Positions 1 through 64,000 of a stretch of DNA of 64,000 bases are shown one piece after another. How positions within the stretch are numbered: position 1 is the stretch's first letter; every line of letters begins with the position of its first letter. The position numbers and the translations under genes were made by a program. Below the pieces are notes generated by a model that saw only the letters and a program-made list of their open reading frames with translations, was not told the origin of the DNA and did no database searches. Source of the stretch: Cyanophora paradoxa CCMP329 (Eukaryota; Plantae; Glaucophyta); assembly GCA_004431415.1 (NCBI GenBank), contig QPMI01000084.1, positions 1-64,000 of the forward strand. Direction: 5' to 3'.

Positions 1-383
1 CTCAGGGCTGAACCAGATCCCGCCGACATCGACACGCTGCAGATCAAGGGCGTCTACCTGGAGCTGGACACGACCGCGATTCCGGACCCCACCGCCGCGA
101 AAACCGTCAACGTTCTGCTGATGGACGTGCCCGACTTGAACGTCACGACCATCTCGAACGTCAACACGTGCATCAACAAGGTCGTGATCCGACGTGGGGC
201 CACGACGGCCTCGAGAACACCATCCTCTACTGGTTCGAGGTGCCCATGGCCGTGCGCCCGAACTACGTCGCGTACGACAAGTTCCAGGAGCTGCGCGTGC
301 GCTTCACCGACATCACGGGCGCCACCAAGAAGAACAACGCCTTCATCGTCAAGAACTTCGGCCTCTGGGCCTTTGCGAAATAG
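1..383 (+). pseudogene. Minor capsid (penton)-like protein, C-terminal part, frameshifted
   Basis: Frame 1 ..IKGVYLELD..VLLMDVPDLN.. continues after a shift into ..FQELRVRFTDITG..FGLWAFAK*, resembling the single jelly-roll penton C-terminus (L.V.FTD..G). Confidence 0.45.
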
Positions 384-404
384 ATTTTCGCAGGCCCCCC
401 TTAA

Positions 405-880
405 ATGCGCCTGATCATATTCCCGCGAAAGGGCTCGGGCGTCAAGACGCGCACCTTTACGGGCGTGCCTGGCTACCCCTCGCCCCTCACTTACAGAGTC
501 GATCTTGTAACCGCCTCTGGTCCAATTAAATACGGGCTGCTGCACAGCCTCAGTCACATCCGTCTCGGCGAGAGCGCATGGCAGGACTTGGCCTTAATCG
601 TAGAATTCGAGTACAGGGGGTAGACACGCTAACGGGCGAGCACGTTTACAGGGTACGGGTAGCAAGGGAGGGGTACTCGCTGCCGAACGGCACGGGCGGG
701 GAATACTGGGAGCCGAAAATACGCGACGCCTCCGAGGCCTACCGCTGGCTGCGTGACGAGCAGATCACTATCAGGCCCGATTACCCCTACGCCGACGTTT
801 TCTGGCAGGTGCCCGTGGGCCGTTGGACAACGGGCGAGGTGAGCGGCAAGCTGAAGTGGACGTGGGACGCGGAGCATTAG
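405..880 (+). CDS. Hypothetical protein (one frameshift in the G-run near 616-620)
   Basis: ORF 405-623 (..VEFEYRG) continues in ORF 578-880 (VDTLTGEH..WDAEH*); TTAA-ATG leader. Confidence 0.5.
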
Positions 881-905
881 TTAATTTTTCTCTCTCGCGG
901 ATAAA

Positions 906-3900
906 ATGTCGATGCTCGACGACCCCTGGCGCATGGCCATCCCGAATCCGGACGAGGTGCTGAACGGCGCCTTCGCGATAGACGGGAGCCTGACGTGGGG
1001 AATTTACCGGACGAGATAAGGCTGCGCAAGGGCGCGACCTACAGCGATTTCCTGACGTCCGTCGGTACTTGACGATTACGTGACCTCACCGCATATCAAG
1101 GGGCTCTGGGGCGTCACGACCGAGCGGCGTGGATGGAACATTATTAAAGGCGGCCGACGTGAAAATCGCAAAACTCCGTTACAGCGAAAGACGCCACCTG
1201 AACTCGTGAAACTGACTCTAAAGGGCGCAGAGGGGACGTTGAGGCCCCGGGTACAACGCACTCGAGCGCATCGCGGCCCCTGCGCCACATCTACTGGAGC
1301 CGCCAGGCGCTGCCGAGCATGGAGCCGAGCCAGTACAGGCGCGACAGGAGGAGTTTTTCGCGTGGTTCGACCACTTCAAGGTGAACATCCGCGCCCTGAG
1401 CGCCGACAGGACGGGCAGACGCCGAGACGACGGCGGGGGCCGCATCCCAACGGCACCCGACGTGCTCCCCGATCGCTCAGACTGGGCGAAGACGCAGAAC
1501 TGGGCGCTGAAGGACCACTTCCACGACGAGAGGTACGCCCTCGTCAAGCACCCGCATGTGAAGGCCGACATCACGGACTGGCGCACCGCCACCTGTACGA
1601 CGACATCATCGCGGGCCCAGGTGCCCGGCGCGATTCCGGGTGGGTGTACGGCGCGGCGGAAGCACGGGAGGTGGGGTACAGGCACGGGGTGGGGTACAGC
1701 ACCGGGGTGGGGGTACAGGCACGGGGGGCGGAGGGGGCTCCAGTGGCACGCCCGTGGAGGGGCGGGGTAGCAGCGGCTCGGGTGGCGGCGGCTCGGGCGG
1801 AGAGAGCGGCGGAGGGGTACGCTCGTGCCGATCCTTGTACAACAAACGGGAATCTTCGGCGCGGCCCTGATTGCAGGCGGTGCAAAGTACTACAGGGTCG
1901 GAAGGCGTACGAAAGGGACATTGCAGAGCTGCAGAAAGATAACAAAACGATCGTTTACTCAGACGAGCAGGTGAGAATACTGGCAGAGGAGCTGAGACAA
2001 GGGAGCGGCAATTTACGAAATGAGGACAGCGGCGAGAAAAAGATAGCGGACGATTTGAAAGGAGCGAGCCGATAGAATTGAGAATCCCTGGAGGCCGAGG
2101 AGAAAGCGAGATCCGGAAGAGAGAGGCCGATAGGATCGTGGAAAACGCGATAGGGAGGCAAAGAGCAGGCAAGGACCGAGCTGGAGAAACTGGACATGGA
2201 AATAGCAAACAAGGTCAACTAGCAAACGAGGTCGAAGATGGGCAAAAGATGCTTGGACGATGAGCGAAAGGCAGCGGAGGAGCAAGCCAGAAAAGCAAAG
2301 GAGGATTAAGGCAGCTCGAACTGCGAGAACAGGAGAGCAGAAGCAGAGGGCCGCATCCACCATACGATTCAACTAGAGCAGCAAGTGAAAACGCTGACGG
2401 CCGAGCTGCAGAGGATAGGGACGGCTGTTCCAAGGGCACAATGGAGACGCAGACGACGCAAGGCCCGATCCAAGCCGGCCGCCGAGAGGCTGCCCTTCGC
2501 GGCTGGGTAGGAGCGACCAGGTGGAAGAGCTCATTGGCCTCACGCTCGAGGATCAGAGGCCCTCTTCGACGCGTTAGAGCAGCGGCGCAGGGCGGACGAG
2601 GAGGCAGCTGCCAGACAGAAGAGGAACGACTGAAGCAATGCAAACTGCATCAGACGAGGAATTTGCACGGCTGGAGGAGCCGAAGGTAGCGGAGCGTAAG
2701 CGACGACTGGAGACGTTCAGGGGGCGCCAGATGGATTTTTACCGCTCGGAGCTCAAAAGACTGAAAGAAGGAAATGCATCGGGGGACAGGCTCCGCGCCT
2801 GGAAGAGAACATGCGCGACTTTAGCTACGTTATGGATCAGCTGACGGAAGGGGTCAGAAAGACGCCGAAGAACTGAGGAGAAAGATGGCCGATGAGAAGT
2901 GGAAAAACTTTGAGCGTCAGGCTGTTCAGAGGCCCATCAGCGATGCCATCTGGATAGCATACGGCGACGTGGAGGAGATGCACAGAGAACTGCGGACGGA
3001 AGCGAGCCTGTGGCGGGAGCCTCGAATGGTCACTGTACCGGATACAAAAGGGGAGTTTTTGGCAGAGCTGCGAGCCAATCCGAAAACGGTGAGCGCGGCG
3101 CACAGAGCGCGTACCTCTCCATGGTCGATTACGTGGGCAAGCTGAGCAAATTTTGGGAAATGCGAAGAGCCATCATTCCAGCGGAGGGGCTCGCGCAGTA
3201 CGATGCCATGTGCGCGATCTGGAGGCCTTCAAACGTGAGCACCCACCCGCCAATACAAGATTCACATAGATACGACGGCATTCATGGGCGATCTAAGGAA
3301 GAGAGGAGACGAGGCCAAGAGTCAGATCGAGGAGCGCTACAGAAAGGCCCAAGCGGACAAGGAGTACGCAAACAGGGTGATCGAAGAGCGGAAGCAGCAA
3401 GCCAAGGAGAACGCGGCGAGACGCAACGCCGAGATAGAAGAGCAGAGGCGGAAGATCGCAGAGCGCAAGGCGGCAGAGGAAGAGGCAAGAAAGACCAAGG
3501 TAGAGACAGAGTACCAAGCATTGAAACGGAGGCCAATCAACTGTTAAAAGGAGGGAAGGGCCTACGCCGACGAGGGCGCGGGCGTGGGCTCGGCCAGCCC
3601 GGACGACATCACCCTCGCGGAAAGGGACGACGTTTCCGTAGAGGAAATGCGCCGGGCACGGCTCGCCTGCCCTCCGAGGCGTATTTCAGACGCTCGACAG
3701 GCGCGTGATGGCGACTCGGACGTTATTCTGCGCAACGCCTCATGCCCTACGGCGACTGGAACCGCGCCACCGCCGACGCCCTTGCGATTTCGACCTCGAG
3801 CGATTCACCACCAAAGAGCAGCGCGACGCCTTCCTGGGGCGCCCGAGGGCCAGGCGGCCCGGGGTGGCCAAGGAGGCCTTCAGCGCAGAGACCCTCTTCT

Positions 3901-5936
3901 CCGCGGCGGGTACGGCGAACAACGACGGCATGTCTTTCGGGGCAGCCGATTTATTTCAGGGGGCGGGCATCGACTTGGTGGGCGCCGGGCTGGGGGGTAC
4001 GGGCTCGCGGGCCATGCGGCGGGCGGGCGCGGCGGCGGCGGGCCTTGGGCTGGCGACGGCGGGCGGCCTGCTCTCGGCCTACCAGGCGCTCTCGCAGGGC
4101 AAGATAGGGGAGGCCGAGTTTTCGATACGTTCCGCGATCAGATGATCATGACGGTCGGCTCTTTTGGCCTTCAGACGGGCATGTCGTCCGCCCTGAGCGC
4201 CCTCACGAAATGAGGATCGCACGGTGGGCGGACTTGGCCTGTCCATCCTCGCGGGCGCCATCGCGCAGGTGATCGTGGATATCATCAACGGGCGCAGCGC
4301 GGAAGAAATCGTGAAGAACTTTTTCAAGTACCCCGTTGACTGGGCGGCCGACACCATCCAGTTCATCGCGCAGCTATCGCAGCAGATCTACGACTGGGGC
4401 GTCGAGACGTGGGGCGACGAGGCGAGCCAGCTGCGCAACCGAATTAATCGGCTGGAGGGCGAGCTGGGCTCCGGATTTTTGGGTGTGTACGACCCCTCGG
4501 AGGCGCGCGAAATGGCCTCGCTCTTGGCCCAGGAGCTGCGGTTAAACGAAATCAAGGAGCCGAAGGAGCTGCAGGCCTTCATTCGCGCGCTCGACAACAG
4601 CATCAACGATTACCGTACCCCCAAGACCAGAAGACCCTGCTCGAAATCGATCGCGCGACCGTGCTCTTCCTCTCCCAGCTCACCGTTAAAATGCAGGAGG
4701 GCTTCGGGTCGACTTCGCTCGCCCTGAGTCGACTTATGCGCGACCTGAAGCAGATGATAAAGGAGGAGACCAAGGGGCGGAAGCGCGTCTTAATTGCCGT
4801 CTACCAGGAGGGCCTCAACAGGATCAATCACATCGAAGCCCTAAGGCGCGAATTCGGCTCGGCCATCCGTCACTCGGGCGTCTCGTCGAACGGAGGGGCG
4901 CAGGTGGCCGCCTGGCGGACGCCAACTCGCGCCTCGAGATTCCCGGGACCTTCCGCATGCAGGATTGGTGGGAGGCCGAGGCCTTCAGGAATTACGGGGC
5001 CTTCATAGACAACGGGATCAATTCGCAGAGCCCCAAGGCAAACTGGCTGGTACCCAAGGCCTACGTCGATAAATTGGTTGACAGGCCTGCAGCACCATAC
5101 ACCAAGAAGATCGCCAAAGGCATCGAGTACTGGGCGCCCGAGCCAGGCCAGCCCGTGTTTGCATCGCAGAACTACGAGTGGCACATGGCGCCGGGGCGAG
5201 CCAGGCCGTGAGCACCGTGGGCGTTGCCGTGCCGCAGCTGGCGACGGTGGCACACACGGGGGCGTATGCAGATCTCAGCGGAGGCCGACGATACCCGTGA
5301 TACCAACAACGTGGGCGTGGATAGCATCACGGGGAAGCCGAGTACGTATCCCCACGCAGACCACCAGCACACCATCTCTCAGATCAGCGACTGGACGGCC
5401 CGGACTTGACGAACATCTCCGTGGATTGGGACAACGTAACGGGCAAGCCACTTACCTTCCCCCTCTACACACAGTCACAATGTGTACTGGGATAATGTCA
5501 TCGACCGACCCACTTCCTTCCCACCCTCTACGCACAGTCACACAGAGTACTCGCTCACCAGCCACGGGCACAGAAACGTGAACATGGATGCGTACATAAC
5601 GCACGGCACGTCCTTCCACTCCTACGCTGCGTACACGGAGTTTAACATCAATTCAACATACACGGTGACGTTCAACATTACATTCGGACAGGCGTACGAC
5701 ACTGGAGGCGGACTGGGACCCCAGCAAACCCAACGCCGGTTATTAACGTAACCCCCTCGTTCGACATCAATCCCGGCGGCAGCACGGATGTCGATTTCTA
5801 CGGGGCCAACGTCACGGCGGTGAGTCACACTGGCTTTACAGTTAAAGTGAGATTCCAACCCAGAATGACGGTCACGCCCACCCAAATTGTCCAGCTTTTT
5901 ATTCATTGGACCGCGATCGGCAAGCTGCTTATGTAA
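906..5936 (+). pseudogene. Giant (~1650 aa) fibre/tape-measure-like protein, multiply frameshifted
   Basis: ATAAAATG start. HxH repeats (HPHVKADITDW, GKPSTYPHADHQHTISQISDW, PTSFPPSTHSH), a Gly linker, long charged coiled-coil (~1900-3550), a Gly/Ala hydrophobic segment (~3900-4300) and a C-terminal gp53-like domain ending FIHWTAIGKLLM*. Confidence 0.55.
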
Positions 5937-5959
5937 TCGATTTTCTGATGCAATCCAAA

Positions 5960-7018
5960 ATGTCGGTCGCTGTCCCTCTATTTACCTATGCTGCCAGCGT
6001 GAATCACAAGGGCGATCACACGATTAAGGAGACCACCCTCGGAAACCAGGCCACCGAGGCCCCTACAACGCCACGGCCGTCCCCTTTTCCGAGGCCGACC
6101 TCGTCCGCGTCGGCGAGCTGCGCTGCGACAAGATGCGCACGCGGGAGGGCGGGTCGGCCGTGCCGGGGCGCGTGAGGACGCAGAGGCTCACCGTCACGAA
6201 CGGGGCCTGGGACGGGAGCGGGTACACCACGAATCAGGTGACCTTTAATGGGACTGTGAACGGGGAGGGGAATGCGGCTCTGTATGTGCAAGGAGGCGGA
6301 GCAAACGTGGTGGGGGGCTTAGGGTGAGCGGGGCTTCAAACTTGGCGGGCATCGTTACATTGGACGATAAGCTGCAAATTACCGGAACGTCACCGTACAT
6401 AAATGGCGGTGGTTCAGGCGTAGCTATAAAGTACAACGAAAACGATAGACTCCTCTGTGGGACTCTTGGCGTTGGTGTTACAGGTACTCTATTTACCTCG
6501 GCAATCGAAGGCCCTACTAATGGCCTAAGCATAGCAAACACTTCAATCGTTGATAGCGGAAGCGTCAGCTCTGGTCTATCCTTGAGAAACAACGGCACCG
6601 AACGACTGCTGTGCGGAACCGTCGGCGTTGGCATCACGGGTCGGCTCATCGTCTCGACGCTCACGGGCGATGGAAACCGAGCCGTTTATTCGGATGCTCA
6701 AGGATACCTGACAAACTCGTCGAGCGATAGCCGCCTGAAAGAAAATGTCGCGAGCATGTCGGGCATTCTCCCTCTTCTGCTGCAGCTGAATCCCGTGTCG
6801 TTCACCTGGAAGAACACATCCTCGGGGGTTCGAAAACGGATTACGGTCTCATCGCACAGGAAGTCCAAGGCGTCTTCCCGAGTCTCGTTTTCGAGAACGC
6901 GGATGGATTTCTCGGGGTAAACTACGACAGGCTCATTTCCCTGTCGTTGAAGGCAATTCAGGAACTTTCACAAGAAGTTCAAACTCTCAAAGACCAGGTA
7001 GCGGCACTGGCGAGCTGA
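5960..7018 (+). CDS. Fibre protein with C-terminal intramolecular chaperone (Peptidase S74) domain, frameshifted
   Basis: SSDSRLKENV..LLQLNPVSFTWK..(shift)YGLIAQEVQGVFPSLV..GFLGVNYDRLISLSLKAIQELSQEVQTLK. Internal repeat RLLCGT(L/V)GVG(V/I)TG x2. Confidence 0.75.
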
Positions 7019-7038
7019 TCTGGAACAACTAGGAATAA

Positions 7039-9170
7039 CTACACCGCGAGTATCACAATTCGACCGTTGCCACCGTCGCTGAAAGACGAGCCACCGTTGC
7101 CGCCCCTACCAATGCCTGCTGCGTAGTGAGCGTCTCCGCTATTTCCTGCCACCTGGCCGGACCCAGGATACACCGTAGCATCCGTCAAGTTTCCTATGTA
7201 GCTCGAGCCACCGCCACCTCCAAACATTCTTGCTATTGGGTTCTCTGACACTCCGCTCCTGCTGGACCCAGAGCCTCCACCGAAGTAACCACCACCACCA
7301 CCACCACCGAACCTGTAGCCGCTTGAATCAGGCCAGTCTCTCCACCTTGGCGCAAAGTTCCCGGGTTGCTGGGCCTGGCCCCTGAGGCCACAACACCGGC
7401 TCCGCAGCGGTTTGGGTGCCTCCTTGAGCCGGTATCTCTCCGGTTACTCCAACCAACCCAGCCGCACCACCGGTCAACCCCCCGCCTACTCCCCCGCCGC
7501 CATTCGAATCACATGTACCCCACCTCCGGCCCCTGCAACAACCAAGTCGGTCCCTGCAACGCGCTGAATTGCAGAACGACCACCACCGGCGCCGTTTTTG
7601 TACTCCGGATCGACGCTATGGCTCCAGCCCCTTCCACCACCTCCGTAGACGGTAGCAGTGGCAGTCCCGATACACCCTTTGGGCCGCCGCATCCAACAAC
7701 AAGGATGAGCGTCTCCCCCGAGGACACAGCCAATGTACCAACTACGCAAGCACCCGCGCCTCCACGGACCCCCGTACCTGCGCGTTCTCCGCCTCCACCC
7801 CGGCCGCCCATACGATGACACGCACAGCCACAGTCCCCGTTGGTACTACGAAAGTCTGGTCGGCCCCGGTGTAGGAGAATGTACCCAAAACAGGAGCGTT
7901 TGCAGTTGTTGCACTGGCAGACGAGGACTGAGGGCCTTCCTCGCCGATCTGGTTGACGCCCTTGATGGTGTAAGTGTAAGTGGTTCCGTAAACGGTCGTT
8001 GTGTCCGAAAAGGGGCTGCTCGTGTCGCTGGCAAGGAACACGCCACCCCTGTAGATGTTGTAGGAGACGGTGACGCCCGTCACCGGCACCGACCACTCGA
8101 GCACAACAGGCTGTGCTGCCCCCGCCGCGGGGTTGCAGTGAGCCCAGTGGGCGCCCCGGGTCCGTGGTGACGTACGCCGCAATACTCTTCGGCCCTCCCC
8201 TCCCGTGTTCGTCGCGGAGATCTGGTACTCGTACCCTGTACCCAGACGGTGGTCGTGTCGCTGTAGGAGTTGGTCGCGGAGTCTGTGAGGTAGGCCCCGT
8301 CTCTGTAAATCTTGTATCCCGTCGCTCCCGTGGACGCAGTCCAGCTGAGGCTGACAGGCTGCTGCTGGTCGTTGGGTGCTGATGCCGTCACGTTCGTGGG
8401 GGCGTTTGGCATAGTCCAGACCAGGAGCGGATCGGACTTGTCGTATTCGACACCGCCCACGATGCCGGCCACCTGGTAAGAGTATTCCGTGCCCCACGTA
8501 AGAGCAGTGCTATCGTCAATGTACGAGGTAGACAGGGCACTGCTCGCAAATCCGATTGGCGTACCGTTCCTGTAAATTCGAATCGAGTCCGCGCCCTCCA
8601 TGGCCACCCAGTTGATTGTGACGACTATGGCGGGTTTCGGGAAGCCCGAAGACGCGGGGCCGCCCCGGCAATAAAATCGCCGTAGGTCTGGGCCGTGGCG
8701 GTCGTGAGCGTGGTGTAGGCTTCGATCTGCGGGCTGAAGCCGCCTATGCCTTGGAAGAGAATGTAATTGCTCATGGCACCCTCGTGGGTGTAGAGAAGCG
8801 ACTGTGCGTAGGTTGTGGGCGGGGCTTTGCCATCAGAGCCCGTGCTGCTGCTGCCCTGTTCGCGAACCGCCGCCACGCGGTAGAGTCGCTGGGCCCCCAA
8901 ACTAAAGGGAGAGTCCGTGTAGGTGACGGTTGGCGCATTCACCGTGGCCACGAGATCCCAGGGGCCGTTGATGCTGGTCGCCCTGTACACCTTGTACTTG
9001 ACGGCGTTGGTGACCGCGACCCAGTTCAGCTGAAAGCCGTACGTACTGTTCCCGTTGTTGAGCACGGAGCCCGATCGCACCTGGGGCCTGCCCACAGTCA
9101 GCGAGATCGGCTCCACGCCATACTGCGGAGCCTGCACCACCTGCTTTTTCACGAATACGAAGCGGGGCAT
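7039..9170 (-). CDS. Fibronectin type III repeats plus C-terminal glycine-rich domain protein, frameshifted
   Basis: About four FN3-like units (LNWVAVTNAVKYKVYRA, LSWTASTGATGYKIYRDG, LEWSVPVTGVTVSYNIYRGG), then FSYTGADQTFVVPTG..VWAAG and GGGGGYFGG..GGNGRIVILAV*. Confidence 0.7.
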
Positions 9171-9209
9171 TTTCCTCTACGATCCGAAAAAATATCTGCC
9201 CCGGGGTAA

Positions 9210-9890
9210 ATGACTTCCAACTGGTACCAGACCCTCAGCGGCTCACTTGACGTTGGCAACAACACCAAGGATTTCGCACGCATACCCTCCGGCAGTTACG
9301 TCGACGTCTTTCTGCAGAATCCCGTCGTGATTCAGGTCGTTCAGAACGCCTACGCCACGCCCAAGATTTATTCCTACCAGCTCTTCTTCGACCCTCTGAG
9401 CCTCAGCGCAGAGGTTATCGAGCTGCTGCACGAATCAGGACTCGTGAAAAAGGTGGCACCTGCCACGGCCACTGCCAACGTCTTGCGCTGTCTCGAGGTC
9501 AAGTTCAGGGAGACGGGGTACGGCCCCACCGTGAACCGGTACCCCAGTTCTTCGAATCTTCCGGGTACGGGAACTTACCAGATGAGGGGTACGCTCAAGG
9601 GCGACGTGCTCTTCACGAAATTCAATCCAAGTCCCGCGACCCTGGGGGCCCTCTACACGGGCGGCAACCCACGCGGCTCGACTCTACCCCGCTTCCCCTT
9701 CACCTTTTTCAGGTTCCAGGTCTTCCCCCTCTCCTACGCCGCCGACCAGCCCCACTTCAGCACGGGCGCCAGCCTCTGCGCGGAGCTGCGTGAGTGCTCG
9801 ATTTCCTACGCGTACGGCACCGACGCTGACTCTGTGCCTGGGGCCCGCGTCATGAACATCGGTGGCGACATCACCCTCTTTCACGGATAA
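9210..9890 (+). CDS. Hypothetical, probably virion, protein (paralog of 9914-10726)
   Basis: Intact 226-aa ORF sharing QNPV, SGL(V/L)KK, LE(V/L)KF, NPR...PR..FT.F.F and L.AEL.E with the next ORF. Confidence 0.7.
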   Translation: MTSNWYQTLSGSLDVGNNTKDFARIPSGSYVDVFLQNPVVIQVVQNAYATPKIYSYQLFFDPLSLSAEVIELLHESGLVKKVAPATATANVLRCLEVKFRETGYGPTVNRYPSSSNLPGTGTYQMRGTLKGDVLFTKFNPSPATLGALYTGGNPRGSTLPRFPFTFFRFQVFPLSYAADQPHFSTGASLCAELRECSISYAYGTDADSVPGARVMNIGGDITLFHG

Positions 9891-9913
9891 TCTTTCTCAT
9901 TTGAGGTCGCAAA

Positions 9914-10726
9914 ATGCCGACCACCTCGGCCACCATCGTGAAGACCGTGTCTGCCGGCTCGATCGTCCCCGATTTCTACGGCAACGCTGGGAACGTGGCC
10001 AACGCAGGGACGGACAAGGTGGAGTGGGACGGAAACTACGCCACCCCGCTCACCGTGAGGGTCCAGAATCCCGTCATGTTGCGCGTCACCTCCAACGATT
10101 TCGAGAATCCCGCCTCCTGCTCCGTGTACGTGTACTTTGACATCGACTCGGGCGTGAGCGCGGATGAGGCGGAGGCGCTCTGGCTCTCGGGCCTCCTGAA
10201 AAAGATAGAGCCCTCTGTGCCTGATCGGCCCGCCATTCGCGTGCTCGAACTCAAGTTCACCGCTAACACCGCCCTCACTCGCAAATTCGGGAATGGTGCG
10301 AATCCGAACATCAAAACGCATTTAGATGGCGCCCTCATCGATGCCACACACAAGACCACGCAGGCCGTTCCCTTTGAGATGTACAACCTCTGGAAGATGA
10401 CCGCAAAGGAGATGATGACGAATGCCACCACGGGCGGCGCCTCGGGTACCGATTATTCATACGGCGCCTCGAATCCCCGTACCCAGGTCTGGCCCCGGCT
10501 CCTCTTCACGAAATTCACTTTCAAATTGTACAACAACATCGCCGGAATGCCTACCTCTGGAATGGTCGTGGGCTCTACCCTCATGGCCGAACTAATTGAG
10601 GCAGAGGCGGACTACACGACTGCGACTACCAACTCGACAGCGCCAGGCGCCGGAGCCGAAGTTTACGTGGCCTGGGAAACGGTCGGTCGCGAGTACGACA
10701 CCAAGATTCACACCACTAGCGTCTAG
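9914..10726 (+). CDS. Hypothetical, probably virion, protein (paralog of 9210-9890)
   Basis: Intact 270-aa ORF with the shared motifs above. Confidence 0.7.
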   Translation: MPTTSATIVKTVSAGSIVPDFYGNAGNVANAGTDKVEWDGNYATPLTVRVQNPVMLRVTSNDFENPASCSVYVYFDIDSGVSADEAEALWLSGLLKKIEPSVPDRPAIRVLELKFTANTALTRKFGNGANPNIKTHLDGALIDATHKTTQAVPFEMYNLWKMTAKEMMTNATTGGASGTDYSYGASNPRTQVWPRLLFTKFTFKLYNNIAGMPTSGMVVGSTLMAELIEAEADYTTATTNSTAPGAGAEVYVAWETVGREYDTKIHTTSV

Positions 10727-10762
10727 ACTGGCTAAGCTGCATTAGCACCTGTGTCGCCTCCA

Positions 10763-11079
10763 TCATCTCCCGAATCTCCTCGCTCTTCTCCTGTAAATTG
10801 GCGTACCCCTCCTCTTCTTGCGAATCTCCGACATTGATGCCCAGCGCAGGTTCTCCCTCCTGTAGTCCAGCGGGTTGCCGTTGATGTGTTCCACGTAGCG
10901 TCCACGTGGCGACTTCCCGAGGATCAGCTGGGAGAGGTAGTGCTTGCGCCCTCCAAACGTCTTGCTCACCCTGTCCCTGTCCACTCTCCAGGGAAACTCC
11001 AAGGCACTCGGGGTACGTCCGAGTTGACCAGGACGTTGTAGGCGACGTCTTGCGAGTCGGTGCACCGGAGCAGGGCCAT
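10763..11079 (-). CDS. HNH endonuclease (HNH_3-like), frameshifted near the 5' end
   Basis: [29 protein letters not shown]; AAAATG start at 11079. Confidence 0.65.
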
Positions 11080-11100
11080 TTTGCCCTAGGTTCAGAAAAA

Positions 11101-11197
11101 CCTGGGACTTGGGACTTGGGACTTGGGACTTGGGACTTGGGACTTGGGACTTGGGACTTGGGACTTGGGACTTGGGACTTGGGACTTGGGAAGAGTT
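11101..11197 (+). repeat. (GGGACTT)12 heptamer array, CCTGGG(ACTTGGG)nAAGAGTT
   Basis: 12 perfect copies at 11104-11187. Confidence 0.95.
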
Positions 11198-11626
11198 GAA
11201 ACCCAGGTCCCGGCCCAGACTTTCTCCAGGATCAGAAATTTGTCAGACAAGTCAGGTGAGTTTTTCTACCGACTTTTTTACTCCTACCACTCCTCATACT
11301 CTTTTTTACTCGTAGTCTTTTTTACTCGTAGTCTTTTTTACTCGTATCCCATCTCGTACCCTCCTTCTCTCGACATCTCACACGAAAACTCCTACCCCTC
11401 TTCACATCCGTTTTCGGTTGCATACTCTCGTGAGCTTTCATGTCCAGTATCATGCTACAAGTCGTACACCAGTTCAGACTCTACCTCGCTTGAAATCTCA
11501 CCTGGAATGTCACCAGAAACGTCATATGCAGATTTCCGTACCCCTCTACATGTCTGCCCGGTGGTTAGGGACTTGGCGCGGCAAACTCTCAGATCCAGAG
11601 AGATTCTGGGCCCAGACCCTGAGTCT

Positions 11627-11688
11627 AACTCTTCCCAAGTCCCAAGTCCCAAGTCCCAAGTCCCAAGTCCCAAGTCCCAAGTCCCAGG
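11627..11688 (-). repeat. (GGGACTT)7 heptamer array, inverted relative to 11104
   Basis: AACTCTT(CCCAAGT)7CCCAGG. Confidence 0.95.
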
Positions 11689-11759
11689 ATCGCGCCAAGT
11701 CGTAACTGAATAGTCGGCCAATTTTTACAAGTATGTACAATGGAATGACGCAATACTAT

Positions 11760-12830
11760 TTACAGCATCTCAAAGTCAGAGTCATCGTCATCGGAAACCA
11801 ACTCAATGAGGCCCTCGGGCGCCGACTTAAGGGGAATGCGGGGAAGGGACTGCGCTGCCTGCACCAAGTCCTGCCGCTCGCGCTCGCGCTGCGCCGCCAA
11901 GGCCGCTGCCGCCTCTGCCTCGCGCTGCTGCTGAGCCTCGATGCGCGCCTTGAGCTCGGCCGCCTCCTTCTGCTTGCGCTCGGCGATCCGCGCCTTGTTG
12001 ATCTGGTACTGGACAAGGCGCTCGTGGCGCCGCTTGCGCTCCAACTCCTTGCGGAGCTCGTTGCAGAGGACGCGCTTCTCAATGGTCTTGACGTGCTGAG
12101 TCAGGCGCTCGCTGTAGTGTGACGTCACGCGAGAACGGGCAATGCCGGCGCCGAGCTTCAAGTCCTTCTCGTGTGCCTTGGCGGGGTCCTTGACGCGCTC
12201 GGAGTTGTCGGTGAATGACGTAGTCTCCATGAACTTCTTCTTGACGATTGACTTGGTCTTGATAATGCGGCGCTTGCGAGTCGGGTTTTCGTTGTCGCCT
12301 TCAGAGTCAGAAGACGACTCAGAGTCGTATGGAATCGGCACGTCAAAGTCGATGAAGTCGTTGATGTCAGACTCGACGTCAGAGGCCTCGGACTTGGCGT
12401 CATCGGCGGGCTCGGGGGCGGGCTCGGCGACGGGCTGAGGGGCAGATGACGACGATGACGGAGGGGGGTAATTCGTGAAGACTTGAGGGGGGTAGGCCCA
12501 GGCGAGCGTCTCGGCAGCAGACTCGGCGAAAAGCTTGGGGTCGCCCCAGCCGTTGGCGGTCTTGACCCAGCCGGGGACGGGGGGCACGTCGACGGGGGGC
12601 TCGGGCTTGGGTTGCTTGGACTTGGATTTCTTGGCCTTGGACGTGAAGGCGGACTTGGGGAGAAGTTGCACTTCGGGGCCAGTGGCGCGTAAGATGGCAT
12701 AATTGTAGATGTACCCCAGAGCGTCGGCGCGCTGCTCCATCTCAGGGGTAGCCCCTTGAGTGCCACCGGAGTTAGCCCACGTTGCTTGGACAAAGGCGAA
12801 GTCCTCGGCAAGCTCAGCGGGAATCGACAT
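11760..12830 (-). CDS. Hypothetical protein with Pro/acidic middle and coiled-coil C-terminus
   Basis: Intact ORF from MSIPAELAEDF; the ATG is directly preceded by a pyrimidine tract and CAG. Confidence 0.7.
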   Translation of the reverse strand: MSIPAELAEDFAFVQATWANSGGTQGATPEMEQRADALGYIYNYAILRATGPEVQLLPKSAFTSKAKKSKSKQPKPEPPVDVPPVPGWVKTANGWGDPKLFAESAAETLAWAYPPQVFTNYPPPSSSSSAPQPVAEPAPEPADDAKSEASDVESDINDFIDFDVPIPYDSESSSDSEGDNENPTRKRRIIKTKSIVKKKFMETTSFTDNSERVKDPAKAHEKDLKLGAGIARSRVTSHYSERLTQHVKTIEKRVLCNELRKELERKRRHERLVQYQINKARIAERKQKEAAELKARIEAQQQREAEAAAALAAQRERERQDLVQAAQSLPRIPLKSAPEGLIELVSDDDDSDFEML

Positions 12831-13052
12831 CTGCGCAAAGGGAAAAGAAATCAGCAAAGGCAAAACGTGAGGTGACTGTGAGGGCGGACTTGTGAAAATT
12901 CGGAGAGGCAGGGTTTCCTTGGGCTGAGAGAAGGCGGCGAACCCGTTTCAAGAGTGAGGCAAAATGGCGGCGGACCGCGGTTTTGTGGGCGAATTTTTTC
13001 CTGGGCTAGTTCGCAACGGAAAACGTTGCCAACTGGCCTGAAAAAGCCAAAT

Positions 13053-13595
13053 TTAGCGTTGGACCGAAGACAGAAAAAGGAGCCGGCCTGACGGAAATTG
13101 CCCGAGTGCGTCCGCCGAAGGTCGAGTCTCGGATGGGGGGTACACCCTCAGGGGGCCCCCTGGCCCCTCACCCTGGTAGTACCCTCTCAAGGGGATTTTC
13201 GAAGCCGTACAATTCTTGGTAAGTCTCGTAATCCGGGCTGTACCCCTCACAATCTGCGGGAGCCCCATTGAAAGCCTCCGTCTATCCTCTCTCAATTCCC
13301 TGCGGAAAAGTCTACGGTCTTCTCGAGCTTCGCGCGTCACGCCAGCTGGGCGTGGTCTATGATTGTTAGGGTTGTCGTAGCCTGGTCCCACCAGCCTCAC
13401 GAAATTTTCGCGTATGGCCTCGGGGAGACTCTGGAAACGGTTCGTTGCGTGGAACTCGATCCATTCATTGAATCGACGCGGATATTGACGGATGACTTCA
13501 AGCACGCCCTGTGTGTTGGGCTCTGGTGTTATGTCGGGAATGTCATGTCCTGTGAGGTGCCAACGCCAGAACTCGCGCAGCCTCTCGAATGCCAT
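13053..13595 (-). CDS. Hypothetical Arg-rich protein
   Basis: ORF MAFERLREFWRW...; the 3' end may be frameshifted. Confidence 0.45.
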   Translation of the reverse strand: MAFERLREFWRWHLTGHDIPDITPEPNTQGVLEVIRQYPRRFNEWIEFHATNRFQSLPEAIRENFVRLVGPGYDNPNNHRPRPAGVTREAREDRRLFRRELREDRRRLSMGLPQIVRGTARITRLTKNCTASKIPLRGYYQGEGPGGPLRVYPPSETRPSADALGQFPSGRLLFLSSVQR

Positions 13596-13687
13596 ATGCA
13601 ACTCAAAGGGGAAATCGTAATAGAGATTGCCTGACATTTTTCTCCCCCTCCGAAAATTTCCCCGTTTTGAGTCCAGACTCTGATTCC

Positions 13688-13742
13688 AACTCTTCCCAAG
13701 TCCCAAGTCCCAAGTCCCAAGTCCCAAGTCCCAAGTCCCAGG
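13688..13742 (-). repeat. (GGGACTT)6 heptamer array, direct relative to 11634
   Basis: AACTCTT(CCCAAGT)6CCCAGG. Confidence 0.95.
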
Positions 13743-16058
13743 TCCCATTTTTCTCCCATTTCAGTCCGAGATTTTGCCCAAGTCCAAATCCGGGCCCGGG
13801 ATTCGAACCCTCGTTTTCGGTCGATTTCACGCGTGAAAAACGCACTTTTCGGCCTTTTCCGATTTTTCCTTTCTCGCGATCGCAGAAATGCCCCCGATCT
13901 CGAAATCGCGATCGAAAAGGGTCGCGATCGGGAGAAAGTCGCGATCACCAGGGTCGCGATCGGGTCGCGATCGCCGCGATCGCCAGCCTCGGAGGGGGTA
14001 CCCCCACAGCTGTTGCGGCGGTTATAAGAACCTCCGCAATCCAAGCGTCACTTCCGAGTCTCGAGCTCTCGGAGTTGCCTTTTCGCGTTTGGCCCATTGA
14101 TGGCCCTCTTATATATCTAGTACTGCTGCTTCCGGATCTGCCCCGGCGCACCTCGATATCGCCTGCGCGGCTTGCAGGAACCACGAGCTGCGAAGCACTA
14201 ATTCAGGGGCGGAGCGTTAGGCGCAGCGCGGGGACAGCGCACGACCGGACGCACATGAGCAGGCCGGGGACGCATGCGCGGCTGGTCCTCTCTAAATTCG
14301 ATCCGAGGACCTTCGCCCGAACAGAGCGTGCAGAGGCTCAGCTGCGCGCCCATGATCGGCCACTCGCTTTTTTTCACGCCATCTGCACGCGTACCCGGCC
14401 AGCTGCAGCCTGGCGCGGCGCCGGCCCTTTTGCGCTGGCTATGGCGCTGCTCAATCGCTCTAGCTCGCTTCACCGATCGCATAGCTCTTCCGATTCTGAT
14501 CGCTAGCGCTGAGTTGGGTTGATCATGATCATGATGGGCATGCGCATGCATATGCGCCGGCGCCGCGGCGCCGGCGCCAGATCTGAATATTAATCTAGAT
14601 CCGTGACGCGCGCGCTTCCTGAGTAAGCTGTAACTCTAGCCTTTAAGCTCGCCCCGCGCGGCCGGCACCAGGCCTAGGCCCTGAGGGGTTGCGCATGCTA
14701 GCCCTCGCCGAGTCGAGCTTCGCGCGCCGGGGCTTGCGAGTTTCGAACTAATTCAGCGCGCAAATACACAGCCGAGGCCTGCGTGCATAGGCTGATCATG
14801 AGCAGCACAGCTAGATCTAGACACTTCCGGAAATTAATATTCGAGGCATATCATAGTATGCATGGGCCGATCGCAAACGAATTCGGAACTTGTTGGTCGA
14901 CGTACGGTTAAACAATCGCATAAACAAGAAGAATCGCAAACCTAGGCTCACTAGTACTGGGCCAAGCCGTCTATCTACTAGGCTGGTGCCTGAGGGGCGA
15001 CGAGAATCGGGGGCAAGATCTAGAGCTACGCGTCCTGAAAAATAAGGAGCGGTGACAAGAAATAGGAACGGACGTAGGCCAGCTCTTCAGCCTCGTCTGG
15101 CGCTCCGCTGTATTCCGGAGGATCGAACGTCAGCACAGAATGCGAAGCGTGAGAAGTTCATCACTTTGATGGCCGCCGGGCGCACCGCGCGGCTCATCTG
15201 AGCATAGATCGTCCGCGACGGCTTCAGCAGGCCTGCTAGAGATCGCCTTAATGGATACGATCCCTGCAGCCATGCAATGCAGCAGGCTGCAACTGGGCGC
15301 GCGCGGCAGACCATGTTTCGGGGACGCTGGTTCTGCCCTCGGCGACGGGGCCGATACCACGATTGCTGTTGAAAGAGAAAGAGCGTCAGAGGGAGCTTAC
15401 GTACAAAAAGCTCGGGGGCGCTCACTTGGGGCCTGAAAAGCGCATGGGGCAGCGGTGGCTTGAGCTGCTGCGGCCGCGGGGACGGGCAGCGGTCGCGGCA
15501 GCAGAGCTGGCAAAGCGCATGTATGCATAATCGTAAGCAATTGTGCGCGAGCGCTGGAACGCAAGCGTGGGGGCGGGAGAGCCGCGCAACCACTTTCGGA
15601 AACGCGCAGTGCAAGCTCTTCCGGCGTGGGAACACGGCGAGGAGAAGGGGGCGAAGAAGACAGAGACGACAAGTTATCTCCCTGGTGCGCGCGCGGTGGC
15701 TCAGACTCAGGGTGCGCACGAATCGAAGGCGCCGGCCACGCGGCACGCACGTCGCTATGGCCTGCAGGCTCCTCGTGCTTCAAAGAGCGAGCGACCTGCG
15801 CAACGGGCGCTCAGCCGCGGTTGTACTATGGCCGCGGGGGCCGGGCCTGGCGCACCACATCCGCCGCCCACGATCGCATCCGATGGTCCTCGCCCCGCGA
15901 CCGCCGATGCTGTTGTTCTTGCGCAGCATCGCCTTTCAAGCACAGGCAGGCGCTCCACTCGGCTCCCATCGCCCTGCTGGGCTCGACTGATCGGGGTAGT
16001 GGTTCAGTAGGGACCAAGTACTAGTCGGCGACTCGGCGTGCCGCGGCAGCTGCGATCG

Positions 16059-16502
16059 ATGGGCCAGCAGATGGCGAGCTGCGGCTGCTGCGGTGAACAA
16101 GACCCTGACAAGCAGCGGAGGCGAGAGATCGACGCCGAGGAGAAGCGCATCCGAGTTCTTGCCGCCGCGCAGGTCATTCGACCTAGCCGCGCCCGCTCAA
16201 GCACCCCGCGCAGCGCGTACACTGAGCACTCGTCGGCAGGCGCGCCTTGAGGTTGAGCGCATGCGAGGCGTGCAGAAGAAGCCGTGGCCGTCCGTCCGCC
16301 GCCGTCGCGTCCGCAAGTTGCGGCGCCGAACACTTGACTGACCTGCATGCATGTGCGGTGCAGGGCGGCGAAGAAGGTCGCTGCTACAAGCGACAACACG
16401 CCTGTCCTGGGGGGACTTCGACAGCACGGTGCGCCGCGGCGCGACCCGCGTCGCTGTGAATCGGCGCCGCGGCCCGAACGGCTCGCAGACTGGGCGACGT
16501 GA
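16059..16502 (+). CDS. Host small VCP-interacting protein (SVIP)-like gene, 4 exons
   Basis: Spliced reading MGQQMASCGCCGE..DAEEKRIRVLAAAQ|ARLEVERMRGVQKKPW..|AAKKVAATSDNTPVLGGLRQH|DWAT*. Shows the N-terminal Gly/Cys lipidation pattern, an R....AA..R VIM-like motif and GGLR, as in SVIP. Confidence 0.5.
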
Positions 16503-16831
16503 GCCGTGCATGCGTGTGCCTGCGAACCTTTTGCGGCGGCGGCGAGCGTGTGGGGGCGCTGCAGCTGGGCGGCCCGGCTTGCCGCTCCTCTTCGAACTCT
16601 TCGACTCCGAGACGCGTTCACGCTCCTCGGGCTCGTGGACCCTCAGTCATCGGCCATACCTTAACTCTAATCAGCACCGAGCATGGCCCCCTGATTCCCT
16701 CCAATCCGCCCCAGGCCCGACGGCCGCGGGGCCCTATAGCTAGGGCCTCCCCCGTCAAGTGCCCTTTTTTGTCAACTGCAAAGTGGTGTGCGCGTAATAG
16801 TACAAAAGCTGGCGGCTCTGCACGCGTAGGG

Positions 16832-18594
16832 CTATGCGTAGGCGTCCGTCATGGCCTGCAGGGGCGGGATGGAGCGGTGAGACGCGGGGCGGGGCGGGGT
16901 CCGAGGGCGGGCGGGCGGGCGGGCGGAGACCTGGACTGCCGCCGCGTCCTCCTGCTCGGGCTGCTCGGGCTCCGGGTTCGCGGCCGCGTGGGCGGCGCCC
17001 TCCTTGAGTTGCTGCGCGCGCGGGGCGGTGGGCGGCGGGCAACGCGCGGGGTACAGCGTGAATGGATGGGGGTACCTGCGCAAGGGCAGCCTTCGTCTCG
17101 TCCTCGTACTTGCGGACATCCTCGATGGTCATTCCGTACCTGCGCGGATTCGAACCCGGATCCAAAGGAGGGGTACGGGCGCGCGCTCGCGCTCCCGCGC
17201 ACCACTCGTCGAGCCAGCAGAAGACGTCGCGGTGCCCCTTGAGGAAGACGTTCCGCAGGGCGTGCTGGGAGACGGGAACGGTGAGGGGGGTACGGGATAC
17301 GGGGGGCAAAGAAGGGGGGTACGTGGTGGACGAAGCTCTCGACGCGGCTCGCGACACCCCACATCTGGAACTCGACCTGCGGGGGGAGGGGAGGGTTCGG
17401 GGCGCCCCAGGCCACGGCCCGGGGAGGGGGGGCCTTTCCGGCTCACGTGGCAGAGCTTGTAGCAGGTCATGATCGGCTGGGTAGTCTCCTGCGGGGCCGG
17501 TGAGCGCCGGGCGAGCCCGCCGGAAGCGGCGGGGGCGCGGACCCGCCAGCCGGGGGCGAGCGGGCCGCGCCCGGTCTTCTGCGACTTGAACTTGCGCGGG
17601 TCCTGCTCCACGGGCAGCTTCGCGAGCTCGCCGGCCCACGCCTCGTCGGTCACGATGTCCACGACGTCCTTCTCGATCTTCGCGTAGGCGCCCGCCTCGA
17701 TGTTCAAGCACTGGCGCCGCGTCGGAAGGCGCGAAAAGGAATCCGGCGGGACGGGCGCGACGGGACGCACGTTCTCGGTCTTCCCGTTGTCGTTCAGGTA
17801 CCGAGTCTCCATCTTAATCGAGAAGCGCTCGCCGAGGAAGGGGCACTGCGCGGCAGGCCCGGCGTGAGCCCGGCATGCGAAGAGCCTGCGGAATGCTCGG
17901 GACTGAAACAAAAGCTCGAACCGTATACTCTGCCCGTGGGGAAGCCATGCGCAGAGGGAGGCGAGAGGGACGGGCGGCGAGATCAGTTTTCGGGGGTTGC
18001 GGGCAGGAACCGAGAGAACGCACCGGCCCGGACGTAAGGGTAGTGGTTCCAGGACTTCTCGTGGATCTGCAGGGCGCTCGAAGGGATGAACGCCTTGATC
18101 CACTTCGGCAGACGCCTGCATGTGAAGCGCAACATTGGCCGCACTTCCGGCGGGCGACAGGGGAGGTGCGGCGCACTTTCCGACATGGATAATCTTGTGC
18201 GTGAACTGACCCTTGCCGTGCTTCTCGTCCTCGTACGGCTCGTTCTTTAGCACCTCGACGCCCTCGCCGTGCTTCGTCTCCGCGCGACTGGTCTTCGCAA
18301 CCATGTACAGCTGAGCTATCCGGTACTCATCTACCGTGAACGGAAGCACAATGCTGCGCAGAAGCTCGAGTCAGCCGCGGCTGTGCGGCGCCCGTCGGGC
18401 CCGGCTGCCCCAAGGGTCGGCGAAGGCCCCGCGCGTGCTCTAACTGGTATCTCTATGCATTCGAGCAGCGAAAGCGGGAGTGCCGCGAAACCCATGGCTC
18501 GGGGGGGCGGCGCAGACCGGTACTCCTTGGATTGCTGCGGAGCGTCAGAGAGAACTCAACGCGCATTTTGCCAAGGCACAGAACGCACCACCAT
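16832..18594 (-). CDS. Host phosphatidylinositol transfer protein (PITP), multi-exon
   Basis: Exons MV|QSKEYR|IVLPFTVDEYRIAQLYMVAKTS..GEGVEVLKNEPY..GQFTHKIIH|RLPKWIKAF..IHEKSWNHYPYVRA|EYT|CPFLGERFSIKMETRY|..DPRKFKSQKTGRGPL|MTCYKL|VEFQMWG|FLKGHRDVFCWLDEW|YGMTIEDVRKYEDET. These are classic class I/II PITP motifs. Confidence 0.9.
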
Positions 18595-18640
18595 GGCGCT
18601 CTCCTCGATCGATTCTGCTGGAGGGGTACAGGTAGAAACG

Positions 18641-21600
18641 ATGGCAACCAAGCATCGCAGGCCGCGCTTTGTGGCCGCAGAGTTCGAGGTGCCTGTAGTC
18701 GCTCGAATAAGCGGGCCTGTAAACGTGGTGGCCGCGCCCGTGCTCGCGGAGCTGTCGTTCGTGAATCCGAACGACCCCGCCCACGATGAGGAGCCCGACA
18801 ATAGCAGCAGCCACCCCGTAATGTGCGTCTAGCGCATCCCCCCGCCCCGCCCGCGCTATGTGAGTAACTGCCGCGCAGCGCTGTGCTGGCCCAGCGCAAG
18901 CTCTCTGGGTCCAAGCCAGGGCGGCGAAACGATAACGCGAAAGTGTGCCTGGTGATCGAGGGCGGTGGCATGCGCGGCTGCGTCAGGTGCGATCCGTGAA
19001 TCTCGTCTCCCATCGAGATCCACGATGGCGCGCGCCTAGCAAGTTCGCGCGCAGGTCCCCCCGCGCTTTCTAAGCGCTTAGTCGGGCTCTTTATAGCTAA
19101 AACGAGCTGTGTATCCGATCATCGGATCAGAGCGCGCCGCCGCCCGGTGACGCATCGCTGTCCTTCGCGGCGGATTGCGATCTGATCGATCGCGCAGCGG
19201 CGGCATGGTCGCCGCGCTCCACGACCTGGGCCTGCGCGACGCGTTCGATGTCGTTTACGGCAGCTCCGTGCGCGCCTCCGGGCCCCCCGCCCCGCCCCGC
19301 CCCGCCCCGCCCGCCCCGCGCCGCTCCAGCTCACCGGGCCGCCTCGCGCCGCGTGCGCAGGCCGGCGCCATCAACGGGGTGCGCACACGCGCCGCGGGCC
19401 CGCGCGCCGCTGACGCAATCCGCGCGCTCTCGGCGCAGGCCTACTTCCTCTCGGGGCAGCCGGAGGGGAGCCAGATCTACGTGCAGGACCTCCCCAACAA
19501 CACCAAGGCGCGTACCCCCATCCCTTCCCCGCCCTTCCCTGACTTTCGCCGCAGTTCATCGACGTGAAGCGGCTCTTCTTCGGGCAGCCGGCGATGTCCC
19601 TCGAGTACCTCGTCAACGAGTTCCTCCAGAGCCGCGAGAACCCGCGCGCGCTCAAGTGGGAGGCGCGCCCGCCCGCCCGCCCGCCCGCTCAGATCTGATC
19701 TGATCCGATCCGACCCGACCCGTCTGATGCGATCCGACCCGGCCCGGTCTGGCAGGCGCTGGTGGACTGCCCGATCCCGCTGAAGGCGGTGGCGAGCTCG
19801 CTCACGCGCCAGCAGCCCGTCACCATCCACGCCAATACCAGCCGGTGCGCCCGCCCGCCCGCCTCCCGAGGGGCCCGGGGCGGCGCCGGCGCCCCGCGAG
19901 CGGTCCCGCTATGCGCCTCCAGCCCCCGCCCTACCTCTAGCTCTCGCTCTGCTTCCACGCGAGCCAGCCAGCGTCGGGGCCGCTCCATCTATGTCTAGGC
20001 CCAGCCCCATCTGCCTGGCGCCCTGCCCCTCCTCGCCTCTCCTCGCCCCTGCCCTCGCTCTCGCTCCCGGCCTCGGGCGCCCAGCCGCGCTGAGCGCCGC
20101 GCGCCTGGTCTAACGGCGGCGGCGGGGGCAGGGAGGAGCTCTTCGGGGCGCTGCGGGCGACCGCCCAGGTCCCCATCCTCGCCGTGCGGCCCCGCCCCGC
20201 CCCGCCCCGCTCCTCGCCTCCTTCTTCTTCTTACGCGGCGGGGTGTAGGGCCAGCCCTTCGAGTGGAAGGAGGACCAGTGGGTCGACGGTGCCCCCGCGC
20301 CGGCCCCTCGCGCCCCTTCGTTCCCTCCTGAGGCCGCCCGGCCGACCAGGCGCCCTCTTCGAGCCCATTCCCTTCCACTCCGCCGTCGACGACAACTGCA
20401 CGGTGCGGTACCCTCTTCCGATCTATTATTAGCGCACGCGGCTGATTGCCGTACCCCCGCAGCATGTCCTGGCGCTCCTCACGCGGCCCCCGAAGGCGGA
20501 GCTGCGCGACGGCGCCGCCGACCCGTTCAAGCTCTGGTGGGCCAAGTGCGCGCGTACCCCCTCCCCGCCAGCCCGCCTCGGCACGACTGCGTACCCCTCC
20601 GGGCCTCATCCCCTCCCAGGCGCTTCATTCCCCGGTACCTCGAGCGCCTCTACGAGCGGGGCCACATCTACACGGGTGCCCCGCCGCGTACCCCCTCGCG
20701 GGCTTTTTCGCTGAAGCCTTGTACCCCCAGACGACCACTACGAGCGGGACATCGAGCTGATCAAGCGGCACACGGCCGACCCGAAGGCGAGTCGCCCCGT
20801 ACCTCCCGCCCCCGCGTACCCCCGTACCCCCCTTCCAACGCGTACCCCAGGGCGCGATACGGGAGCCGCTGCCGGACCACGCCCTCCACCTCGAGACGCG
20901 GGTCTCGTTCGGGTCCCAGCGGTGCGTCCCGCTGCTCTCCTCTTGTCGGTCTTCGTTCTGGTTCTTACGCGGGCGGGCGGCAGGGTCCCGGCGCGCCCCG
21001 CCGCCGGCTTGGCGGACGAGGTGACCACCGTCAGCGCGGGGGCCCCGGCTGCGGAGGAGCCGCCGCACCCGCCGCCGGCCCCGCGCCGCTGCTGCCACCT
21101 CCGCGGCGGCGCCGACCTCAGGCGCGCCCTCCTTGGGGCCTTCTCCTTGAAATCGATCCGCCCGCTCACCCTCCCGCGCTCACGGACGAACCGGCAGCGA
21201 GGAGTCGTGCGGGAAGCGGGCGTATATGTACGGCGTACTCCCCCCGAACCGCCTCGGCACCGTCTCCAAGTGCGCTATTTTTGGACGGGCAGGGGGGTAC
21301 GGGCGCTGATCTCGGGAGTAGCATGGAGATGGACTCGCGGCGGCTGCTGGAGGGCGTCGCGGCGGGGTACGAGGCCATCACCAGCGTGTTCTCCAAGGCC
21401 CTCAGGTTCGAATCCGCGCGGGTCCTTCGAGCTGGAGCTCGTCGCTGATGTGACGCGCAGCGCGGGGGCCCACCACCAGCGCAACCACCCGCACCGGTGC
21501 GCCCCGACGCGCCGCACCGCTCCGGATCCGCCCCTCCGCACCCCTGATGCCGGGCCCTGCAGGAGGGGCCACGGGCACGGGCACGCCCACGGGCACGGCC

Positions 21601-21731
21601 ACGGGCACCCGCACCACGCGGCGGTGCCGGTGGCGGCGCGGGCGGGGAAGCGCGGGGAGCGTCCCTCCAGGCAGGAGGCCCAGATGATGAAGAAGTTCGC
21701 CAAGAGCGGCCTCGCCGACATCATCAAGTAG
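18641..21731 (+). CDS. Host patatin-like phospholipase, multi-exon
   Basis: HPV..GSKPGRRND..LVIEGGGMRG (GxGxxG), DVVYGSS|AGAING (GxSxG), ALFEPIPFHSAVDD, HVLALLTRP. The 3' exon structure is only partly resolved. Confidence 0.8.
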
Positions 21732-24150
21732 ATTCTTTTATACTTATACAAGGGCTTGAGCTTCACGTTTATGCATCTCGATCACCCCTTGAGCTTCGTA
21801 TGCCGCAGTGCGTGATTTAGCGCTAGAGTTGCTTTTGTATTTTCATTCCATCCCCTCCCGTAGTGCTACGTTCGATTTGTAGCGACCATCGGGCCCGTGG
21901 CTCTTCTCCCCGCCCCCACCCGTTATTCTGTGTCCTTTTGCTCTTCTCAAACGTATGCTCATTGGTTTTAACAACAATCTTTTCGAGGCGTAGGACTTTT
22001 TTATTCACTTGCAATTCGGTTCGCTAGCTCTTTAAATTTCTGGCCAGCTGCAGAGCTCGAGCCGCAGAGCTCACAGGCTGATTTAATCGAAGCTTCTGCC
22101 AGCTAATCAGCTGCGGAAGTGCAAGTTTATGATGTTATCGATGTCGGCATTAAGCTTGAGCGTGTCTAGATCTGTATTGACAGTATTTCCGATTGAATGG
22201 CTGCACTGCGGCAGGGCTCGCTGAAGAAATTTGGCGGGCGGCCTCGGTGCCTGCGGAACTAAGCTAGAATTCACGTCAAGCATTCCGGCCCAATCCGTCG
22301 TCGTCGCATAATCGAGTATCCAATAGCTCGCGGAGCCCGTCGACGTCATGTCGCATTTTCGCAAAATTCCGAGAAGATACTAAGTTATAACTTATTACTT
22401 ATGACGCATGCGGACACCCGTAAAAAAACTCAGTTCTCACGGAACGGTCGAGCCAAAAATCCTCGGTAGTTTGATTGAGGTCAGAAAACTTACCTTAGGG
22501 TTGTGTTAACGCATATGAGAACACAGTGTGGCATAGTCGACGTCGGAAGTCCGACCGTCGGACGGTCGACGTCCGACGTTGCGACGGGCGACTCCCGGAC
22601 CCGGGAGTCCGTTCAGCGACTCCGGAGTCCGCGTGCGTTAACGTTGCTGCACCGTACTACTTTTAGTACGGTACGCCACCGTACTACGGTACGCGCCGGC
22701 GCGTGGCGCCGCAGTACCGTGGTACTACCGGTAGTACCGACTCCGAACTTAGAGTCCGAAGTTCGAGTCCGAACACGGTCTGCTGCACATGTACGTATAC
22801 AGCGGCACTACAGCCACTGAGCCTGCATGGCAGAGCGTTTGGCCCAGACTCCGCCGCCCAGTGGCCCGGCGGCGGCGGGGCGCCGGCCCGGCGGCCGGCG
22901 CCGGCGCCTCTAATATGGCCCGCTATAGCGCTAGGCTAAATAATACTGTAGAACTAGAAATATTAAGTGGGCTGCATATTTATAGTACTTAAAAAGTTTT
23001 GGGCAATTTCCTAAATATTACACGCCCCCACAGTGCTGGAGTAGACTAGAGGCTGTGGCCGGTAATTCACCAAAAAAAACATTTCGTAAATATTTCTCGT
23101 CTGCTAAAGCCGAGATTTCGCAGGGGTACTCCTTTCTTCGCCATACAAAAGCCCTGCGAAGACCGACCTACCAATAGCTAAAAAAAAGCTTAGGGCCGCG
23201 GGGATGAACCGGCATAAGCGAAGACCGACCTACCAATGCTACCATTGCTACCATTGCCTACCAATAGCTAAAAAAAAGCTTAGGGCCGCGGCCCGCGGGG
23301 CTGAACCGGTATACATGCTAGTACTGGCCGCCGGACCGCGGCCCGGCGGGCCCGCTAGCGCGCGGCCCGGCTGAACCGGTGAAAAGCGGCCGCCGGGCCG
23401 CGGCAAGTTCACTAGCCTAGTACCGTAGCTGGCCCTGCTAGCCTGGCAGTGGCAACTAGTATAAACCAATAGGCTAGCTATTAATTTGCGATCGCGAGGA
23501 CGTCGACGTTCCGGGCAACTTCCGGCCCCATTACACCGAAATCTGACGGACGACTCCGAAAGCTAGCGCCCGATAGGCCAGCTTGACGTCATTGAACGGT
23601 TAGAAAAAAGCGAATTCGACAAGGCAATTTCGAAAGCAACTTCGTCATGATCAGAGATGGTTAATTAGGCCAGCTCCGCGAGGCTCGTCACCTGTTTCTT
23701 ACCGGCAAAGTCCCCCGGCGACTAGTGTAAAACAAATTACAAAGTGGTCCGGTTAGACTCCGGTAAGTATATACGTATATATATATACCGGACCGGCCAA
23801 CGCGCGTTCAAGAATTATTAATTGCTGGCAATCCGATATAGGCCAGCGCTAGCTTGACGACTTCGGAAGCTTTAATATTCGAAAATCGTGAAAATTGTAT
23901 TTTTCTTTCAGTCAAGTGCCAGTTCGACGACTTCGGAAGCATTAATATTCGAAAATCATAACAATTGTTGTGTCAAGTCAAATCAAGTTGACGTGTGTCA
24001 CCGTGTCACCCACACAGTGCCACACGTGGCGTTCGGGCCGCGTTCCTACGCTTAAAAAATGTTCGAAAATAAACCCAAAAAACAAATATCGTAACGGCCA
24101 TTTCGCGAAAGAGTTCGTCGGCGAATCGTCGCAGACCGACTCCTAGCATC

Positions 24151-24754
24151 ATGACCACGTCGGAATTAAGCATGCGAGAACTATTAAAAAAGTACATTTT
24201 CCTTGAAATGCCCATGGCATCTTTGCTACTCGTGCCCGAATCCACGACAGCTTGGAATGTTGGCGACCAAGTCATCCGAACTTTCACTGGCAACACCGCG
24301 CGACATGCTGCAGGAGAGAAATGCACCCAATGCGGATCACAGATCTTTCATAACGTCATTGCAACACAGTGGCCAGAGATCCTTATCATCAATGCCGGAG
24401 ATCGAACAATGCCAAATCGTCTTAAACAACTTCCTCTTCATGTGCAGGTGTGCTCATTTGATTGCCGCAAACATGCTAGACCTTTGACATTTGTTTTGCA
24501 ATAAATAGATACCAGGTTTGCCACCTTACCATCTAGCGGCGATCGCTCTTTTCCCACTTGGACATTTCAATGCATTCGTGATGATGCAGTGCGGCAACAA
24601 TGCTCCTTTTGTGTACCGCTATGACGATATGCGTGATTCCGGAACGGACGGATGCCTCTACCCAGTTGTTCCAACCTTCGCAGCGCTGAATGATTCCTTG
24701 TCGCCTAGCGAATTCAGCAATGTACATTTCCTTTTCTTTGTGCGCCAAGCTTAA
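24151..24754 (+). pseudogene. USP (C19 peptidase)-like C-terminal fragment with one intron (24448-24508)
   Basis: In-frame GT-AG splice joins CTQC..WPEILII..LPLHVQ to IPGLPPYHLAAIALFPLGHFNAFV..YRYDDM (His-box-like). No Cys box seen. Confidence 0.4.
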
Positions 24755-27362
24755 CGACAGCAAGCTCGATTCGTACGATTTTTTAACTTACTCTAAGCTC
24801 GACTTTCAAAGCTTTCTTAGGCTTACTGTCTGTTGCTCGATCGCTCAAGCAGTGTGTCCTGATTTCGGCTCCATTTTAAATTTAGTCTGATCCTCCACTT
24901 CCAAAGCTTATCTCGAATTTTCGCTGTATGCCATCTTATAAAATAAGTGACTTGCACATTCACTTCTGCCTGCTCTTTTAATAATGCCGTCAATAGGTGG
25001 GGGGGTGCGGGGGGGCTTGCCCCCCTGCTTGTTGAAATAGACGAGAGGAGGAAAGGAAAAAGAGAGGGCATATGCATAAACCGTAGAGCCGTAGTACCGT
25101 AGTACATGCGCAGGAGGTCAAGAGGAGGGAGCTAGAGGGTCGAGAACGGCTTGCAATTGAAAACTCGATCATCCGACTCGATCGCGATCGTGAGCTCGTT
25201 GAGTGGCAGAGAGGAGAGGAAGAGAGGAATTCGAAGTGAAGCTCGGTCGAATATTGATTCGAACAGCAGCAAGCCGCGGCCGGCACAGCGACCGCGCACG
25301 GAGGTCCGAGCCTCTCAGGTCCGAGTCTGCATGCAGCTGCGCATGCTCGGGCGACATCGATCGATATCATAGCATTCTCGTCATTCCCTTGATATTCTCG
25401 ACATTCTCCAGAAGCCCGCGCCGCGTCGGCGCCTCTAGCTCGCGATTGGCTCACATCGCGCTTCTGCAGCTTTTTGAGGAAATCCGGAGCACGCGTGCGA
25501 CGTAAATAAGGTGCGAAGTCGACTGCACATTCATCTTAAGCTTGCATATATATGGAATGGACGCACGCGGGCAAGGAACGCGTGCGGAATAATAATAGAA
25601 GCGGGCAATGGGACCCGGAAATTCGAACGTGCTGCGCGCAGCACAAGCGATATCGATATATATCGGCGAATGTCGACGCCGTCTCAAGGCGATTTCGGGG
25701 ACGCGAGTTCGAAGTCGGCGCCGGTTGCAGCTGCCTCATCCGTGATGGTCGCCCGGGCGCCGTCTCTCGGGGCGAGCGGCGCGGCCGGCGCCGGCGCCGG
25801 CACGCGCGCTCCGTCCTGGAACACGCGCAACCAGAACCCCCCCTGAGCTCTTCTGCTCCCGCCGGCGCCCCTGGCGCCGTCCTCGTCAAGCTCGTTCAGA
25901 TTTGCATCTGCAGCCCAGGAGGTGCCCTTCTTCGATCTCTGTTACGCATCAAATGTTCTCTAGTTTTACGATTTATCGATACCATGATCACAATCATAAT
26001 ACGGATCCATCGGCATGGACAGATATCGATGGATCCGGATGTCGCCCGGTCTCCACCAGTATTGTCCGGATCCTCGAGCTCTTCGAGACCTGCTTCTGCA
26101 TCTGCGCATGCAGTACAGGCGGTGCCCGGCCCTTTGTCTTCTCTATTAATGTATTGTTGGCTCTAGAGACAACTTGCAATTTCGATCGATTCGAGCGGGA
26201 AGCGCAGCCGCCGTGCACGTTGGCGCCGCCGCGGACCTCGAACGCGAGCAGCCCCATGGCCACGGCCAGCAGATCTGCAGCTGCAGCTGGGCCCGCTGAT
26301 AATCTAGATCCCTCCGTCACGTCCACGCCGATGCGACCTTCTGCGCTTTCGCATGTGGCTCCCACTTCAAGCAAGGTGGTGAGGGTCGCCGCTCGGCCCG
26401 CGGCCGCTTCAGTTGCAGCAGCGGGGTCGTCGACGTCGTCATCGCAGTCCTCTGCGCGAATGGCCAGTCCGGTTCGCCATCGACCGCGATGTTTGCTCAT
26501 GGATTTAATTTAAATTTAATTTGCGATCGTTTCGATTCGCAGGTGAAGGCCAAGCACTGGATGATGAAGGCCGCGAATGTCAGGCGCAGGCGCGACCCAG
26601 AAGATGCCATGGGAATTTCAGAACGACCGAATGGGTACCAAGGCCGCTTTTCCTGGCGGGGGGTTGAGGTGCGAGGCATTTGTTCTCTGGCATGCCGTAA
26701 GCCTTGCCGCGTCTCTTATACTATGTTAAAAAAATTGTAAGATTTATAGCCACTATGCTTTGTAAGATTTAAACTTGAACGCGATGATCATGACGAGTTC
26801 TGCGCAGATTGCGACGACATGTCGTCCCACAAGAGAGGCAACCGCAGTCTCGATGAAATCAAATTAATTGAATATTAATATCCTTCGGGTGACGATCATG
26901 ATCCCATCGGGCCGCAGGAGGCCATCAAGATTCGGGATCGTCTCATAATGATCTGCGCTTTCCTCGACGAGAAGGCCGGCTGGCAGCCGCCCCTGCGCGA
27001 CGAAGTGCTGATGAACAACCTTCCTTCGGGTATGTGACACATATAAAAACAAATATTATTATCCCTCGCGTTCCGCTCAGGATAATAATATTTGTTTTTA
27101 TATGTGTGTTACTATAAGTTATATAAAGATATTAGCATTTTTATCATAGTGTATATCGATATGTGATATGTATTCTATCGGTAGTTCGTAAATGAATCAA
27201 TAAAAATAATATAAGTATCGTGGAATCTTTGTAAAATATGTATATATAATATGTAATCGCGATATAGCCGATATGTGTTTACGATGCGCGATGTGTATCT
27301 AAAACAACTACAATGTGCTGCTTGGGACGCGCCTCATATAGTCATGTGTATCACCTACGTAG

Positions 27363-28380
27363 CTTCGATAGGGTGGGCGGGTGGGGTGAGGTGGGGCATT
27401 TTTTTGAATTCCCTAAAATGTTTCACTCCCAAAAATTCTTGGTCAAAAAAGACCCCACCCAACCCCACTTACCCCACCCTGTATTATTCTCTTTATCTAT
27501 GATTGATTTCAATGTAATTTAAATATAAATATGTATGATTGAGTATGTTAAATTAATACTGGGTGGGGTGTGAGGGTGGGGTGTGAGTGGTATCGGTATG
27601 GTAGTCCAATCTAAGATGGCACACATAAAATCATGATGTGTTATTTTTACTTCCGGTTTGATACTTATCGGACTTCGATAACTTCGATAGGGTGGGGCGG
27701 GTGGGGTGAGGTGGGGCATTTTTTTGAATTCCCTAAAATAATTCCCCTCAAAAATTCTTGGTCAAAAAAGACCCCACCCAACCCCACTTACCCCACCCTG
27801 TATCTTTTATTATATTTATGATTGATTTCAATGTAATTAATGTATAAAGTATAGAGATTATGTATGTTAAATTAATACCGGGTGGGGTGTGAGGGTGGGG
27901 TGTGAAAGTGGTATCAGCCAACCATTTAATAATTACGATATTGAACCGACGTGATACCGACGAGATATGATATATTCAGATCGTATTAGAACGGCGCGAT
28001 CACTAAGAAAAACAAGTATCATGTGCTGTATATTTCGCGATCCCTGAATCGCGAATCGATAGGGTGGGGTGAGAAAGTGGGGCACCACCCTCACTGTATA
28101 CACTGTGATATGATCGCAATCCCGATGTAGCCTACTATGATATCGTGCGGACTTCGATAGGGTGGGGTAAGTGGGTGAGGTGGGGCATTTTTTTGAATCC
28201 CTTAAATTTTTGGGGGTCAAATATTTTTGGGCAAAAAAGACCCCACCCAACCCACCCTCCCACCCTGTATTACTTATCGATACACCTCACTTATTTCAAT
28301 GTATAAACTCTATTAAATTAGATAGTAAATATGTATAGAAATAACGAGATTGTAGTATAGGGTGGGGTGTAGGGTGGGGC
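27363..28380 (+). repeat. Three G-tract/C-tract inverted-repeat modules (repeated again at ~30906-31927)
   Basis: CTTCGATAGGGTGGG(G)CGGGTGGGGTGAGGTGGGGCATTTTTT...AAAAAAGACCCCACCCAACCCCAC..CCCCACCCTGTAT at ~27363, ~27682 and ~28152. Confidence 0.9.
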
Positions 28381-28796
28381 AAAATGCAAACTGAATCAGT
28401 GCGATATAATTTAGTGAACACAAAGTGGATATGAAGTGGATACGAAGTGGATACGAAGGGATAAGTGCGCCCCGCCCACTATGCAAGATACATGCAAACT
28501 ACATGCGAGTTCTATGAAAACAATAACGATTTAGTCATGTATATATTTCGTATATATGTCCGCACCTCCGTGTGTGTGATCCCGCACAACTTTGCTTTTT
28601 TGTGTTTTTTTTGTTTTTTTTCGCATATCACGACATATACATATATACACCGGCGTCACCGACATATTCGGGGTCATCACATCGCGGCGATTCCGAAAAC
28701 ATATAGCATGCGATAGCGTAGTATTTTTACGTTGTCTGATCGTAATGTGATAAATTAGCTGTTATGGCTGATCGTAATGTGATAAGAGATCATCGA

Positions 28797-29099
28797 TAGT
28801 AGGCTGACAGTAGGCTGAGAGTAGGCTGATAGTAGGCTGACAGTAGACTGACAGTAGGCTGACAGGGTGATAGTATAGGCTGACAGGGTGATAGTATAGG
28901 CTGACAGGGTGATAGTATAGGCTGACAGGCTGATAGTATAGGCTGACAGGCTGATAGTATAGGCTGACAGGCTGATAGTATAGGCTGACAGGGTGATAGT
29001 ATCGGCTGATAGTATAGGCTGACAGGATCAGGATTGGCTGATGACAGGCTGACAGGATCGGGATTGGCTGAGGACAGGCTGACAGGATCAGGATTGGCT
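28797..29099 (+). repeat. Compound minisatellite built on AGGCTGAC (11-, 21- and 30-bp units); duplicate at ~32344-32646
   Basis: AGTAGGCTGAC, AGGGTGATAGTATAGGCTGAC and AGGATCAGGATTGGCTGA.GACAGGCTGAC units. Confidence 0.9.
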
Positions 29100-29488
29100 A
29101 TAATAAAGCGTGCTCAGGTTACGGTGTCCAATCAAAAACGCACACAATTCAATCGGCGAAAGGGGGCATACGGGAAAAGCGAAAGGGGGATACCAAAACA
29201 CCGATTTTCGATGGAAATCGTCAAACGCTTGTATCTCATCACCAGCTCATCACCCTGCAAAACTGAAAATAGCGCCGTGACCGTCTTAACGAGGCTAGCA
29301 CGTCCATATAAGTTTCATAGGCTCAAAAAATAATGTGTAAAATGCATAGTTTTTAAAAATGCGATCGCGGGGCTCTAAGCCTCTGACTCCCAGTGACTCG
29401 GTGAGCCGCTGAGCCAACTCGGCGGTCGGCGGTAGCCTATACTATCATAGTATGACACTTGCCAGTTGCATTTTAAGTTGCAAAGTTG

Positions 29489-29530
29489 GAGTCCCGAGTC
29501 CCGAGCCCCGAGTCCCGAGTCCCGAGTCCC
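29489..29530 (-). repeat. (GGGACTC)6 heptamer array (duplicate at 33036-33077)
   Basis: GAGTCCC x6, one variant copy. Confidence 0.9.
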
Positions 29531-29664
29531 GACTCGATAACACCGGCGATCGCGACTTCGCGGAGACCCCCCCTTCCGTTTTCCCCGCATAACTTTGGAC
29601 AGGAAGCCGATCTCGGCGCGCTCTCAATTGCTACGTGCTCACAACTTGATTCCGGGCAACTTGA

Positions 29665-32600
29665 TGCCCGGCCCTTTGTCTTCTCTATTAATGTATTGTT
29701 GGCTCTAGAGACAACTTGCAATTTCGATCGATTCGAGCGGGAAGCGCAGCCGCCGTGCACGTTGGCGCCGCCGCGGACCTCGAACGCGAGCAGCCCCATG
29801 GCCACGGCCAGCAGATCTGCAGCTGCAGCTGGGCCCGCTGATAATCTAGATCCCTCCGTCACGTCCACGCCGATGCGACCTTCTGCGCTTTCGCATGTGG
29901 CTCCCACTTCAAGCAAGGTGGTGAGGGTCGCCGCTCGGCCCGCGGCCGCTTCAGTTGCAGCAGCGGGGTCGTCGACGTCGTCATCGCAGTCCTCTGCGCG
30001 AATGGCCAGTCCGGTTCGCCATCGACCGCGATGTTTGCTCATGGATTTAATTTAAATTTAATTTGCGATCGTTTCGATTCGCAGGTGAAGGCCAAGCACT
30101 GGATGATGAAGGCCGCGAATGTCAGGCGCAGGCGCGACCCAGAAGATGCCATGGGAATTTCAGAACGACCGAATGGGTACCAAGGCCGCTTTTCCTGGCG
30201 GGGGGTTGAGGTGCGAGGCATTTGTTCTCTGGCATGCCGTAAGCCTTGCCGCGTCTCTTATACTATGTTAAAAAAATTGTAAGATTTATAGCCACTATGC
30301 TTTGTAAGATTTAAACTTGAACGCGATGATCATGACGAGTTCTGCGCAGATTGCGACGACATGTCGTCCCACAAGAGAGGCAACCGCAGTCTCGATGAAA
30401 TCAAATTAATTGAATATTAATATCCTTCGGGTGACGATCATGATCCCATCGGGCCGCAGGAGGCCATCAAGATTCGGGATCGTCTCATAATGATCTGCGC
30501 TTTCCTCGACGAGAAGGCCGGCTGGCAGCCGCCCCTGCGCGACGAAGTGCTGATGAACAACCTTCCTTCGGGTATGTAACACATATAAAAACAAATATTA
30601 TTATCCCTCGCGTTCCGCTCAGGATAATAATATTTGTTTTTATATGTGTGTTACTATAAGTTATATATAAAGATATTAGCATTTTTATCATAGTGTATAT
30701 CGATATGTGATATGTATTCTATCGGTAGTTCGTAAATGAATCAATAAAAATAATATAAGTATCGTGGAATCTTTGTAAAATATGTATATATAATATGTAA
30801 TCGCGATATAGCCGATATGTGTTTACGATGCGCGATGTGTATCTAAAACAACTACAATGTGCTGCTTGGGACGCGCCTCATATAGTCATGTGTATCACCT
30901 ACGTAGCTTCGATAGGGTGGGGCGGGTGGGGTGAGGTGGGGCATTTTTTTGAATTCCCTAAAATGTTTCACTCCCAAAAATTCTTGGTCAAAAAAGACCC
31001 CACCCAACCCCACTTACCCACCCTGTATTATTCTCTTTATCTATGATTGATTTCAATGTAATTTAAATATAAATATGTATGATTGAGTATGTTAAATTAA
31101 TACTGGGTGGGGTGTGAGGGTGGGGTGTGAGTGGTATCGGTATGGTAGTCCAATCTAAGATGGCACACATAAAATCATGATGTGTTATTTTTACTTCCGG
31201 TTTGATACTTATCGGACTTCGATAACTTCGATAGGTGGGGGCGGGTGGGGTGAGGTGGGGCATTTTTTTGAATTCCCTAAAATAATTCCCCCTCAAAAAT
31301 TCTTGGTCAAAAAAGACCCCACCCAACCCCACTTACCCCACCCTGTATCTTTTATTATATTTATGATTGATTTCAATGTAATTAATGTATAAAGTATAGA
31401 GATTATGTATGTTAAATTAATACCGGGTGGGGTGTGAGGGTGGGGTGTGAAAGTGGTATCAGCCAACCATTTAATAATTACGATATTGAACCGACGTGAT
31501 ACCGACGAGATATGATATATTCAGATCGTATTAGAACGGCGCGATCACTAAGAAAAACAAGTATCATGTGCTGTATATTTCGCGATCCCTGAATCGCGAA
31601 TCGATAGGGTGGGTGAGAAAGTGGGGCACCACCCTCACTGTATACACTGTGATATGATCGCAATCCCGATGTAGCCTACTATGATATCGTGCGGACTTCG
31701 ATAGGGTGGGGTAAGTGGGGTGAGGTGGGGCATTTTTTTGAATCCCTTAAATTTTTGGGGGTCAAATATTTTTGGGCAAAAAAGACCCCACCCAACCCCA
31801 CCCTCCCCACCCTGTATTACTTATCGATACACCTCACTTATTTCAATGTATAAACTCTATTAAATTAGATAGTAAATATGTATAGAAATAACGAGATTGT
31901 AGTATAGGGTGGGGTGTAGGGTGGGGGCAAAATGCAAACTGAATCAGTGCGATATAATTTAGTGAACACAAAGTGGATATGAAGTGGATACGAAGTGGAT
32001 ACGAAGGGGATAAGTGCGCCCCGCCCACTATGCAAGATACATGCAAACTACATGCGAGTTCTATGAAAACAATAACGATTTAGTCATGTATATATTTCGT
32101 ATATATGTCCGCACCTCCGTGTGTGTGATCCCGCACAACTTTGCTTTTTTGTGTTTTTTTGTTTTTTTTCGCATATCACGACATATACATATATACACCG
32201 GCGTCACCGACATATTCGGGGTCATCACATCGCGGCGATTCCGAAACATATAGCATGCGATAGCGTAGTATTTTTACGTTGTCTGATCGTAATGTGATAA
32301 ATTAGCTGTTATGGCTGATCGTAATGTGATAAGAGATCATCGATAGTAGGCTGACAGTAGGCTGAGAGTAGGCTGATAGTAGGCTGACAGTAGACTGACA
32401 GTAGGCTGACAGGGTGATAGTATAGGCTGACAGGGTGATAGTATAGGCTGACAGGGTGATAGTATAGGCTGACAGGCTGATAGTATAGGCTGACAGGCTG
32501 ATAGTATAGGCTGACAGGCTGATAGTATAGGCTGACAGGGTGATAGTATCGGCTGATAGTATAGGCTGACAGGATCAGGATTGGCTGATGACAGGCTGAC

Positions 32601-33205
32601 AGGATCGGGATTGGCTGAGGACAGGCTGACAGGATCAGGATTGGCTATAATAAAGCGTGCTCAGGTTACGGTGTCCAATCAAAAACGCACACAATTCAAT
32701 CGGCGAAAGGGGGCATACGGGAAAAGCGAAAGGGGGATACCAAAACACCGATTTTCGATGGAAATCGTCAAACGCTTGTATCTCATCACCAGCTCATCAC
32801 CCTGCAAAACTGAAAATAGCGCCGTGACCGTCTTAACGAGGCTAGCACGTCCATATAAGTTTCATAGGCTCAAAAAATAATGTGTAAAATGCATAGTTTT
32901 TAAAAATGCGATCGCGGGGCTCTAAGCCTCTGACTCCCAGTGACTCGGTGAGCCGCTGAGCCAACTCGGCGGTCGGCGGTAGCCTATACTATCATAGTAT
33001 GACACTTGCCAGTTGCATTTTAAGTTGCAAAGTTGGAGTCCCGAGTCCCGAGCCCCGAGTCCCGAGTCCCGAGTCCCGACTCGATAACACCGGCGATCGC
33101 GACTTCGCGGAGACCCCCCCTTCCGTTTTCCCCGCATAACTTTGGACAGGAAGCCGATCTCGGCGCGCTCTCAATTGCTACGTGCTCACAACTTGATTCC
33201 GGGCA
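29665..33205 (+). repeat. Tandem segmental duplication, copy 2
   Basis: Offset 3542-3547 bp from copy 1. Confidence 0.95.
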
Positions 33206-33447
33206 TGTTGGTGCTAGTTTGACTAGCTAACTCAACCGTGGCAAGAAGTGCAAATTCGCCATAGGCACAAGTGCCCGAAAATCGAGGTGTCCGCTACATT
33301 CTGAGAGCCGGCGCGCGTTCCCATGAGGCTCCACTAGTCATACTTTGCAACCGTGCGCGTATAGAGTAGTTCTACGCTACTACAAAGCGGCGCGGTCTGA
33401 TTCGCAAAGGGCGCGATTTGGCGGCTACGAAAGCACCGCGGCGCCTA

Positions 33448-34890
33448 CTACTTTCGTGGTCTCAAAGTCGCTTTTCGATCGCCATTAGCTACCGGCGCTA
33501 CCGTTGCTACTTTTCTACTACTTCTTAATGTAGCTTTGGTTTCCGGCGCTTTATAGCTCTCAGTTTGATTAGAGAACGACTTATACCATCGTTGGCTATT
33601 CACGCCGCCGGATAGCTTAGGCTCGGCGGCTGTTACTAGCCGCTGTAATTCTTTATTTACGCGTTTCTCTTTTTGCACGCGATCTTCTAATAGAGTGCCT
33701 TGCGGCACAGTCGCGGCGGCTTCTATGCCCTCTCTACGCAATTGCGCATCGACGCGCGCCTCGTCCTTTGCCGCTTCTAATGCGTCTACTGTGGGCGCGA
33801 TTAGGTAATCCACAGCTTGGACTGGGAATAGCTCGTGAAATGCAAAGCGACCCTCTACGCGATTGCCGTCCGGATCAGTTAGCATAAACTTATAGCCCTC
33901 GCGCCCGGCGACAGTATAGACGATCCGGCTCCAATTGTTACCGCCCTTAGCGAATGGCGTCTTCTCGATCCGTAGCCTTACTGACATGCCCGGCTGAATC
34001 TGATCCAAATAAGCTATCGATTTCTTGAATTTCGCATCTTCTTTTTGCACTATAAGCTTATAGTGACTCTCGTTGGTCTCGGCAGGCATATAGCCGGTCG
34101 CAGAGTGCACCGTATTATTATAATTATATTCCAGCTCGGGCAGGACATCTATAAATCGAGCCGTATTATTCGCGATGCAGTAGCTCGTGATCAGCCGCCG
34201 CATTTGCTTGTTAAATGCTTCTATGCGCCCTTGCGCGCGATGGTCGGCTGTGTCCGCAATCTGATGCTCGATAAACTGATTCTCGAAATATTCTCTTAAC
34301 AGGCTATTAGTGAATTCTGAGCCGCGGTCGCTTTGAATCTTAAAAATTGGTCTCGGCGCCTTATTTTGCAGCTGTATAAAGGCGGCTAAGGTCGACGCCG
34401 CGGACTTATCCCGCATCGGTATAATATATCCGACGCGCAACGTGTTCTCCATCCCTGTTAAAAATGCTTGGTAGCCGTCGTTATACTTAGCATACGCCGG
34501 AAAGAATAGCAGATCAATTACGTAGGTATCGAGAGGCTGTCGGATCGGTATAGCAGGGTCTCGTTTGCGGGATAGGTGCGGCGCATTAATCTGAACGACC
34601 TCTTGCCGGCTATACCACTCTTGCAATTTCTTATAATTCTCATCGGGCAGCTCTTGCCGTAGCTTAGTGATCCCTTTGAAACCGGTTTGCGGATCGTAGA
34701 ATTTACGCGCGATTTTCGATTGCTCCGGGACAGCAAGGGCTACGGGCACGTCGCGGGGCACCAAAGCCTTTAAATCAGACCGCTTTACTATGCGGCTCTC
34801 TTTATTCTCTTTCGGCACGGGGATCGGCAATGTGCTCCCCTCTAAATCTTGCGATCGTCTTACTATTGGCGGTCTTGACATCCTTGTCAT
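33448..34890 (-). CDS. Retroviral-type (rve) DDE integrase
   Basis: FYDPQTGFKG, YVIDLL, QSDRGSEF, QGRIEAFNKQMR, YNNTVHSATGYMP, FAKG..NWS. Confidence 0.9.
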   Translation of the reverse strand: MTRMSRPPIVRRSQDLEGSTLPIPVPKENKESRIVKRSDLKALVPRDVPVALAVPEQSKIARKFYDPQTGFKGITKLRQELPDENYKKLQEWYSRQEVVQINAPHLSRKRDPAIPIRQPLDTYVIDLLFFPAYAKYNDGYQAFLTGMENTLRVGYIIPMRDKSAASTLAAFIQLQNKAPRPIFKIQSDRGSEFTNSLLREYFENQFIEHQIADTADHRAQGRIEAFNKQMRRLITSYCIANNTARFIDVLPELEYNYNNTVHSATGYMPAETNESHYKLIVQKEDAKFKKSIAYLDQIQPGMSVRLRIEKTPFAKGGNNWSRIVYTVAGREGYKFMLTDPDGNRVEGRFAFHELFPVQAVDYLIAPTVDALEAAKDEARVDAQLRREGIEAAATVPQGTLLEDRVQKEKRVNKELQRLVTAAEPKLSGGVNSQRWYKSFSNQTESYKAPETKATLRSSRKVATVAPVANGDRKATLRPRK

Positions 34891-34953
34891 CAGACAATAA
34901 AAAAGATCAATGTAACATTTTACATGCACGAGGCAATAGAAGGTTTTGTTTGT

Positions 34954-35559
34954 TTACGGTAAATCAGAGAAGAAGATATTAGCAACGACACCATTTCGGT
35001 TGGCTCCATTTATATACCACATGTGGCTGTTACGACTCCACTTCGCTCCATTATCTTTTAAGAATTTACGCAACGTTGTGCGGCGTGTAATATTAATTCC
35101 ATGCTCTTCGAATTTCCGATGATATTTGGACAGATCGCGTTTAACATGGAAATATAGAATGTCGATCGGTTGTTGTTCATGCTCACGCTTCATGGCTCTC
35201 ACTACATCTACCATGCTATACTGAGTGCATCTAACATGACCCCAGAAATCCACAACAGGTAAATATCCTCCTGTATCATCATCGACCAGGATGATATTAT
35301 ACCTATATCTGTAAGGGTTCCCAGTGGCTTTAACATAAGCGAATACGTTATCTGATGATCGGATTACTATTTTATGCGGTTCTTCAATGAAGAAGCCAAT
35401 CGACTTCACATCTTCTCTACGAATGTATGTATTCACAAATGAGAATTGAACATGCTCACTATCAAAGGAGAAAATGACATCTAACAGTTCCACCATGTTT
35501 AATGACATTTCAGAGAGAGGGAAACTAATGATAGGGTTACCATTAAAGCGATAAGCCAT
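34954..35559 (-). CDS. Hypothetical protein
   Basis: 201-aa intact ORF with the conserved upstream element motif. Confidence 0.65.
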   Translation of the reverse strand: MAYRFNGNPIISFPLSEMSLNMVELLDVIFSFDSEHVQFSFVNTYIRREDVKSIGFFIEEPHKIVIRSSDNVFAYVKATGNPYRYRYNIILVDDDTGGYLPVVDFWGHVRCTQYSMVDVVRAMKREHEQQPIDILYFHVKRDLSKYHRKFEEHGINITRRTTLRKFLKDNGAKWSRNSHMWYINGANRNGVVANIFFSDLP

Positions 35560-35800
35560 TGCCTTTTACTTTAAGCTGAGAAAATATTTTCCTGTTGCCT
35601 AAATGTAGCGCGTTCTCCTTAAATCATTTTGCGTTGCCCACGGGGCTTTCAATTTTTGACGATCCGCGGTGAGATTCTCACGTTTACTGTCAATAAAATC
35701 AGGCTACCTGAGCGTCTATTGTCAAGATTTTCACAATTGTTGTAAACTTTACAAGTAAACATTGCAAAACGCGCAATAAAAACGTGCAGTAAACAGTAAA

Positions 35801-35965
35801 ATGAATGATCCGGTATGGGACGCGCACCCGATCCCTAATTACTTTTTAATCGACCCGGACGACCCCGGATTAAAGTGCATATGGCTTCTCCATATCCTAA
35901 GGCGACAGCTCCTTCAATTAGAGCGCAAACCAAGAAAAAGAACGCACGATAAGATAGACGACTAA
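35801..35965 (+). CDS. Small hypothetical protein (54 aa)
   Basis: GTAAAATG start, MNDPVWDAHPIPNYFL..; its stop overlaps the pPolB stop. Below the ORF-track cutoff. Confidence 0.35.
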   Translation: MNDPVWDAHPIPNYFLIDPDDPGLKCIWLLHILRRQLLQLERKPRKRTHDKIDD

Positions 35966-38900
35966 CAGCCGAATGGAAGGCTATGTATGCCGTCGCCTGA
36001 TATGCAGCGCTTGCTATCGAATTGGGTCAGCGCTATCCGCTTGCTCTCCAAATCATATAAGTGGTGGCATCGCCGTTGCTTGTTTACTACTGTTACTGTT
36101 TTTGTGATCCCGTCAAATAGGCAGCGCTTAAAGTCGTCGAAATGCACCTCTTTCGAGGCTGTCCCGCTCATTTTTACCTTGTCGTAGCTCTCGGTGCGGA
36201 AAGCATATAGCTTCGGTCGCAGCCCCACATACTCCACTATCTTGACGTCGGGCATCTCATTTTTATATTTACCGGGAACCATCCGGTTCTCGGGACTATA
36301 AGGGCAATCTAAATAAGGGCTGATCGCTCGCATACCCGCTTCCAGATCCGCGGTCTCTATATACAGACAGAACGAGTCGGTATCGTGGAACAGCAGCTGA
36401 GCTTGCGAGAAAGTCGGTCGGATCACGTCGTAAAAGAAGCTATAATTATGGAGCTTCGCGGCATCCAGCACATAAGCGCCAATCGCAACCGGTTTATCGA
36501 GTTTTACGTGTTTGCTATACATTTCGAATGCGACCGCAGTCTCGTTTAATACATTCGTCGCTTTTACCAGTGGGCTCGCGGCGTATTTCTTAAACAGCTT
36601 CGTGCTATTCGCGATCTTTACCACTGAGCGCCCTCGACACGATTCCAGGCATTTACCGTAAATAGCATTGTTCATTAATTTAAAGAAGTCGCTCTCGAAT
36701 TTATTCCGGGCTTCCTTTCGCAGTTTCGTGTTTAGATCTATATAGGGCTTCATAAATGCAGCGGTTGCAAACGAGAGCACACGGTGGATCTTAGTAACTA
36801 CGATCCCCTTTTTTACCATATAGAGCAGCATCGGCTGAGACACCACGTAATTATATTTCGGAGTAAACGAGGCGATCAGCTTCGGATCTTTACTGAGCTT
36901 CTCGCCGCTAATCTCCAAAAGCCCACGCTGATATTTCCCGAGCATGTCCGCAGTAATTACCTCTTTACTCACGATCAGCGGGAAATCGCGATGGTCGCCC
37001 TTTAAATAGTCCGGATACGCAAGGTCGACCTCTATAAATGCACTCCGCCCTACAACCTCGGTAAAAGCTGTGCTCGTGTCGTCCCAGCGATAGTCCCCGA
37101 CCGGTAAAGGCTGACTTAGCGCATAGCCATATAGATTATTCGCATCCAATAGCACTATATGTTTATCCTCGCTATTAGCATCGGCATATCGTGTGGGCAT
37201 GGTCGCAAAGCCGCCCCTAATCGCCCGCTCAATAAATTCGTATTGATCCGCATCGCTGATCTGTTCTATCGCGACCCTCGTATGCTTTAACATCGCGTCC
37301 CACGATAGTCCCGGTGCGCTCACATAATGCGTCGGATCCAGTCCGTATTGCTCATGTGCGAGCCTATGTAAATTGCATTTTCGGCAAGCTTTCCCTATAT
37401 AATCGCCGCTTTGGTGACAGTGATCGCGCACAGGGAAGTTTTCGTGGGTAAATCGCTGATTGCATATATAGCAGTGTTTGGTGATTTTATAGGCTTGCTT
37501 TTGCGCCTCTGTGAGCGGAATCATAGGTGTATTAGTAAATAGGGTATTAAGCATCTCGCGGCACAGTTCCCCTAACGTGGTAAACATCTGACCCAGCGGA
37601 TCCACGCCCTCGAATTCGTGATTTTCAACATGCGAGCCCATAACTACATTAAGTGCCACCGACTTTACCTCTCGCTTGGTTCGATTTGGTTCATTAGGAA
37701 CCGGCACCGACTCCATCTCTACCTTGCAGTAGCAGACAGTAGGAAGCCACACCATTTTCCTTAGGTGTTGCAGTCCGAAAGTAATAAAGCTTCCGGGCTC
37801 CGGGCATTTACCTTTACTCAGCCGCCAATCGATACAGCGATTAGAGTCGGTGTGGCTATCGAGTTTCTCCTGTGATCTAAACCGGGACAAGCAGGTTTCG
37901 CAGTAGAAAATGCGCCCGTCGTTTGCTTTATCAAAGGTGGTCTTTAATAGGCGGCTCAGTGACATAATCGTAATATAGTGACCCTGTCCGTTTGCGTCCT
38001 CGATCAGCAGCAGGTTTACCTTCGATTTACGACGCGGATTACTTGACATGTGCAGTGGATAAAAGGTTTGGGTCGCATTGTCGGCGCCATATATATTAAT
38101 TGACAGCTCGGGATTATTGTCCTCGAAACGATCTATTAATGCAGCATCGCAAGCCACCGGGAAATTAATGCCTGAGAAGTCCAGCTCAGTCATCCACCGC
38201 CTATATTGGAACGGATCATTACGTTTGTGTCTGTTTATGTCGTTTCTGTGCAGCCATGCGAGGATAGCGTAATTAAAGCAGTCGTGACCATCGATATTCT
38301 TAATATTTACTGTGGCTCGCTTTAATCCAATCCATTCGGGGGTCTCAATGTAGCAACCGCCCATCGGCGCATATGACAAAACGGCGACATGTAGCTTATC
38401 TAATTTACTGAGCCGGTAGCTGTCGACCTGTATCATCTGTTCATTCATTTGCTGAGCTACACCCACTAACTCAGTGAGAATATTGCGCGACCTTGTGATT
38501 ACGAAATAATCGCTGTATATGTGTTTGGTGATAAAAACGTTAGGATCACTCACTTTTACGTATCGGCAGATGAAAGTAAGTCGCACCTTAATAGCTTTCA
38601 GTTCATCCAGCCTTTCTTTCAGCCGCCCAGGCAGATTTGCAGCGATGGTAGTGAGAAATTCCACCGGATCTAAGATTATCTGTTCATCCGCCTTATAGCT
38701 ATACCAGGCGTATGCTTTATTCATTGCGAAACCGTCTTCCTCATCGGGTTCTATGACGGCTAAGCGCCGCCCTTCGGTATAGAAGCGCTCCACATTTTCC
38801 AGGCGATTATAGAGCTCGTCGGCAATATTTGCAAGGTTAGCTAAGCGGGGTTTTCGATCTAAGATCGCCGCCCTCCGATCGTATTCGGCTTCGGTGATCT

Positions 38901-38982
38901 CGCCAGTGACTAAAAGACTACCTAACAAGCCTAATATTTCGTCTTTTTTCTCTTTTATAAGGCGATTAGTTTGGCGGGGCAT
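35962..38982 (-). CDS. Protein-primed family B DNA polymerase (Polinton type), apparently lacking the exonuclease domain
   Basis: DANNLYG, KLMNNAIYGK, FHDTDS, PKLYA; CFNYAILAWLH; C2H2 finger; endonuclease VII-like finger VRDHCHQSG..ACRKCN. Confidence 0.92.
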   Translation of the reverse strand: MPRQTNRLIKEKKDEILGLLGSLLVTGEITEAEYDRRAAILDRKPRLANLANIADELYNRLENVERFYTEGRRLAVIEPDEEDGFAMNKAYAWYSYKADEQIILDPVEFLTTIAANLPGRLKERLDELKAIKVRLTFICRYVKVSDPNVFITKHIYSDYFVITRSRNILTELVGVAQQMNEQMIQVDSYRLSKLDKLHVAVLSYAPMGGCYIETPEWIGLKRATVNIKNIDGHDCFNYAILAWLHRNDINRHKRNDPFQYRRWMTELDFSGINFPVACDAALIDRFEDNNPELSINIYGADNATQTFYPLHMSSNPRRKSKVNLLLIEDANGQGHYITIMSLSRLLKTTFDKANDGRIFYCETCLSRFRSQEKLDSHTDSNRCIDWRLSKGKCPEPGSFITFGLQHLRKMVWLPTVCYCKVEMESVPVPNEPNRTKREVKSVALNVVMGSHVENHEFEGVDPLGQMFTTLGELCREMLNTLFTNTPMIPLTEAQKQAYKITKHCYICNQRFTHENFPVRDHCHQSGDYIGKACRKCNLHRLAHEQYGLDPTHYVSAPGLSWDAMLKHTRVAIEQISDADQYEFIERAIRGGFATMPTRYADANSEDKHIVLLDANNLYGYALSQPLPVGDYRWDDTSTAFTEVVGRSAFIEVDLAYPDYLKGDHRDFPLIVSKEVITADMLGKYQRGLLEISGEKLSKDPKLIASFTPKYNYVVSQPMLLYMVKKGIVVTKIHRVLSFATAAFMKPYIDLNTKLRKEARNKFESDFFKLMNNAIYGKCLESCRGRSVVKIANSTKLFKKYAASPLVKATNVLNETAVAFEMYSKHVKLDKPVAIGAYVLDAAKLHNYSFFYDVIRPTFSQAQLLFHDTDSFCLYIETADLEAGMRAISPYLDCPYSPENRMVPGKYKNEMPDVKIVEYVGLRPKLYAFRTESYDKVKMSGTASKEVHFDDFKRCLFDGITKTVTVVNKQRRCHHLYDLESKRIALTQFDSKRCISGDGIHSLPFGC

Positions 38983-39112
38983 CTTTTACTTTAAGGGAAC
39001 ATTTTTATTTCGGGAAAGGACGCGTTCAAAAATGTGGAAACATATTTAAGGACAACTCAAAAAAATGACACATAGGAAAACATTTTATGTGTATCAGATA
39101 TAGAGAAACACA

Positions 39113-39607
39113 ATGAATACCCAAGAGATAATAGAATATTGTAAGACACTTACAAATATTCCCGTAACAGAAGCAACAAAAGAATGCACAGACAAGAACT
39201 ATCTCAAATGGGAAAAGAAGAATGCGCGTAAGAAGGTAATCTTTGTTATATCACAAACGCGTAAACATCAGGACATGTTTTTACATCTTAATATGGCTTC
39301 CCAGTTTTACCATCCGCATAGGCAGCACATATGCGCATTGGTTTACAAAGGATATAAAATGTTAATACCACTTGACATTACGAAAGAGAAATGCATTGAG
39401 GTAATACAAAATGTTATATCCGGCTATTCTAAAAAACAAGATGGGGAAGTTAAGTGTGTGATTTGTTTAGAGGTTATAGAAACGGAAGATTTAGCTTGTG
39501 CGCAGTGTAATAGTTCTGTGTGTGAATCTTGCATATCCAAAATGACTTATAAACAACGTTTTACCTGTCCAGTTTGTCGTATTGGGAGCTTGCAACAATA
39601 CCATTAA
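39113..39607 (+). CDS. RING-finger protein
   Basis: CVICLE..ACAQCNSSVCESC..CPVCR. Confidence 0.75.
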   Translation: MNTQEIIEYCKTLTNIPVTEATKECTDKNYLKWEKKNARKKVIFVISQTRKHQDMFLHLNMASQFYHPHRQHICALVYKGYKMLIPLDITKEKCIEVIQNVISGYSKKQDGEVKCVICLEVIETEDLACAQCNSSVCESCISKMTYKQRFTCPVCRIGSLQQYH

Positions 39608-39647
39608 TGGCAAGTGCCTAAGTTAGCTTACTGACGTTTTTTGTTTT

Positions 39648-39866
39648 TCGATAGGGTGGGGAGGGTGGGGTGAGGTGGGGCATTTTTTGAGTTCCAATAA
39701 AAAATTCTCCCACCCAAACATTTTGGGCAAAAAAGACCCCACCCAACCCCACCCTCCCCACCCTGTATTAACAACCATGATTTACACTGAAATTCAATGT
39801 GTTTTAAGTTATAAAAATAAGATATATCAATGTTAGAATGAAACCAGGTGGGGTGTAGGGTGGGGT
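39648..39866 (+). repeat. G-tract/C-tract inverted-repeat module immediately 3' of the helicase stop
   Basis: Same module as at 27363-28380. Confidence 0.85.
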
Positions 39867-40794
39867 CAGGCTTCCACATCTGAATCCTCGAATTTGGTGC
39901 CCCTTTTCTTTGGTTGCGGCTGAGGAGAATCATCTTCTTTAATCGAATCATCATCGATAAGCTTCAACTTTCGGAATTCAGACATCATCTCATTCCACAG
40001 GAAGTGATAGTTAGATTTTCCATTGGTCGTTTTCACTTGAATATATGTAGTCGTGCGCATCTCAGTATAGAACCGCTTGCTATTATAATCGTTTTTATAT
40101 TTGTTTTCAGAGATGAAGTCTTTGAACAGCTCCCATGTCGATGCAAGACCGCCCAGCTTGGTTTTCAGCTCTGTAACCCGCTCACTATCGACAAGCCACT
40201 TCGCAAACATAAGAATAATCGGTGCAGCCGCTTGCTGAACTAAGTAGTATCGGTTTGTTAGCGGTCTGTCTTGACTCCAATTGACTTTCTCGCAATTTAC
40301 TTTCGTCCTGAGATACTGAACGATATTTCGAATATTTCTCATATCATTCAGCCACTCAACAAGCGGGGCGAAATAATCCTTATTACAGCGCTGTTTGTCA
40401 CTCACCTCAATGACCACAAAGCGACGATCATCAGCCTCGATCTTGACAGGGACAGTATTGTTGCTTGTGAAAACGATTCGCGCGAAATTCTTCTTATCAT
40501 ACGAGTCTATTCCTTTGTGCTCAATTACAATCTTCGGGGCTGTGACTATATCTTTGAGAAGGTCGCTATGTTCAAAGGTGTCCTTTCCGGAAGCTTCATT
40601 TACAACGATCAGAATCTTATCCTCCCGATTGTGAGCAAACCGCCCGAATAAATCATCCTTTGGCTTGGCTGTCGAGTATGCCAATGCATCACCGAGGATC
40701 TTCTTCTCAAAGGTATCAATGAGCATATTCTTTCCAGCGCCTTGGCGACCTAGGAAGATGAGGGACACGTTATTTAGTTCCCCCGGCTTTTGCA
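39866..40794 (-). pseudogene. SF3 (D5-like) helicase: 3' half of the interrupted primase-helicase gene
   Basis: QKPGE..GRQGAGKN (Walker A), IVVNEA (Walker B), FTSNN, DDRRF. Confidence 0.9.
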
Positions 40795-41198
40795 AGCTCA
40801 GCACTGCGCCGTGTCTCCAAAAAAATACCCGCGAAAAAATCAAAAACAAATCAGAAAACAAACCATTCCCAGTAACCCAATCTTGAATATCAGTAAATCT
40901 CAGTAAGCCTCAGTAAGAAACATTGAATTAATCGAAGTTATATCATAATCTCGATTAATTATATCTTATCGAAGTTATATCTTTTTTATGCGCCGTGTCT
41001 CCAAAACAATTCCCAAGAAAAACAAACCATTCCCAGTAACCCTATTCGTATTCAACAGTAATCTCAGTAAGCCTCAGTAACAAAAATCGAATTAATCGAA
41101 GTTATATCTTAAATCTTATTTATCGAAGTTATATCATAATCTCGATAAATTATATTTAATCGAAGTTATATCCTTTTCATCCGCCGTGTCTCCCATGA
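40795..41198 (+). repeat. Left TIR of element C (404 bp)
   Basis: Reverse complement of 51933-52336; contains three CGCCGTGTCTCC subrepeats and multiple ATCGAAGTTATATC. Confidence 0.95.
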
Positions 41199-41633
41199 AT
41201 AACTAAGTAAGTTTAGTTAAAACCTCGAAAGAAAAACCTCTCATTTTTTACTGTATTTTTTGAACGATTTTTTACTGTATTTGTTACACTAGAAACAACA
41301 ATAGAAACGACAATAAAAACAATAGAATTTTAATTGTTTTTGAATCGTATATACGTCAATATATCACTGTAATATATATCATATATATCATAGGAAATCG
41401 ATTTATAGTCAAACCTATAACATATCAATTTGTGTATATGTGATATATATTCATATATGACGTCATGATGATGATGTATATGTATCTGATATATATGACA
41501 CACCGGCTTATTCGGGAGATCATGACGATCACGGCGATGTGTATATTGTCATGATGTATATGTATATATGTGTGACGCAATCTGATTGGTGTGCTACTTG
41601 TTTTGTTGTATCCCCCTTCAACTTCTCCCCAGG

Positions 41634-41887
41634 TTTATATCACAGATAACATCTCAGATAATACCTCAGATAATACCTCAGATAATACCTCAGATTATAT
41701 CTCAGATAATACCTCAGATTATATCTCAGATAATACCTCATATATTAATTTTAAATTTGCTGGCTTCTGATTGGTTCATGCCACAGAGTAGGGACTTTTC
41801 ATCAAATGCGCCATAAAATGCGCCATAAAATGCGCCATAAAATGCGCCATTAAATGCGCCATTAAATGCGCCATTAAATGCGCCATG
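41634..41887 (+). repeat. Two 12-bp minisatellites: (CAGATAATACCT)~9 and (AAATGCGCCATW)7
   Basis: At 41634-41740 and 41804-41887. Confidence 0.9.
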
Positions 41888-42130
41888 AAAACCCGGGGAA
41901 TAAACCATAGTAGGGTATATGATCTCACGGTTCAAGTTTCGCTCACGTTTCACCGAAATTTCGGTAAATCGATTATCGGCATCTTCAAACGCTTGTATCT
42001 CATCACCAGATTATGATCTCGCAACGTTTTGCATAGCGTTTTGAAGCGCTTGTTAAGCTCTACACAACTACGTAATCATCGTATTATTTCAAGCTACCTT
42101 GTCATACAATATTTCTCACAAATCGTCCTT

Positions 42131-42889
42131 TCACACACTGATTGTGGTCATTTCTCGTTGGATCCGAGCCATCTGACCCCTTTTAATTGCTTTTCTCTTC
42201 ACAAACTTCTTAAAGCCCTTCATATCATCATCTGTTAGTACTGCTCTATCAGTATAGGTCTTGATATCATAACCTTGCAGGCTAGCTATGACAGTTTGGT
42301 AATTATAACCCCATAGTCTATGCAATTCCTTGTAGGTCTTCTTATCCAAACCACCATTGTACTCATCAAAGGCGCAATTGAACTCTTTCTCGTTCCCAAG
42401 AATATTGAAAAATACAACGAACTCCACATTGCGACGAATGGTAGTAGAAATAGAACACAAACGCTGAACATTAAAGATTACCGAGATTGAATAATGTCTT
42501 CCACTCGTTACTAATTTAGATAACACAGCCGAATTATGCATATCCAAATTTGAACCTATCATGTCATCGAGTATGATAACTAGGTTATTTCGCTTTTCGT
42601 TATTCTCAATTCGTTTCTTTTGCATACTGATCAATCTCAAAACAATGTTATCATCCCACTCTTCATAGATGTTATCGGGATGGGTGATGTCATTGAATTG
42701 TCCAGTAAAAGCTGTTGAACTAAATATAACGATTTGATTGATCTTGTCACGAAGCTCGTAAAGTAAGTATTTTGTGAACATTGTCTTACCTGTATTGGAG
42801 CGACCAACATTCAAAATTCTTGTCGGGATTCGAACCGTCTTACTCGGATCGAACTCCGGAATATCATCAAGATTTACTGTGTTATCCAT
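42131..42889 (-). CDS. A32-like genome packaging ATPase
   Basis: GRSNTGKT, LVIILDDM, SGRHYSISVIFNVQ, IRRN. Confidence 0.9.
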   Translation of the reverse strand: MDNTVNLDDIPEFDPSKTVRIPTRILNVGRSNTGKTMFTKYLLYELRDKINQIVIFSSTAFTGQFNDITHPDNIYEEWDDNIVLRLISMQKKRIENNEKRNNLVIILDDMIGSNLDMHNSAVLSKLVTSGRHYSISVIFNVQRLCSISTTIRRNVEFVVFFNILGNEKEFNCAFDEYNGGLDKKTYKELHRLWGYNYQTVIASLQGYDIKTYTDRAVLTDDDMKGFKKFVKRKAIKRGQMARIQREMTTISV

Positions 42890-42969
42890 TACAGTAATAA
42901 GATAAAAAACAAAATAAAGTACACACCTACAAATAATTGCGCTTCCTACACTAACAAAAGAAAAGAACT

Positions 42970-44196
42970 TTAGAAGTTCGAGACTTTCAGGGTAGAGATG
43001 TTGTAGCCATTAAGTACCATAACATTGTGTCGGAGGGCATAGATATCAACCTGAACAGGAGCGGCATCAGTGCATCCGGAAACAGTGAGATCCATGTAAC
43101 TCGAGCTGCTGTTGAAGAAATCCTGGTAACCCATAACCGAGTTCCGAAGCGAATCTTTTCCAGACTTGGAAAGAACAATTCCGTAAACATTTCCAGACTC
43201 GAATCCGTACGTGGTATTGCCCACAGTAACACCCTTGTAGTGAGAAGGAATGTGATTGACAGCAGAGAGGAAACCGGAAATGGGTTTGTTAGATATATCC
43301 AGGGAGCGATTGTTGTGGAAGATCTGGAACTGATCAATCTTAACAGCAGATTCATGACCGCAGAAATCCGAGTGAGTGTAGGTGTTAAGTTTGTTCACCT
43401 CTCGAACAGTCATCAGAATCGAGTGAACCAGACCAGAAACATTAGCGAGTGTAACCTCAACCGATTCACCAGCATCAGCGGTTTTGAGCGCTCGGGTCTT
43501 CTTGTGAATGACCTCTGTGATCGGGATGCGAATGCCACCTTGTTCGTTCGCCATTTTAAGGAGTGTCTCAGCCTCAGCCGAAGCAATGTTTACGAATTGG
43601 CAGATCAGAGAGCAATCCGCAAAGGTTACAGATCCACCAGCCGGAACTTGGACAATCGCAGCATCACGGAAATCAACCTCGATTGTTGGCATATCGGCTA
43701 GCGTACATAATGGGAAATAAGCTTCTTCCCAGAAAGCAGCGGGGATTCTAACGATGTATTCCATTGCTTCATCTGTGCTTTCACGATCTGTCTCTTTGAA
43801 GTAACCGAGAGAAGCATACATGCTGCTCATGGTAGCGTGATCATTATCGACCAGGGCGTTTACAGTGATCCAATCACCAGGGATAATATACTTGAAACCA
43901 CCATGAACGAAACGGACCTCATTAATAAAAGAAGAACCACCATTGGGGAGGGTGCAGGCTACACCACCACCAGTGGCAATCTTGAAATAGAGCGAAACAC
44001 CAGCAAGGAGTTGCTTGCGAGGTAGATCAAAGTAAGCGGTATTCTTGAAGCCAAAAGTGTTGCCCCGGGGACGAACTTGCTCGAGGAATGGTTTGTATTT
44101 GGGGTTGGTTCCGATTTGGAGACCAGGGGAAAGATAAATTTGATCGGAACCGGGAGTTACGAGGAGTTCCTTCAGGGTAGTTCCAGTGAGTGCCAT
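42970..44196 (-). CDS. Double jelly-roll major capsid protein
   Basis: 408 aa, next to the ATPase and penton; colinear homology with 57699-59147 (F.LPR, V/MRIP, GY.D...S.SS, A..HN). Confidence 0.75.
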   Translation of the reverse strand: MALTGTTLKELLVTPGSDQIYLSPGLQIGTNPKYKPFLEQVRPRGNTFGFKNTAYFDLPRKQLLAGVSLYFKIATGGGVACTLPNGGSSFINEVRFVHGGFKYIIPGDWITVNALVDNDHATMSSMYASLGYFKETDRESTDEAMEYIVRIPAAFWEEAYFPLCTLADMPTIEVDFRDAAIVQVPAGGSVTFADCSLICQFVNIASAEAETLLKMANEQGGIRIPITEVIHKKTRALKTADAGESVEVTLANVSGLVHSILMTVREVNKLNTYTHSDFCGHESAVKIDQFQIFHNNRSLDISNKPISGFLSAVNHIPSHYKGVTVGNTTYGFESGNVYGIVLSKSGKDSLRNSVMGYQDFFNSSSSYMDLTVSGCTDAAPVQVDIYALRHNVMVLNGYNISTLKVSNF

Positions 44197-44248
44197 CTCT
44201 TATGTTTAAAATACCAAAAGAAATTTTTAAAATGCTTTATTAAACAGA

Positions 44249-45136
44249 ATGACGCGTTACTATCTCAATATTGATTCCAGGGACCGATCGGATGGAACCC
44301 CAACTAATTTCACATACAGACTCCCTTATGCGATCCAAAAGGTCAGAGCCTGTCGAGTAACGAACTTTGAGATGTTTCACAATCTTTACAACCTCTCTGA
44401 AGTAGGAACCCTCACCACACAAACACTCGATAATGCTGGGAACCCAAAGAATAGAAACAACGAAGTCCTCCGAGGTGCATATACACCGGATTCACTGGTG
44501 AATTATCTGATCGCTCGCATTGGATCCCAGCCCTATAATCAAGCGGGTGGCGGAACTTACACTCGCCATTTCTATGTAACCTATGATCCCACAACATTGC
44601 TTCTAAGGTTCATGTGTGAGGTTCCATTCTCAATCACTATGAACACTCAACTCTTAGCCAATTTCTGTGGTTTTGAAAATGCTAACACACTGTACCAATC
44701 GAGTCCTCTATCATCTAATGTCACAGTTGGAGCCTTTACTTATGCTCACTACATTGATAGTGAAATGCCATTAGATCTACTATTTAATTCCTATTTGCTT
44801 CTTCATGTTGATCCACTGAAAGGAAGATATGTGAGCAATAACAAACGAGATAACAATGCTATCGCGAAAATTGAGATTGACCAAACGGTTGGCAGTCTAT
44901 TAAAATATGATTCATCGAATAATTCCATGATCGTTCACGAGCAGAATGGCTTGGTTGAGGTTGAGACTCTAGATGTGAGACTTTCTTACTGGAATGGAGC
45001 CACAGCAGACATTACTACCGACTGGTCGATGACTCTTGAACTGATTACTGAAGATGATAAAGATCTGACGAAAAAAGCATTGAAGAATGTCATAAAAGAG
45101 TTGGAGGGACTCTACCTGCCGTTCTCACGGTCATAG
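44249..45136 (+). CDS. Minor capsid (penton) protein
   Basis: YLNIDSRDR..FTYRLP N-terminus; LDVRLSYWNG..WSMTLEL C-terminus. Confidence 0.8.
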   Translation: MTRYYLNIDSRDRSDGTPTNFTYRLPYAIQKVRACRVTNFEMFHNLYNLSEVGTLTTQTLDNAGNPKNRNNEVLRGAYTPDSLVNYLIARIGSQPYNQAGGGTYTRHFYVTYDPTTLLLRFMCEVPFSITMNTQLLANFCGFENANTLYQSSPLSSNVTVGAFTYAHYIDSEMPLDLLFNSYLLLHVDPLKGRYVSNNKRDNNAIAKIEIDQTVGSLLKYDSSNNSMIVHEQNGLVEVETLDVRLSYWNGATADITTDWSMTLELITEDDKDLTKKALKNVIKELEGLYLPFSRS

Positions 45137-45172
45137 GAAATACTGTAGAATAAATTTGTTTCAATATTACAA

Positions 45173-45934
45173 ATGGCTCGCAAGACTCAACCCAAGAATT
45201 TCTTAGCCAAACCAGCCGCTGAAGCGGATGTTGGCAATGGTGAGAATGGAAGGAACTGGTATAAGAAATCGAAAGGACTCGCTGCATACGGAACTGGTGA
45301 CCTCGAAAAGGAAGTCCATAAAGAACGAAACCAATTCACCCAAGCCACTACGAAAAACAGTAATGATGATAATGCCCTTGTTGACCAAGTCCCACTGAAC
45401 CGCATGCCCGGAGCCAAACGAGGAATCAAGAAAGGACAGTTCAAATCATCCACAAAGGACAAGGTTGCCTCATCATCGACACTGCTGAAACTGCTTGATG
45501 GTGGTGAGCGACTCTACTCAACCTATTCCGAGAAAGACCATCGCAACCGCTACTTTATTCGTTCAACCACTGGTGGACTGAAATCTGTAACATATCAGTA
45601 TGCTAAGAGTCTTGTTGATGGTATTGCAGCAGAGACCAAAAACGAAAACAAGATCAAGGAACAGCCAATCACAAAGGAAAAGGTTGAGAAGAAACCAGAA
45701 GTAACCCATGAAGTTATTCCCGAACCTGTTCATGTGGCAAAAGACTCACCTACAGAATTGATTGCAAAGACCATTGAGTATCAAGACTCCAACAAAACGG
45801 ATTTGCCGGTTCTCAATAAGTCGATCCTTCGGGTTGCCACTTCGCAGGCTGATCCAGTCAACTCGATTCCAAATGCTGCCCCAATGGTCTCTGGATTCGC
45901 CAAGCTTGGTATAAGACCCGGTTATCGCCGTTAA
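45173..45934 (+). CDS. Hypothetical basic protein (possible core protein)
   Basis: Intact 253-aa K-rich ORF. Confidence 0.65.
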   Translation: MARKTQPKNFLAKPAAEADVGNGENGRNWYKKSKGLAAYGTGDLEKEVHKERNQFTQATTKNSNDDNALVDQVPLNRMPGAKRGIKKGQFKSSTKDKVASSSTLLKLLDGGERLYSTYSEKDHRNRYFIRSTTGGLKSVTYQYAKSLVDGIAAETKNENKIKEQPITKEKVEKKPEVTHEVIPEPVHVAKDSPTELIAKTIEYQDSNKTDLPVLNKSILRVATSQADPVNSIPNAAPMVSGFAKLGIRPGYRR

Positions 45935-46282
45935 GGATCAATCTGAATAATATAATTTCTCAAACATTGTTAGCGCTACGTAACCAATCCTATCCCGTAG
46001 GCTCAAAACTTCTTCATTTTTATGGAGGCGTTGTAGAGCGAAGTGAAATATCCATAGGTAAATCACTTTAATCACCTGTTCTACCGGTTCAGTGGTAGAA
46101 ACTTGCAGCCGACAAGTGAACCTTCTGGGTATCGGTGGCTTTATCATTTTTCCAGCATCTTCTTTCGTACTGGATGCTCTGCAATCGGGACCAAAATTTG
46201 ACAGGAGTTTATTCGCTATATACAGACAGAAAAACTACTTAAAGATTTCTTAACATATATTAAGAGAGTAGAAAAGGACAAC

Positions 46283-46540
46283 ATGCCAATCAGTGAGGCT
46301 CAGAAGCGTGCTACTTATCGTTATCGTAAAACTGAAAAAGGTCAGGAATATTTGAAAAAGTACAATGCCAGATTTGCAAAGCAAATGCGTGACTTATACC
46401 ATACTGATGAGTGTTACAGAGCCATGAAGATCGTTGAGAGTTCCCAGCGTCTCTATGCTTCCAATGCAGTCTGCTTTGTGAAGTATCTCTATGGTGTCCC
46501 GTATTCTAACCGTGGTCGCAAATCGAAATATCTCTGTTAA
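46283..46540 (+). CDS. Small basic, probably DNA-binding, protein
   Basis: SEAQKRATYRYRK..MRDLYHTDECYR; similar to 54244-54474. Confidence 0.6.
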   Translation: MPISEAQKRATYRYRKTEKGQEYLKKYNARFAKQMRDLYHTDECYRAMKIVESSQRLYASNAVCFVKYLYGVPYSNRGRKSKYLC

Positions 46541-46781
46541 TCGTTTTTCTCAGCGCGATCTGCTCTGAGAAACCCGTGGGAAACGCGCTGGAACCACAAA
46601 TATAATCATTCTGTTATTTTTAGAGTTCGATGATCGAGCCAACCCTTTGTTATTTTTATGAATGCCCTCGACTAAATTTATTTTGTTGGAGACTTTTGGT
46701 TTTGTCGGTAAAATTTGACGCGAGTATAAAAGTATTTAAAGAAAACTTTTGTAGGTATATATTAATAGAGTGAACAAAGAA

Positions 46782-49700
46782 ATGCCTCGACCAAGTAATC
46801 GAATTTCGAAAAATTTGCAGGATGAGATTCTTGGCTACTACATGCAAGCAAAAGTAGAAGACAAATTGACCCGAGAGCAGGATATCTATTTCTTGAGAGA
46901 ATTTACTTTCAAAGCAATTAGAATTCCAAAGTTGATTGATATCAGAGATACACTGAGAGGTATCGTAGAGCCTCGTTTGTATCGCAAGCAGGAGAAGAAG
47001 GAGAAGAGGGCTGAGAGAGCCGCTAAGAATGTTGAGAAGCAAAACAAGAAAGCGGAGCAAGCGAGAGAGCGGAAGCGCTTGACTCCTTTCCAGCAGATGA
47101 TTGCTAACCTCCGTGAGTTTGTTGAAAACTCACCTGGAAACATGGTCACCCTGAATGTGAGACTCTTCCGTGAGTTGCAAGAGGGAGAACAAGCCCCTGC
47201 AAATGCAAACAGGGTCACTGAGAATGGTGTGACCTACATTGAATCGAAGAGGCTTCGGAACAATCGCCCCTTTGGTATCCAGTGTACCAAGGCAGCTTTT
47301 CTGAATGCTCTCGGTCTGGTTCAATCCACCTTCAATACGTTCCCATGTGTTGAGGGGACTGTCATTGCTGAATTTATTGCAGCAGTTATTGAGTTTAACT
47401 CGACCAATCAAGATTTCCGCTACCTAAAACTAATTGAGCAAGATACCTACCCCGATATTATGACAATTGAAAGAGTCATCACGACAGATAATGAAGAATA
47501 CATCCCAAGAAATGAACAAGTCCTCAGAGACAATACAAACGCTCCAATGATTATTTCGAATTTCATTAAAAACGAAGGGAACCCCCAAGCCACCACATTC
47601 AAGGAAATGTTCTTGAAAGGTGATTCATTCAAGGTTGGGAAGTGTGTTTTCGATGTCCTCATCAAATGGTTTGGAGGAGCGTTTGAGAAGGCTAAGACCA
47701 AAGGGAAATACAAGCGAATCGATTGGTCTTACAACGGACTCTTTAAGATGGTGAATGGGCGAGACCCTGTTGAAGGAGATGATTGGGGCATTTCTTTCAA
47801 GTCCATTTCGGAGAAGGTTCTTGACCCACTGCGCCTAGGCATGGTTACAATTGGAAAGGACGACAGAACCCCTGTCCCTGAACTGACTTTCCTGCCCAAG
47901 ACCAGGAACACACACTTGACCCCTTCTGTTGCATATGTGAAGATTGAGAATGGTCACATGTATTTGTTAAATCACAATATTAAGGCTCTCACACAGTCCT
48001 TCAATGGCTCCAAGCCAAAAGATACCAATGTTCCACTCAGTTCTCGTTACAAGATTATAAAGCAAAGAAGGTTCAAGGAGTTTGCCACAAATCCCGATGA
48101 CATTCTGAGAATTGTCAGGTCTGACAATCCAAAGAACCAATCGAGCATTCGAATCTGCTATGGTGGTTCACTGGATGAACTACTCAGAGAGTTCATTGTG
48201 GTGCATAATTATCAGGTCCAACCTGGGTTCTCCCAAATCGGAAAGGCAACCCATATTCGTTTCACTATTGACGATAAGGATGTTGTCGTGACCCCACCTG
48301 GTAACGATACAGATGTGGAAACAGCTTTCGAGATTAGCTTCAAGAATGCTGAGTACAGAGATAAATTCGAGAAACTAAATCTGGATATGTATAGGTCTCT
48401 AATCAACACTTCCAACAAGAGTACTTACAATGAGCAAACCATAAATGCATTCAAGAATGGAGTGCAGACTGCCCTTCGTGGTCTCTTTGATGTGGATGAG
48501 GAGACCTTTGATGAAATTCGCTATAACACAGATATTTACGAGTTCGATATGTGCAAAGCATACCCTTACATTGTAGCCTTGATGATCAAATTCGTTCCTG
48601 TTCTCAGCAAGTTCGATGTCTTCAAGAGTGTGACAATCACAGATGCAGAGCAAATCGAGGAATACAGCTTCTATTACGTGAAACTGGACGACAAATACTT
48701 TTTCAAAGCCAAAGACAAGAACGGAAAGGAGTACGAAGCAAACACCTACAACAGATACAAGAGGATGATCATTGATTCCAAGTACAATGTTGTTCCTGGT
48801 TTGGTTCTCAAAAAGCATTTCGAGGATTTCAAGGATGACATCTCCATCAAAGCGGTTCTGCGACCTTACAAACTCATTCCCAACCTTGCAGGCAACACAG
48901 TTGCTCGAATCTTAGATAGCGACCTCGATCCTGTTGATAAGAAGCAGATCTTGGTGAGTGCAATTGGGCAAACTGGAAAGCAACGAAATAGCAGAGTGAA
49001 AACCACCATTTTCCACAACAGAGACGATGCGATCGAGTTCCAGAAACAGAACGGAGGGGAGGTTAAAATTTACCTCTTTGGTGAGACTCTTGCCACTTAT
49101 GAGGAGACAGAGTTCGTTCTGTGTGAGGAAGAGATGACCGAACCCCATATCTACTATGTCAATCAGGTAGCAGAAAAGCAGCTCATTGATGGCTTCATGC
49201 CATTGTACACTACCCTCTTGTCAATTATGAGGATGTGTATGTATGAGAAGTGTGTCGAACTCGCTAAACAGCAGATCCGACCACTCGCTTTGAACACCGA
49301 TTGTGTTTATGGGATCGCTTATGAACCCATTGCCCCAGTGTCATTCGATCGCAATGCCTTTGAGAATATTGGAAAATTCAGTGTGAAATGCTGCCCCAAT
49401 TTTTCTAAAAAGTTTTCAGGTGAGAAGAAAGACCTCGAGGCAAAACGAATTCGTTACGGAAAGTTTGAGAGAGCGACTGACTTTGTGAAAATCGAGAACT
49501 ACAGTTATACCAAACACTCTGTGGTTGATGAGTATGACACAACCGCGATTTGTGATTTGCTGGCTACACAAAAACGATGGGTTCTTCTCGGATCAGTTCC
49601 AGGAGTTGGAAAGACTCACATGACAGTTGAATATGGGAAGCGTTTCAAAAATCCCCTCTATATTGTTCCGACCAACAAGCGAGTGAAGGAAATGAAAGAG

Positions 49701-50870
49701 CAAGGATTGAAAAATGTGAAGACAATCTATGATGCCCTTCATCTCAAAATCGATGAGTCGAACATGGATGAAATCGTAGGAGGGAATGCATCTGGTTTGG
49801 TAGAATTTGATTGCATTGTTATTGATGAGATCTGTCAGTTTAAGATTGGAGAACTGGCAGCCCTGGACCACATCATGAATGAGCAGTTCCCAGATAAGGT
49901 ATACATTGCCACAGGTGACCCGTATCAGAACCCACCCATTCAGGATATGAGTGTTGATCAAGATGAGTATTACCTTGATATCCTCCATCGCCTGTTCCCC
50001 AACGAATTGTTACTCCAAGTGAACAAGCGCCATGAGACTGAGGAAGATCGCAGAAAGGTTGAGCAAATTCGAATTGATTTATTCGAGAAAGGTTTGAGTG
50101 TAAGTGAGGTCCTAGCAAAGTACGGGTTCAAGGTTGTGGACGAATTGGCAAAGACAGATAAAGGCATTGTGTATACAAACCGCAAGGGTGCAGAGGTGAA
50201 CCTAGCCCTTCACAAAATGAACTACGGGGATAATGTTTCCATTTATGCTGGCGGGATCAAAGTTGTTGCAAAGACTCGTATTGCAAAGGGTGGGAAGATA
50301 GTTCATAATGGATTTGTCTACAAGATTGTCAAGCTCTCAAAGGACAGTTTCATTATTGCTGACATTGCCAACAAGAAGGATGAGATTGTTCTCAGCAGGG
50401 ATGCAGTCAAACATTTCGCCCTGGCTTACGCAAACACCTGCCATGTTGTTCAAGGTGATACGATTCGCTGCAAAGGGAACAGGGTAGTCGTGTTCGAAAC
50501 TGGGGCGCCATTTGTTTCAAAGAAGTGGCTATATGTTGCTCTCACTCGAACCACAAGGCTGGATGATGTTGTTATTTACCATGATAATTTCGAAATGGCT
50601 CACTGGAAAGTGTGGAAAAGAGAGAATAACGAGAAGATTTCGACTTACAAGGATCAGGACCGAGCAGCAAACAGACAATTCGATGAGCATGATTACATCA
50701 CATGGGATTGGATCAAGCAGCGATATGGGAAGCAGTATGGGCATTGCCTGCGATGCTACAATGCCATGGACTTTGAAGATATTTCGGTAGATCGAATTAA
50801 TAATGCTGTGGCTCACATTACCAAAAATTGTTTCCTCTCTCATATTAAGTGTAACTGTGCCGCCCAATAA
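46782..50870 (+). CDS. Divergent pPolB - SF1 helicase - HNH-like fusion
   Basis: Pol motifs YEFDMCKAYP, KQILVSAIG, LNTDCVY. SF1 motifs GSVPGVGKT, IVIDE, TGDPYQNPP, YANTCHVVQGDT, LYVALTR. C-terminal CLRC..SVDRINN..H...NC...H..CN. Confidence 0.85.
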   Translation: MPRPSNRISKNLQDEILGYYMQAKVEDKLTREQDIYFLREFTFKAIRIPKLIDIRDTLRGIVEPRLYRKQEKKEKRAERAAKNVEKQNKKAEQARERKRLTPFQQMIANLREFVENSPGNMVTLNVRLFRELQEGEQAPANANRVTENGVTYIESKRLRNNRPFGIQCTKAAFLNALGLVQSTFNTFPCVEGTVIAEFIAAVIEFNSTNQDFRYLKLIEQDTYPDIMTIERVITTDNEEYIPRNEQVLRDNTNAPMIISNFIKNEGNPQATTFKEMFLKGDSFKVGKCVFDVLIKWFGGAFEKAKTKGKYKRIDWSYNGLFKMVNGRDPVEGDDWGISFKSISEKVLDPLRLGMVTIGKDDRTPVPELTFLPKTRNTHLTPSVAYVKIENGHMYLLNHNIKALTQSFNGSKPKDTNVPLSSRYKIIKQRRFKEFATNPDDILRIVRSDNPKNQSSIRICYGGSLDELLREFIVVHNYQVQPGFSQIGKATHIRFTIDDKDVVVTPPGNDTDVETAFEISFKNAEYRDKFEKLNLDMYRSLINTSNKSTYNEQTINAFKNGVQTALRGLFDVDEETFDEIRYNTDIYEFDMCKAYPYIVALMIKFVPVLSKFDVFKSVTITDAEQIEEYSFYYVKLDDKYFFKAKDKNGKEYEANTYNRYKRMIIDSKYNVVPGLVLKKHFEDFKDDISIKAVLRPYKLIPNLAGNTVARILDSDLDPVDKKQILVSAIGQTGKQRNSRVKTTIFHNRDDAIEFQKQNGGEVKIYLFGETLATYEETEFVLCEEEMTEPHIYYVNQVAEKQLIDGFMPLYTTLLSIMRMCMYEKCVELAKQQIRPLALNTDCVYGIAYEPIAPVSFDRNAFENIGKFSVKCCPNFSKKFSGEKKDLEAKRIRYGKFERATDFVKIENYSYTKHSVVDEYDTTAICDLLATQKRWVLLGSVPGVGKTHMTVEYGKRFKNPLYIVPTNKRVKEMKEQGLKNVKTIYDALHLKIDESNMDEIVGGNASGLVEFDCIVIDEICQFKIGELAALDHIMNEQFPDKVYIATGDPYQNPPIQDMSVDQDEYYLDILHRLFPNELLLQVNKRHETEEDRRKVEQIRIDLFEKGLSVSEVLAKYGFKVVDELAKTDKGIVYTNRKGAEVNLALHKMNYGDNVSIYAGGIKVVAKTRIAKGGKIVHNGFVYKIVKLSKDSFIIADIANKKDEIVLSRDAVKHFALAYANTCHVVQGDTIRCKGNRVVVFETGAPFVSKKWLYVALTRTTRLDDVVIYHDNFEMAHWKVWKRENNEKISTYKDQDRAANRQFDEHDYITWDWIKQRYGKQYGHCLRCYNAMDFEDISVDRINNAVAHITKNCFLSHIKCNCAAQ

Positions 50871-51931
50871 TGGATAGTGTATTATCATTCAAAAAGTATA
50901 GGCAGAAACTGATTAATGAAAAAGTGAGTTTTGATGAAAAAGAGTTGAAAAAGAAGTTCAAAAACTCAGAACTCCAGCAAATTTACAAGAAACCAAGGAA
51001 ACCCAAATCGTTTCTTCGCATAGTGGCAAAGCCTAGATCGTTTCAAATCGATATAACATATTTCAGAGGGTTTCAGACTGCCAACAATGGCATTTTCAAA
51101 ATGCTTAGTTTCGTAGACATACTTAGTCGCAAAGGATTTGTTTATCCTTTTAAAAACAGCAGTGAGATCCCGAGCATTTTAAATAGGTTCAAGCAAGAAG
51201 CAGGCAAAGTTAATGCTCTCTCTGGGGATAATGAGTTTTCCCAGGCAGTATACCGAAATTGGTGCAGTGAACATGGTGTAATGCTATACACAGATGTGGC
51301 AAAGGATGACCACATCACAGTAGGAGATAAACTGGGGATAATTGATAGGTTCACTAGGACTTTCAAACAGTATCTCAGAAAATCGATGACAGCAAAGGGA
51401 ACCACGAAATGGATCGATCTACTTAGTGATGTAATTGACTTGTATAATAGCAGTCCCCATTCTGCATTGAAAAATGACTCTCCAAATGCAGTGTATACAA
51501 ATGAAGATAAACAGTTATTTATTTACATGAGGGATACTGTTCACAACAATCGTGTAAAGGAGGCTGATACTAATCAAGTGAAACCAGGAGACACAGTTCG
51601 AGTTTTGCAACCAAAGGGATTGTTTGAAAAAGAAGGTGCGCAATTCAGTCAGAAGGTCTACACTGTTGCAAAGGCTGATAGGAATCGTTTCAAAGTGCTT
51701 GAAGATAATGATGGTGAGGAAACAAAAGAAGTGAAGAGGAGATTTAAGAAACAAGAATTGCAAAAGGTGAATAAAGATGATATCATTAAGATACCATCAC
51801 AAAAACGGATTCAGCAGGTTAATAAAACGAATAAAGTGAATCGATTGGTAGCAAAAGAAGGCATAAAACCCAATCGAAGTAATGTTGTAAGGAGAAGATA
51901 CAATCTGAGAAGTGGTTTAACGAAACGCTAA
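50870..51931 (+). CDS. rve DDE integrase
   Basis: FQIDI, DILSRK, SGDNEF, GIIDRFTRTFK, YNSSPHSAL. Confidence 0.88.
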   Translation: MDSVLSFKKYRQKLINEKVSFDEKELKKKFKNSELQQIYKKPRKPKSFLRIVAKPRSFQIDITYFRGFQTANNGIFKMLSFVDILSRKGFVYPFKNSSEIPSILNRFKQEAGKVNALSGDNEFSQAVYRNWCSEHGVMLYTDVAKDDHITVGDKLGIIDRFTRTFKQYLRKSMTAKGTTKWIDLLSDVIDLYNSSPHSALKNDSPNAVYTNEDKQLFIYMRDTVHNNRVKEADTNQVKPGDTVRVLQPKGLFEKEGAQFSQKVYTVAKADRNRFKVLEDNDGEETKEVKRRFKKQELQKVNKDDIIKIPSQKRIQQVNKTNKVNRLVAKEGIKPNRSNVVRRRYNLRSGLTKR

Positions 51932-51932
51932 A

Positions 51933-52336
51933 TCATGGGAGACACGGCGGATGAAAAGGATATAACTTCGATTAAATATAATTAATCGAGATTATGATAT
52001 AACTTCGATAAATAAGATTTAAGATATAACTTCGATTAATTCGATTTTTGTTACTGAGGCTTACTGAGATTTAGTGAGATTTGGAATTGGGTTACTGTGA
52101 ATGGTTTGTTTTTCTTGGGAATTGTTTTGGAGACACGGCGCATAAAAAAGATATAACTTCGATAAGATATAATTAATCGAGATTATGATATAACTTCGAT
52201 TAATTCAATGTTTCTTACTGAGGCTTACTGAGATTTACTGATATTCAAGATTGGGTTACTGGGAATGGTTTGTTTTCTGATTTGTTTTTGATTTTTTCGC
52301 GGGTATTTTTTTGGAGACACGGCGCAGTGCTGAGCT
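51933..52336 (-). repeat. Right TIR of element C
   Basis: Ends ...GGAGACACGGCGCAGTGCTGAGCT, followed by TSD TTGCA. Confidence 0.95.
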
Positions 52337-54033
52337 TTGCATCATGTGGGCAAACCACTTTTTAAGATAATCGAATGTCTTATCATCTTCGCCTGACATT
52401 AAATATAGATGTGTCAGAAAAGGCTGAATCATCTCTTCTGTCACATCCTCGGGGGGCGGCTCCTCGAATTCTTCATGATCAATCTTGAATCCAGGGTAGA
52501 GATTAAACACAGACTTGCATTTCGCGCTCAGCTTTGCAGGAGGCGGCAGGAAATCCATATAAGTGGATCGTGTCGCCCTTGGGTCAGTAATCCATTCAGG
52601 TAGCGTTTTTACCCACTTTTCGGTTTGGTTCTCAGTCCCCTCATTGAGAATCACCTTGTGAAACAGATGGGGAAAATGTTTGGTCGCCAATTTCGTAATA
52701 TCTTTCGGTCGCCAGGATAATAGCTGTTCATCCCAATACATGACAGTGCCGATGCTCTCGATGTGATGCAGCCTCGCATTTAAATATCGCAGATGGACTT
52801 CAAAGCTATCGACCATAGGTGGAATGGGGGCAGTCTTGTAGTCAATATCGTCGGAATCCTCAGGCTGAAACGAATATTTCTTGGGAATAGCTTATTATAA
52901 CTGTCGCTGTTATCCTTTTTCAGCCAGTAAACAATCGAACCGAATGTGACTCGCTTCCCTTCCACCATTTTCTTGCCTTTGCAAAGGCTCATGAACTTCT
53001 CATGACAGTCATCATATTCATATTTTTCGCTTTTCTCCGAGAACTTATGAAATAGCTCTACTTGTTGCTTGCGAGGGATATTGTTGTCTTCGCAAGTATT
53101 GATTATAGCAATACCTACGTCGATCCATGTCTTATATTCATTAGCTCGCTCGCCACTGAGGCTCATAATGACTTCTTGCAACAGTTCAAACGAAACCTTA
53201 TTATCTTTGAGATCCTCCAACACCTCCTCCTTCTTCTTCACAGGTTCTTTACAGGGCTTGTCCTTAACAGACTTGGGCGCCACCGTTTGCTTAGGTTCCT
53301 CAGGCTTTGTAGCTTCCTTTGGTTTATCGACCGCAAAGGCTGACATGGTGTCTACTTCCACCCACTTAGTGGGGCGATCGAAACATTGCACCAGGAAAAA
53401 ACCATCGTGCATGCCTTCTTTCTCGCAATCAATAAACTTAGTGAACACCACATTCTTATCGACATCGTGCTTTGATTTGCTTTGAGCGTCCAAAGCTTCG
53501 CCTTTGCAGCAACGGAGGCAGATCAGGTTTTGAGTTGTTCCATAAACGCCACTATCGAATTCGACATTTTTGATGAGACCCATCGCTTTAAAAAGCTTTG
53601 GAATGTCTTCGTGGCGGCAGACCAGATCGGTAAATACGAAATGCCCGGAAATCTTGAACTTAGTGACATTCTCTTTGATTAAATGAACCCGGCGATGGCG
53701 AACAGCAACCGCAATTGTAGATCCCGACAGGGTTTGCAATTTCTTGCGCATTTCCCTGATGATCTCTTCGGCTTCCTTATAGTTGTCGGCTACATCAGGT
53801 TTCAGATCAACGAACTTGTCCAGATCCAGATAAACACGAGTCACTTGATCAGGTTGTATGCATTCCGCCCATGTAGGATAGGTCATATTGTCCCGTTTCT
53901 TTGAGTTATTGATGCGCTCAATAATTTCATCATCGGTTAACTCAACCAAATTGGACTTATTGCGTGCACCTTGCAGACATTTCAGAAAGGTGCCCTTGAC
54001 ATTAGAGAATGCGAATTTCGTGATAGCGTCCAT
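52337..54033 (-). pseudogene. AEP primase + PriCT-2: 5' part of the interrupted primase-helicase gene (also a -1 shift in the G-run at 52883-52885)
   Basis: YLDLD, ISGH, DSGVY; EYKTWIDVGIAI..FHKFSEKSEKY; FNLYPGF; KKWFAHMMQ. Confidence 0.9.
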
Positions 54034-54243
54034 CTTCTCTGTTTTACTCTAAGCGGAGAAAATATTTTTCAGGTTGTTCATTTTTTGCGCATTATCCTTA
54101 AATCCCTTTACAGTTTTTTCCCGATGATAAAATCGATTAGCATCGGGGCAATCGATAGTATGGTAAGGAGCTTCCCGATTTACATCGGAAAGCCGCACGA
54201 AAAATAAGGAATGCGCTCAGCGGCAATCGAGAGTTTGCGTTTT

Positions 54244-54474
54244 CTAATACTTACGGGGGCGCCCCCGCTTTCCCATATGGCTTCCCTCCTCGGCTTTGCG
54301 ACGATAATACGATTCCAAAGCCATCTTCTTCTTGAATTCGCGATATTCGGGATCCTCGTTATACCGATTCCGCATTTTGATGATTTCACGGATCCGATAA
54401 TTAAGTCCGTCGCCTTTCTTCATGTCCTCAGTGACAAGCTTTGCCTCAATATTTACAGCAGCGATGGTGGTCAT
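54244..54474 (-). CDS. Small basic protein with C-terminal AT-hook
   Basis: MRNRYNEDPEYREFKK..KRGRPRKY. Confidence 0.65.
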   Translation of the reverse strand: MTTIAAVNIEAKLVTEDMKKGDGLNYRIREIIKMRNRYNEDPEYREFKKKMALESYYRRKAEEGSHMGKRGRPRKY

Positions 54475-54691
54475 CTTTTCGTTCCTTACTATAAGCGGAG
54501 AAAATATTTTATCAGTCGTATTTCCTATTTCTTCTTTAAATCATTTTCTGAGCTGTCATTTTTTGTGATCGAAGCGAGTTCTTCTCTACGTTTTTTAATA
54601 GCGACTTCCAATGCGTATTGCGCGCGTTTCCTGTATAGGATCGCGTAGAGATCGGGTCGGGCATTCGATACTATTTAACGCGAAAATAGTT

Positions 54692-55039
54692 TCAGCGATC
54701 GTATTCGCCCAAATAAAGCGGATTTATTGGCGGATACGGGGAATCAACGCGAAAATGACCTTCCACGGAATTAGGGCACGAGCGGCGTCTTATATAGGAT
54801 ACTTGCACGTCTTCTATTGCTGTCTGTGGGACTATATTGGAGTTCGCAGGCACAGGCGAGGGCGATTGAGATCGGGGACGATCGTGATTATCACTGTGGT
54901 TGGAATATACAGATGATCGCCTACCTCCATTATCCTCGTCCGAAATGTCAAACTCTACGGTTGTGTCGCAGCATCCGGACTTACAGTGAGATATGAAATG
55001 CAGGTGAAACATCTCAATGCATTGTGTGATGAAATTCAT
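54692..55039 (-). CDS. Hypothetical protein with an HCKSGCC motif
   Basis: The ORF track extends to 55216; the start is uncertain. Confidence 0.4.
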   Translation of the reverse strand: MNFITQCIEMFHLHFISHCKSGCCDTTVEFDISDEDNGGRRSSVYSNHSDNHDRPRSQSPSPVPANSNIVPQTAIEDVQVSYIRRRSCPNSVEGHFRVDSPYPPINPLYLGEYDR

Positions 55040-55238
55040 CGACCCTAATATTGCACAACGTATTAAATATTGGAGAAAAGAAAAGGGAATGAGGGTGTTA
55101 CTTGCTCGCCTGTTCCCATACGAATTAGTCGACCTTATAATGGTGTTTGTGGAGCCGACCTGTCCTTTTGCAAGGGAATTCATATTAAGACCCGCTCTAA
55201 ATACGGGCGGATTCATTTATGTTTGAACGACTTGCACA

Positions 55239-55910
55239 TTAGAAGCGACGACGCCCACCGAACATAGATGACAGATTGGCACCCGGCTGTGCATGCACAC
55301 CCGATGGGTTAACGAAACCGCCCGGCTTTGGTGCATTTTCAGCTATGACTGTCTCTTTTCTTTCGACTGTCTGAACATCGGGAACAGTTGCCCGCTTCTT
55401 TTCCATTTCCACGCGAACAGCTTGTTTAATCAGCTTGCGCTGTTTGTATTCCTTAGTGAAATCATCAAAGGCTCGCACAGTAGTGTCGTATGTAGCTAAA
55501 CGCGCTTCCAGTGCCCTAAACTTCTCCTCTAATTCCTGACCGACTTTCTCGCCCTTGGTCACATAGACAGATGCCCGCTTTTTAGGGGCTTCCATCGATG
55601 CAGGTAAAGCGGCTGTTGCTTCGGCTTTTACCACCTTATTATCGGTTAGCTTTTCGCCTGTGAGCTGTGATTCGGCGAGGGATTGATCCGCCAGCTTTCT
55701 ATCAGTGGAATCGACCGGCTCCCGCTTAGCATCCGCCTTTTGAGCACGCTCTGAAACCTTTGTATTCGGGTCAATCAGATCGAAATCTATTTGGTCAGAA
55801 GCGGCAGCACCGCCAGTGCGACCGGCATCCTCCGCAGGATTAATCTTGCCAGCGACAACAGCGCTTTGATCTTCCATTTGGATAGCTTTCCGCGAGTTCT
55901 TGGGTGGCAT
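55239..55910 (-). CDS. Hypothetical coiled-coil protein
   Basis: Intact 223-aa ORF with the element leader motif. Confidence 0.65.
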   Translation of the reverse strand: MPPKNSRKAIQMEDQSAVVAGKINPAEDAGRTGGAAASDQIDFDLIDPNTKVSERAQKADAKREPVDSTDRKLADQSLAESQLTGEKLTDNKVVKAEATAALPASMEAPKKRASVYVTKGEKVGQELEEKFRALEARLATYDTTVRAFDDFTKEYKQRKLIKQAVRVEMEKKRATVPDVQTVERKETVIAENAPKPGGFVNPSGVHAQPGANLSSMFGGRRRF

Positions 55911-55933
55911 TTATCATTATGCGAGAAATTTAT

Positions 55934-56845
55934 TCAAAATTTACCCAATTTCTTTGCAAATTTTGGGCGGCGCTTTTCTTGGTATGCCAGCAATAGATTG
56001 GGGTCTTTAAGTAGGTCGGCTTCGATTATTCTTTTGGTGGATCGCTTTAAGGTGGCGACGTTTCCACTCACAGGTTTCGTTATATCGGTGGTTTGGGGTT
56101 GGTCGCCATTTACCTCTGTGGAGCTCTGTTTTACCGGCTGTTTACCAGCGGGCTTTATCTCTTCCACCGCTTTTTTAAAGAACCGCTTGAATTTATATTC
56201 GTCAGGCACCGGATCAGCCTTGCCCACAGAGAATTCCAGGCTATATTTCGAGTTGTCAATGCAGATAACCTGATAGCTGTGACTGTATTCGTTCATCACC
56301 TTCTCAAACCAATGCTTTTCGTATGGATTAAACTCGTCCTCAGCACTCTCCATCTCTTTTCTGTTGGGCAGCGAGAATAGAAAGATATATTCGGAGTTAA
56401 CCCTAAGTGTCGGCGAAATCTTAGTGAGTTTTTGTGACAGAATCCACACAGATATGAATAAATGGCGCCCCGACGTGAATAGCTGATTTAATATAGGTTC
56501 ACCTCTTCCTGACATCGAAAGACTTGGATTGTCAATGAAATCATCGAGTATGATTAACAGGTTACCGACTTTCTCCTTTTTCTTGATTCGCTCCTTGCGT
56601 TTCTGTATTATATTGTCGATCAGCTTATGATCGAAATCCTCATACAAATACGATGTGACATTGTCATATTGATGGTTCCAGATCGTGGAAGCGAATATCA
56701 TCACCGAATCTATCTTGTCCTCGTTGTGGTAAAGCAGGTATTTTAAGAATACTGACTTACCTACTCCCGTTTTTCCGACAGCAAGTAAACGGCAAGGGAA
56801 TGAAAGACTTGCCGGGTCAAACTCATTCAGATCTTGTATATCCAT
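55934..56845 (-). CDS. A32-like genome packaging ATPase
   Basis: GKTGVGKS, LLIILDD, SGRHLFISVWILSQ, LRVN. Confidence 0.9.
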   Translation of the reverse strand: MDIQDLNEFDPASLSFPCRLLAVGKTGVGKSVFLKYLLYHNEDKIDSVMIFASTIWNHQYDNVTSYLYEDFDHKLIDNIIQKRKERIKKKEKVGNLLIILDDFIDNPSLSMSGRGEPILNQLFTSGRHLFISVWILSQKLTKISPTLRVNSEYIFLFSLPNRKEMESAEDEFNPYEKHWFEKVMNEYSHSYQVICIDNSKYSLEFSVGKADPVPDEYKFKRFFKKAVEEIKPAGKQPVKQSSTEVNGDQPQTTDITKPVSGNVATLKRSTKRIIEADLLKDPNLLLAYQEKRRPKFAKKLGKF

Positions 56846-56904
56846 TTCCCTTATTAGAAAGATATAAAAATAAGGAAAGGTGACAGCCTTTATCAACTTG
56901 GGTT

Positions 56905-57624
56905 TTAAATGTCATTCAATACAGCCTTTTCACCCAGGATCTCAGTGGCTTTTGCATTGTAAAATTGCGCCGCTTCTTCTTTTGAATCACAAATCTTGCG
57001 CCACCTTTGCTTTTTATATGCAAAGCACCCTTCCCACTTTCCAGTCACTGTTTGGCTGACTCCACGATATCCACTTTTATTGAGTGAGTATAAGAGGCGT
57101 TGGGGTTTAATTTCAGGATCCACATCATTGAGAACCGCAAGATGCCCAAATAGCTCAATCGCTTTAATGTTGTAAGCTGCTGCCGCCTCTTCCTTTGTGT
57201 TAAAGCAACCGAGACAAAAGCGGATGCCCTTATTTTGTATCTCAGCTCTCCACTTATCCGTTTTCTTCTCTTTGCACACTCCTTTGAAACCAGATTTATT
57301 GGTTTTCCTCATGCTTGAATTTACTGTGTTTTCTTGCGGTGTTAAGAATCTTAGATTACAGCGACGATTATCGAGTTTGTCTCTACTGATATGATCGACA
57401 AAGTGCCCTCTTTGATGTCCGAAAATCCATTTGTGCATGTCAATGTTTTTCTTTTCACCAGCAATGTATCCCCATGCATATCCCCGTTGGTTATGATAAT
57501 ACCACTTGCTTATTTTCATGACATGTTCATAATCGGCTTCGTCTACAAGCACATACTTGCCCTCTCCATATTTCCCACACAAAGCAATTCTTCTAATCCC
57601 TTCCATTTGTCCTTGCAACGCCAT
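56905..57624 (-). CDS. HNH endonuclease with two AP2 domains
   Basis: VDHISRDKLDNRRCNLR; SGFKGV..KWRAEI..LGCF.TKEEAAAAYN; second SGYRGV..EEAAQFYN. Confidence 0.9.
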   Translation of the reverse strand: MALQGQMEGIRRIALCGKYGEGKYVLVDEADYEHVMKISKWYYHNQRGYAWGYIAGEKKNIDMHKWIFGHQRGHFVDHISRDKLDNRRCNLRFLTPQENTVNSSMRKTNKSGFKGVCKEKKTDKWRAEIQNKGIRFCLGCFNTKEEAAAAYNIKAIELFGHLAVLNDVDPEIKPQRLLYSLNKSGYRGVSQTVTGKWEGCFAYKKQRWRKICDSKEEAAQFYNAKATEILGEKAVLNDI

Positions 57625-57698
57625 TATTACTACAATATGTCTTGTCCTTAAATAGACAAAGGATTAAAAATGACATCAAATTTTGACCCGAGAGACAC

Positions 57699-59147
57699 CT
57701 AGGCGGAAATTTTAGACAATCCATTGGCATTCATCACAAGAATATTGTGGCAATAAGCCGAGATCTGAACACCGACCTTTGTCCAGGTGGCGAGGGGTGT
57801 GCCATTGGGTGTGAGGAGCAGGAAACTTGAAGCTGATTGTGTTAGATCGACATAGCCAGTCGCCTTCTCACCTTTGAGCGCCGCTTTACCATCGAGGGCA
57901 AAGCAGAAGCCAGTGTAAATGGGGCGCTTGTTGCTATCGATCCAGTTAGTCATCTTGAATTTATCGGCGAGCTCCATAGCCGCGGATTGCAGCGGGACAC
58001 CAGTGTTGGAATATAGGTAATTGTTGTTATTTAGAACTTGCATCACGACATTATCATCGAAGGCAAGGGTGCGGACAGTAGAGTGCCCTCCGAAATTGTT
58101 GCCGAGTGCATTTTCGTCGCGAATCTTGACAACAAGTGCGTAAACAAGTCCAGAAATTTGAGATAGTGACAGGCGGAGACCGGAGCCGAGAGCTTGACCG
58201 GTATAATCCGCAAACTGAATATCAGTGTATGGGATGGCGATGCCAGAGGTCTTAACACGAGTAATGATTTCGCCCATCGTTTCCTCATCGATGTTAACAG
58301 CATCCATAATAAGACGAGGGGTCGTCATTTCCAGATTCGCAAGAGCAGGTGTAGGTGTGAGAGCCGCACTATCGAAAATCGCAGTGGCACCCGAGTGAGC
58401 TAAGGTCTTAATATTTCCGAAAGCAGCCGCTTGAGCAAGCGTTGTCTCGCCATCAGTAGAATTGGTCGCAGTAATTGCAGCGGCGTTATTCTGAGCGTAA
58501 ACGCCAGGAACCGCCGCAGTTTCGAGAAGCGCAGGGGTTTGGAAATATACTTCGACCGCGATTTCGGATGGGAGCGCACCGATGGGCACGCCAGCATCGA
58601 GGAAACTCGGAATTCGCATGGTAAAAATGCCGCCAGCTTGGTTGCCGCCCTCTACCTTCGGTCCGAGATGCAGCCCATGCTTGCGCTTCTTTTGGTCGAA
58701 TTCAGCCGGAGTGTTAGCCAGGAAAGCGTAATCTACCAGTCGCTCAGCCGGAATAATTTGCTCATACGACCCGTATTTAATGCTGACTCGCTGAACAAAC
58801 GAGCCAGGAAGCCCGCGGACGAATCCAGTGTTGAATAGATCAGCCGAGCAGTCAGCAGAGGTCTTGGCGATGGCAGTCAGCGCCTTCGCCGATGGAATGG
58901 TAACTTGGAGGCTAATACCATTGCACCAATTGTAGCGAGGGAGGTAGAAGACCACACGAGTGGTAGCACCAGTAGAGGAGAACAGATTGCCGGGATCCGC
59001 AATTGGAAGCACCTCCACACGAGAAGGCTTGAATTGTTTGTCCACACCTACGATAAATCCGCGATCCAAAAGCATGCTCTTGTAATCCTCCGGGGTTTCG
59101 AGGACGGATTTGAGCGTGAGGCGGCTAAGCGAGGTCGTGGGATCCAT
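57699..59147 (-). CDS. Double jelly-roll major capsid protein
   Basis: 482 aa; homologous to 42970-44196, with Ala/Thr-rich insertions. Confidence 0.75.
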   Translation of the reverse strand: MDPTTSLSRLTLKSVLETPEDYKSMLLDRGFIVGVDKQFKPSRVEVLPIADPGNLFSSTGATTRVVFYLPRYNWCNGISLQVTIPSAKALTAIAKTSADCSADLFNTGFVRGLPGSFVQRVSIKYGSYEQIIPAERLVDYAFLANTPAEFDQKKRKHGLHLGPKVEGGNQAGGIFTMRIPSFLDAGVPIGALPSEIAVEVYFQTPALLETAAVPGVYAQNNAAAITATNSTDGETTLAQAAAFGNIKTLAHSGATAIFDSAALTPTPALANLEMTTPRLIMDAVNIDEETMGEIITRVKTSGIAIPYTDIQFADYTGQALGSGLRLSLSQISGLVYALVVKIRDENALGNNFGGHSTVRTLAFDDNVVMQVLNNNNYLYSNTGVPLQSAAMELADKFKMTNWIDSNKRPIYTGFCFALDGKAALKGEKATGYVDLTQSASSFLLLTPNGTPLATWTKVGVQISAYCHNILVMNANGLSKISA

Positions 59148-59180
59148 ATTTCGTTTTTATCTTCCGCTGAGAAATTTATT

Positions 59181-60465
59181 TTAGAAGAACGGATTATTTT
59201 TTACAGCCACCCCGCTCAACGCATTCGTTAAATTGCCGCAATGCGGGTAGTCCTCATATAGCATTTTCGCGAATCCCTTATTAACAATGCGCTGTAAATC
59301 GTCGTCGGGCTCATCCACTCCCATAGTAATTTCCAAAATGAATGTGTGCTCACAGCTTCCGAGGAAATACCTATAACCGCTCTCCGTGAGAATTTGAACG
59401 GTTAAACTATCAAAGGAGAGGCGGGTGTTAAAGTATTTCGTGAAAGCATCCGCCCCATAATTAATTAGCTCAGCATCCGCATAGGCTGTGCCTTTCGAAA
59501 TCGGGATCTTAGCGAGGAATCCATTAGTAGCCTCGGTGCATGTCGTAAAAAGCGAGCAGTCCGGCTCTGTGATCTTTAAAACTATTGCATTATCCGGTGT
59601 ATAATCAGGGGCAGTGCCTCCGGCTATGCCTAAGACCAGAGCCGTCGAATTATAATTGCGGAATGCATCACCAGCTGAGTAAACGACACCGCTCCAGCGA
59701 AGGCTGTGTAGCCCGATCCGTTGTATTGATCTATCATTATATTCTCTCTGATCGATGTAAACCCGAGAAGAGTCATCGTGCGATAGGCGAGCACCTTTCT
59801 TTCATTCGCAGTAGACGCAGTGGCATTACTCGGTCCATATTTCGTGAAAGCTATGTAGACATAATCACTCGAATAAAAGCATATAGCATTTAATGTGCTC
59901 TCAAAACGACATCTCACCACCGGGTAAAAGGTTCCTCCTGTCGATGCGTAGCTTGGATTAATTTTTGTGTCGATCATATCCTTGATGTAGTTGCCAGTTC
60001 CATTTTTCGTTAAGATGTTATCGATTGCAGTGGCAAGGTCGGTTCCAGTCGAGTATGTGCCGGAGGGATCGTAATTGCTACGTCTCTGTATCGGGTATAT
60101 CTTCTGAAAGTGTTTAGGTAATCAGGCGGTATATAGTTGCCTTGGTCGCCAGCATCTATGGCTTTGTAAGCGTCATATATTGCAGTCGCTTGTGTTTCTC
60201 TTATTTGCTCAGTGGCACCATTGAGCTGTCCACTCGAAAATCGGTAAGGAAATGATATGAAAATCGTATTAGCATCATCGGCTTTCGTCTCCCCGATTTC
60301 AGTATAGAATTGAGGGCTTGGAACCGTCGGAATCGTGTTGGAAAATTCGATCTGTCGCACAGCGATGCTCTTCACATTGTGGTATTGCTTTGGAAGGGTC
60401 ACCTTATAGGAATGAGCCGAGCCCTCTGATCGATCACGGCTACTGATGCTGAGATACTCGCGCAT
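59181..60465 (-). CDS. Minor capsid (penton) protein, frameshifted
   Basis: YLSISSRDRSEG..YKVTLP..; FLAKIPI; LTVQILTESG..HTFILEI. Confidence 0.7.
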
Positions 60466-60492
60466 TTTATTCTTTATTAATAGGAAATAAAA

Positions 60493-61400
60493 ATGATTCG
60501 GAAGCCAGTTAACGATTTCTATAATGGCAAGTTTACGAGGGTCAATGTTAATATCGATTCTATTGAGCGCAGTGCAGGGCACCCGGGAGAATATACAGTA
60601 AAGCTTTCTCAGCGACTTCTGAACGTAAAAGGGGTGCGCATTGCGAGCGCCGAGCTCCCAAACACGATTTATGCTGTCACCGATAATTCCAGAGGCGTGA
60701 CCATACAGGGAATGACTAACAGCATCACCTTTTCCCCTTTCCCTGACATAGGAAACTACACCCCAGCGATTTGGGGATATGGTAATAAGAACTTAGGCTA
60801 TTCGGGCGGTTTTGTCGATGTAAACCCTCTCACAAGCGAAAGCGTCACAGTCTACTACAAGTGGCTCTATAATCCAGCGACTATGAAAATTACGTTTTAT
60901 TCGAGCATTCCCCTCACACTGAGCTGTGCACATGACGACTTCGCAAGGTTCCATGGAATGATCAAAGGGGATATTTATCAAACAATTCCAGTTGGTGAGG
61001 GTTCAGAGCATCTCACGGTAGACTATTTACCCCTCACACCCAGCAATCCAAAATACTCATTTCTACAAGCCTATGAGGGCAAAACAAAATACCCCGCCGG
61101 AATATCTGTGCTTCCATTCCCTCTCGAACATGCAGTGACCTTCCCAAATGCGATTAATCTAATGCAAAGACAGATGAGGGCGGAAATGCAAACCTCGCTA
61201 AGATCCCACTAACCAGCCCCTTGGGATCGTTTGTTTACTACCTGACATTCCGCAGAATCGATACTGTGGAGTTCTTTAATTCCCACGATCAGGCTTATGA
61301 TATAGACACCCTCACAATTAAATGGCTCGATGCCTACAATAATGTAGTCGACTTTAATGGCGTTAATCACAGCTTTATATTAGAGGTGCTATCGGGTTAA
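60493..61400 (+). CDS. Second minor capsid (penton)-like protein, frameshifted
   Basis: VNIDSIERS..YTVKL..SAELPNTIYAV; LTIKWLDAYNNVVDFNGVNHSFILEV. Confidence 0.75.
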
Positions 61401-61418
61401 AATAATCTTATATTACAA

Positions 61419-64000
61419 ATGAGTATCACGAATCTCCCCTTTATCACTCGGGAAACCTTGTATTTGGATGACGGTTTCGAGCTCAGCAGTAACATTACCG
61501 CTTCCAATGTGACCATATCTTCGAACCTTGTGGTAAAAGACTTTCTATTAAATCAGAGCAACCTTGAATATATTGATATCACCAGCAATCTCCCTTTTAC
61601 CTATGGCACTGATAACTCAGCCCTCGTTATCTATCATGGGGCTCGCCTGTTGCATTCTTTGGCAGCAATTTCCCCACTGTGCGAACCTTTCAGCACGAAA
61701 TCAATAAAGCCCGCCCCATCCCACTGACAGCTGTCGTAGAATGGGATCCTGTTAAATATTCGCAGAGCATCACAAGCAATATTACACTCACTCGACCACA
61801 TTTAATTGAGGTCATGGGGGTCGACCTTGTAAAGGAGTTTTATAGTGAGCGATTCACAAGAAACGAGCGAGATGTAGCCCAGGATCTCGAAATCTCGGGT
61901 TTATCAATTGCTACCGCAGCAAACACGGCAGGGCTCGCTGTTTTAACAGGGGCTATCACCATCACTGATGCGATCATGTATTTATCCGCGATTTGGTGCC
62001 TTTGCTCGATCATCAGTTTAATCTCGGGCAATCTAACACTGATGCTGTTAAGAAATGGCTCAATGTGTATGCCTATGATGGGTGGTTTGATGACTTGCAC
62101 ACGACTAACCTTTATAGCACGACCTCAAAAACAAGTAACATAATCTTGCCTTTCAATCACTCAGTCCGACCTAATCAGATTCTTACCAATGATAATGCAC
62201 TGATCAGCTACACCGACTATAATAGTAACCTTTCCCGCTCGGTTTCGCAAACTGAGACCTACACTGTCGAGGGATACCCTCAGCAGCTCGCAAATGGGGT
62301 CTATGTCGCTTACGTAGGCAAACCTACATATACATTCACTTGGGATCAGTTGGGTGTCACAGGTTTCGAGACGAATATACCCACTGTTTCATTGGTGGAT
62401 CACACTACTTATTATAATCCTATCTATAACAATAATGAATCTAATAAAGCATTTATCCAAAATGTCACCTCCACAGGGTTTCAGGTTTCGTTTGTCATTA
62501 ACGAGACATACAATTTACTTATCATCCGAAACAACTCATTGAGTTCCGAAGCTACTATTAGTTTCACTCTTAACATCAATTATATCACCCTGAATTCGAT
62601 AGCAAACCAGAGTGAAGGTTTACCGAGATTTACAAGGTAGCAATATCGTGCCCTTCTCACAGAATTTCGATCTTGGGGCGAATTCTTTGAGGTGGAACAC
62701 AGTTTATACTTTGAATGCAAACACCTGTAATATTGTGGTCGCAGGGTCATCGGCTACTATTGGAGATCTGACCGCCCTTTCAAAAAGGAGTATCTTAAAG
62801 AGCTGTATATTACAAAGTCTGATTTACCAGATGCTATTTCGTTGGTGCTCTCCCGACTCCCAGTATATCCTATCACAATGTGAAAGACACCAGTAATGTA
62901 GTGCAGAGGGAAGCAAAGTATTCCAGGCATCCGAGATATCAGCAACAACATATAGATACCTTGCAGCGGTTCCAGCGAATTTTAATTTCACATTTGAGAC
63001 ACCATTTGTTTCCCTCCTACTATTGAAATAACTGACACGAATTTGTATGTGATCAATAATGGGTCGACCACCTCTATTAACAATGCACCAGCCGGCTACT
63101 CCCCATTTGTTGCAACTAACATAACAACCACCGGCTTCACACTTGTCGGAAATGCAACAGTGACATATGCTCTTACAGCATATCCTGTTGGGTTGTATTT
63201 TGCGAAATTTAATCTTTCAGCGATCCCACCTGTGTCCCTTTCTCCTCCCTTTACTATCAATTGGAAGGCAACAGGAACTATTCCGCGATTTGACCCCGAA
63301 GACCGCTTGAAAATAAGGTATCCTCTCGATGTGACCGACCTCCATACTACGAGAATAAATGGGCAGAATTTCGTATTTAATGGAACCAATGCGACTCTGA
63401 TCAATAACAGTGTCACAAATAATTACTTTTTCGATTCTCGATATATTAATACTTGCAATATTGTCATACAAAACACGTTTGAAAATCGCAGTAAGACCTT
63501 AACAGTCACCTTGCCCACTCACTCGAATGTCTCAGATGGATTTCACTATTACCTGTTCAATCGCAATTACACCTCTTATATTCCATATCCTTCTGAGACT
63601 GTGGATATGAGCTATCCAGAGTCACCCTAACATCGACCAATGCTGACTTCTTTGGATCCACGGACTTTATGACCTTCTTTGCTTTCACATCCTCTACTGA
63701 TGGGCTCTTAGTTTATTACACTTTCAGGTATGATGCTGTTTGGACTCAGCTTGACAGCCACCCAAATACAGATGTAATCGAAGTGGGCGATAAGAAATAT
63801 ATTAAAACCGCTTCCCCATGGGTGTGCACTGTCCGGCTCGATGATAGATACACTCCCAACCTAAATAGCATCGGAATGCACTCGACTTGCAATATTTATG
63901 TGCAAGGTGCAATTTCGGCTACCAAATATTTCGAGGGTGGGAACTGTGATGCAGCCCATAGGTTGCTATCGAGAAATGGGCTCTTTGAGTCATTTAGTGG
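61419..64000 (+). CDS. Large fibre/spike-like protein, frameshifted, continuing beyond the window
   Basis: N/T-rich; PFSQNFDLGANSLRWNTVY; two gp53-like domains (N.T.TGF..INW.ATG). Confidence 0.6.

Follow-up and report, generated by a model that had tools for sequence, protein, structure and literature searches.

In Polinton/Maverick elements, pPolB follows the domain order TP-vOTU-Exo-Pol, with an inserted nuclease finger, a vOTU Cys/His pair and the polymerase motifs (accessible text of PMC11161782 and 10.1101/2023.08.22.554363), and the protein described here has the same arrangement, its TP-like domain being a tentative assignment. The second source, a nematode preprint, reports in its accessible part that Exo I-III are conserved in the integrase-linked pPolB1 and pPolB2 of all taxon groups. 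Loss of the exonuclease is treated by Krupovic et al. (PMC11161782, main text as accessible) in two highly derived cases, the mavirus pPolB, which has an exonuclease remnant, and the pPolB-S1H fusions, which are exonuclease-less. A helicase gain stands beside both cases, and the authors proposed that exonuclease loss is coupled to helicase gain and to lower fidelity. The available sections of three further papers tie DUF5906 to mavirus-related elements (PMC13215967), describe a helicase fusion that retains the exonuclease (PMC12721341) and map stand-alone SF3 helicases on the PolB tree, the latter in a text whose available part does not use the word exonuclease (10.64898/2026.10.13.758929). 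In phi29 DNA polymerase, which proofreads, the two catalytic metals are bound by the four carboxylates of ExoI-III; its exonuclease domain has two further roles, as a part of the downstream template tunnel and in contacting the terminal protein (PMC4974454, accessible text).

Here, we analysed a pPolB encoded in a window of 64,000 nucleotides of the Cyanophora paradoxa CCMP329 assembly (contig QPMI01000084.1, positions 1 to 64,000). The gene belongs to an integrated Polinton-type endogenous virus, flanked by GC-rich DNA and probably hosted by a microbial eukaryote, whose linked DDE integrase and A32 ATPase resemble those of Polinton/Maverick elements. The rve-like integrase of the same element (33448..34890, minus strand) gives a weak rve match (E 0.007) and an IS481-like DDE match that is below the cut-off (E 6.7e-11). 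The A32-like packaging ATPase of this outer element lies at 55934..56845 (minus strand; Pox_A32, E 9.3e-11), and a 482-aa protein at 57699..59147 (minus strand) is the putative major capsid protein by its place, its size and 25% identity to a 408-aa protein of a second, nested element; it found no sequence match in Pfam, NCBIfam or the PDB. A primase-helicase gene is split into a 5' part (52338..54033, minus strand) with PriCT-2, with AEP-like motifs seen by eye and with its frame broken near 52.9 kb, and a 3' part (39866..40793, minus strand) with a P-loop DUF5906 domain, an SF3-type helicase (E 6.3e-20). Between them lies the nested 11.5-kb element (40795..52336), bounded by inverted repeats of 405 nt, with a direct repeat of 5 bp on its flanks. 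No pair of terminal inverted repeats of the outer element was found in the window, and its right end likely lies beyond it. Judged from its sequence, the window copy is damaged: it carries the nested insertion, and the frames of the helicase gene and of the stretch at 59-64 kb are broken, breaks that may stem from decay or from assembly errors.

The pPolB ORF itself (35962..38982, minus strand, as are all features below) encodes 1006 aa with a TP-like domain, a vOTU domain, an exonuclease remnant carrying an EndoVII finger and a polymerase domain (DNA_pol_B_2 in Pfam, E 2.1e-11). The N-terminal domain (aa about 91-203, 38374..38712), which we tentatively call TP-like D1 after the accessible description in PMC11161782, is modelled by AlphaFold as four strands plus two helices in both the window protein and its diverged relative P0241. 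The vOTU-like protease domain (aa about 216-345, 37948..38337) retains the catalytic Cys235 and His, which are also present in 136 and 135, respectively, of the 137 other aligned proteins. Of the exonuclease fold, the N-terminal half follows (37540..37740, three strands and a helix), with Lys420 at the ExoI position (37725-37723) and Glu422. The Endonuclease VII-like zinc finger within the exonuclease domain (37369..37494; Endonuclease_7, aa 497-538; DHCHQ at 37425-37411) matches at E 1.4e-4, slightly under the curated cut-off, and above the cut-off in P0241. An 8-aa spacer (37348..37371) leads from there to YGLDP (37347-37333), the sequence around this junction being ..ACRKCNLHRLAHEQYGLDPTHYVSAPGLSWDAML. 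The polymerase domain (35962..37347) comprises PolA (37149-37126), PolB (36681-36652), PolC (36390-36373) and KxY. In a 139-row alignment PolA, PolB, PolC, RGG and KxY are all retained in the window protein, so that the initial annotation of an intact 1006-aa ORF with intact polymerase motifs holds. A domain search found no helicase domain in the ORF, so there is no SF1 helicase behind the palm.

That annotation had also drawn attention to a very short run from the finger to the polymerase, at a place where Polinton-type pPolBs were said to have about 200 aa, and to a degenerate ExoI; each of these points was borne out. The spacer, counted from the last Cys-Asn of the finger to YxLDP, is 8 aa in the window pPolB, against at least 176 by alignment columns in 135 of 139 aligned pPolBs. 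Among homologues in which both anchors matched (103 of 120), it is 155-256 aa long with a median of 196; it measures 180-254 in 45 of 88 loci, and in a set of 120 shorter proteins 19 gave values of 180-202. Besides the window protein, three rows have short spacers, namely P0241 (89), P0352 (98) and P0264 (140), the last being a sponge gene model whose spacer may possibly reflect a gene-model artefact or a separate decay. The ExoI Asp column holds D in 135 of 137 other proteins and Lys420 in the window protein, which retains Glu422. All four exonuclease carboxylates are present in 133 of the 139 aligned proteins; the exceptions are the window protein, in which three of the four are gone, P0241, P0352, P0264, P0363 and P0001. 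Relocation of the Exo motifs within the ORF or the window, which would have spoken against a loss, was ruled out: neither the pattern HN...[YF]D nor Y...D[VTC]..L occurs anywhere in the 1006-aa ORF, and an HMM of the missing exonuclease segment found no match in the six frames of the 64-kb window (best E 1.3). The same HMM matches P0241 (7.8e-9) and P0352 (4.4e-14).

Is the 8-aa junction shared by other copies of the element? At least half of the words of the stretch are present in 19 of 24 sequencing runs that carry one organism label, and four runs were aligned to window positions 35500-39500. One contig of run X1 (record 3; 1982 nt, depth 1258) crosses the junction. Its positions 1-468 map to 36896-37363 and its positions 711-1982 to 37363-38634; positions 469-710 lie between the two pieces and yield a net gain of 243 nt, exactly 81 codons, at 37363 (aa 540). 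By arithmetic from this mapping, the spacer of the X1 form is 8+81 = 89 aa. The longer form is thus represented by one contig of one run and is known from length and position, not from its letters. The listed pieces of runs X5 and X9 end on either side of the junction; since they stop there, they are uninformative on the spacer, and the longer form depends on that one contig. A full-length exonuclease in the sister contig was ruled out, as it is still about 100 codons short. The comparison of copies therefore has two sides: sisters with a full exonuclease were not seen, but the X1 contig, with its 81 additional codons, does not share the 8-aa junction.

The sister contigs also bear on the age of the ExoI change and on selection. 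Record 21 of X9 spans the ExoI codon with four differences, three of which are listed elsewhere; as Asp would require two, too few unlisted differences remain, so the codon is not Asp and the change is common to a contig of another run. In record 3 of X1, which has three unlisted differences in its second piece, Asp at ExoI is unlikely. Among the best-supported 40 of 97 differences from the sister contigs, 33 fall inside the ORF, 28 of them synonymous and five conservative, where 22% synonymous would be expected. The dN/dS comparison proposed at the outset thus gave a pN/pS of 0.05, which shows purifying selection on the polymerase of the family and sets no date for the 243-nt loss. No indels inside the ORF occur among the differences listed. 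The runs listed as sharing words with the stretch included no RNA run; X20, guessed to be one, contributed one 234-nt piece, which was not counted as evidence of expression. Loose ends of sister pieces at window positions 36256, 37187, 37244 and 37801 appear by eye to belong to another pPolB family, more diverged, that these runs also contain.

An index-free search of 1.84 billion representatives recovered the diverged relative P0241, a protein of 1083 aa from a single Logan contig that is 47% identical over its whole length and scores 893 bits, the next match reaching 404. Its spacer is exactly 89 aa. P0241 lacks all four exonuclease carboxylates: the ExoI D/E are replaced by Q/K, the ExoII N/D by D/G, and the ExoIII columns are gapped, being among 95 columns that are gapped in P0241 and occupied in most relatives. 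Identity between the window protein and P0241 is 0.61 in the vOTU domain and 0.55 where the polymerase begins (its first part), but drops to 0.29 around ExoI; this lowest value is expected if the constraint on the exonuclease was relaxed. With the exonuclease columns excluded, the two proteins form a clade among exonuclease-intact relatives (FastTree 1.0; SH-aLRT 100, in quick trees of 28 hand-picked rows and of 16 rows out of 139), and they share seven further internal gaps. The lineage as we define it thus consists of two proteins, the window protein and P0241, and one sister contig. Shared-word protein searches returned no close relative, a blank that carries little weight because they also missed P0241. 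Besides P0241 itself, a two-sequence profile search yielded no more than four pPolBs, all ordinary or truncated, and viral and metagenome scans gave distant pPolBs (29-38% identity) or nothing, with the exonuclease motifs of their matches checked for 88 loci only. In the Atlas, the P0241 segment falls with ordinary DNA_pol_B_2/Endonuclease_7 clusters.

Structure prediction, likewise proposed at the outset, modelled both proteins confidently (AlphaFold mean pLDDT 88.1 for P0241 and 87.9 for the window protein) and could not tell the two spacer forms apart. In the P0241 model, the finger is preceded by three strands and a helix and followed by one strand, one helix and three further strands; within residues 421-600 these strands and helices are retained with block pLDDT of 81-96. 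In the window model, only the part of the exonuclease fold before the finger is retained. The best structural match of the P0241 model is phi29 DNA polymerase (Foldseek E 2.4e-18), and its residues 420-1060 superpose on residues 5-575 of the phi29 enzyme with Z 19.2 and an rmsd of 3.2 over 486 residues. As the AlphaFold input consisted mostly of intact relatives, the models are weak evidence for folding of the remnant; they neither separate the 8-aa from the 89-aa form nor indicate that the remnant is needed.

Based on these observations, we consider it probable (roughly three in four) that the lineage lost the catalytic residues of proofreading together with about 100 aa around ExoIII, and that the window copy then likely lost a further 81 codons alone. 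Proofreading is predicted to be absent because P0241 has lost all four carboxylates and the window protein three of them; exonuclease activity would accordingly be missing in the whole lineage, and a higher error rate of its polymerase would be plausible. The losses in P0241, the ExoI change common to the contig of another run and the 28 synonymous among 33 listed differences argue that the loss of proofreading is old and evolved. The initial annotation of an evolved, proofreading-less polymerase can thus be kept for the lineage; it cannot be kept for the 8-aa form itself, which had been read as a clean loss rather than fresh decay, since a high-depth sister has 81 more codons and the copy is damaged elsewhere. 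The striking junction is likely particular to the window copy and would represent a late, single-copy event. The additional 81 codons of X1 would correspond, by length and position, to the remnant seen in P0241. We suggest that the usual form of the family has about 1085 aa and an 89-aa spacer, with a dead remnant predicted to keep the RNase-H-like core. The same length of 89 aa at only 47% identity points to a structural role for which the dead core would be retained; like the exonuclease domain of phi29, the remnant likely walls the downstream template tunnel and touches the terminal protein. The SF3-type helicase of the element likely assists unwinding, after the proposal for mavirus, the link between pPolB and helicase being seen in this window only. 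The extra deletion of the window copy would remove the second half of the exonuclease core, and its simplest view is a late event in a decaying copy.

Alternatively, the 8-aa form could be a functional, spreading sub-lineage in which the exonuclease is reduced one step further towards the mavirus state. We regard this as unlikely. The in-frame deletion, the lack of any listed ORF indel against the sister contigs, the full set of polymerase motifs and a model that is confident across the junction would all fit such a sub-lineage, and contigs drop rare variants, so that a lack of the short form in X1 is not demonstrated. However, the X1 contig, sequenced at high depth, shows the longer form, P0241 has exactly the X1 length at 47% identity, half of the predicted beta-sheet core is deleted and other genes of the copy are disrupted. 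Less probable still is an assembly error at a locus that truly has the 89-aa form. No listed sister piece bridges 37363 in the short form, as such an error would predict, but the 3-kb ORF is free of frameshifts and of listed indels, and an error would keep the frame one third of the time; the conclusion on the lineage would in any case be unaffected. Hardly credible is a family that proofreads normally, with full-length sisters or an exonuclease elsewhere, and a window copy that alone has decayed: damage to other genes of this copy and room for a separate exonuclease gene beyond the window, at the right end of the element, would allow it, but even the sister contig lacks about 100 codons, the ExoI change recurs in a contig of another run, P0241 is without the four carboxylates and the exonuclease segment is absent from all six frames of the window.

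With loss of proofreading at the level of the lineage as the preferred reading, how does this polymerase relate to the described ones? The window pPolB is 27-36% identical to aligned Polinton-type relatives and differs from Polinton/Maverick pPolBs by the lost exonuclease carboxylates and the deleted ExoIII segment. It resembles the mavirus type in that an exonuclease remnant occurs together with a separate SF3 helicase, whose gene is broken in this copy. In contrast to the mavirus-type virophage pPolB, as far as described in the accessible text of PMC11161782 and PMC13215967, it is Polinton-sized and carries an EndoVII finger, the closest relatives recovered are Polinton-type enzymes with an intact exonuclease, and the 89-aa form is predicted to keep more of the exonuclease fold. 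We tentatively infer an origin independent of the mavirus pPolB from a tree that comprised no mavirus sequences. With the Tlr1-like pPolB-S1H fusions of PLVs and transpovirons (PMC11161782, accessible text) it has in common the absent exonuclease and the presence of a helicase, but no SF1 helicase is fused to the window pPolB. The phi29 enzyme, the closest fold to the P0241 model, has four exonuclease carboxylates and proofreads, as stated in the accessible part of PMC4974454. In the literature searched, with supplements and most subscription papers outside its scope, we found no description of an EndoVII-bearing Polinton-type pPolB whose exonuclease is dead and shortened. The lineage is probably a further loss of proofreading, at an intermediate stage, in an EndoVII-bearing Polinton pPolB. 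If true, a Polinton-type enzyme that is ordinary except for its dead and shortened exonuclease, with exonuclease-intact relatives at about 30-36% identity and a nearby SF3-type helicase gene, would be a further case caught half-way, and the natural exonuclease-dead and intact proteins would make fidelity, strand displacement and helicase dependence comparable side by side. It also illustrates that the most striking form, met in a single integrated copy, can overstate the usual state of a family.

A dead, shortened exonuclease also occurs in another pPolB (Logan proteins P0352 / P0394), with a spacer of 98 aa and an origin that may be shared or convergent. In P0352, the ExoI D is changed to A and the ExoII D to E, ExoIII is gone, and the deletion is nearly identical to that of P0241. 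P0352 stands apart from the window protein and P0241 in trees, although a single clade is not rejected (AU p 0.16, in a quick test with 16 of 139 rows under LG+G4), and it has none of the seven other gaps common to these two proteins. Tentatively, and at somewhat less than even odds, we speculate that EndoVII-bearing Polinton pPolBs lost proofreading independently of the mavirus and Tlr1 types, perhaps twice, in the window lineage and in P0352, and along one common path, with mutation of the catalytic residues, deletion of the ExoIII subdomain, retention of the dead core as a scaffold and an SF3 helicase carried in addition. The spacers of 187, 98/89 and 8 aa would then be living intermediates towards the mavirus type.

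Several minor observations concern the surroundings of the gene. The outer element has a primase-helicase beside its pPolB, and thus possibly two replicases, the former broken in the window copy; an HNH-AP2 endonuclease gene (56905-57624, minus strand) lies between its ATPase and putative capsid genes. The nested element has inverted repeats of 97%, an A32 ATPase, the capsid-like 408-aa ORF and an rve-like integrase, as well as a 1362-aa ORF whose C-terminal part is an SF1 helicase, like the pPolB-S1H kind; if this ORF is of that kind, one window would hold a second type of exonuclease-less replicase. Residues 99-216 of P0241 (window about 38374-38712), the TP-like domain, match the little-finger domain found in Y-family polymerases, with Z about 9 and an rmsd of 2.5-2.8 over about 105 residues, which may reflect no more than a common arrangement. 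A 3.5-kb tandem duplication occupies about 26100-33200 of the window, and pieces of it recur at 39647-39768 and 41981-42024. Positions 1-13800 form another virus-like, GC-rich region with Peptidase_S74 and HNH matches and with heptamer repeat arrays at 11086-11226, 11598-11690 and 13684-13751. A gene for a phosphatidylinositol transfer protein, host-like and apparently interrupted by numerous short introns, lies at 17129-18370 on the minus strand.

Follow-up and report, generated by a model that had tools for sequence, protein, structure and literature searches.

A similar N-terminal leader on the pPolB and the Tlr1-like polymerase-helicase of two nested virus-like elements in Cyanophora paradoxa

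Two virus-like elements, referred to here as B and C, are present in the eukaryotic genome of Cyanophora paradoxa CCMP329, where C is nested inside B within the window that we analysed (64,000 nucleotides of contig QPMI01000084.1). The pPolB of B and the Tlr1-like polymerase-helicase of C open with similar residues, and we propose that these belong to a predicted three-helix leader that was transferred from a Tlr1-type gene to B and may serve as a handle on genome ends. We assign this whole account, from the similarity and the predicted bundle to the transfer and the handle, a probability of roughly 0.42, and readers should therefore regard it as tentative. No report of a leader common to pPolB and Tlr1-type enzymes was found in the literature searched; Figures S6 and S7 of PMC11161782 may bear on the N-terminal domains of C. 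The features discussed are listed in Table 1.

Table 1. Window positions of the features of elements B and C
Feature	Position	Strand	Remarks
B pPolB, 1006 aa	35962..38982	-	leader, TP slot, vOTU, endonuclease VII-like insert, palm
B pPolB leader, residues 1-62	38797..38982	-	predicted three-helix bundle
Significant match to C within B leader, residues 1-18	38929-38982	-	shuffle tests
B TP slot, residues ~88-205	38368..38721	-	alignable with polinton relatives; TP assigned by position after PMC11161782
Element C, polinton-like virus, 11,542 bp	40795..52336		inserted in B primase-helicase gene
C left TIR, AG start	40795..41198	+	target duplication TTGCA precedes it (40790-40794)
C right TIR	51933..52336	-	followed by TTGCA at 52337-52341
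C Tlr1-like polymerase-helicase, 1362 aa	46782..50870	+	leader, alpha/beta middle domain 121-235, vOTU 252-402, palm, SF1 helicase
C polymerase-helicase leader, residues 1-63	46782..46970	+	predicted three-helix bundle
C charged helical linker, residues ~64-100	46971..47081	+	predicted; 16 K/R and 7 D/E in residues 63-100
25-nt non-coding motif, C left subterminal region	41985..42009	+	identical to 32768-32792 and 29221-29245
25-nt motif copy, ~650 bp past end of B integrase gene	32768..32792	+	inside 3.5-kb tandem duplication
Second motif copy in 3.5-kb tandem duplication	29221-29245		identical 25 nt

The original prediction had located the starts of both genes correctly, at 38982 and 46782, and had proposed an N-terminal module of about 60 residues common to the two proteins. 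Their first 70 residues align with a local score of 61, which was attained by none of 5000 shuffles (mean 24.1, sd 4.5, max 56), and the proposed shuffle check thus came out in favour of a similarity above chance. The alignment begins at residue 1 and has 21 identities in 64 columns, but the significant signal is confined to residues 1-18, where 11 of 18 positions are identical without a gap. By itself this stretch scores 57, a value equalled by 0 of 3000 shuffles, whereas residues 19-66 score 23, which is at chance level (equalled by 738 of 3000). The score of the leader was attained by no shuffle of 3000 after removal of the first Met and by seven of 3000 after removal of MPR, and the reversed control scored 22. 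Basic residues common to both leaders include R3, R7 and K10, although neither leader is strongly basic (11 K/R and 11 D/E in B, 12 K/R and 9 D/E in C). At the codon level the likeness reads as old conservation of protein sequence and not as a recent DNA copy, given that B and C use the same codon for only 5 of these 21 identities.

Two amphipathic helical leaders might also start alike by chance. In a full-length comparison of B with C the leader is the top local alignment (score 62), and the highest score among 200 shuffles of the full-length proteins was 67; it is therefore solely the start of both segments at residue 1 that makes the match distinctive. The pair was moreover selected from the whole window, and degenerate DNA patterns of the common residues had no match in the viral contigs or in the metagenome contigs searched, so that an exact-pattern homologue is absent from both. 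Scores of at least 61 occur in 22 of 11,938 cross-class leader pairs (0.18%), but these pairs look like genuine shared leaders, and the 12 that were listed fall into two groups. Given also that the identities run gap-free from residue 1 in functionally equivalent genes, and that the Met-removal and reversal controls fell short of the observed score, we judge coincidence to be improbable.

Structure prediction, another check that had been suggested, gives the same helix layout in both leaders. AlphaFold places helices at residues 2-25, 31-42 and 47-69 of B (from a single sequence, with a block pLDDT of 54-74 over residues 1-60 and a poor model elsewhere) and at 7-25, 31-42 and 48-98 of C (from a 55-sequence alignment). 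Each leader is accordingly modelled, on prediction, as a three-helix bundle of about 60 residues in the same register in the two proteins. In fold searches, the top three-helix match was 7yh8_A for both B (Z 8.9, rmsd 1.8, 59 aligned) and C (Z 7.3, rmsd 2.4, 60 aligned), and the searches returned generic three-helix bundles with no natural family prominent among them. Three-helix bundles are a generic fold, and homology of the entire 60-residue domain rests on the predicted structure and on weak links. A SHOCT domain was considered and rejected: PF09851 matches B residues 20-39 at E 8e-4 and 19.5 bits, under the Pfam gathering score of 27 bits, and does not match C at E 10. The B segment resembles SHOCT (PMC3581485) in its helix-turn-helix pattern, but it is N-terminal, lies within a three-helix unit and is absent from C.

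These results bear on a reading in which only residues 1-18 matter, as a short docking or targeting peptide for a host or viral protein that was copied or converged upon within this host and sits on helical leaders that are otherwise unrelated. Such a peptide would account for 57 of the 61 score points falling in residues 1-18 with the remainder at chance, for a weak SHOCT-like match in B only, and for B and C scoring higher with each other (61) than either does with the best of 221 other polymerase N-termini (43-44). The acidic-hydrophobic end of the stretch nevertheless lies inside predicted helix 1, the bundle boundaries are equal in B and C, and two proteins, P0158 and P0184, are end-to-end look-alikes of B over about 60 residues. 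On balance we consider the peptide reading unlikely.

The bodies of the two enzymes give a different picture from their leaders. Aligned pairwise they score 41, which is no match, and the original prediction had called them very different polymerases; this is an overstatement, as in family profiles the palm motifs, all three of them, and the cysteine of the vOTU fall into register (with low probability) and the enzymes are distantly related. Within two Tlr1 leader families, 20 of 93 pairs have a leader score of at least 61, and the body scores of all of these are at least 375, compared with 41 for B and C.

Further homologues of the leader were sought in several ways. A profile built from B and C, when used to rank 250 polymerase N-termini, placed Tlr1-type proteins in the top five positions; the best reversed control was exceeded by 4 of 94 Tlr1-type and 0 of 156 pPolB N-termini. 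The same profile scored 19.9 against a family of six Tlr1 leaders (40 column shuffles, 8.1 +/- 1.3), a score that is inflated by the fact that the family was chosen by eye after its likeness to B had been noticed, and C alone scored poorly against it. Against a 13-member Tlr1 leader family there was no match (9.8 against 7.8 +/- 1.6). An independent cross-class case is provided by the L001 pPolB, which scored 24.6 (against 8.6 +/- 1.5) with this 13-member family built without it, and one mixed-class cluster has 2C_adapt-like leaders.

In the HMM check that had been proposed, a B+C leader HMM gave no hit with an E value under 0.09 in 248 relatives, and HMMs of the Tlr1 leader families retrieved neither B nor C (that of the second family, when iterated, strayed into coiled coils and was discarded). 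Among 29 further full-length metagenomic pPolBs (31 long ORFs, from which two L014 ORFs that are not polymerase had been removed), there was no match to the leader profiles. No relative emerged when B 1-110 (317 candidates) and C 1-420 (4804 candidates) were used as queries in word-index searches, or when viral contigs were scanned with C, the L001 pPolB and P0158. The 55-sequence alignment of C gave no usable pattern, and C 1-110 had no usable match in the ESM Atlas, where two leads for B 1-75, both under 0.9, were left aside.

Because the leader finds its best look-alikes among Tlr1-type leaders, and because the bodies of B and C cannot be aligned pairwise, we consider a transfer onto B to be the most likely history. 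We think that the leader was probably transferred rather than inherited, long ago and from a Tlr1-type donor; the pPolB relatives of B sampled here are 29-40% identical and redundant, and close relatives able to fix the direction lie outside this sample. The original idea of a swappable module is thus moderately supported, in that the likeness of the leaders is not matched by that of the bodies and other cross-class leader pairs exist. Inheritance of the leader by both enzymes from a common pPolB ancestor, with no transfer, would agree with published evidence that Tlr1-like helicases derive from pPolBs (PMC11161782), and with the homology of the B and C capsid, ATPase and integrase genes (24-35%). 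However, the leaders are 33% identical and the palms 13% (profile alignment), which is the reverse of the pattern within the Tlr1 class, and no pPolB N-terminus exceeded the control. We give this history little credence.

The polymerase of B is of the polinton type. It aligns with polinton pPolB relatives from residue ~86-95 onwards at 29-40% identity, has a TP slot and a vOTU (catalytic residues Cys235 and His335) ahead of the palm (motifs at residues 613, 768 and 867), and differs in the TP slot, where the loop ahead of the last strand is shorter and unlike that of the relatives. Compared with P0005, P0016, P0033 and P0030 it is missing about 250 residues near residue 540, in the exonuclease region; we take this stretch to be the one that holds Exo II and III. 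A complete exonuclease domain, as found in polinton pPolBs, is therefore absent. The element also encodes its own primase-helicase, a separate SF3-type helicase gene fused to a primase.

The enzyme of C is a Tlr1-like helicase. Its vOTU, with catalytic Cys and His, precedes the palm; C288 and H392 are the only invariant columns among 55 sequences, and residues 252-402 match OTU structures with a best Z of 6.8 (rmsd 4.1, 114 aligned). The pPolB palm motifs A-C are present at 589, 720 and 838, apart from the first Asp of motif C, and are in register with the B family at low HH probability. An SF1 helicase forms the C-terminus (AAA_19 at E 1.8e-7, Viral_helicase1, UvrD_C_2). The AlphaFold-predicted alpha/beta domain at 121-235 occupies the candidate terminal-protein position, and does not align with the TP slot of B. 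In related copies, contigs merge with or depart from C at the charged linker.

In both proteins the leader precedes the TP slot and the vOTU, and the suggestion that it is itself a terminal protein is not supported, since the TP slot sits behind it (residues ~88-205 in B, ~121-235 in C). A PRD1-like TP is defined by a four-stranded sheet, two helices and a linking Ser/Tyr loop (PMC11161782), and was rejected as an identity for the leader, which is predicted to be all-helical in both proteins. According to the literature, itself partly predicted, the vOTU cleaves between TP and vOTU and the TP remains on the 5' ends (PMC11161782). Given that arrangement, the leader opened by the 18-residue stretch, which recombination probably carried from a Tlr1-type polymerase-helicase gene onto the pPolB gene of B, would remain on the TP after protease cleavage and ride on the genome ends, where it could serve as a sequence-independent DNA-binding or host-targeting handle. 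In relatives the leader slot is occupied by C2H2 fingers, Rho-N or 2C_adapt. C2H2 fingers and Rho-N bind nucleic acid. By analogy with these occupants, and from its position, a role of the leader in localisation or DNA binding is plausible. We lean slightly towards a tethering role, in which the leader would fasten the TP, or the TP-DNA, to DNA, to chromatin or to a host import factor; this would account for the fit of one and the same leader to both elements. The TP of B may not prime, given that its loop is unlike that of its relatives and that B encodes a primase-helicase, and the leader may then not be on DNA ends.

Element C carries genes for an A32 ATPase, likely major and minor capsid proteins, the polymerase-helicase and an rve integrase, and its empty insertion site is present in all four of the sequencing runs examined. 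No inverted repeats that would set off 32.7-40 kb as a separate element were found. A loose contig end at 39647 was considered as a new junction and is accounted for by a repeat family at 28124-28370. Read-depth differences were not interpreted as copy numbers.

The original prediction had also raised TIR recognition or shared ends. From 24 kb onwards nothing else in the window matches the C TIR, which scores 23-30 against the B flanks (shuffled mean 24-26, max 33); the ends of B were not located. What survives is an exact 25-nt motif common to C, outside its TIR, and the left flank of B, with three matches against 0.01 expected and none in viral contigs. The leader might accordingly recognise a DNA site such as this subterminal motif, for mutual replication or packaging of B and C. 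An exact copy lies in the left non-coding region of C and another beyond the B integrase gene, and loose contig ends at 42011 in four of four runs suggest further elements carrying the motif. Against site recognition, the C TIR is unmatched in the B flanks, the motif is about 1.2 kb from the end of C and not at a protein-priming origin, and the copy near B falls in the duplicated 3.5-kb unit, which may be a separate element. We regard it as quite improbable, and view with similar doubt a broader proposal in which polinton-like viruses within a single host have an exchangeable address tag in common, made up of the 25-nt cis motif and of one leader on replicases that otherwise cannot be aligned; through it, unrelated elements would use one host factor or one another's machinery for replication and packaging, as a cooperating guild of integrated viruses.

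The B/C pair and the other cross-class pairs among the relatives suggest that a single reservoir of small modules supplies the slot ahead of the TP, and that these modules pass between the two classes of replicase, probably where elements are nested within a single host. Should the leader remain attached to the genome ends, it would be a candidate means by which these genomes reach the nucleus, chromatin or a giant-virus factory.

Among known systems, polinton pPolBs (TP-vOTU-Exo-palm; PMC11161782) resemble B, which aligns with them from about residue 95, and mavirus pPolB, with an exonuclease remnant and a separate S3H (PMC11161782), resembles it in two respects: the bulk of the exonuclease region is absent from B, and the helicase of B is encoded by a separate gene. 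B differs from both in joining a polinton-type sequence to an endonuclease VII-like insert, in the fusion of its helicase to a primase, and in a leader that is Tlr1-like and not C2H2 or Rho-N. C has the domain order of the Tlr1-like helicases of PLVs and transpovirons, namely N-terminal, alpha/beta middle, vOTU, palm and SF1 helicase (PMC11161782, PMC5499653). The N-terminal domains of this class are described as highly variable and without PDB match, and the available part of PMC11161782 describes none in common with a pPolB.

In the phi29 TP, the N-terminal domain, which binds DNA irrespective of its sequence and is responsible for localising the TP (PMC4357725), is likewise a small helical domain before a priming domain, and is our model for leader action; no homology is shown, its function is experimental whereas that of the leader is argued by analogy, and polinton and phi29 TPs have unrelated folds. 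Replicase mosaicism is already known from Polisuviricotina (bioRxiv 10.64898/2026.10.13.758929), with nested or tandem elements and domain swapping within replicases as seen here. In the available part of that report the swaps concern PolA/AEP with helicase domains and not pre-TP leaders across pPolB and Tlr1, and leader exchange ahead of the TP between these two classes would be a new form of such mosaicism.

Pairwise alignment of the first 70 residues of the pPolB of element B and the polymerase-helicase of element C, two polinton-like elements, gives a score of 61, which was reached by none of 5000 shuffles and upholds the original prediction of N-terminal similarity. Within the leaders, the segments ahead of the terminal protein (TP) slot, 21 of 64 aligned columns are identical. 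Of the proposed common module of ~60 residues, the part that stands is residues 1-18 (score 57, 11 identical, ungapped); residues 19-66 score 23, a value equalled in 738 of 3000 shuffles. The B-C score is reached by 0 of 3000 shuffles when Met is left out and by 7 of 3000 without MPR, where the signal is weaker. With full-length proteins, the N-terminal match is the top local alignment, yet at least one of 200 shuffles scores higher (maximum 67). Among the 21 identities, only 5 use the same codon in both genes. Each leader is predicted by AlphaFold to form three helices, with boundaries that agree between B and C (the B model is unreliable past residue 62), and the top match of both in a fold search is the same designed three-helix bundle, which for predicted models signifies a common, generic fold and nothing more. 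We consider the similarity real, modest and old.

The leader was also sought in relatives, both pPolBs and proteins of the Tlr1 type, a helicase class derived from pPolB. HMMs of a 13-member Tlr1 leader family (built excluding B and C) and of six further Tlr1 leaders (grouped by eye) did not retrieve B or C. Against 221 N-termini, the top three pairwise matches of B are Tlr1-type and end-to-end (P0158, z 4.6; P0184, 4.2; P0150, 3.6); for C, the top two are pPolB-type and spurious-looking, with P0158 third. A B+C profile run over 250 N-termini places Tlr1 leaders in the first five ranks, and 4 of 94 Tlr1 and 0 of 156 pPolB sequences exceed the best reversed control, counts given without a p-value because the pPolB set is redundant. 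This profile scores 19.9 with the six leaders (control 8.1 +/- 1.3) but only 9.8 with the 13-member family (control 7.8 +/- 1.6). Given these mixed outcomes, there is moderate reason to place the B/C leader with the wider Tlr1 family; the closest match of each leader is the other, by a wide margin.

Both enzymes fall in known classes. By the definition given in PMC11161782, the C protein belongs to the Tlr1-like helicases, consisting of leader, alpha/beta domain, OTU, palm and SF1 helicase. The top viral matches of its model are pPolBs (E 4e-4 to 0.01), and 128 relatives of residues 1-900, of which 94 exceed 900 aa, were found among 1.84 billion representatives. In palm motif B (residues 720-730, window 48939-48970), C carries Val at the Asn conserved in the B family. 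When family profiles of 31 sequences each are compared, the palm motifs and the vOTU Cys fall in register, at low probability, and the TP slots do not align. Thus, 'very different' overstates the contrast: the enzymes are of remote common descent, and the leader is a unit of its own ahead of two dissimilar domains in the TP slot.

Inheritance of the leader along with the enzyme fits the scores less well than transfer. Among 93 pairs within the two Tlr1 leader groups, the 20 with leader scores of at least 61 all have body scores of at least 375, whereas the B and C bodies score 41. Since the leaders are far too alike for such bodies, the comparison favours movement between genes over co-inheritance; we infer the direction, from Tlr1-type to B, from how prevalent such leaders are in a sample lacking close B relatives. 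The predicted swappability is moderately supported by these scores, by the Tlr1-type look-alikes and by further cross-class cases. The leader of a pPolB from locus L001 (9362-13147) matches the 13-member family (probability 56.5; 24.6 against 8.6 +/- 1.5). Of 11,938 cross-class pairs, 22 reach 61, and the 12 listed fall into two sets, in one of which P0179 pairs with a single group of pPolBs, while the other joins P0144 and P0050. One cluster unites P0027 and P0038 with five Tlr1 proteins, and 2C_adapt matches occur in three of these five. Judged by sequence, cross-class leader sharing recurs beyond the B-C pair. Leader types common to both classes were also noted in P0142, P0146, P0166 and P0073. 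Some host-run contigs join at 46986 or depart at 47002-47041, in the linker right behind the C leader; they could be chimeric or simply come from diverged paralogues. Domain swapping in PolA/AEP-helicase fusions, by way of nested elements, is described in part of bioRxiv 10.64898/2026.10.13.758929, and the available passages of PMC12721341, PMC5499653, PMC13215967 and PMC12220804 report no leader common to pPolB and Tlr1-type proteins. The B-C pair is probably a new case of cross-class leader exchange, with a putative function.

Features of elements B and C and of nearby repeats (window positions unless residues are stated; TIR, terminal inverted repeat)
Feature	Position	Remarks
Element C	40795-52336	TIRs ~404 bp, 97% complementarity
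C TIR	40795-41198	two ~190-nt subrepeats; three copies of GCCGTGTCTCC core
PriCT_2, B primase-helicase gene	52780-54033	domain match
DUF5906, B primase-helicase gene	39866-40726	domain match
25-nt motif	41985-42009 (C); 32768-32792 and 29221-29245 (B left flank)	each copy preceded by short tandem repeats
3.5-kb tandem duplication	26123-33214	99.5% identity; three 220-nt repeats per unit
71-nt hairpin in the duplication	27037-27107	
220-nt repeats, found again	39647-39866	within B
7-nt repeat arrays, host side	11086-11198, 11604-11690, 13665-13751, 29475-29556	inverted pairs
alpha/beta domain	C residues 121-235	
OTU fold	C residues 252-402	C288 and H392 invariant

The two elements lie in the part of the window, from ~27 kb on, that is AT-richer than host DNA (55-70% GC). 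Insertion of C split the primase-SF3 helicase gene of B, and contigs from all four runs that were compared contain the joined, empty site, skipping 11,547 bases. The target duplication is TTGCA, which is 5 bp long when C is taken to have AG...CT ends and 6 bp when its final T is assigned to the target. Other B genes encode rve integrase, pPolB, RING, A32 ATPase and HNH-AP2 proteins, and B likely also carries capsid genes; no right end of B was recognised within the window. Identity between B and C paralogues is 35% for the ATPase, 25% for the integrase and 24% for the putative major capsid protein. The split gene (52256-54033, minus strand) is further disrupted by a frame break near 52800; covering contigs from three runs show one gap relative to the window, so the break may be peculiar to this copy or reflect misassembly. 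AT-rich motifs, such as ATTTAAGGA, TTCTC.GC and TTA.AGTAAAA, recur upstream of B genes at 35559, 38982, 39113, 54033, 57624 and 59147; they likely represent a common promoter and support B being one unit.

A role in TIR recognition or shared ends gained no support from the C TIR: neither it nor the 13-nt core repeated within it matches anything near B in the window. Of the exact matches that C makes elsewhere in the window, the 25-nt motif is the longest (the next is 16 nt), and many variant contigs part from the window immediately past it, at 42011. The copy near B may be part of B, and nothing ties the motif to the leader. The 3.5-kb duplication may be a non-autonomous element, the left end of B or an assembly duplicate; the 7-nt arrays are possibly small-transposon ends.

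The part of PMC11161782 on processing predicts vOTU cleavage between TP and vOTU, such that segments N-terminal of the cut remain on TP; the leader would then stay attached at genome 5' ends. The same slot in relatives holds C2H2 fingers, Rho-N or 2C_adapt, and the N-domain of phi29 TP is described in a passage of PMC4357725 as serving non-specific DNA binding and TP localisation. By analogy, the leader probably serves as a handle that engages DNA, chromatin or some targeting factor of the host. Two points speak against this: both leaders are near neutral in charge (the C linker, however, is basic) and the TP loop of B is altered. A weak SHOCT match adds little; the relevant section of PMC3581485 leaves SHOCT function open and oligomerisation unsupported.

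The B enzyme itself (35962-38982, minus strand) is 33-40% identical to polinton pPolBs (best 120 of 1250 matches) and lacks ~250 residues of its relatives near residue 540, in the exonuclease region, a stretch that we take to hold the proofreading motifs. Its predicted TP linking site (residues 185-195) lies in a shorter loop unlike that of relatives. B also carries its own primase-SF3 helicase; taken together, this amounts to a mavirus-like reduction of a polinton-type enzyme, which has perhaps lost protein priming.

Follow-up and report, generated by a model that had tools for sequence, protein, structure and literature searches.

Gene content and boundaries of the nested element

The window (the whole 64,000-nt stretch of Cyanophora paradoxa DNA that was analysed) contains an 11.5-kb polinton-like virus (PLV), element C (40795–52336), which lies inside the primase–helicase gene of one copy of B, a PLV that is larger and only distantly related (Table 1). 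The two TIRs of C differ by 12 mismatches, 11 of which cluster at TIR positions 239–265 and one of which lies at position 353, and their first 238 bp are identical. They abut a perfect TTGCA duplication that matches the empty site described below; a 5-mer match placed exactly at the TIR ends would arise by chance about once in 1,000 cases. An earlier note on this DNA had already reported the 404-bp TIRs and the TTGCA duplication, and both were recovered here. No hairpin was found at the target site (z 0.42).

Table 1 Features of elements B and C in the window
Feature	Position	Strand	Remarks
B rve integrase, 480 aa	33448..34890	-	
B pPolB, 1006 aa	35962..38982	-	Pfam DNA_pol_B_2 E 2e-11; about 200 aa of exonuclease region missing in this copy
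B primase–helicase, 3′ part	39866..40794	-	SF3 ATPase; first ATG after Walker A
Target-site duplication TTGCA, left copy	40790..40794	+	single copy in empty-site contigs
C left TIR	40795..41198	+	404 bp, with internal sub-repeats
C packaging ATPase, A32-like, 252 aa	42131..42889	-	Pfam Pox_A32 E 7e-16
C major capsid protein (MCP), double jelly roll, 408 aa	42970..44196	-	model pLDDT 69; Foldseek to PBCV-1 capsid E 2e-19
C likely penton / minor capsid protein, 295 aa	44249..45136	+	24% to B ORF at 60493, E 5e-7; putative label
C ORF, 253 aa	45173..45934	+	no family match
C basic ORF, 85 aa	46283..46540	+	no family match
C pPolB–SF1 helicase fusion, 1362 aa	46782..50870	+	likely vOTU Cys/His, PolB motifs A and C, SF1B helicase, HNH-like tail
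C rve (DDE) integrase, 353 aa	50870..51931	+	ends 2 bp from right TIR; Pfam rve_3 E 0.003, below cut-off
C right TIR	51933..52336	-	404 bp
Target-site duplication TTGCA, right copy	52337..52341	+	
B primase–helicase, 5′ part	52337..54033	-	likely AEP, PriCT-2, linker; one-base frame change at about 52882, window only
B packaging ATPase	55934..56845	-	Pox_A32 E 9e-11
B major capsid protein, 482 aa	57699..59147	-	homologous to C MCP, E 1e-12; in tree

The gene set of C is that of a Tlr1-type PLV (a double-jelly-roll capsid, a likely penton, a packaging ATPase, an rve integrase and a pPolB–SF1-helicase fusion), which bears out the description of C in the earlier note as a complete mini-PLV with its own Pol–helicase. 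The ATPase is of the A32/FtsK type, and the double jelly roll of the MCP is seen in its predicted structure; word-seeded searches returned no homologue of this protein. The penton-like protein had no Pfam or PHROG match and matched B ORFs weakly, and no maturation protease was detected by Pfam. The best match of the replicase is S1H of the Trichoplax MELD virus (E 1.5e-61), and its predicted fold has two structural matches: one to phi29 polymerase at E 3.4e-9 and Z 12.4 (rmsd 7.1 over 337 aligned positions), the other to Pif1/RecD2 at Z 16.9 (rmsd 5.0 over 308). This arrangement, a putative pPolB palm called from predicted fold and motifs and fused to a C-terminal SF1 helicase, differs from the stand-alone pPolB of a canonical Polinton/Maverick, an assignment that we rejected for C. 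A profile comparison of the C replicase alignment with the B pPolB gave no match. Integration functions are represented by the rve integrase (Pfam match below cut-off), the TIRs and the short duplication, and the integrase also matches an integrase-like stretch in L007 (E 7e-19). Neither metagenome nor viral contigs contained an exact copy of the C TIR end, and a search of viral contigs with the C replicase yielded no locus.

Kinship of B and C

The pPolB and rve integrase of B, together with the rve integrase of C, had been left out of the earlier note. The exonuclease gap in the B pPolB was seen against relatives from eight of eight loci. Between C and B, amino acid identity is 35% for the ATPase, 24–26% for the MCP, 24% over 165 aa for the penton-like protein and 25% for the integrase (E 7e-17), in line with the homology of MCP, penton and ATPase that the note had pointed out. 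In an MCP tree, which the note had proposed as a check, the two capsids are not sister lineages: the B MCP and two further sequences form a group at 100/99 that leaves out the C MCP. Nucleotide similarity between C and B is limited to one 44-bp stretch common to C and a nearby tandem repeat, and the TIRs of C had no match in the part of B present in the window. A motif upstream of B genes, chosen post hoc, occurs four times in B and not at all in C.

The interrupted gene and its intact copies

In separate translations of the two B primase–helicase pieces, the upstream one finishes with ...KKWFAHMMQ at the right-hand duplication; the downstream one, read from the left-hand duplication, gives QKPGELNNVSLIFLGRQGAGK, with Walker A 15–21 residues past the junction. 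The piece lengths (383+181+307 codons) fit a protein of about 873 aa. Pfam identified PriCT_2 (E 2.9e-13) and an SF3-type DUF5906 domain (E 1.5e-15), and no profile matched an AEP catalytic domain; we presume the AEP assignment of the 5′ part from sequence motifs. Word-seeded search, a weak method here, returned no longer homologue of the 5′ piece.

The uninterrupted gene is present in sequencing contigs. The joint 40788→52336, which skips C, was found in contigs of four of four runs from four studies (one run without a named study), and the empty-site contig from run X1 (1,170 nt) matches the window with no other letters and one gap. All four runs also differ from the window, at full depth, at the frameshift base near 52882. 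Two points of the earlier note held up: that removing C and one copy of the duplication rebuilds a gene of about 873 aa, and that one frame shift has to be mended for this. Empty-site copies of B, for which the note had proposed a search, are the ones seen in these contigs. The depth of the empty-site joint equals that of the neighbouring primase DNA (X1 230, X2 662, X6 1128), and we therefore rejected the reading of these contigs as excision products. Rough contig depths, which are not true copy numbers (single-flank contigs at depth 19–21), put the intact B primase genes at about 11, and the RING/primase–helicase module at about 39000–54550 is missing from roughly half of the B-pPolB depth. 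The statement in the note that C had knocked out the primase–helicase of B is accordingly likely for this copy, in which the gene is split, and is not supported for the B family.

Other insertions of C

By the same rough depths and single-flank contigs, C is present in about 20 copies. Insertion at TTGCA would place an A outside both ends of C. Among the C-end flank records listed (8 of 11 and 8 of 12), however, the base outside the C TIR in X1 was A at depth 140, T at depth 19 and two other letters (cytosine and guanine, by elimination) at depths 215 and 235, so that A accounts for about 23% of end depth in X1; in X2 it accounts for 415 of 2,529 (16%), again among the records listed. Because the flanking bases are diverse, targeting of a TTGCA site by C is not supported, and the earlier proposal that C targets the B primase site finds no backing in these counts. 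Of two other C flanks that were checked, neither is in the window. One of the two, a full-length flank, has 57% GC. A further C-like end, which is 7 bp short, lies next to a 14-kb contig of single depth; this contig is AT-rich and may itself belong to a viral element. Over assumed ranges, C inserting at random would strike B-family DNA at least once with a probability of 3–21%, before any selection of the window for its nest; a random hit is thus not the expected outcome for the B–C pair.

Weighing the origin of the nest

The nested insertion of C in B is real. No contig bridging a B–C junction was found in X1 or X2 (two of two runs tested), and the nest therefore rests on the window assembly, which might be suspected of having misjoined two multi-copy elements; indel errors occur (14 indels between two 3.5-kb copies, 11 of them in runs of at least three, although some may be real differences). 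Yet the missing bridge says little because, out of about 40 ends, only two in X1 and three in X2 are still represented by flank contigs, contigs dropping rare variants and short-read contigs losing most flank junctions. Moreover, the empty-site sequence is duplicated exactly, over 5 bp, at both TIR ends, and the junctions have no common sequence that could seed a misjoin. We consider a chimera very unlikely. Also very unlikely is a role of C as a hyperparasite dedicated to B that targets its primase–helicase site, can share its capsid and switches B on by excision, even though C sits in a replication gene of B, the two have homologous MCPs, ATPases, penton-like proteins and integrases, and precise removal of C would reopen the B frame. 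The site-targeting part of that account is largely refuted by the diverse flanks, and against the whole stand the roughly 11 intact primase–helicase genes, the near absence of nucleotide similarity and the B-only upstream motif. Cross-packaging, suggested in the earlier note, would be unlikely because the capsids are at most 26% identical and not sisters; C has its own morphogenesis genes, and we likewise rejected a capsid-borrowing satellite, C encoding its own MCP, ATPase and likely penton.

The same note had suggested that excision of C could act as a switch for B. Excision-controlled gene switches of the skin-element kind use a site-specific Tyr/Ser recombinase and interrupt the only functional copy of a gene. 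In C, the only integration gene found is of the rve type, with no site-specific recombinase found, and the interrupted gene has an intact empty-site allele in all four runs. Reversible switches are not typically built on an rve insertion with its 5-bp duplication, and excision leaving both copies of the duplication would, by arithmetic, shift the frame by 5.

A preference of C, at the level of a class, for other endogenous PLVs or for silenced viral DNA richer in AT, whether as a safe harbour or antagonistically, would need no fixed target sequence. The B–C nest itself, the C-like end beside the AT-rich contig and the low chance calculated for the B–C pair would fit it, as would the enrichment of Ngaro retrotransposons in EMALEs (PMC8547959) and the frequent nests in Halocafeteria (10.64898/2026.07.28.741278). 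Against it, about three quarters of the X1 C-end depth, among the records listed, is flanked by cytosine or guanine, which fits the GC-rich host DNA (62%) better than viral DNA of 44–45% GC, and the full-length 57%-GC flank points the same way. We regard such a preference as unlikely. Similarly unlikely is the idea that C-family viruses integrate preferentially in other endogenous PLVs, their nests knocking out rival replication genes and parking a complete replicase–integrase module beside a foreign capsid module, with this locus a caught intermediate of competition and replicase swapping. The rve insertions of EMALEs show no sequence specificity and have 3–5-bp duplications (PMC8547959). Taken together, we favour with good confidence the view that C is a complete Tlr1-type PLV in the primase–helicase gene of one B copy, that it probably arrived recently by ordinary untargeted rve-integrase insertion, and that only the gene of that copy is likely to be disabled.

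Proposed course of events and implications

Under this favoured view, linear C DNA would be copied by its own protein-primed PolB–SF1 helicase, an activity suggested by the predicted fold, and the C integrase would attach the TIR ends to DNA cut with a stagger, which would account for the 5-bp duplication seen here. Because the cut lies 15 codons before the B Walker A, a functional primase–helicase would be expected from neither piece. The insertion likely persists because a hit on one of many redundant viral copies would cost the host nothing, and the intact B genes, seen in contigs and roughly 11 in number, could complement in trans.

With the empty site as control, the locus is a clean example of one PLV lodged in another. 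C itself is a complete pPolB-S1H virus of very small size, and the capsid lineage to which both elements belong is sparsely sampled. Each module appears to be present in the host at roughly 10–40 copies, in unequal numbers, a setting well suited to testing the proposed accretion–deletion route of replicase swapping. Were C insertions enriched in other PLVs, this would amount to direct genomic antagonism between endogenous viruses, of which the portions of the literature consulted hold no account.

Comparison with known systems

The literature search, which covered text outside figures and preprint supplements that could bear on the point, returned no description of the B–C locus. PLVs nested in other viral elements have already been described: in Halocafeteria seosinensis (10.64898/2026.07.28.741278), five PLVs and nine virophages lie within other viral elements, as C does in B. 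Breaks in a replication gene are reported there too, caused by transposons. A PLV that splits the primase–helicase of another, with the empty site as control, does not appear in the passages of that account consulted. Multi-replicase and tandem polisuviruses (10.64898/2026.10.13.758929) resemble B, which has two replicases (pPolB and AEP–SF3), and their side-by-side elements have been proposed as a module-swapping route; that text concerns tandem integration and second replicases, whereas C is inserted inside a replicase gene.

With Tlr1-type PLVs (Tetrahymena Tlr1; PMC5499653, PMC11161782), C has in common the MCP, a likely mCP, the packaging ATPase, the rve integrase, multiple copies and a pPolB–SF1 helicase fusion that carries an endonuclease-like tail; the Pfam search likewise brought up no protease in C, whose 253- and 85-aa ORFs are unassigned. 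Its replicase tail looks HNH-like, whereas that of Tlr1 is GIY-YIG according to a legend in PMC12721341, and C measures only 11.5 kb against 14–40 kb for PLVs (PMC12220804). The closest named relative of its replicase, S1H of the Trichoplax MELD virus (PMC8502044), is distant (27% identity over 79%), and the MCP lineage of C has only six representatives in 1.84 billion proteins. Like C, the Ngaro retrotransposons of Cafeteria EMALEs are nested parasites in endogenous viruses (PMC8547959); that invader is a retrotransposon with shown enrichment, whereas C, for which enrichment is not shown, is a capsid-encoding virus.

C is inserted in the primase–helicase gene of B

Repeat comparison and piece-by-piece translation confirmed that C, a small polinton-like virus (PLV), lies inside the primase–helicase gene of B, a larger and distantly related PLV. 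The terminal inverted repeats (TIRs) of C, each 404 bp long, differ from each other at 12 positions, of which 11 fall in a 27-bp patch, and both ends of the element are bordered by TTGCA, the target-site duplication (TSD). Reading of the minus-strand B gene breaks off at the right-hand TTGCA and continues in frame from the left-hand copy, 15 codons upstream of Walker A. Its 5′ piece matches PriCT-2 and its 3′ piece SF3/DUF5906; from its motifs, the primase part is likely an AEP. The nest is real, and the inserted element is a complete, small PLV of the Tlr1 type.

Features of the nested elements and their surroundings
Feature	Position (strand)	Remarks
C	40795–52336	11,542 bp
C left non-coding region	41623–41890	two 12-bp tandem arrays; contigs with variant forms over 41538–41976
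C capsid half	41900–46560	depth roughly 1.3–2 times that of the replicase–integrase half
Variant joints in C	near 46274–46603	
B pPolB	35962–38982 (−)	break near 37363
GGGTGGGG palindrome	39647–39866	220 bp; 3′ end of B primase–helicase; DNA hairpin z −4.1
RING, primase–helicase and 76-aa ORF block	~39000–40790, 52341–54550	about half the pPolB depth in all four runs
3.55-kb tandem duplicate	26123–33214	99.5% identical; adjoins integrase end of B; GGGTGGGG palindrome three times per unit; 24-nt motif in common with C at 41986
Upstream motif, candidate promoter	35575, 54053, 54495, 59166 (−)	ahead of four B genes; absent in C
HNH-AP2 endonuclease gene	56905–57624 (−)	between B MCP and ATPase
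B right arm	59300–64000	penton-like and fibre-like frames split into many short ones (assembly indels or decay)
Host gene	17129–18304 (−)	intron-rich; phosphatidylinositol transfer protein (Pfam match)
Host gene	19200–21730 (+)	intron-rich; presumably patatin-like, from motifs

Of 24 listed runs of one organism, 20 contain half or more of the sequence words in 36600–46500, and contigs of four of these 20 were compared with the window. All four contain an empty site, a joint 40788→52336 with six letters compatible with either side, in agreement with the earlier note's proposal that the B gene is intact once C and one TSD are removed and one frameshift is mended. The empty-site contig of run X1 differs from the window by no substitutions and one gap at ~52882, where all four runs disagree with the window at full depth. 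Given these joints and the differing base, the B gene is intact in the family; the frame change either is unique to the window or stems from faulty assembly, and indels within homopolymer runs are frequent in this assembly. No contig bridging B and C was found in X1 or in a second run, X2, but the flank contigs kept there represent only 2 and 3 of ~40 ends, and the exact duplication argues against a chimeric assembly of the nest.

The host flank has 62% GC and numerous short introns; the host is probably a single-celled alga. The GGGTGGGG palindrome may be an origin or a terminal repeat of B.

B retains a second replicase

Besides the primase–helicase, B encodes its own rve integrase and Polinton-type pPolB, so C did not take away its sole replicase; intact primase copies exist elsewhere, and the effects of the insertion are likely confined to one B copy. 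At the pPolB break, ~200 aa of exonuclease region are absent relative to relatives from all eight loci (one partial there): the ExoII–ExoIII region is missing in frame and the ExoI motif is degenerate. Aligned pieces of all four runs end at this break and one contig continues with different letters, which suggests further B-family copies with extra sequence there; the deletion may be private to the window's copy. Among 40 of 427 variant sites, every one of the 24 in pPolB and of the 8 in the SF3 piece lies at a third codon position, a sign that the B family is under purifying selection.

In all four runs pPolB depth is 1.9–2.5 times that of the B primase; only about one in two B-type polymerases is therefore likely to come with the primase module. 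The RING/primase–helicase block may thus be a second replicase module that is accessory or open to exchange.

Targeting, cross-packaging and excision

In X1, single-flank contigs have depths of 19–21, the TIR end 800, the C replicase 446 and the B primase 230, giving ~20 copies of C and ~11 of intact B primase, a rough estimate, as contig depth does not equal copy number. With TTGCA as the target, an A must lie beyond each TIR end. This base makes up 140 of the 609 depth units in X1 (C + G bases, by elimination, 450; T, 19; 8 of 11 records) and 415 of 2,529 in X2 (8 of 12 records). As A is a minority in both runs, the diversity of bases outside the TIRs rules out site targeting at TTGCA. Two further C flanks had no match inside the 64-kb window. 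For assumed genome sizes of 70–130 Mb, the chance that C strikes B-family DNA at random at least once is 3–21%, unexpected but unremarkable given many families and the selection of the window. The insertion was likely recent and untargeted; a class-level preference of C for viral DNA is a less likely possibility.

The earlier note also envisaged cross-packaging through shared capsid ancestry and excision of C as a switch for B. The major capsid proteins (MCPs) share 26% identity, and in the MCP tree that it had proposed (seven rows; the 214-aa fragment P0012 excluded) the two occupy separate positions: B groups with its relatives P0008 (40%) and P0009 at 100/99, and C falls outside, its own position weakly supported. 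C is moreover self-sufficient in morphogenesis genes, and these observations argue against cross-packaging. A motif 5′ of four B genes, picked post hoc, is not present in C. An rve insertion is not known to reverse precisely, and an excision that left both 5-bp copies in place would still disrupt the reading frame, which speaks against a switch. Only six MCP relatives were found among 1.84 billion proteins, the nearest annotated from the glaucophyte Cyanophora paradoxa; passages of PMC8502044 mention polinton-like genes in this species.

Gene content of C and comparison with known systems

C encodes an A32-type ATPase, an MCP with a predicted double jelly-roll fold, a likely penton, two ORFs without family, a replicase and an rve integrase. 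The best named relative of the 1,362-aa replicase is Trichoplax MELD virus S1H, an SF1 helicase (seven matches). In a model of residues 241–1362 (mean pLDDT 66, pTM 0.37), model residues ~190–640 match phi29 polymerase and ~655–1030 Pif1/RecD2 helicases; judged by eye, PolB motifs A and C retain their catalytic aspartates. A sister subfamily may combine the capsid module of C with a different replicase.

A search of passages of PMC10120064 yielded nothing on nesting. PLVs nested in other viral elements are already known: a preprint reports five PLVs and nine virophages embedded in other viral elements of Halocafeteria. Excerpts of further papers describe cryptophyte PLV genes broken by retrotransposons (PMC12220804, PMC12747079), EMALE integration without sequence specificity (PMC8547959), and tandem elements and second replicases as a proposed path to mosaicism (10.64898/2026.10.13.758929). 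As far as the passages of PMC11161782 go, B pPolB resembles mavirus in combining exonuclease loss with a separate SF3 helicase. The gene set of C is that of Tlr1 as described in parts of PMC5499653, and its replicase has the pPolB–S1H architecture, for which sections of PMC11161782, PMC12721341 and PMC13215967 predict an active polymerase.

Follow-up and report, generated by a model that had tools for sequence, protein, structure and literature searches.

The segment at 40795-52336 of the window (the whole stretch of 64,000 nucleotides of Cyanophora paradoxa CCMP329 DNA that was analysed, QPMI01000084.1:1-64000) is very probably an uninterrupted Tlr1-type PLV lodged in the primase-helicase gene of a larger viral element to which it is distantly related, its insertion being likely recent. 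Judged by its gene content, this inner element is a compact PLV with a Tlr1-type gene set, an architecture already known. It splits the AEP-SF3 helicase gene of a pPolB-encoding outer element, so that the immediate flanks are the two halves of another viral element's gene and not host DNA (Table 1).

Table 1. Features of the inner element and of the outer element that surrounds it, in coordinates of the window.
Feature	Position	Strand	Observation
Outer polinton-like element or composite	27037..64000	.	left boundary approximate; right end beyond the window
Outer rve	33448-34890
Outer pPolB	35962-38982
Outer RING	39113-39607
Outer interrupted gene, 3' part (SF3 helicase with Walker A)	39866..40794	-	DUF5906 E 1.5e-15
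Left TSD, TTGCA	40790..40794	+	empty-site joint skips element + 5
Left TIR, ~404 bp, starts AG	40795..41198	+	internal sub-repeats spaced 164-191 nt
Two 12-bp tandem arrays (8.5 and 7.6 copies)	41643..41890	.	non-coding left arm
29-nt motif (24 nt exact), non-coding	41981..42009	.	common to the outer element's left end
A32-like packaging ATPase, 252 aa	42131..42889	-	Pfam Pox_A32 E 7e-16; outer ATPase 35% identical
MCP, 408 aa	42970..44196	-	AF2 model pLDDT 66, pTM 0.73
Penton candidate (minor capsid), 295 aa	44249..45136	+	adjoins MCP; homologous to two outer-element ORFs
Orphan ORF, 253 aa, Lys/Glu-rich	45173..45934	+	no match in Pfam and PHROG
Orphan ORF, 85 aa, basic	46283..46540	+	no match in Pfam and PHROG
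Candidate pPolB-palm/SF1-helicase fusion, 1362 aa	46782..50870	+	motifs; Pfam and PHROG helicase matches
rve-type integrase, 353 aa	50870..51931	+	triad D61, D120, D159
Right TIR, ends CT	51933..52336	-
Right TSD, TTGCA	52337..52341	+
Outer AEP/PriCT-2/SF3-helicase gene, 5' part	52337..54033	-	PriCT_2 E 3e-13
Outer ATPase	55934-56845
Outer HNH-AP2	56905-57624
Outer MCP	57699-59147
Outer penton-like	60010-61212

Insertion site and the interrupted outer element

The boundaries given in the preliminary description are exact to the base: the 11,542 bp begin with AG, end with CT and carry TTGCA on both sides. Reading the duplication as 6 bp would require a right end without the terminal T. A joint representing the empty site (40788 to 52336, 11,547 nt skipped) occurs in all three public DNA runs compared and is absent from the one run guessed as RNA. 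Over 1,170 nt, empty-site contigs from two of these data sets (X1 and X2) agree with both flanks apart from 1 gap, with 0 substitutions. From these contigs and the intact duplication the insertion was probably recent, in line with the recent activity proposed earlier. The TIRs are near-identical, as also claimed, differing in 10 of 405 aligned columns; 9 of these fall in a single 28-nt patch, and no difference affects the outer 238 nt. The 12-bp tandem arrays in the non-coding left arm are a possible origin or regulatory region. The inner element has a GC content of 40.5% compared to 62% for window positions 1-22000, and the flanking sequence within the window is rich in introns and in GC.

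On the 3' side of the interrupted gene the reading frame is open up to the insertion point. In the 5' part, the window copy has a frameshift near 52,800-52,870, and public contigs differ from the window in 52336-53367 by one gap. The capsid, ATPase and integrase genes of the two elements are homologous at 24-35% identity, and their polymerase N-termini agree in 13 of 33 positions (pairwise E 0.005). No inverted partner for the left end of the outer element was found within the window.

At the nucleotide level, the sole detectable similarity between the elements is an exact 24-nt motif confined to the left arms of both (3 matches; 0 in 100 shuffles). A protein-coding origin of the 24-mer was considered and rejected, as it shows no synonymous changes; among frames of at least 25 codons none has an ATG-led ORF of more than 17 aa across it. 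Upstream of 20 inner and outer genes, no shared promoter motif was found beyond AT-rich words. The 24-nt site is a tangible candidate signal for packaging, replication or regulation. A full-text literature search for a PLV satellite with a shared packaging signal returned no paper.

Gene content and size

Seven stop-free ORFs (252, 408, 295, 253, 85, 1362 and 353 aa) occupy 78% of the inner element, which bears out the description of an intact seven-gene, 11.5-kb unit. The longest ORF in 100 shuffles of the element reached at most 155 aa, and six of the seven ORFs are therefore beyond chance, the 85-aa ORF not by length alone. A further ORF of 69 aa at 45938-46147 (minus strand) is doubtful. 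The "two small orphans" of the preliminary description are indeed two unassigned ORFs, but one of them is 253 aa long. It is possibly a virion-internal protein. The 85-aa ORF weakly resembles a 76-aa ORF of the outer element (pairwise E 0.012) and is possibly DNA-binding.

No protease family was matched in Pfam by any of the seven ORFs, nor in PHROGs by the six scanned; both orphans being without assignment, a very divergent protease may just be among them. The reported lack of a maturation protease holds to that extent. It is no oddity, however, since the gene set corresponds to the published architecture of Tlr1-like PLVs, for which, as for Tlr1 itself, this lack is usual. Fibre, lipase and methyltransferase genes were not recognised in the inner element, and its small size is understood to reflect the absence of such accessory genes with the core genes present. 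The element falls short of the 14-40 kb typical of PLVs, a range that is descriptive and not strict and that is usually quoted also for Tlr1-like PLVs in the parts of the literature available to us; one full-length copy was seen, so that 11.5 kb is the size of that single copy. MELD viruses are defined as 10-50 kb. TIR-bounded PLVs have tabulated minima of 6.8-12.9 kb, and for cryptophytes the tables give such PLVs of 7-12 kb. The qualification of the element as "unusually reduced" is consequently retained as a place at the small end of the range, but not as an exception, TIR-bounded PLVs of 6.8-12 kb having already been tabulated.

Capsid proteins

The fold check proposed for the MCP was run, and the AF2 model is a double jelly roll. 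Foldseek relates it to the PBCV-1 capsid (E 8e-18), and VIA superimposes it on the PBCV-1 capsid chain with Z 27.0 and an rmsd of 3.3 over 328 aligned residues, compared to Z about 15 for Sputnik/mavirus. At the sequence level the inner and outer MCPs are 24% identical (E 7e-14). Exhaustive search gave five MCP relatives at 24-28% identity, one of them a C. paradoxa protein; two of the relatives are carried by contigs 11.7 and 15.5 kb long. For the MCP, the Pol-helicase and the ATPase, word-based protein searches gave no relatives. A PDB sequence search gave no meaningful match, and no related loci were found in viral_contigs, metagenome_contigs or phages; given the low sensitivity of these searches, their outcome is no evidence of absence. 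The 295-aa ORF is a probable minor capsid (penton) protein. Its ESM Atlas matches to viral clusters score 0.97-0.98, with a recognition score under the tool's threshold, and one of these clusters, matched at 0.97, is named Sputnik V18/19, PF21507 being annotated in 26% of its members.

Polymerase-helicase and integrase

The Pol-helicase displays PolB motifs A (~589), B (~721) and C (838, N-T-D) in order, Asn occupying the position of the first motif-C Asp. An SF1 helicase follows at ~921-1259 (Pfam AAA_19 E 2e-7 and Viral_helicase1; PHROG Dda-like helicase E 1e-17). Pfam recognised no polymerase in residues 560-900, in contrast to the outer pPolB (E 2e-11). For residues 230-930 the top three Atlas matches have scores of 0.88-0.90 and DNA_pol_B_2 in 14-45% of their members. 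The single-sequence model is uninformative (pLDDT 31), and assignment of palm, vOTU, terminal-protein and HNH domains is therefore based on motifs together with this one borderline Atlas result. Upstream of the palm, Cys288 and His392 stand in a vOTU-like motif context that we take to mark a candidate vOTU, and the Cys/His domain at the C-terminus is, by its motif pattern, presumably HNH-like, both without Pfam support. A TP-vOTU-palm-S1H order with an optional C-terminal HNH is described in the available part of PMC11161782, where activity is predicted despite loss of the first motif-C Asp; whether the fusion polymerises is disputed between the portions of PMC5499653 and PMC11161782 at hand.

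The integrase gene overlaps that of the Pol-helicase by one base. Pfam relates its product to rve_3 (E 0.0026) and to rve (E 0.0097), in both cases under the curated cut-off. Identity to the outer integrase is 25% (E 4e-18); the third acidic residue is Asp where the outer enzyme has Glu.

Discussion

Comparison with known systems

Its double-jelly-roll MCP (in the model), A32-like ATPase, TIRs and lack of a maturation protease place the inner element among PLVs, and within these a large replicase with C-terminal SF1 helicase and an rve integrase (below cut-off) with TSD are Tlr1-like. Tlr1 of Tetrahymena thermophila encodes MCP, mCP, ATPase, RVE and SF1 helicase and, like typical PLVs, has no protease (PMC5499653, in the part available). 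As far as the accessible portions of PMC5499653 and PMC11161782 go, Tlr1 and Tlr1-like PLVs share with the inner element the MCP, A32 ATPase, rve integrase, TIRs and missing protease and, with its probable counterparts, the mCP and the PolB-palm/SF1-helicase fusion without the first motif-C Asp. The inner element differs from them in its seven genes in 11.5 kb, its glaucophyte host and a C-terminal domain that looks HNH-like, not GIY-YIG, and it is placed by its gene content, sequence searches having given no relative among them. Transpovirons (~7 kb) are likewise linear and bounded by TIRs and encode a PolB/SF1-helicase fusion of the kind proposed here, but have no capsid genes, whereas the inner element has MCP, ATPase, penton candidate and integrase (PMC5499653, same portion). 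With Maverick/Polintons and mavirus-like virophages it has in common the rve integrase, TIRs, AG...CT ends, short TSD and DJR capsid. Unlike Maverick/Polintons (Polintoviricetes), it has neither an Ulp1/adenain-type protease nor a stand-alone, full pPolB with exonuclease (a helicase fusion without DNA_pol_B_2 match instead). The difference in MCP Z score between PBCV-1 and Sputnik/mavirus and the missing protease distinguish it from Virophaviricetes.

Relatives from the same alga have been described in part. The inner MCP is ~98% identical to C. paradoxa gene_49165 in Table S2 of Bellas 2023 (PMC10120064), with ~7 differences, counted by eye, in the first ~299 residues. That copy ends early in a different frame, which implies that some copies are broken or mis-assembled. 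By our own column counts, Table S4 of that paper has 366 C. paradoxa MCP hits, in two host-specific columns outside named groups and zero in virophage columns, and Table S6 of PMC12220804 has, for 156 glaucophyte elements, 0 with protease, 34 with SF1 helicase and 85 with rve integrase. The novelty suggested in the preliminary description is hence narrowed to a compact example, since both gene set and near-identical MCP are already published. The material available from those sources on C. paradoxa PLVs gives neither size nor gene map, nesting or shared motif for the inner element. It may nonetheless be among deposited C. paradoxa EVE sets or in Figure 6E (composite locus) of Barth et al. Nesting of PLVs and virophages is known from Halocafeteria seosinensis, where complete elements with TIRs and TSDs (5 PLVs, 9 virophages) lie inside viral elements (10.64898/2026.07.28.741278, in the part available); host and capsid types are different there, and that part mentions no cis motif common to guest and recipient.

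Public contigs attest to a diverse family: the 609 contigs of X1 on 38000-56000, a region covering both elements, divide into 249, 135, 136 and 89 at 99+, 95-99, 90-95 and <90% alike. Contigs of X19, the run guessed as RNA, cover parts of the ATPase, MCP, penton, polymerase and integrase genes. They were considered as a sign of expression and set aside, 47 of the 62 being under 95% alike and so derived from relatives; the run may also contain DNA. A search for RNA data sets that contain the element listed none.

Proposed life cycle and alternative explanations

In the scenario that we favour, which follows the known families, replication of the linear genome would start at its TIR ends and be carried out by the pPolB-palm/SF1-helicase fusion through protein priming, the helicase part opening the DNA in front; the rve integrase would join the ends to the target with a 5-bp stagger, and the ATPase would pump the genome into an MCP/penton shell that requires no maturation protease. 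It is the gene content alone that suggests virion formation. Most of the time the element would probably be silent, and it might be activated by a helper giant virus or when host silencing is lost. Its landing place would most likely be opportunistic, because viral elements are abundant in the genome and insertion into them is cheap for the host.

We consider it extremely improbable that the nesting arose in assembly, as an artefact in which two repeat families were joined. Among the contigs listed none spans an element-flank junction, the empty form is assembled, and a 3.55-kb tandem duplication (99.5%) lies nearby in the window. Yet short-read contigs drop rare junctions, the contigs listed are a minority of the total, and a 5-bp duplication at both TIR tips, with a skip of the element plus 5, fits an integrase and not a mis-join. 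It is somewhat less far-fetched, but still unlikely, that the inner element arose from a larger family member by deletion or recombination, has retained both TIRs and is mobile as a transposon, possibly using enzymes provided in trans, the 11.5 kb being peculiar to this copy. Capsid-module bins have ~1.5-4x the summed contig depth of Pol-helicase bins in 3/3 DNA runs (depth is not copy number), and contigs diverge near 46,240-46,500, a hint that this capsid module is also combined with different replication modules. In other genomes, where the medians are 19-29 kb, short TIR-bounded PLVs make up the lower end of the distribution, and the third acidic residue of the integrase is atypical. Against such a derivation, all seven ORFs are whole, no gene remnants lie between them, polymerase and integrase genes keep their one-base overlap, and long public contigs are collinear with 2-7 differences (2,666-2,895 nt of Pol; 1,761 nt of Pol end and integrase).

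A further alternative, distinctly unlikely in our assessment, sees in the inner element a satellite of the larger element's family, or a parasite targeted at it. The inner element would share a cis site with that family, borrow trans factors (fibre, transcription or packaging help) and have a tendency to insert into a replication gene of the helper and so disable it. The 24-nt motif, the split AEP-SF3 gene, the similar polymerase N-termini and the lack of a recognised fibre gene are consistent with it. However, the inner element has its own capsid, ATPase, replicase and integrase; target preference is not inferable from one insertion, and nesting is described as common in another protist. The motif may bind a host or giant-virus factor, or may be inherited, given that four genes are homologous between the elements. 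An equally slim chance attaches to a stable lineage of integrating capsid viruses, five core genes in ~11.5 kb, living as parasites on the larger PLVs of their algal host through shared site, borrowed factors and replication-gene insertion. If true, this would be a PLV satellite of a PLV, near the smallest self-sufficient design for its virus class, in an axenically growable alga.

On the preferred reading of an uninterrupted Tlr1-type PLV within a larger element, the inner element is a clean and compact example of a known architecture, a pPolB-helicase/rve PLV cut to five recognisable genes and two orphans, and its value is mainly practical. As C. paradoxa can be kept axenically (PMC12344493), two questions become testable with so compact an element: whether the fusion is an active polymerase, and whether particles form without a giant-virus helper.

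Results

The 11,542-bp inner element, a polinton-like virus (PLV), is real and well-formed. Its location, near-identical terminal inverted repeats (TIRs) and uninterrupted reading frames are as the preliminary description had claimed: 10 of 405 aligned TIR columns differ, nine of them inside 28 nt, the outer 238 nt are without difference, and seven ORFs are free of stops (longest ORF in a shuffle control, 155 aa; n=100). The termini read AG...CT, TTGCA adjoins both, and GC is 40.5% compared with 62% in window 1-22000. By their pattern in the sequence, the clustered TIR differences look like recombination between TIR variants, not ageing.

Positions of features in the window
Feature	Position	Element or remark
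Inner element	40795-52336	PLV
TIR pair	40795-41198 with 51933-52336	inner; inverted-repeat search
TIR difference cluster	41033-41060 vs corresponding stretch of right TIR	inner
29-nt non-coding motif, 24 exact	41981-42009	inner
29-nt non-coding motif, 24 exact	29217-29245, 32764-32792	outer
Pol-helicase, N-terminal 33 residues	46782-46880	inner
pPolB, N-terminal 33 residues	38884-38982	outer
Integrase	50870-51931	inner
AEP/PriCT-2 gene, 5' part	right of inner element	outer
SF3-helicase 3' part of AEP/PriCT-2 gene	left of inner element	outer
AEP-SF3 frameshift	~52,800-52,870	outer
Outer element	~27037 to window end (64000)	interrupted by inner element
71-nt imperfect palindrome	27037-27107	at GC drop
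3.55-kb tandem duplication (GC-rich flank plus left end), 99.5%	26123-29667, 29665-33214	outer
~225-bp repeat units	27360, 27679, 28151 (+ duplicates), 39647-39866	outer
AAAATATTTTCTC-CTTA-AGTAA type motif	54044-54068, 54486-54510	outer; genes at 52780, 54244, 34954
Host genes	14500-22000	host

Pfam identifies the 252-aa ORF as an A32 ATPase (E 7e-16). The 408-aa ORF gave no match in a word-based protein search and five relatives at 24-28% identity in an exhaustive one, one of the five being a Cyanophora paradoxa protein. Folded with these relatives and the outer-element MCP, its model (pLDDT 66, pTM 0.73) matched PBCV-1 capsid chains (E 8e-18; Z 27.0, rmsd 3.3, 328 residues) and, at Z about 15, Sputnik and mavirus; the modelled fold is that of a double-jelly-roll MCP, the outcome of a check that the preliminary description had proposed. 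The 295-aa ORF probably encodes the penton: its ESM Atlas matches are clusters of viral origin, among them one named Sputnik V18/19, and it resembles two outer-element ORFs. Orphan ORFs are of 253 aa and 85 aa. The 1362-aa ORF carries an SF1 helicase (residues about 921-1259; Pfam, PHROG). The part before it has PolB-like motifs A to C, in which Asn replaces the first motif-C Asp, and for residues 230-930 Atlas gives borderline scores to DNA_pol_B_2 clusters. Since Pfam on pieces of this ORF found no polymerase, vOTU or HNH domain and a single-sequence structure model was uninformative, these labels are motif-level. The alike N-termini of Pol-helicase and outer pPolB (13 identical residues, pairwise E 0.005) perhaps form a priming or targeting segment. 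The 353-aa ORF encodes an rve integrase (sub-threshold Pfam scores; 25% identity with the outer integrase) with D61, D120 and D159, the third catalytic position being Glu in the outer integrase.

The flanks of the inner element are viral, representing two halves of one outer-element gene. In all three DNA runs compared, a contig joins 40788 to 52336, thus skipping 11,547 nt, that is, the inner element plus 5; the empty-site contigs of two public runs, X1 and X2, show 0 substitutions and 1 gap against the flanks over 1,170 nt. The empty form could be a paralogue instead of an allele; the recipient has barely diverged in either case, and the insertion is therefore probably recent, in agreement with the preliminary description. 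The outer AEP-SF3 gene is frameshifted in the window copy, where public contigs differ by one gap, reflecting either mutation of that copy or assembly error.

The sole DNA-level similarity between the two elements is the 29-nt motif, whose 24-nt core occurs three times in the window and in none of 100 shuffles. In both elements short tandem arrays lie on one side of it and the end of the leftmost gene on the other. Just past it, at 42011, public contigs part in 3/3 DNA runs, which suggests that many families carry it.

At least half of the stretch's words are present in 17 public sequencing runs, all labelled as one organism. The X1 contigs on 38000-56000 (n=609) fall at 99+, 95-99, 90-95 and under 90% identity in 249, 135, 136 and 89 cases, and this wide range places both elements in multi-copy, varied families. 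Summed depth of the capsid module is about 1.5-4x that of Pol-helicase in three DNA runs, depth not being copy number; there is only a hint of module shuffling. Table S2 of PMC10120064 lists a C. paradoxa MCP with ~7 differences in the first ~299 residues (by eye), after which that copy ends in a different frame, and Table S4 gives 366 MCP hits in that genome; C. paradoxa is thus the likely host.

The outer element encodes pPolB, rve, RING, ATPase, HNH-AP2, MCP and penton-like proteins besides AEP/PriCT-2/SF3; for MCP, ATPase, integrase and penton it has homologues of the inner proteins at 24-35% identity. The ~225-bp units, each with an internal hairpin, flank its rve-pPolB-RING block, an arrangement described for possibly mobile replication modules (10.64898/2026.10.13.758929), and contig depth drops between pPolB and AEP; because of this bracketing and depth step, the outer element may be composite. 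The palindrome may mark its left end. The 3.55-kb duplication, real or an assembly artefact, takes in GC-rich flank and the AT-rich left end. The motif common upstream of three outer genes is a candidate promoter, absent from the 60 nt upstream of inner-element genes. The host genes have many short GC-rich introns; one, by Pfam (IP_trans, E 1e-33), encodes a phosphatidylinositol transfer protein, and another, on the + strand, is a presumably patatin-like gene labelled by its motifs.

Discussion

Judged by capsid, ATPase and ends, the inner element is a PLV. Its gene set is the one reported for Tlr1 of Tetrahymena thermophila, and by that likeness it would function as a Tlr1-type element. The preliminary description took the missing protease as a sign of unusual reduction; absence is instead the PLV norm. 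Of the 156 elements in the glaucophyte row of PMC12220804 Table S6, by our own column count, none has a protease, 34 have an SF1 helicase and 85 an rve integrase. The claim of unusually small size holds in part: 11.5 kb is small because published ranges are 14-40 kb and 18-28 kb, but Table S3 of the same source tabulates TIR-bounded PLVs of six cryptophytes with minima of 6.8, 7.0, 8.3, 10.4, 11.2 and 12.2 kb, medians of 20-29 kb and gene counts down to 7-9, a likeness of size and gene count alone. By the definition in PMC8502044, MELD viruses measure 10-50 kb. Accessible text likewise reports nested PLVs and virophages in Halocafeteria (10.64898/2026.07.28.741278) and composite loci for C. 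paradoxa EVE_QPMI01_83 (10.64898/2026.10.13.758929). The article text searched on Cyanophora PLVs or endogenous viruses and on PLV satellites held no description of the inner element's size, nesting or shared motif. The inner element is compact, of already known architecture, its capsid gene already catalogued.

We consider it probable that an uninterrupted Tlr1-type PLV has integrated into a gene of the larger element. Its ends, target-site duplication, empty site, modelled capsid fold, ATPase and helicase are established. A replicase fusing terminal protein, vOTU, palm and SF1 helicase would copy the linear genome from the TIRs (PMC5499653, PMC11161782, as far as consulted), predicted active despite the lost first motif-C Asp (PMC11161782); the rve integrase would generate the 5-bp duplication, and the ATPase would pack the MCP/penton shell. 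In C. paradoxa, repeats and viral genes are reported to carry CpG methylation and the genome to contain giant-virus insertions (PMC12344493), so the inner element may plausibly stay silent until a helper or demethylation acts.

An assembly artefact is a very improbable source of the nesting, given a 5-bp duplication at the two TIR tips and a skipped length equal to the inner element plus 5. That the inner element is a deletion or recombinant derivative is rather unlikely, and partly compatible with the integrated Tlr1-type PLV. Somewhat less likely still is a targeted satellite. Equally doubtful, a minimal PLV that would parasitise larger PLVs via a shared cis site is nevertheless the reading worth pursuing.
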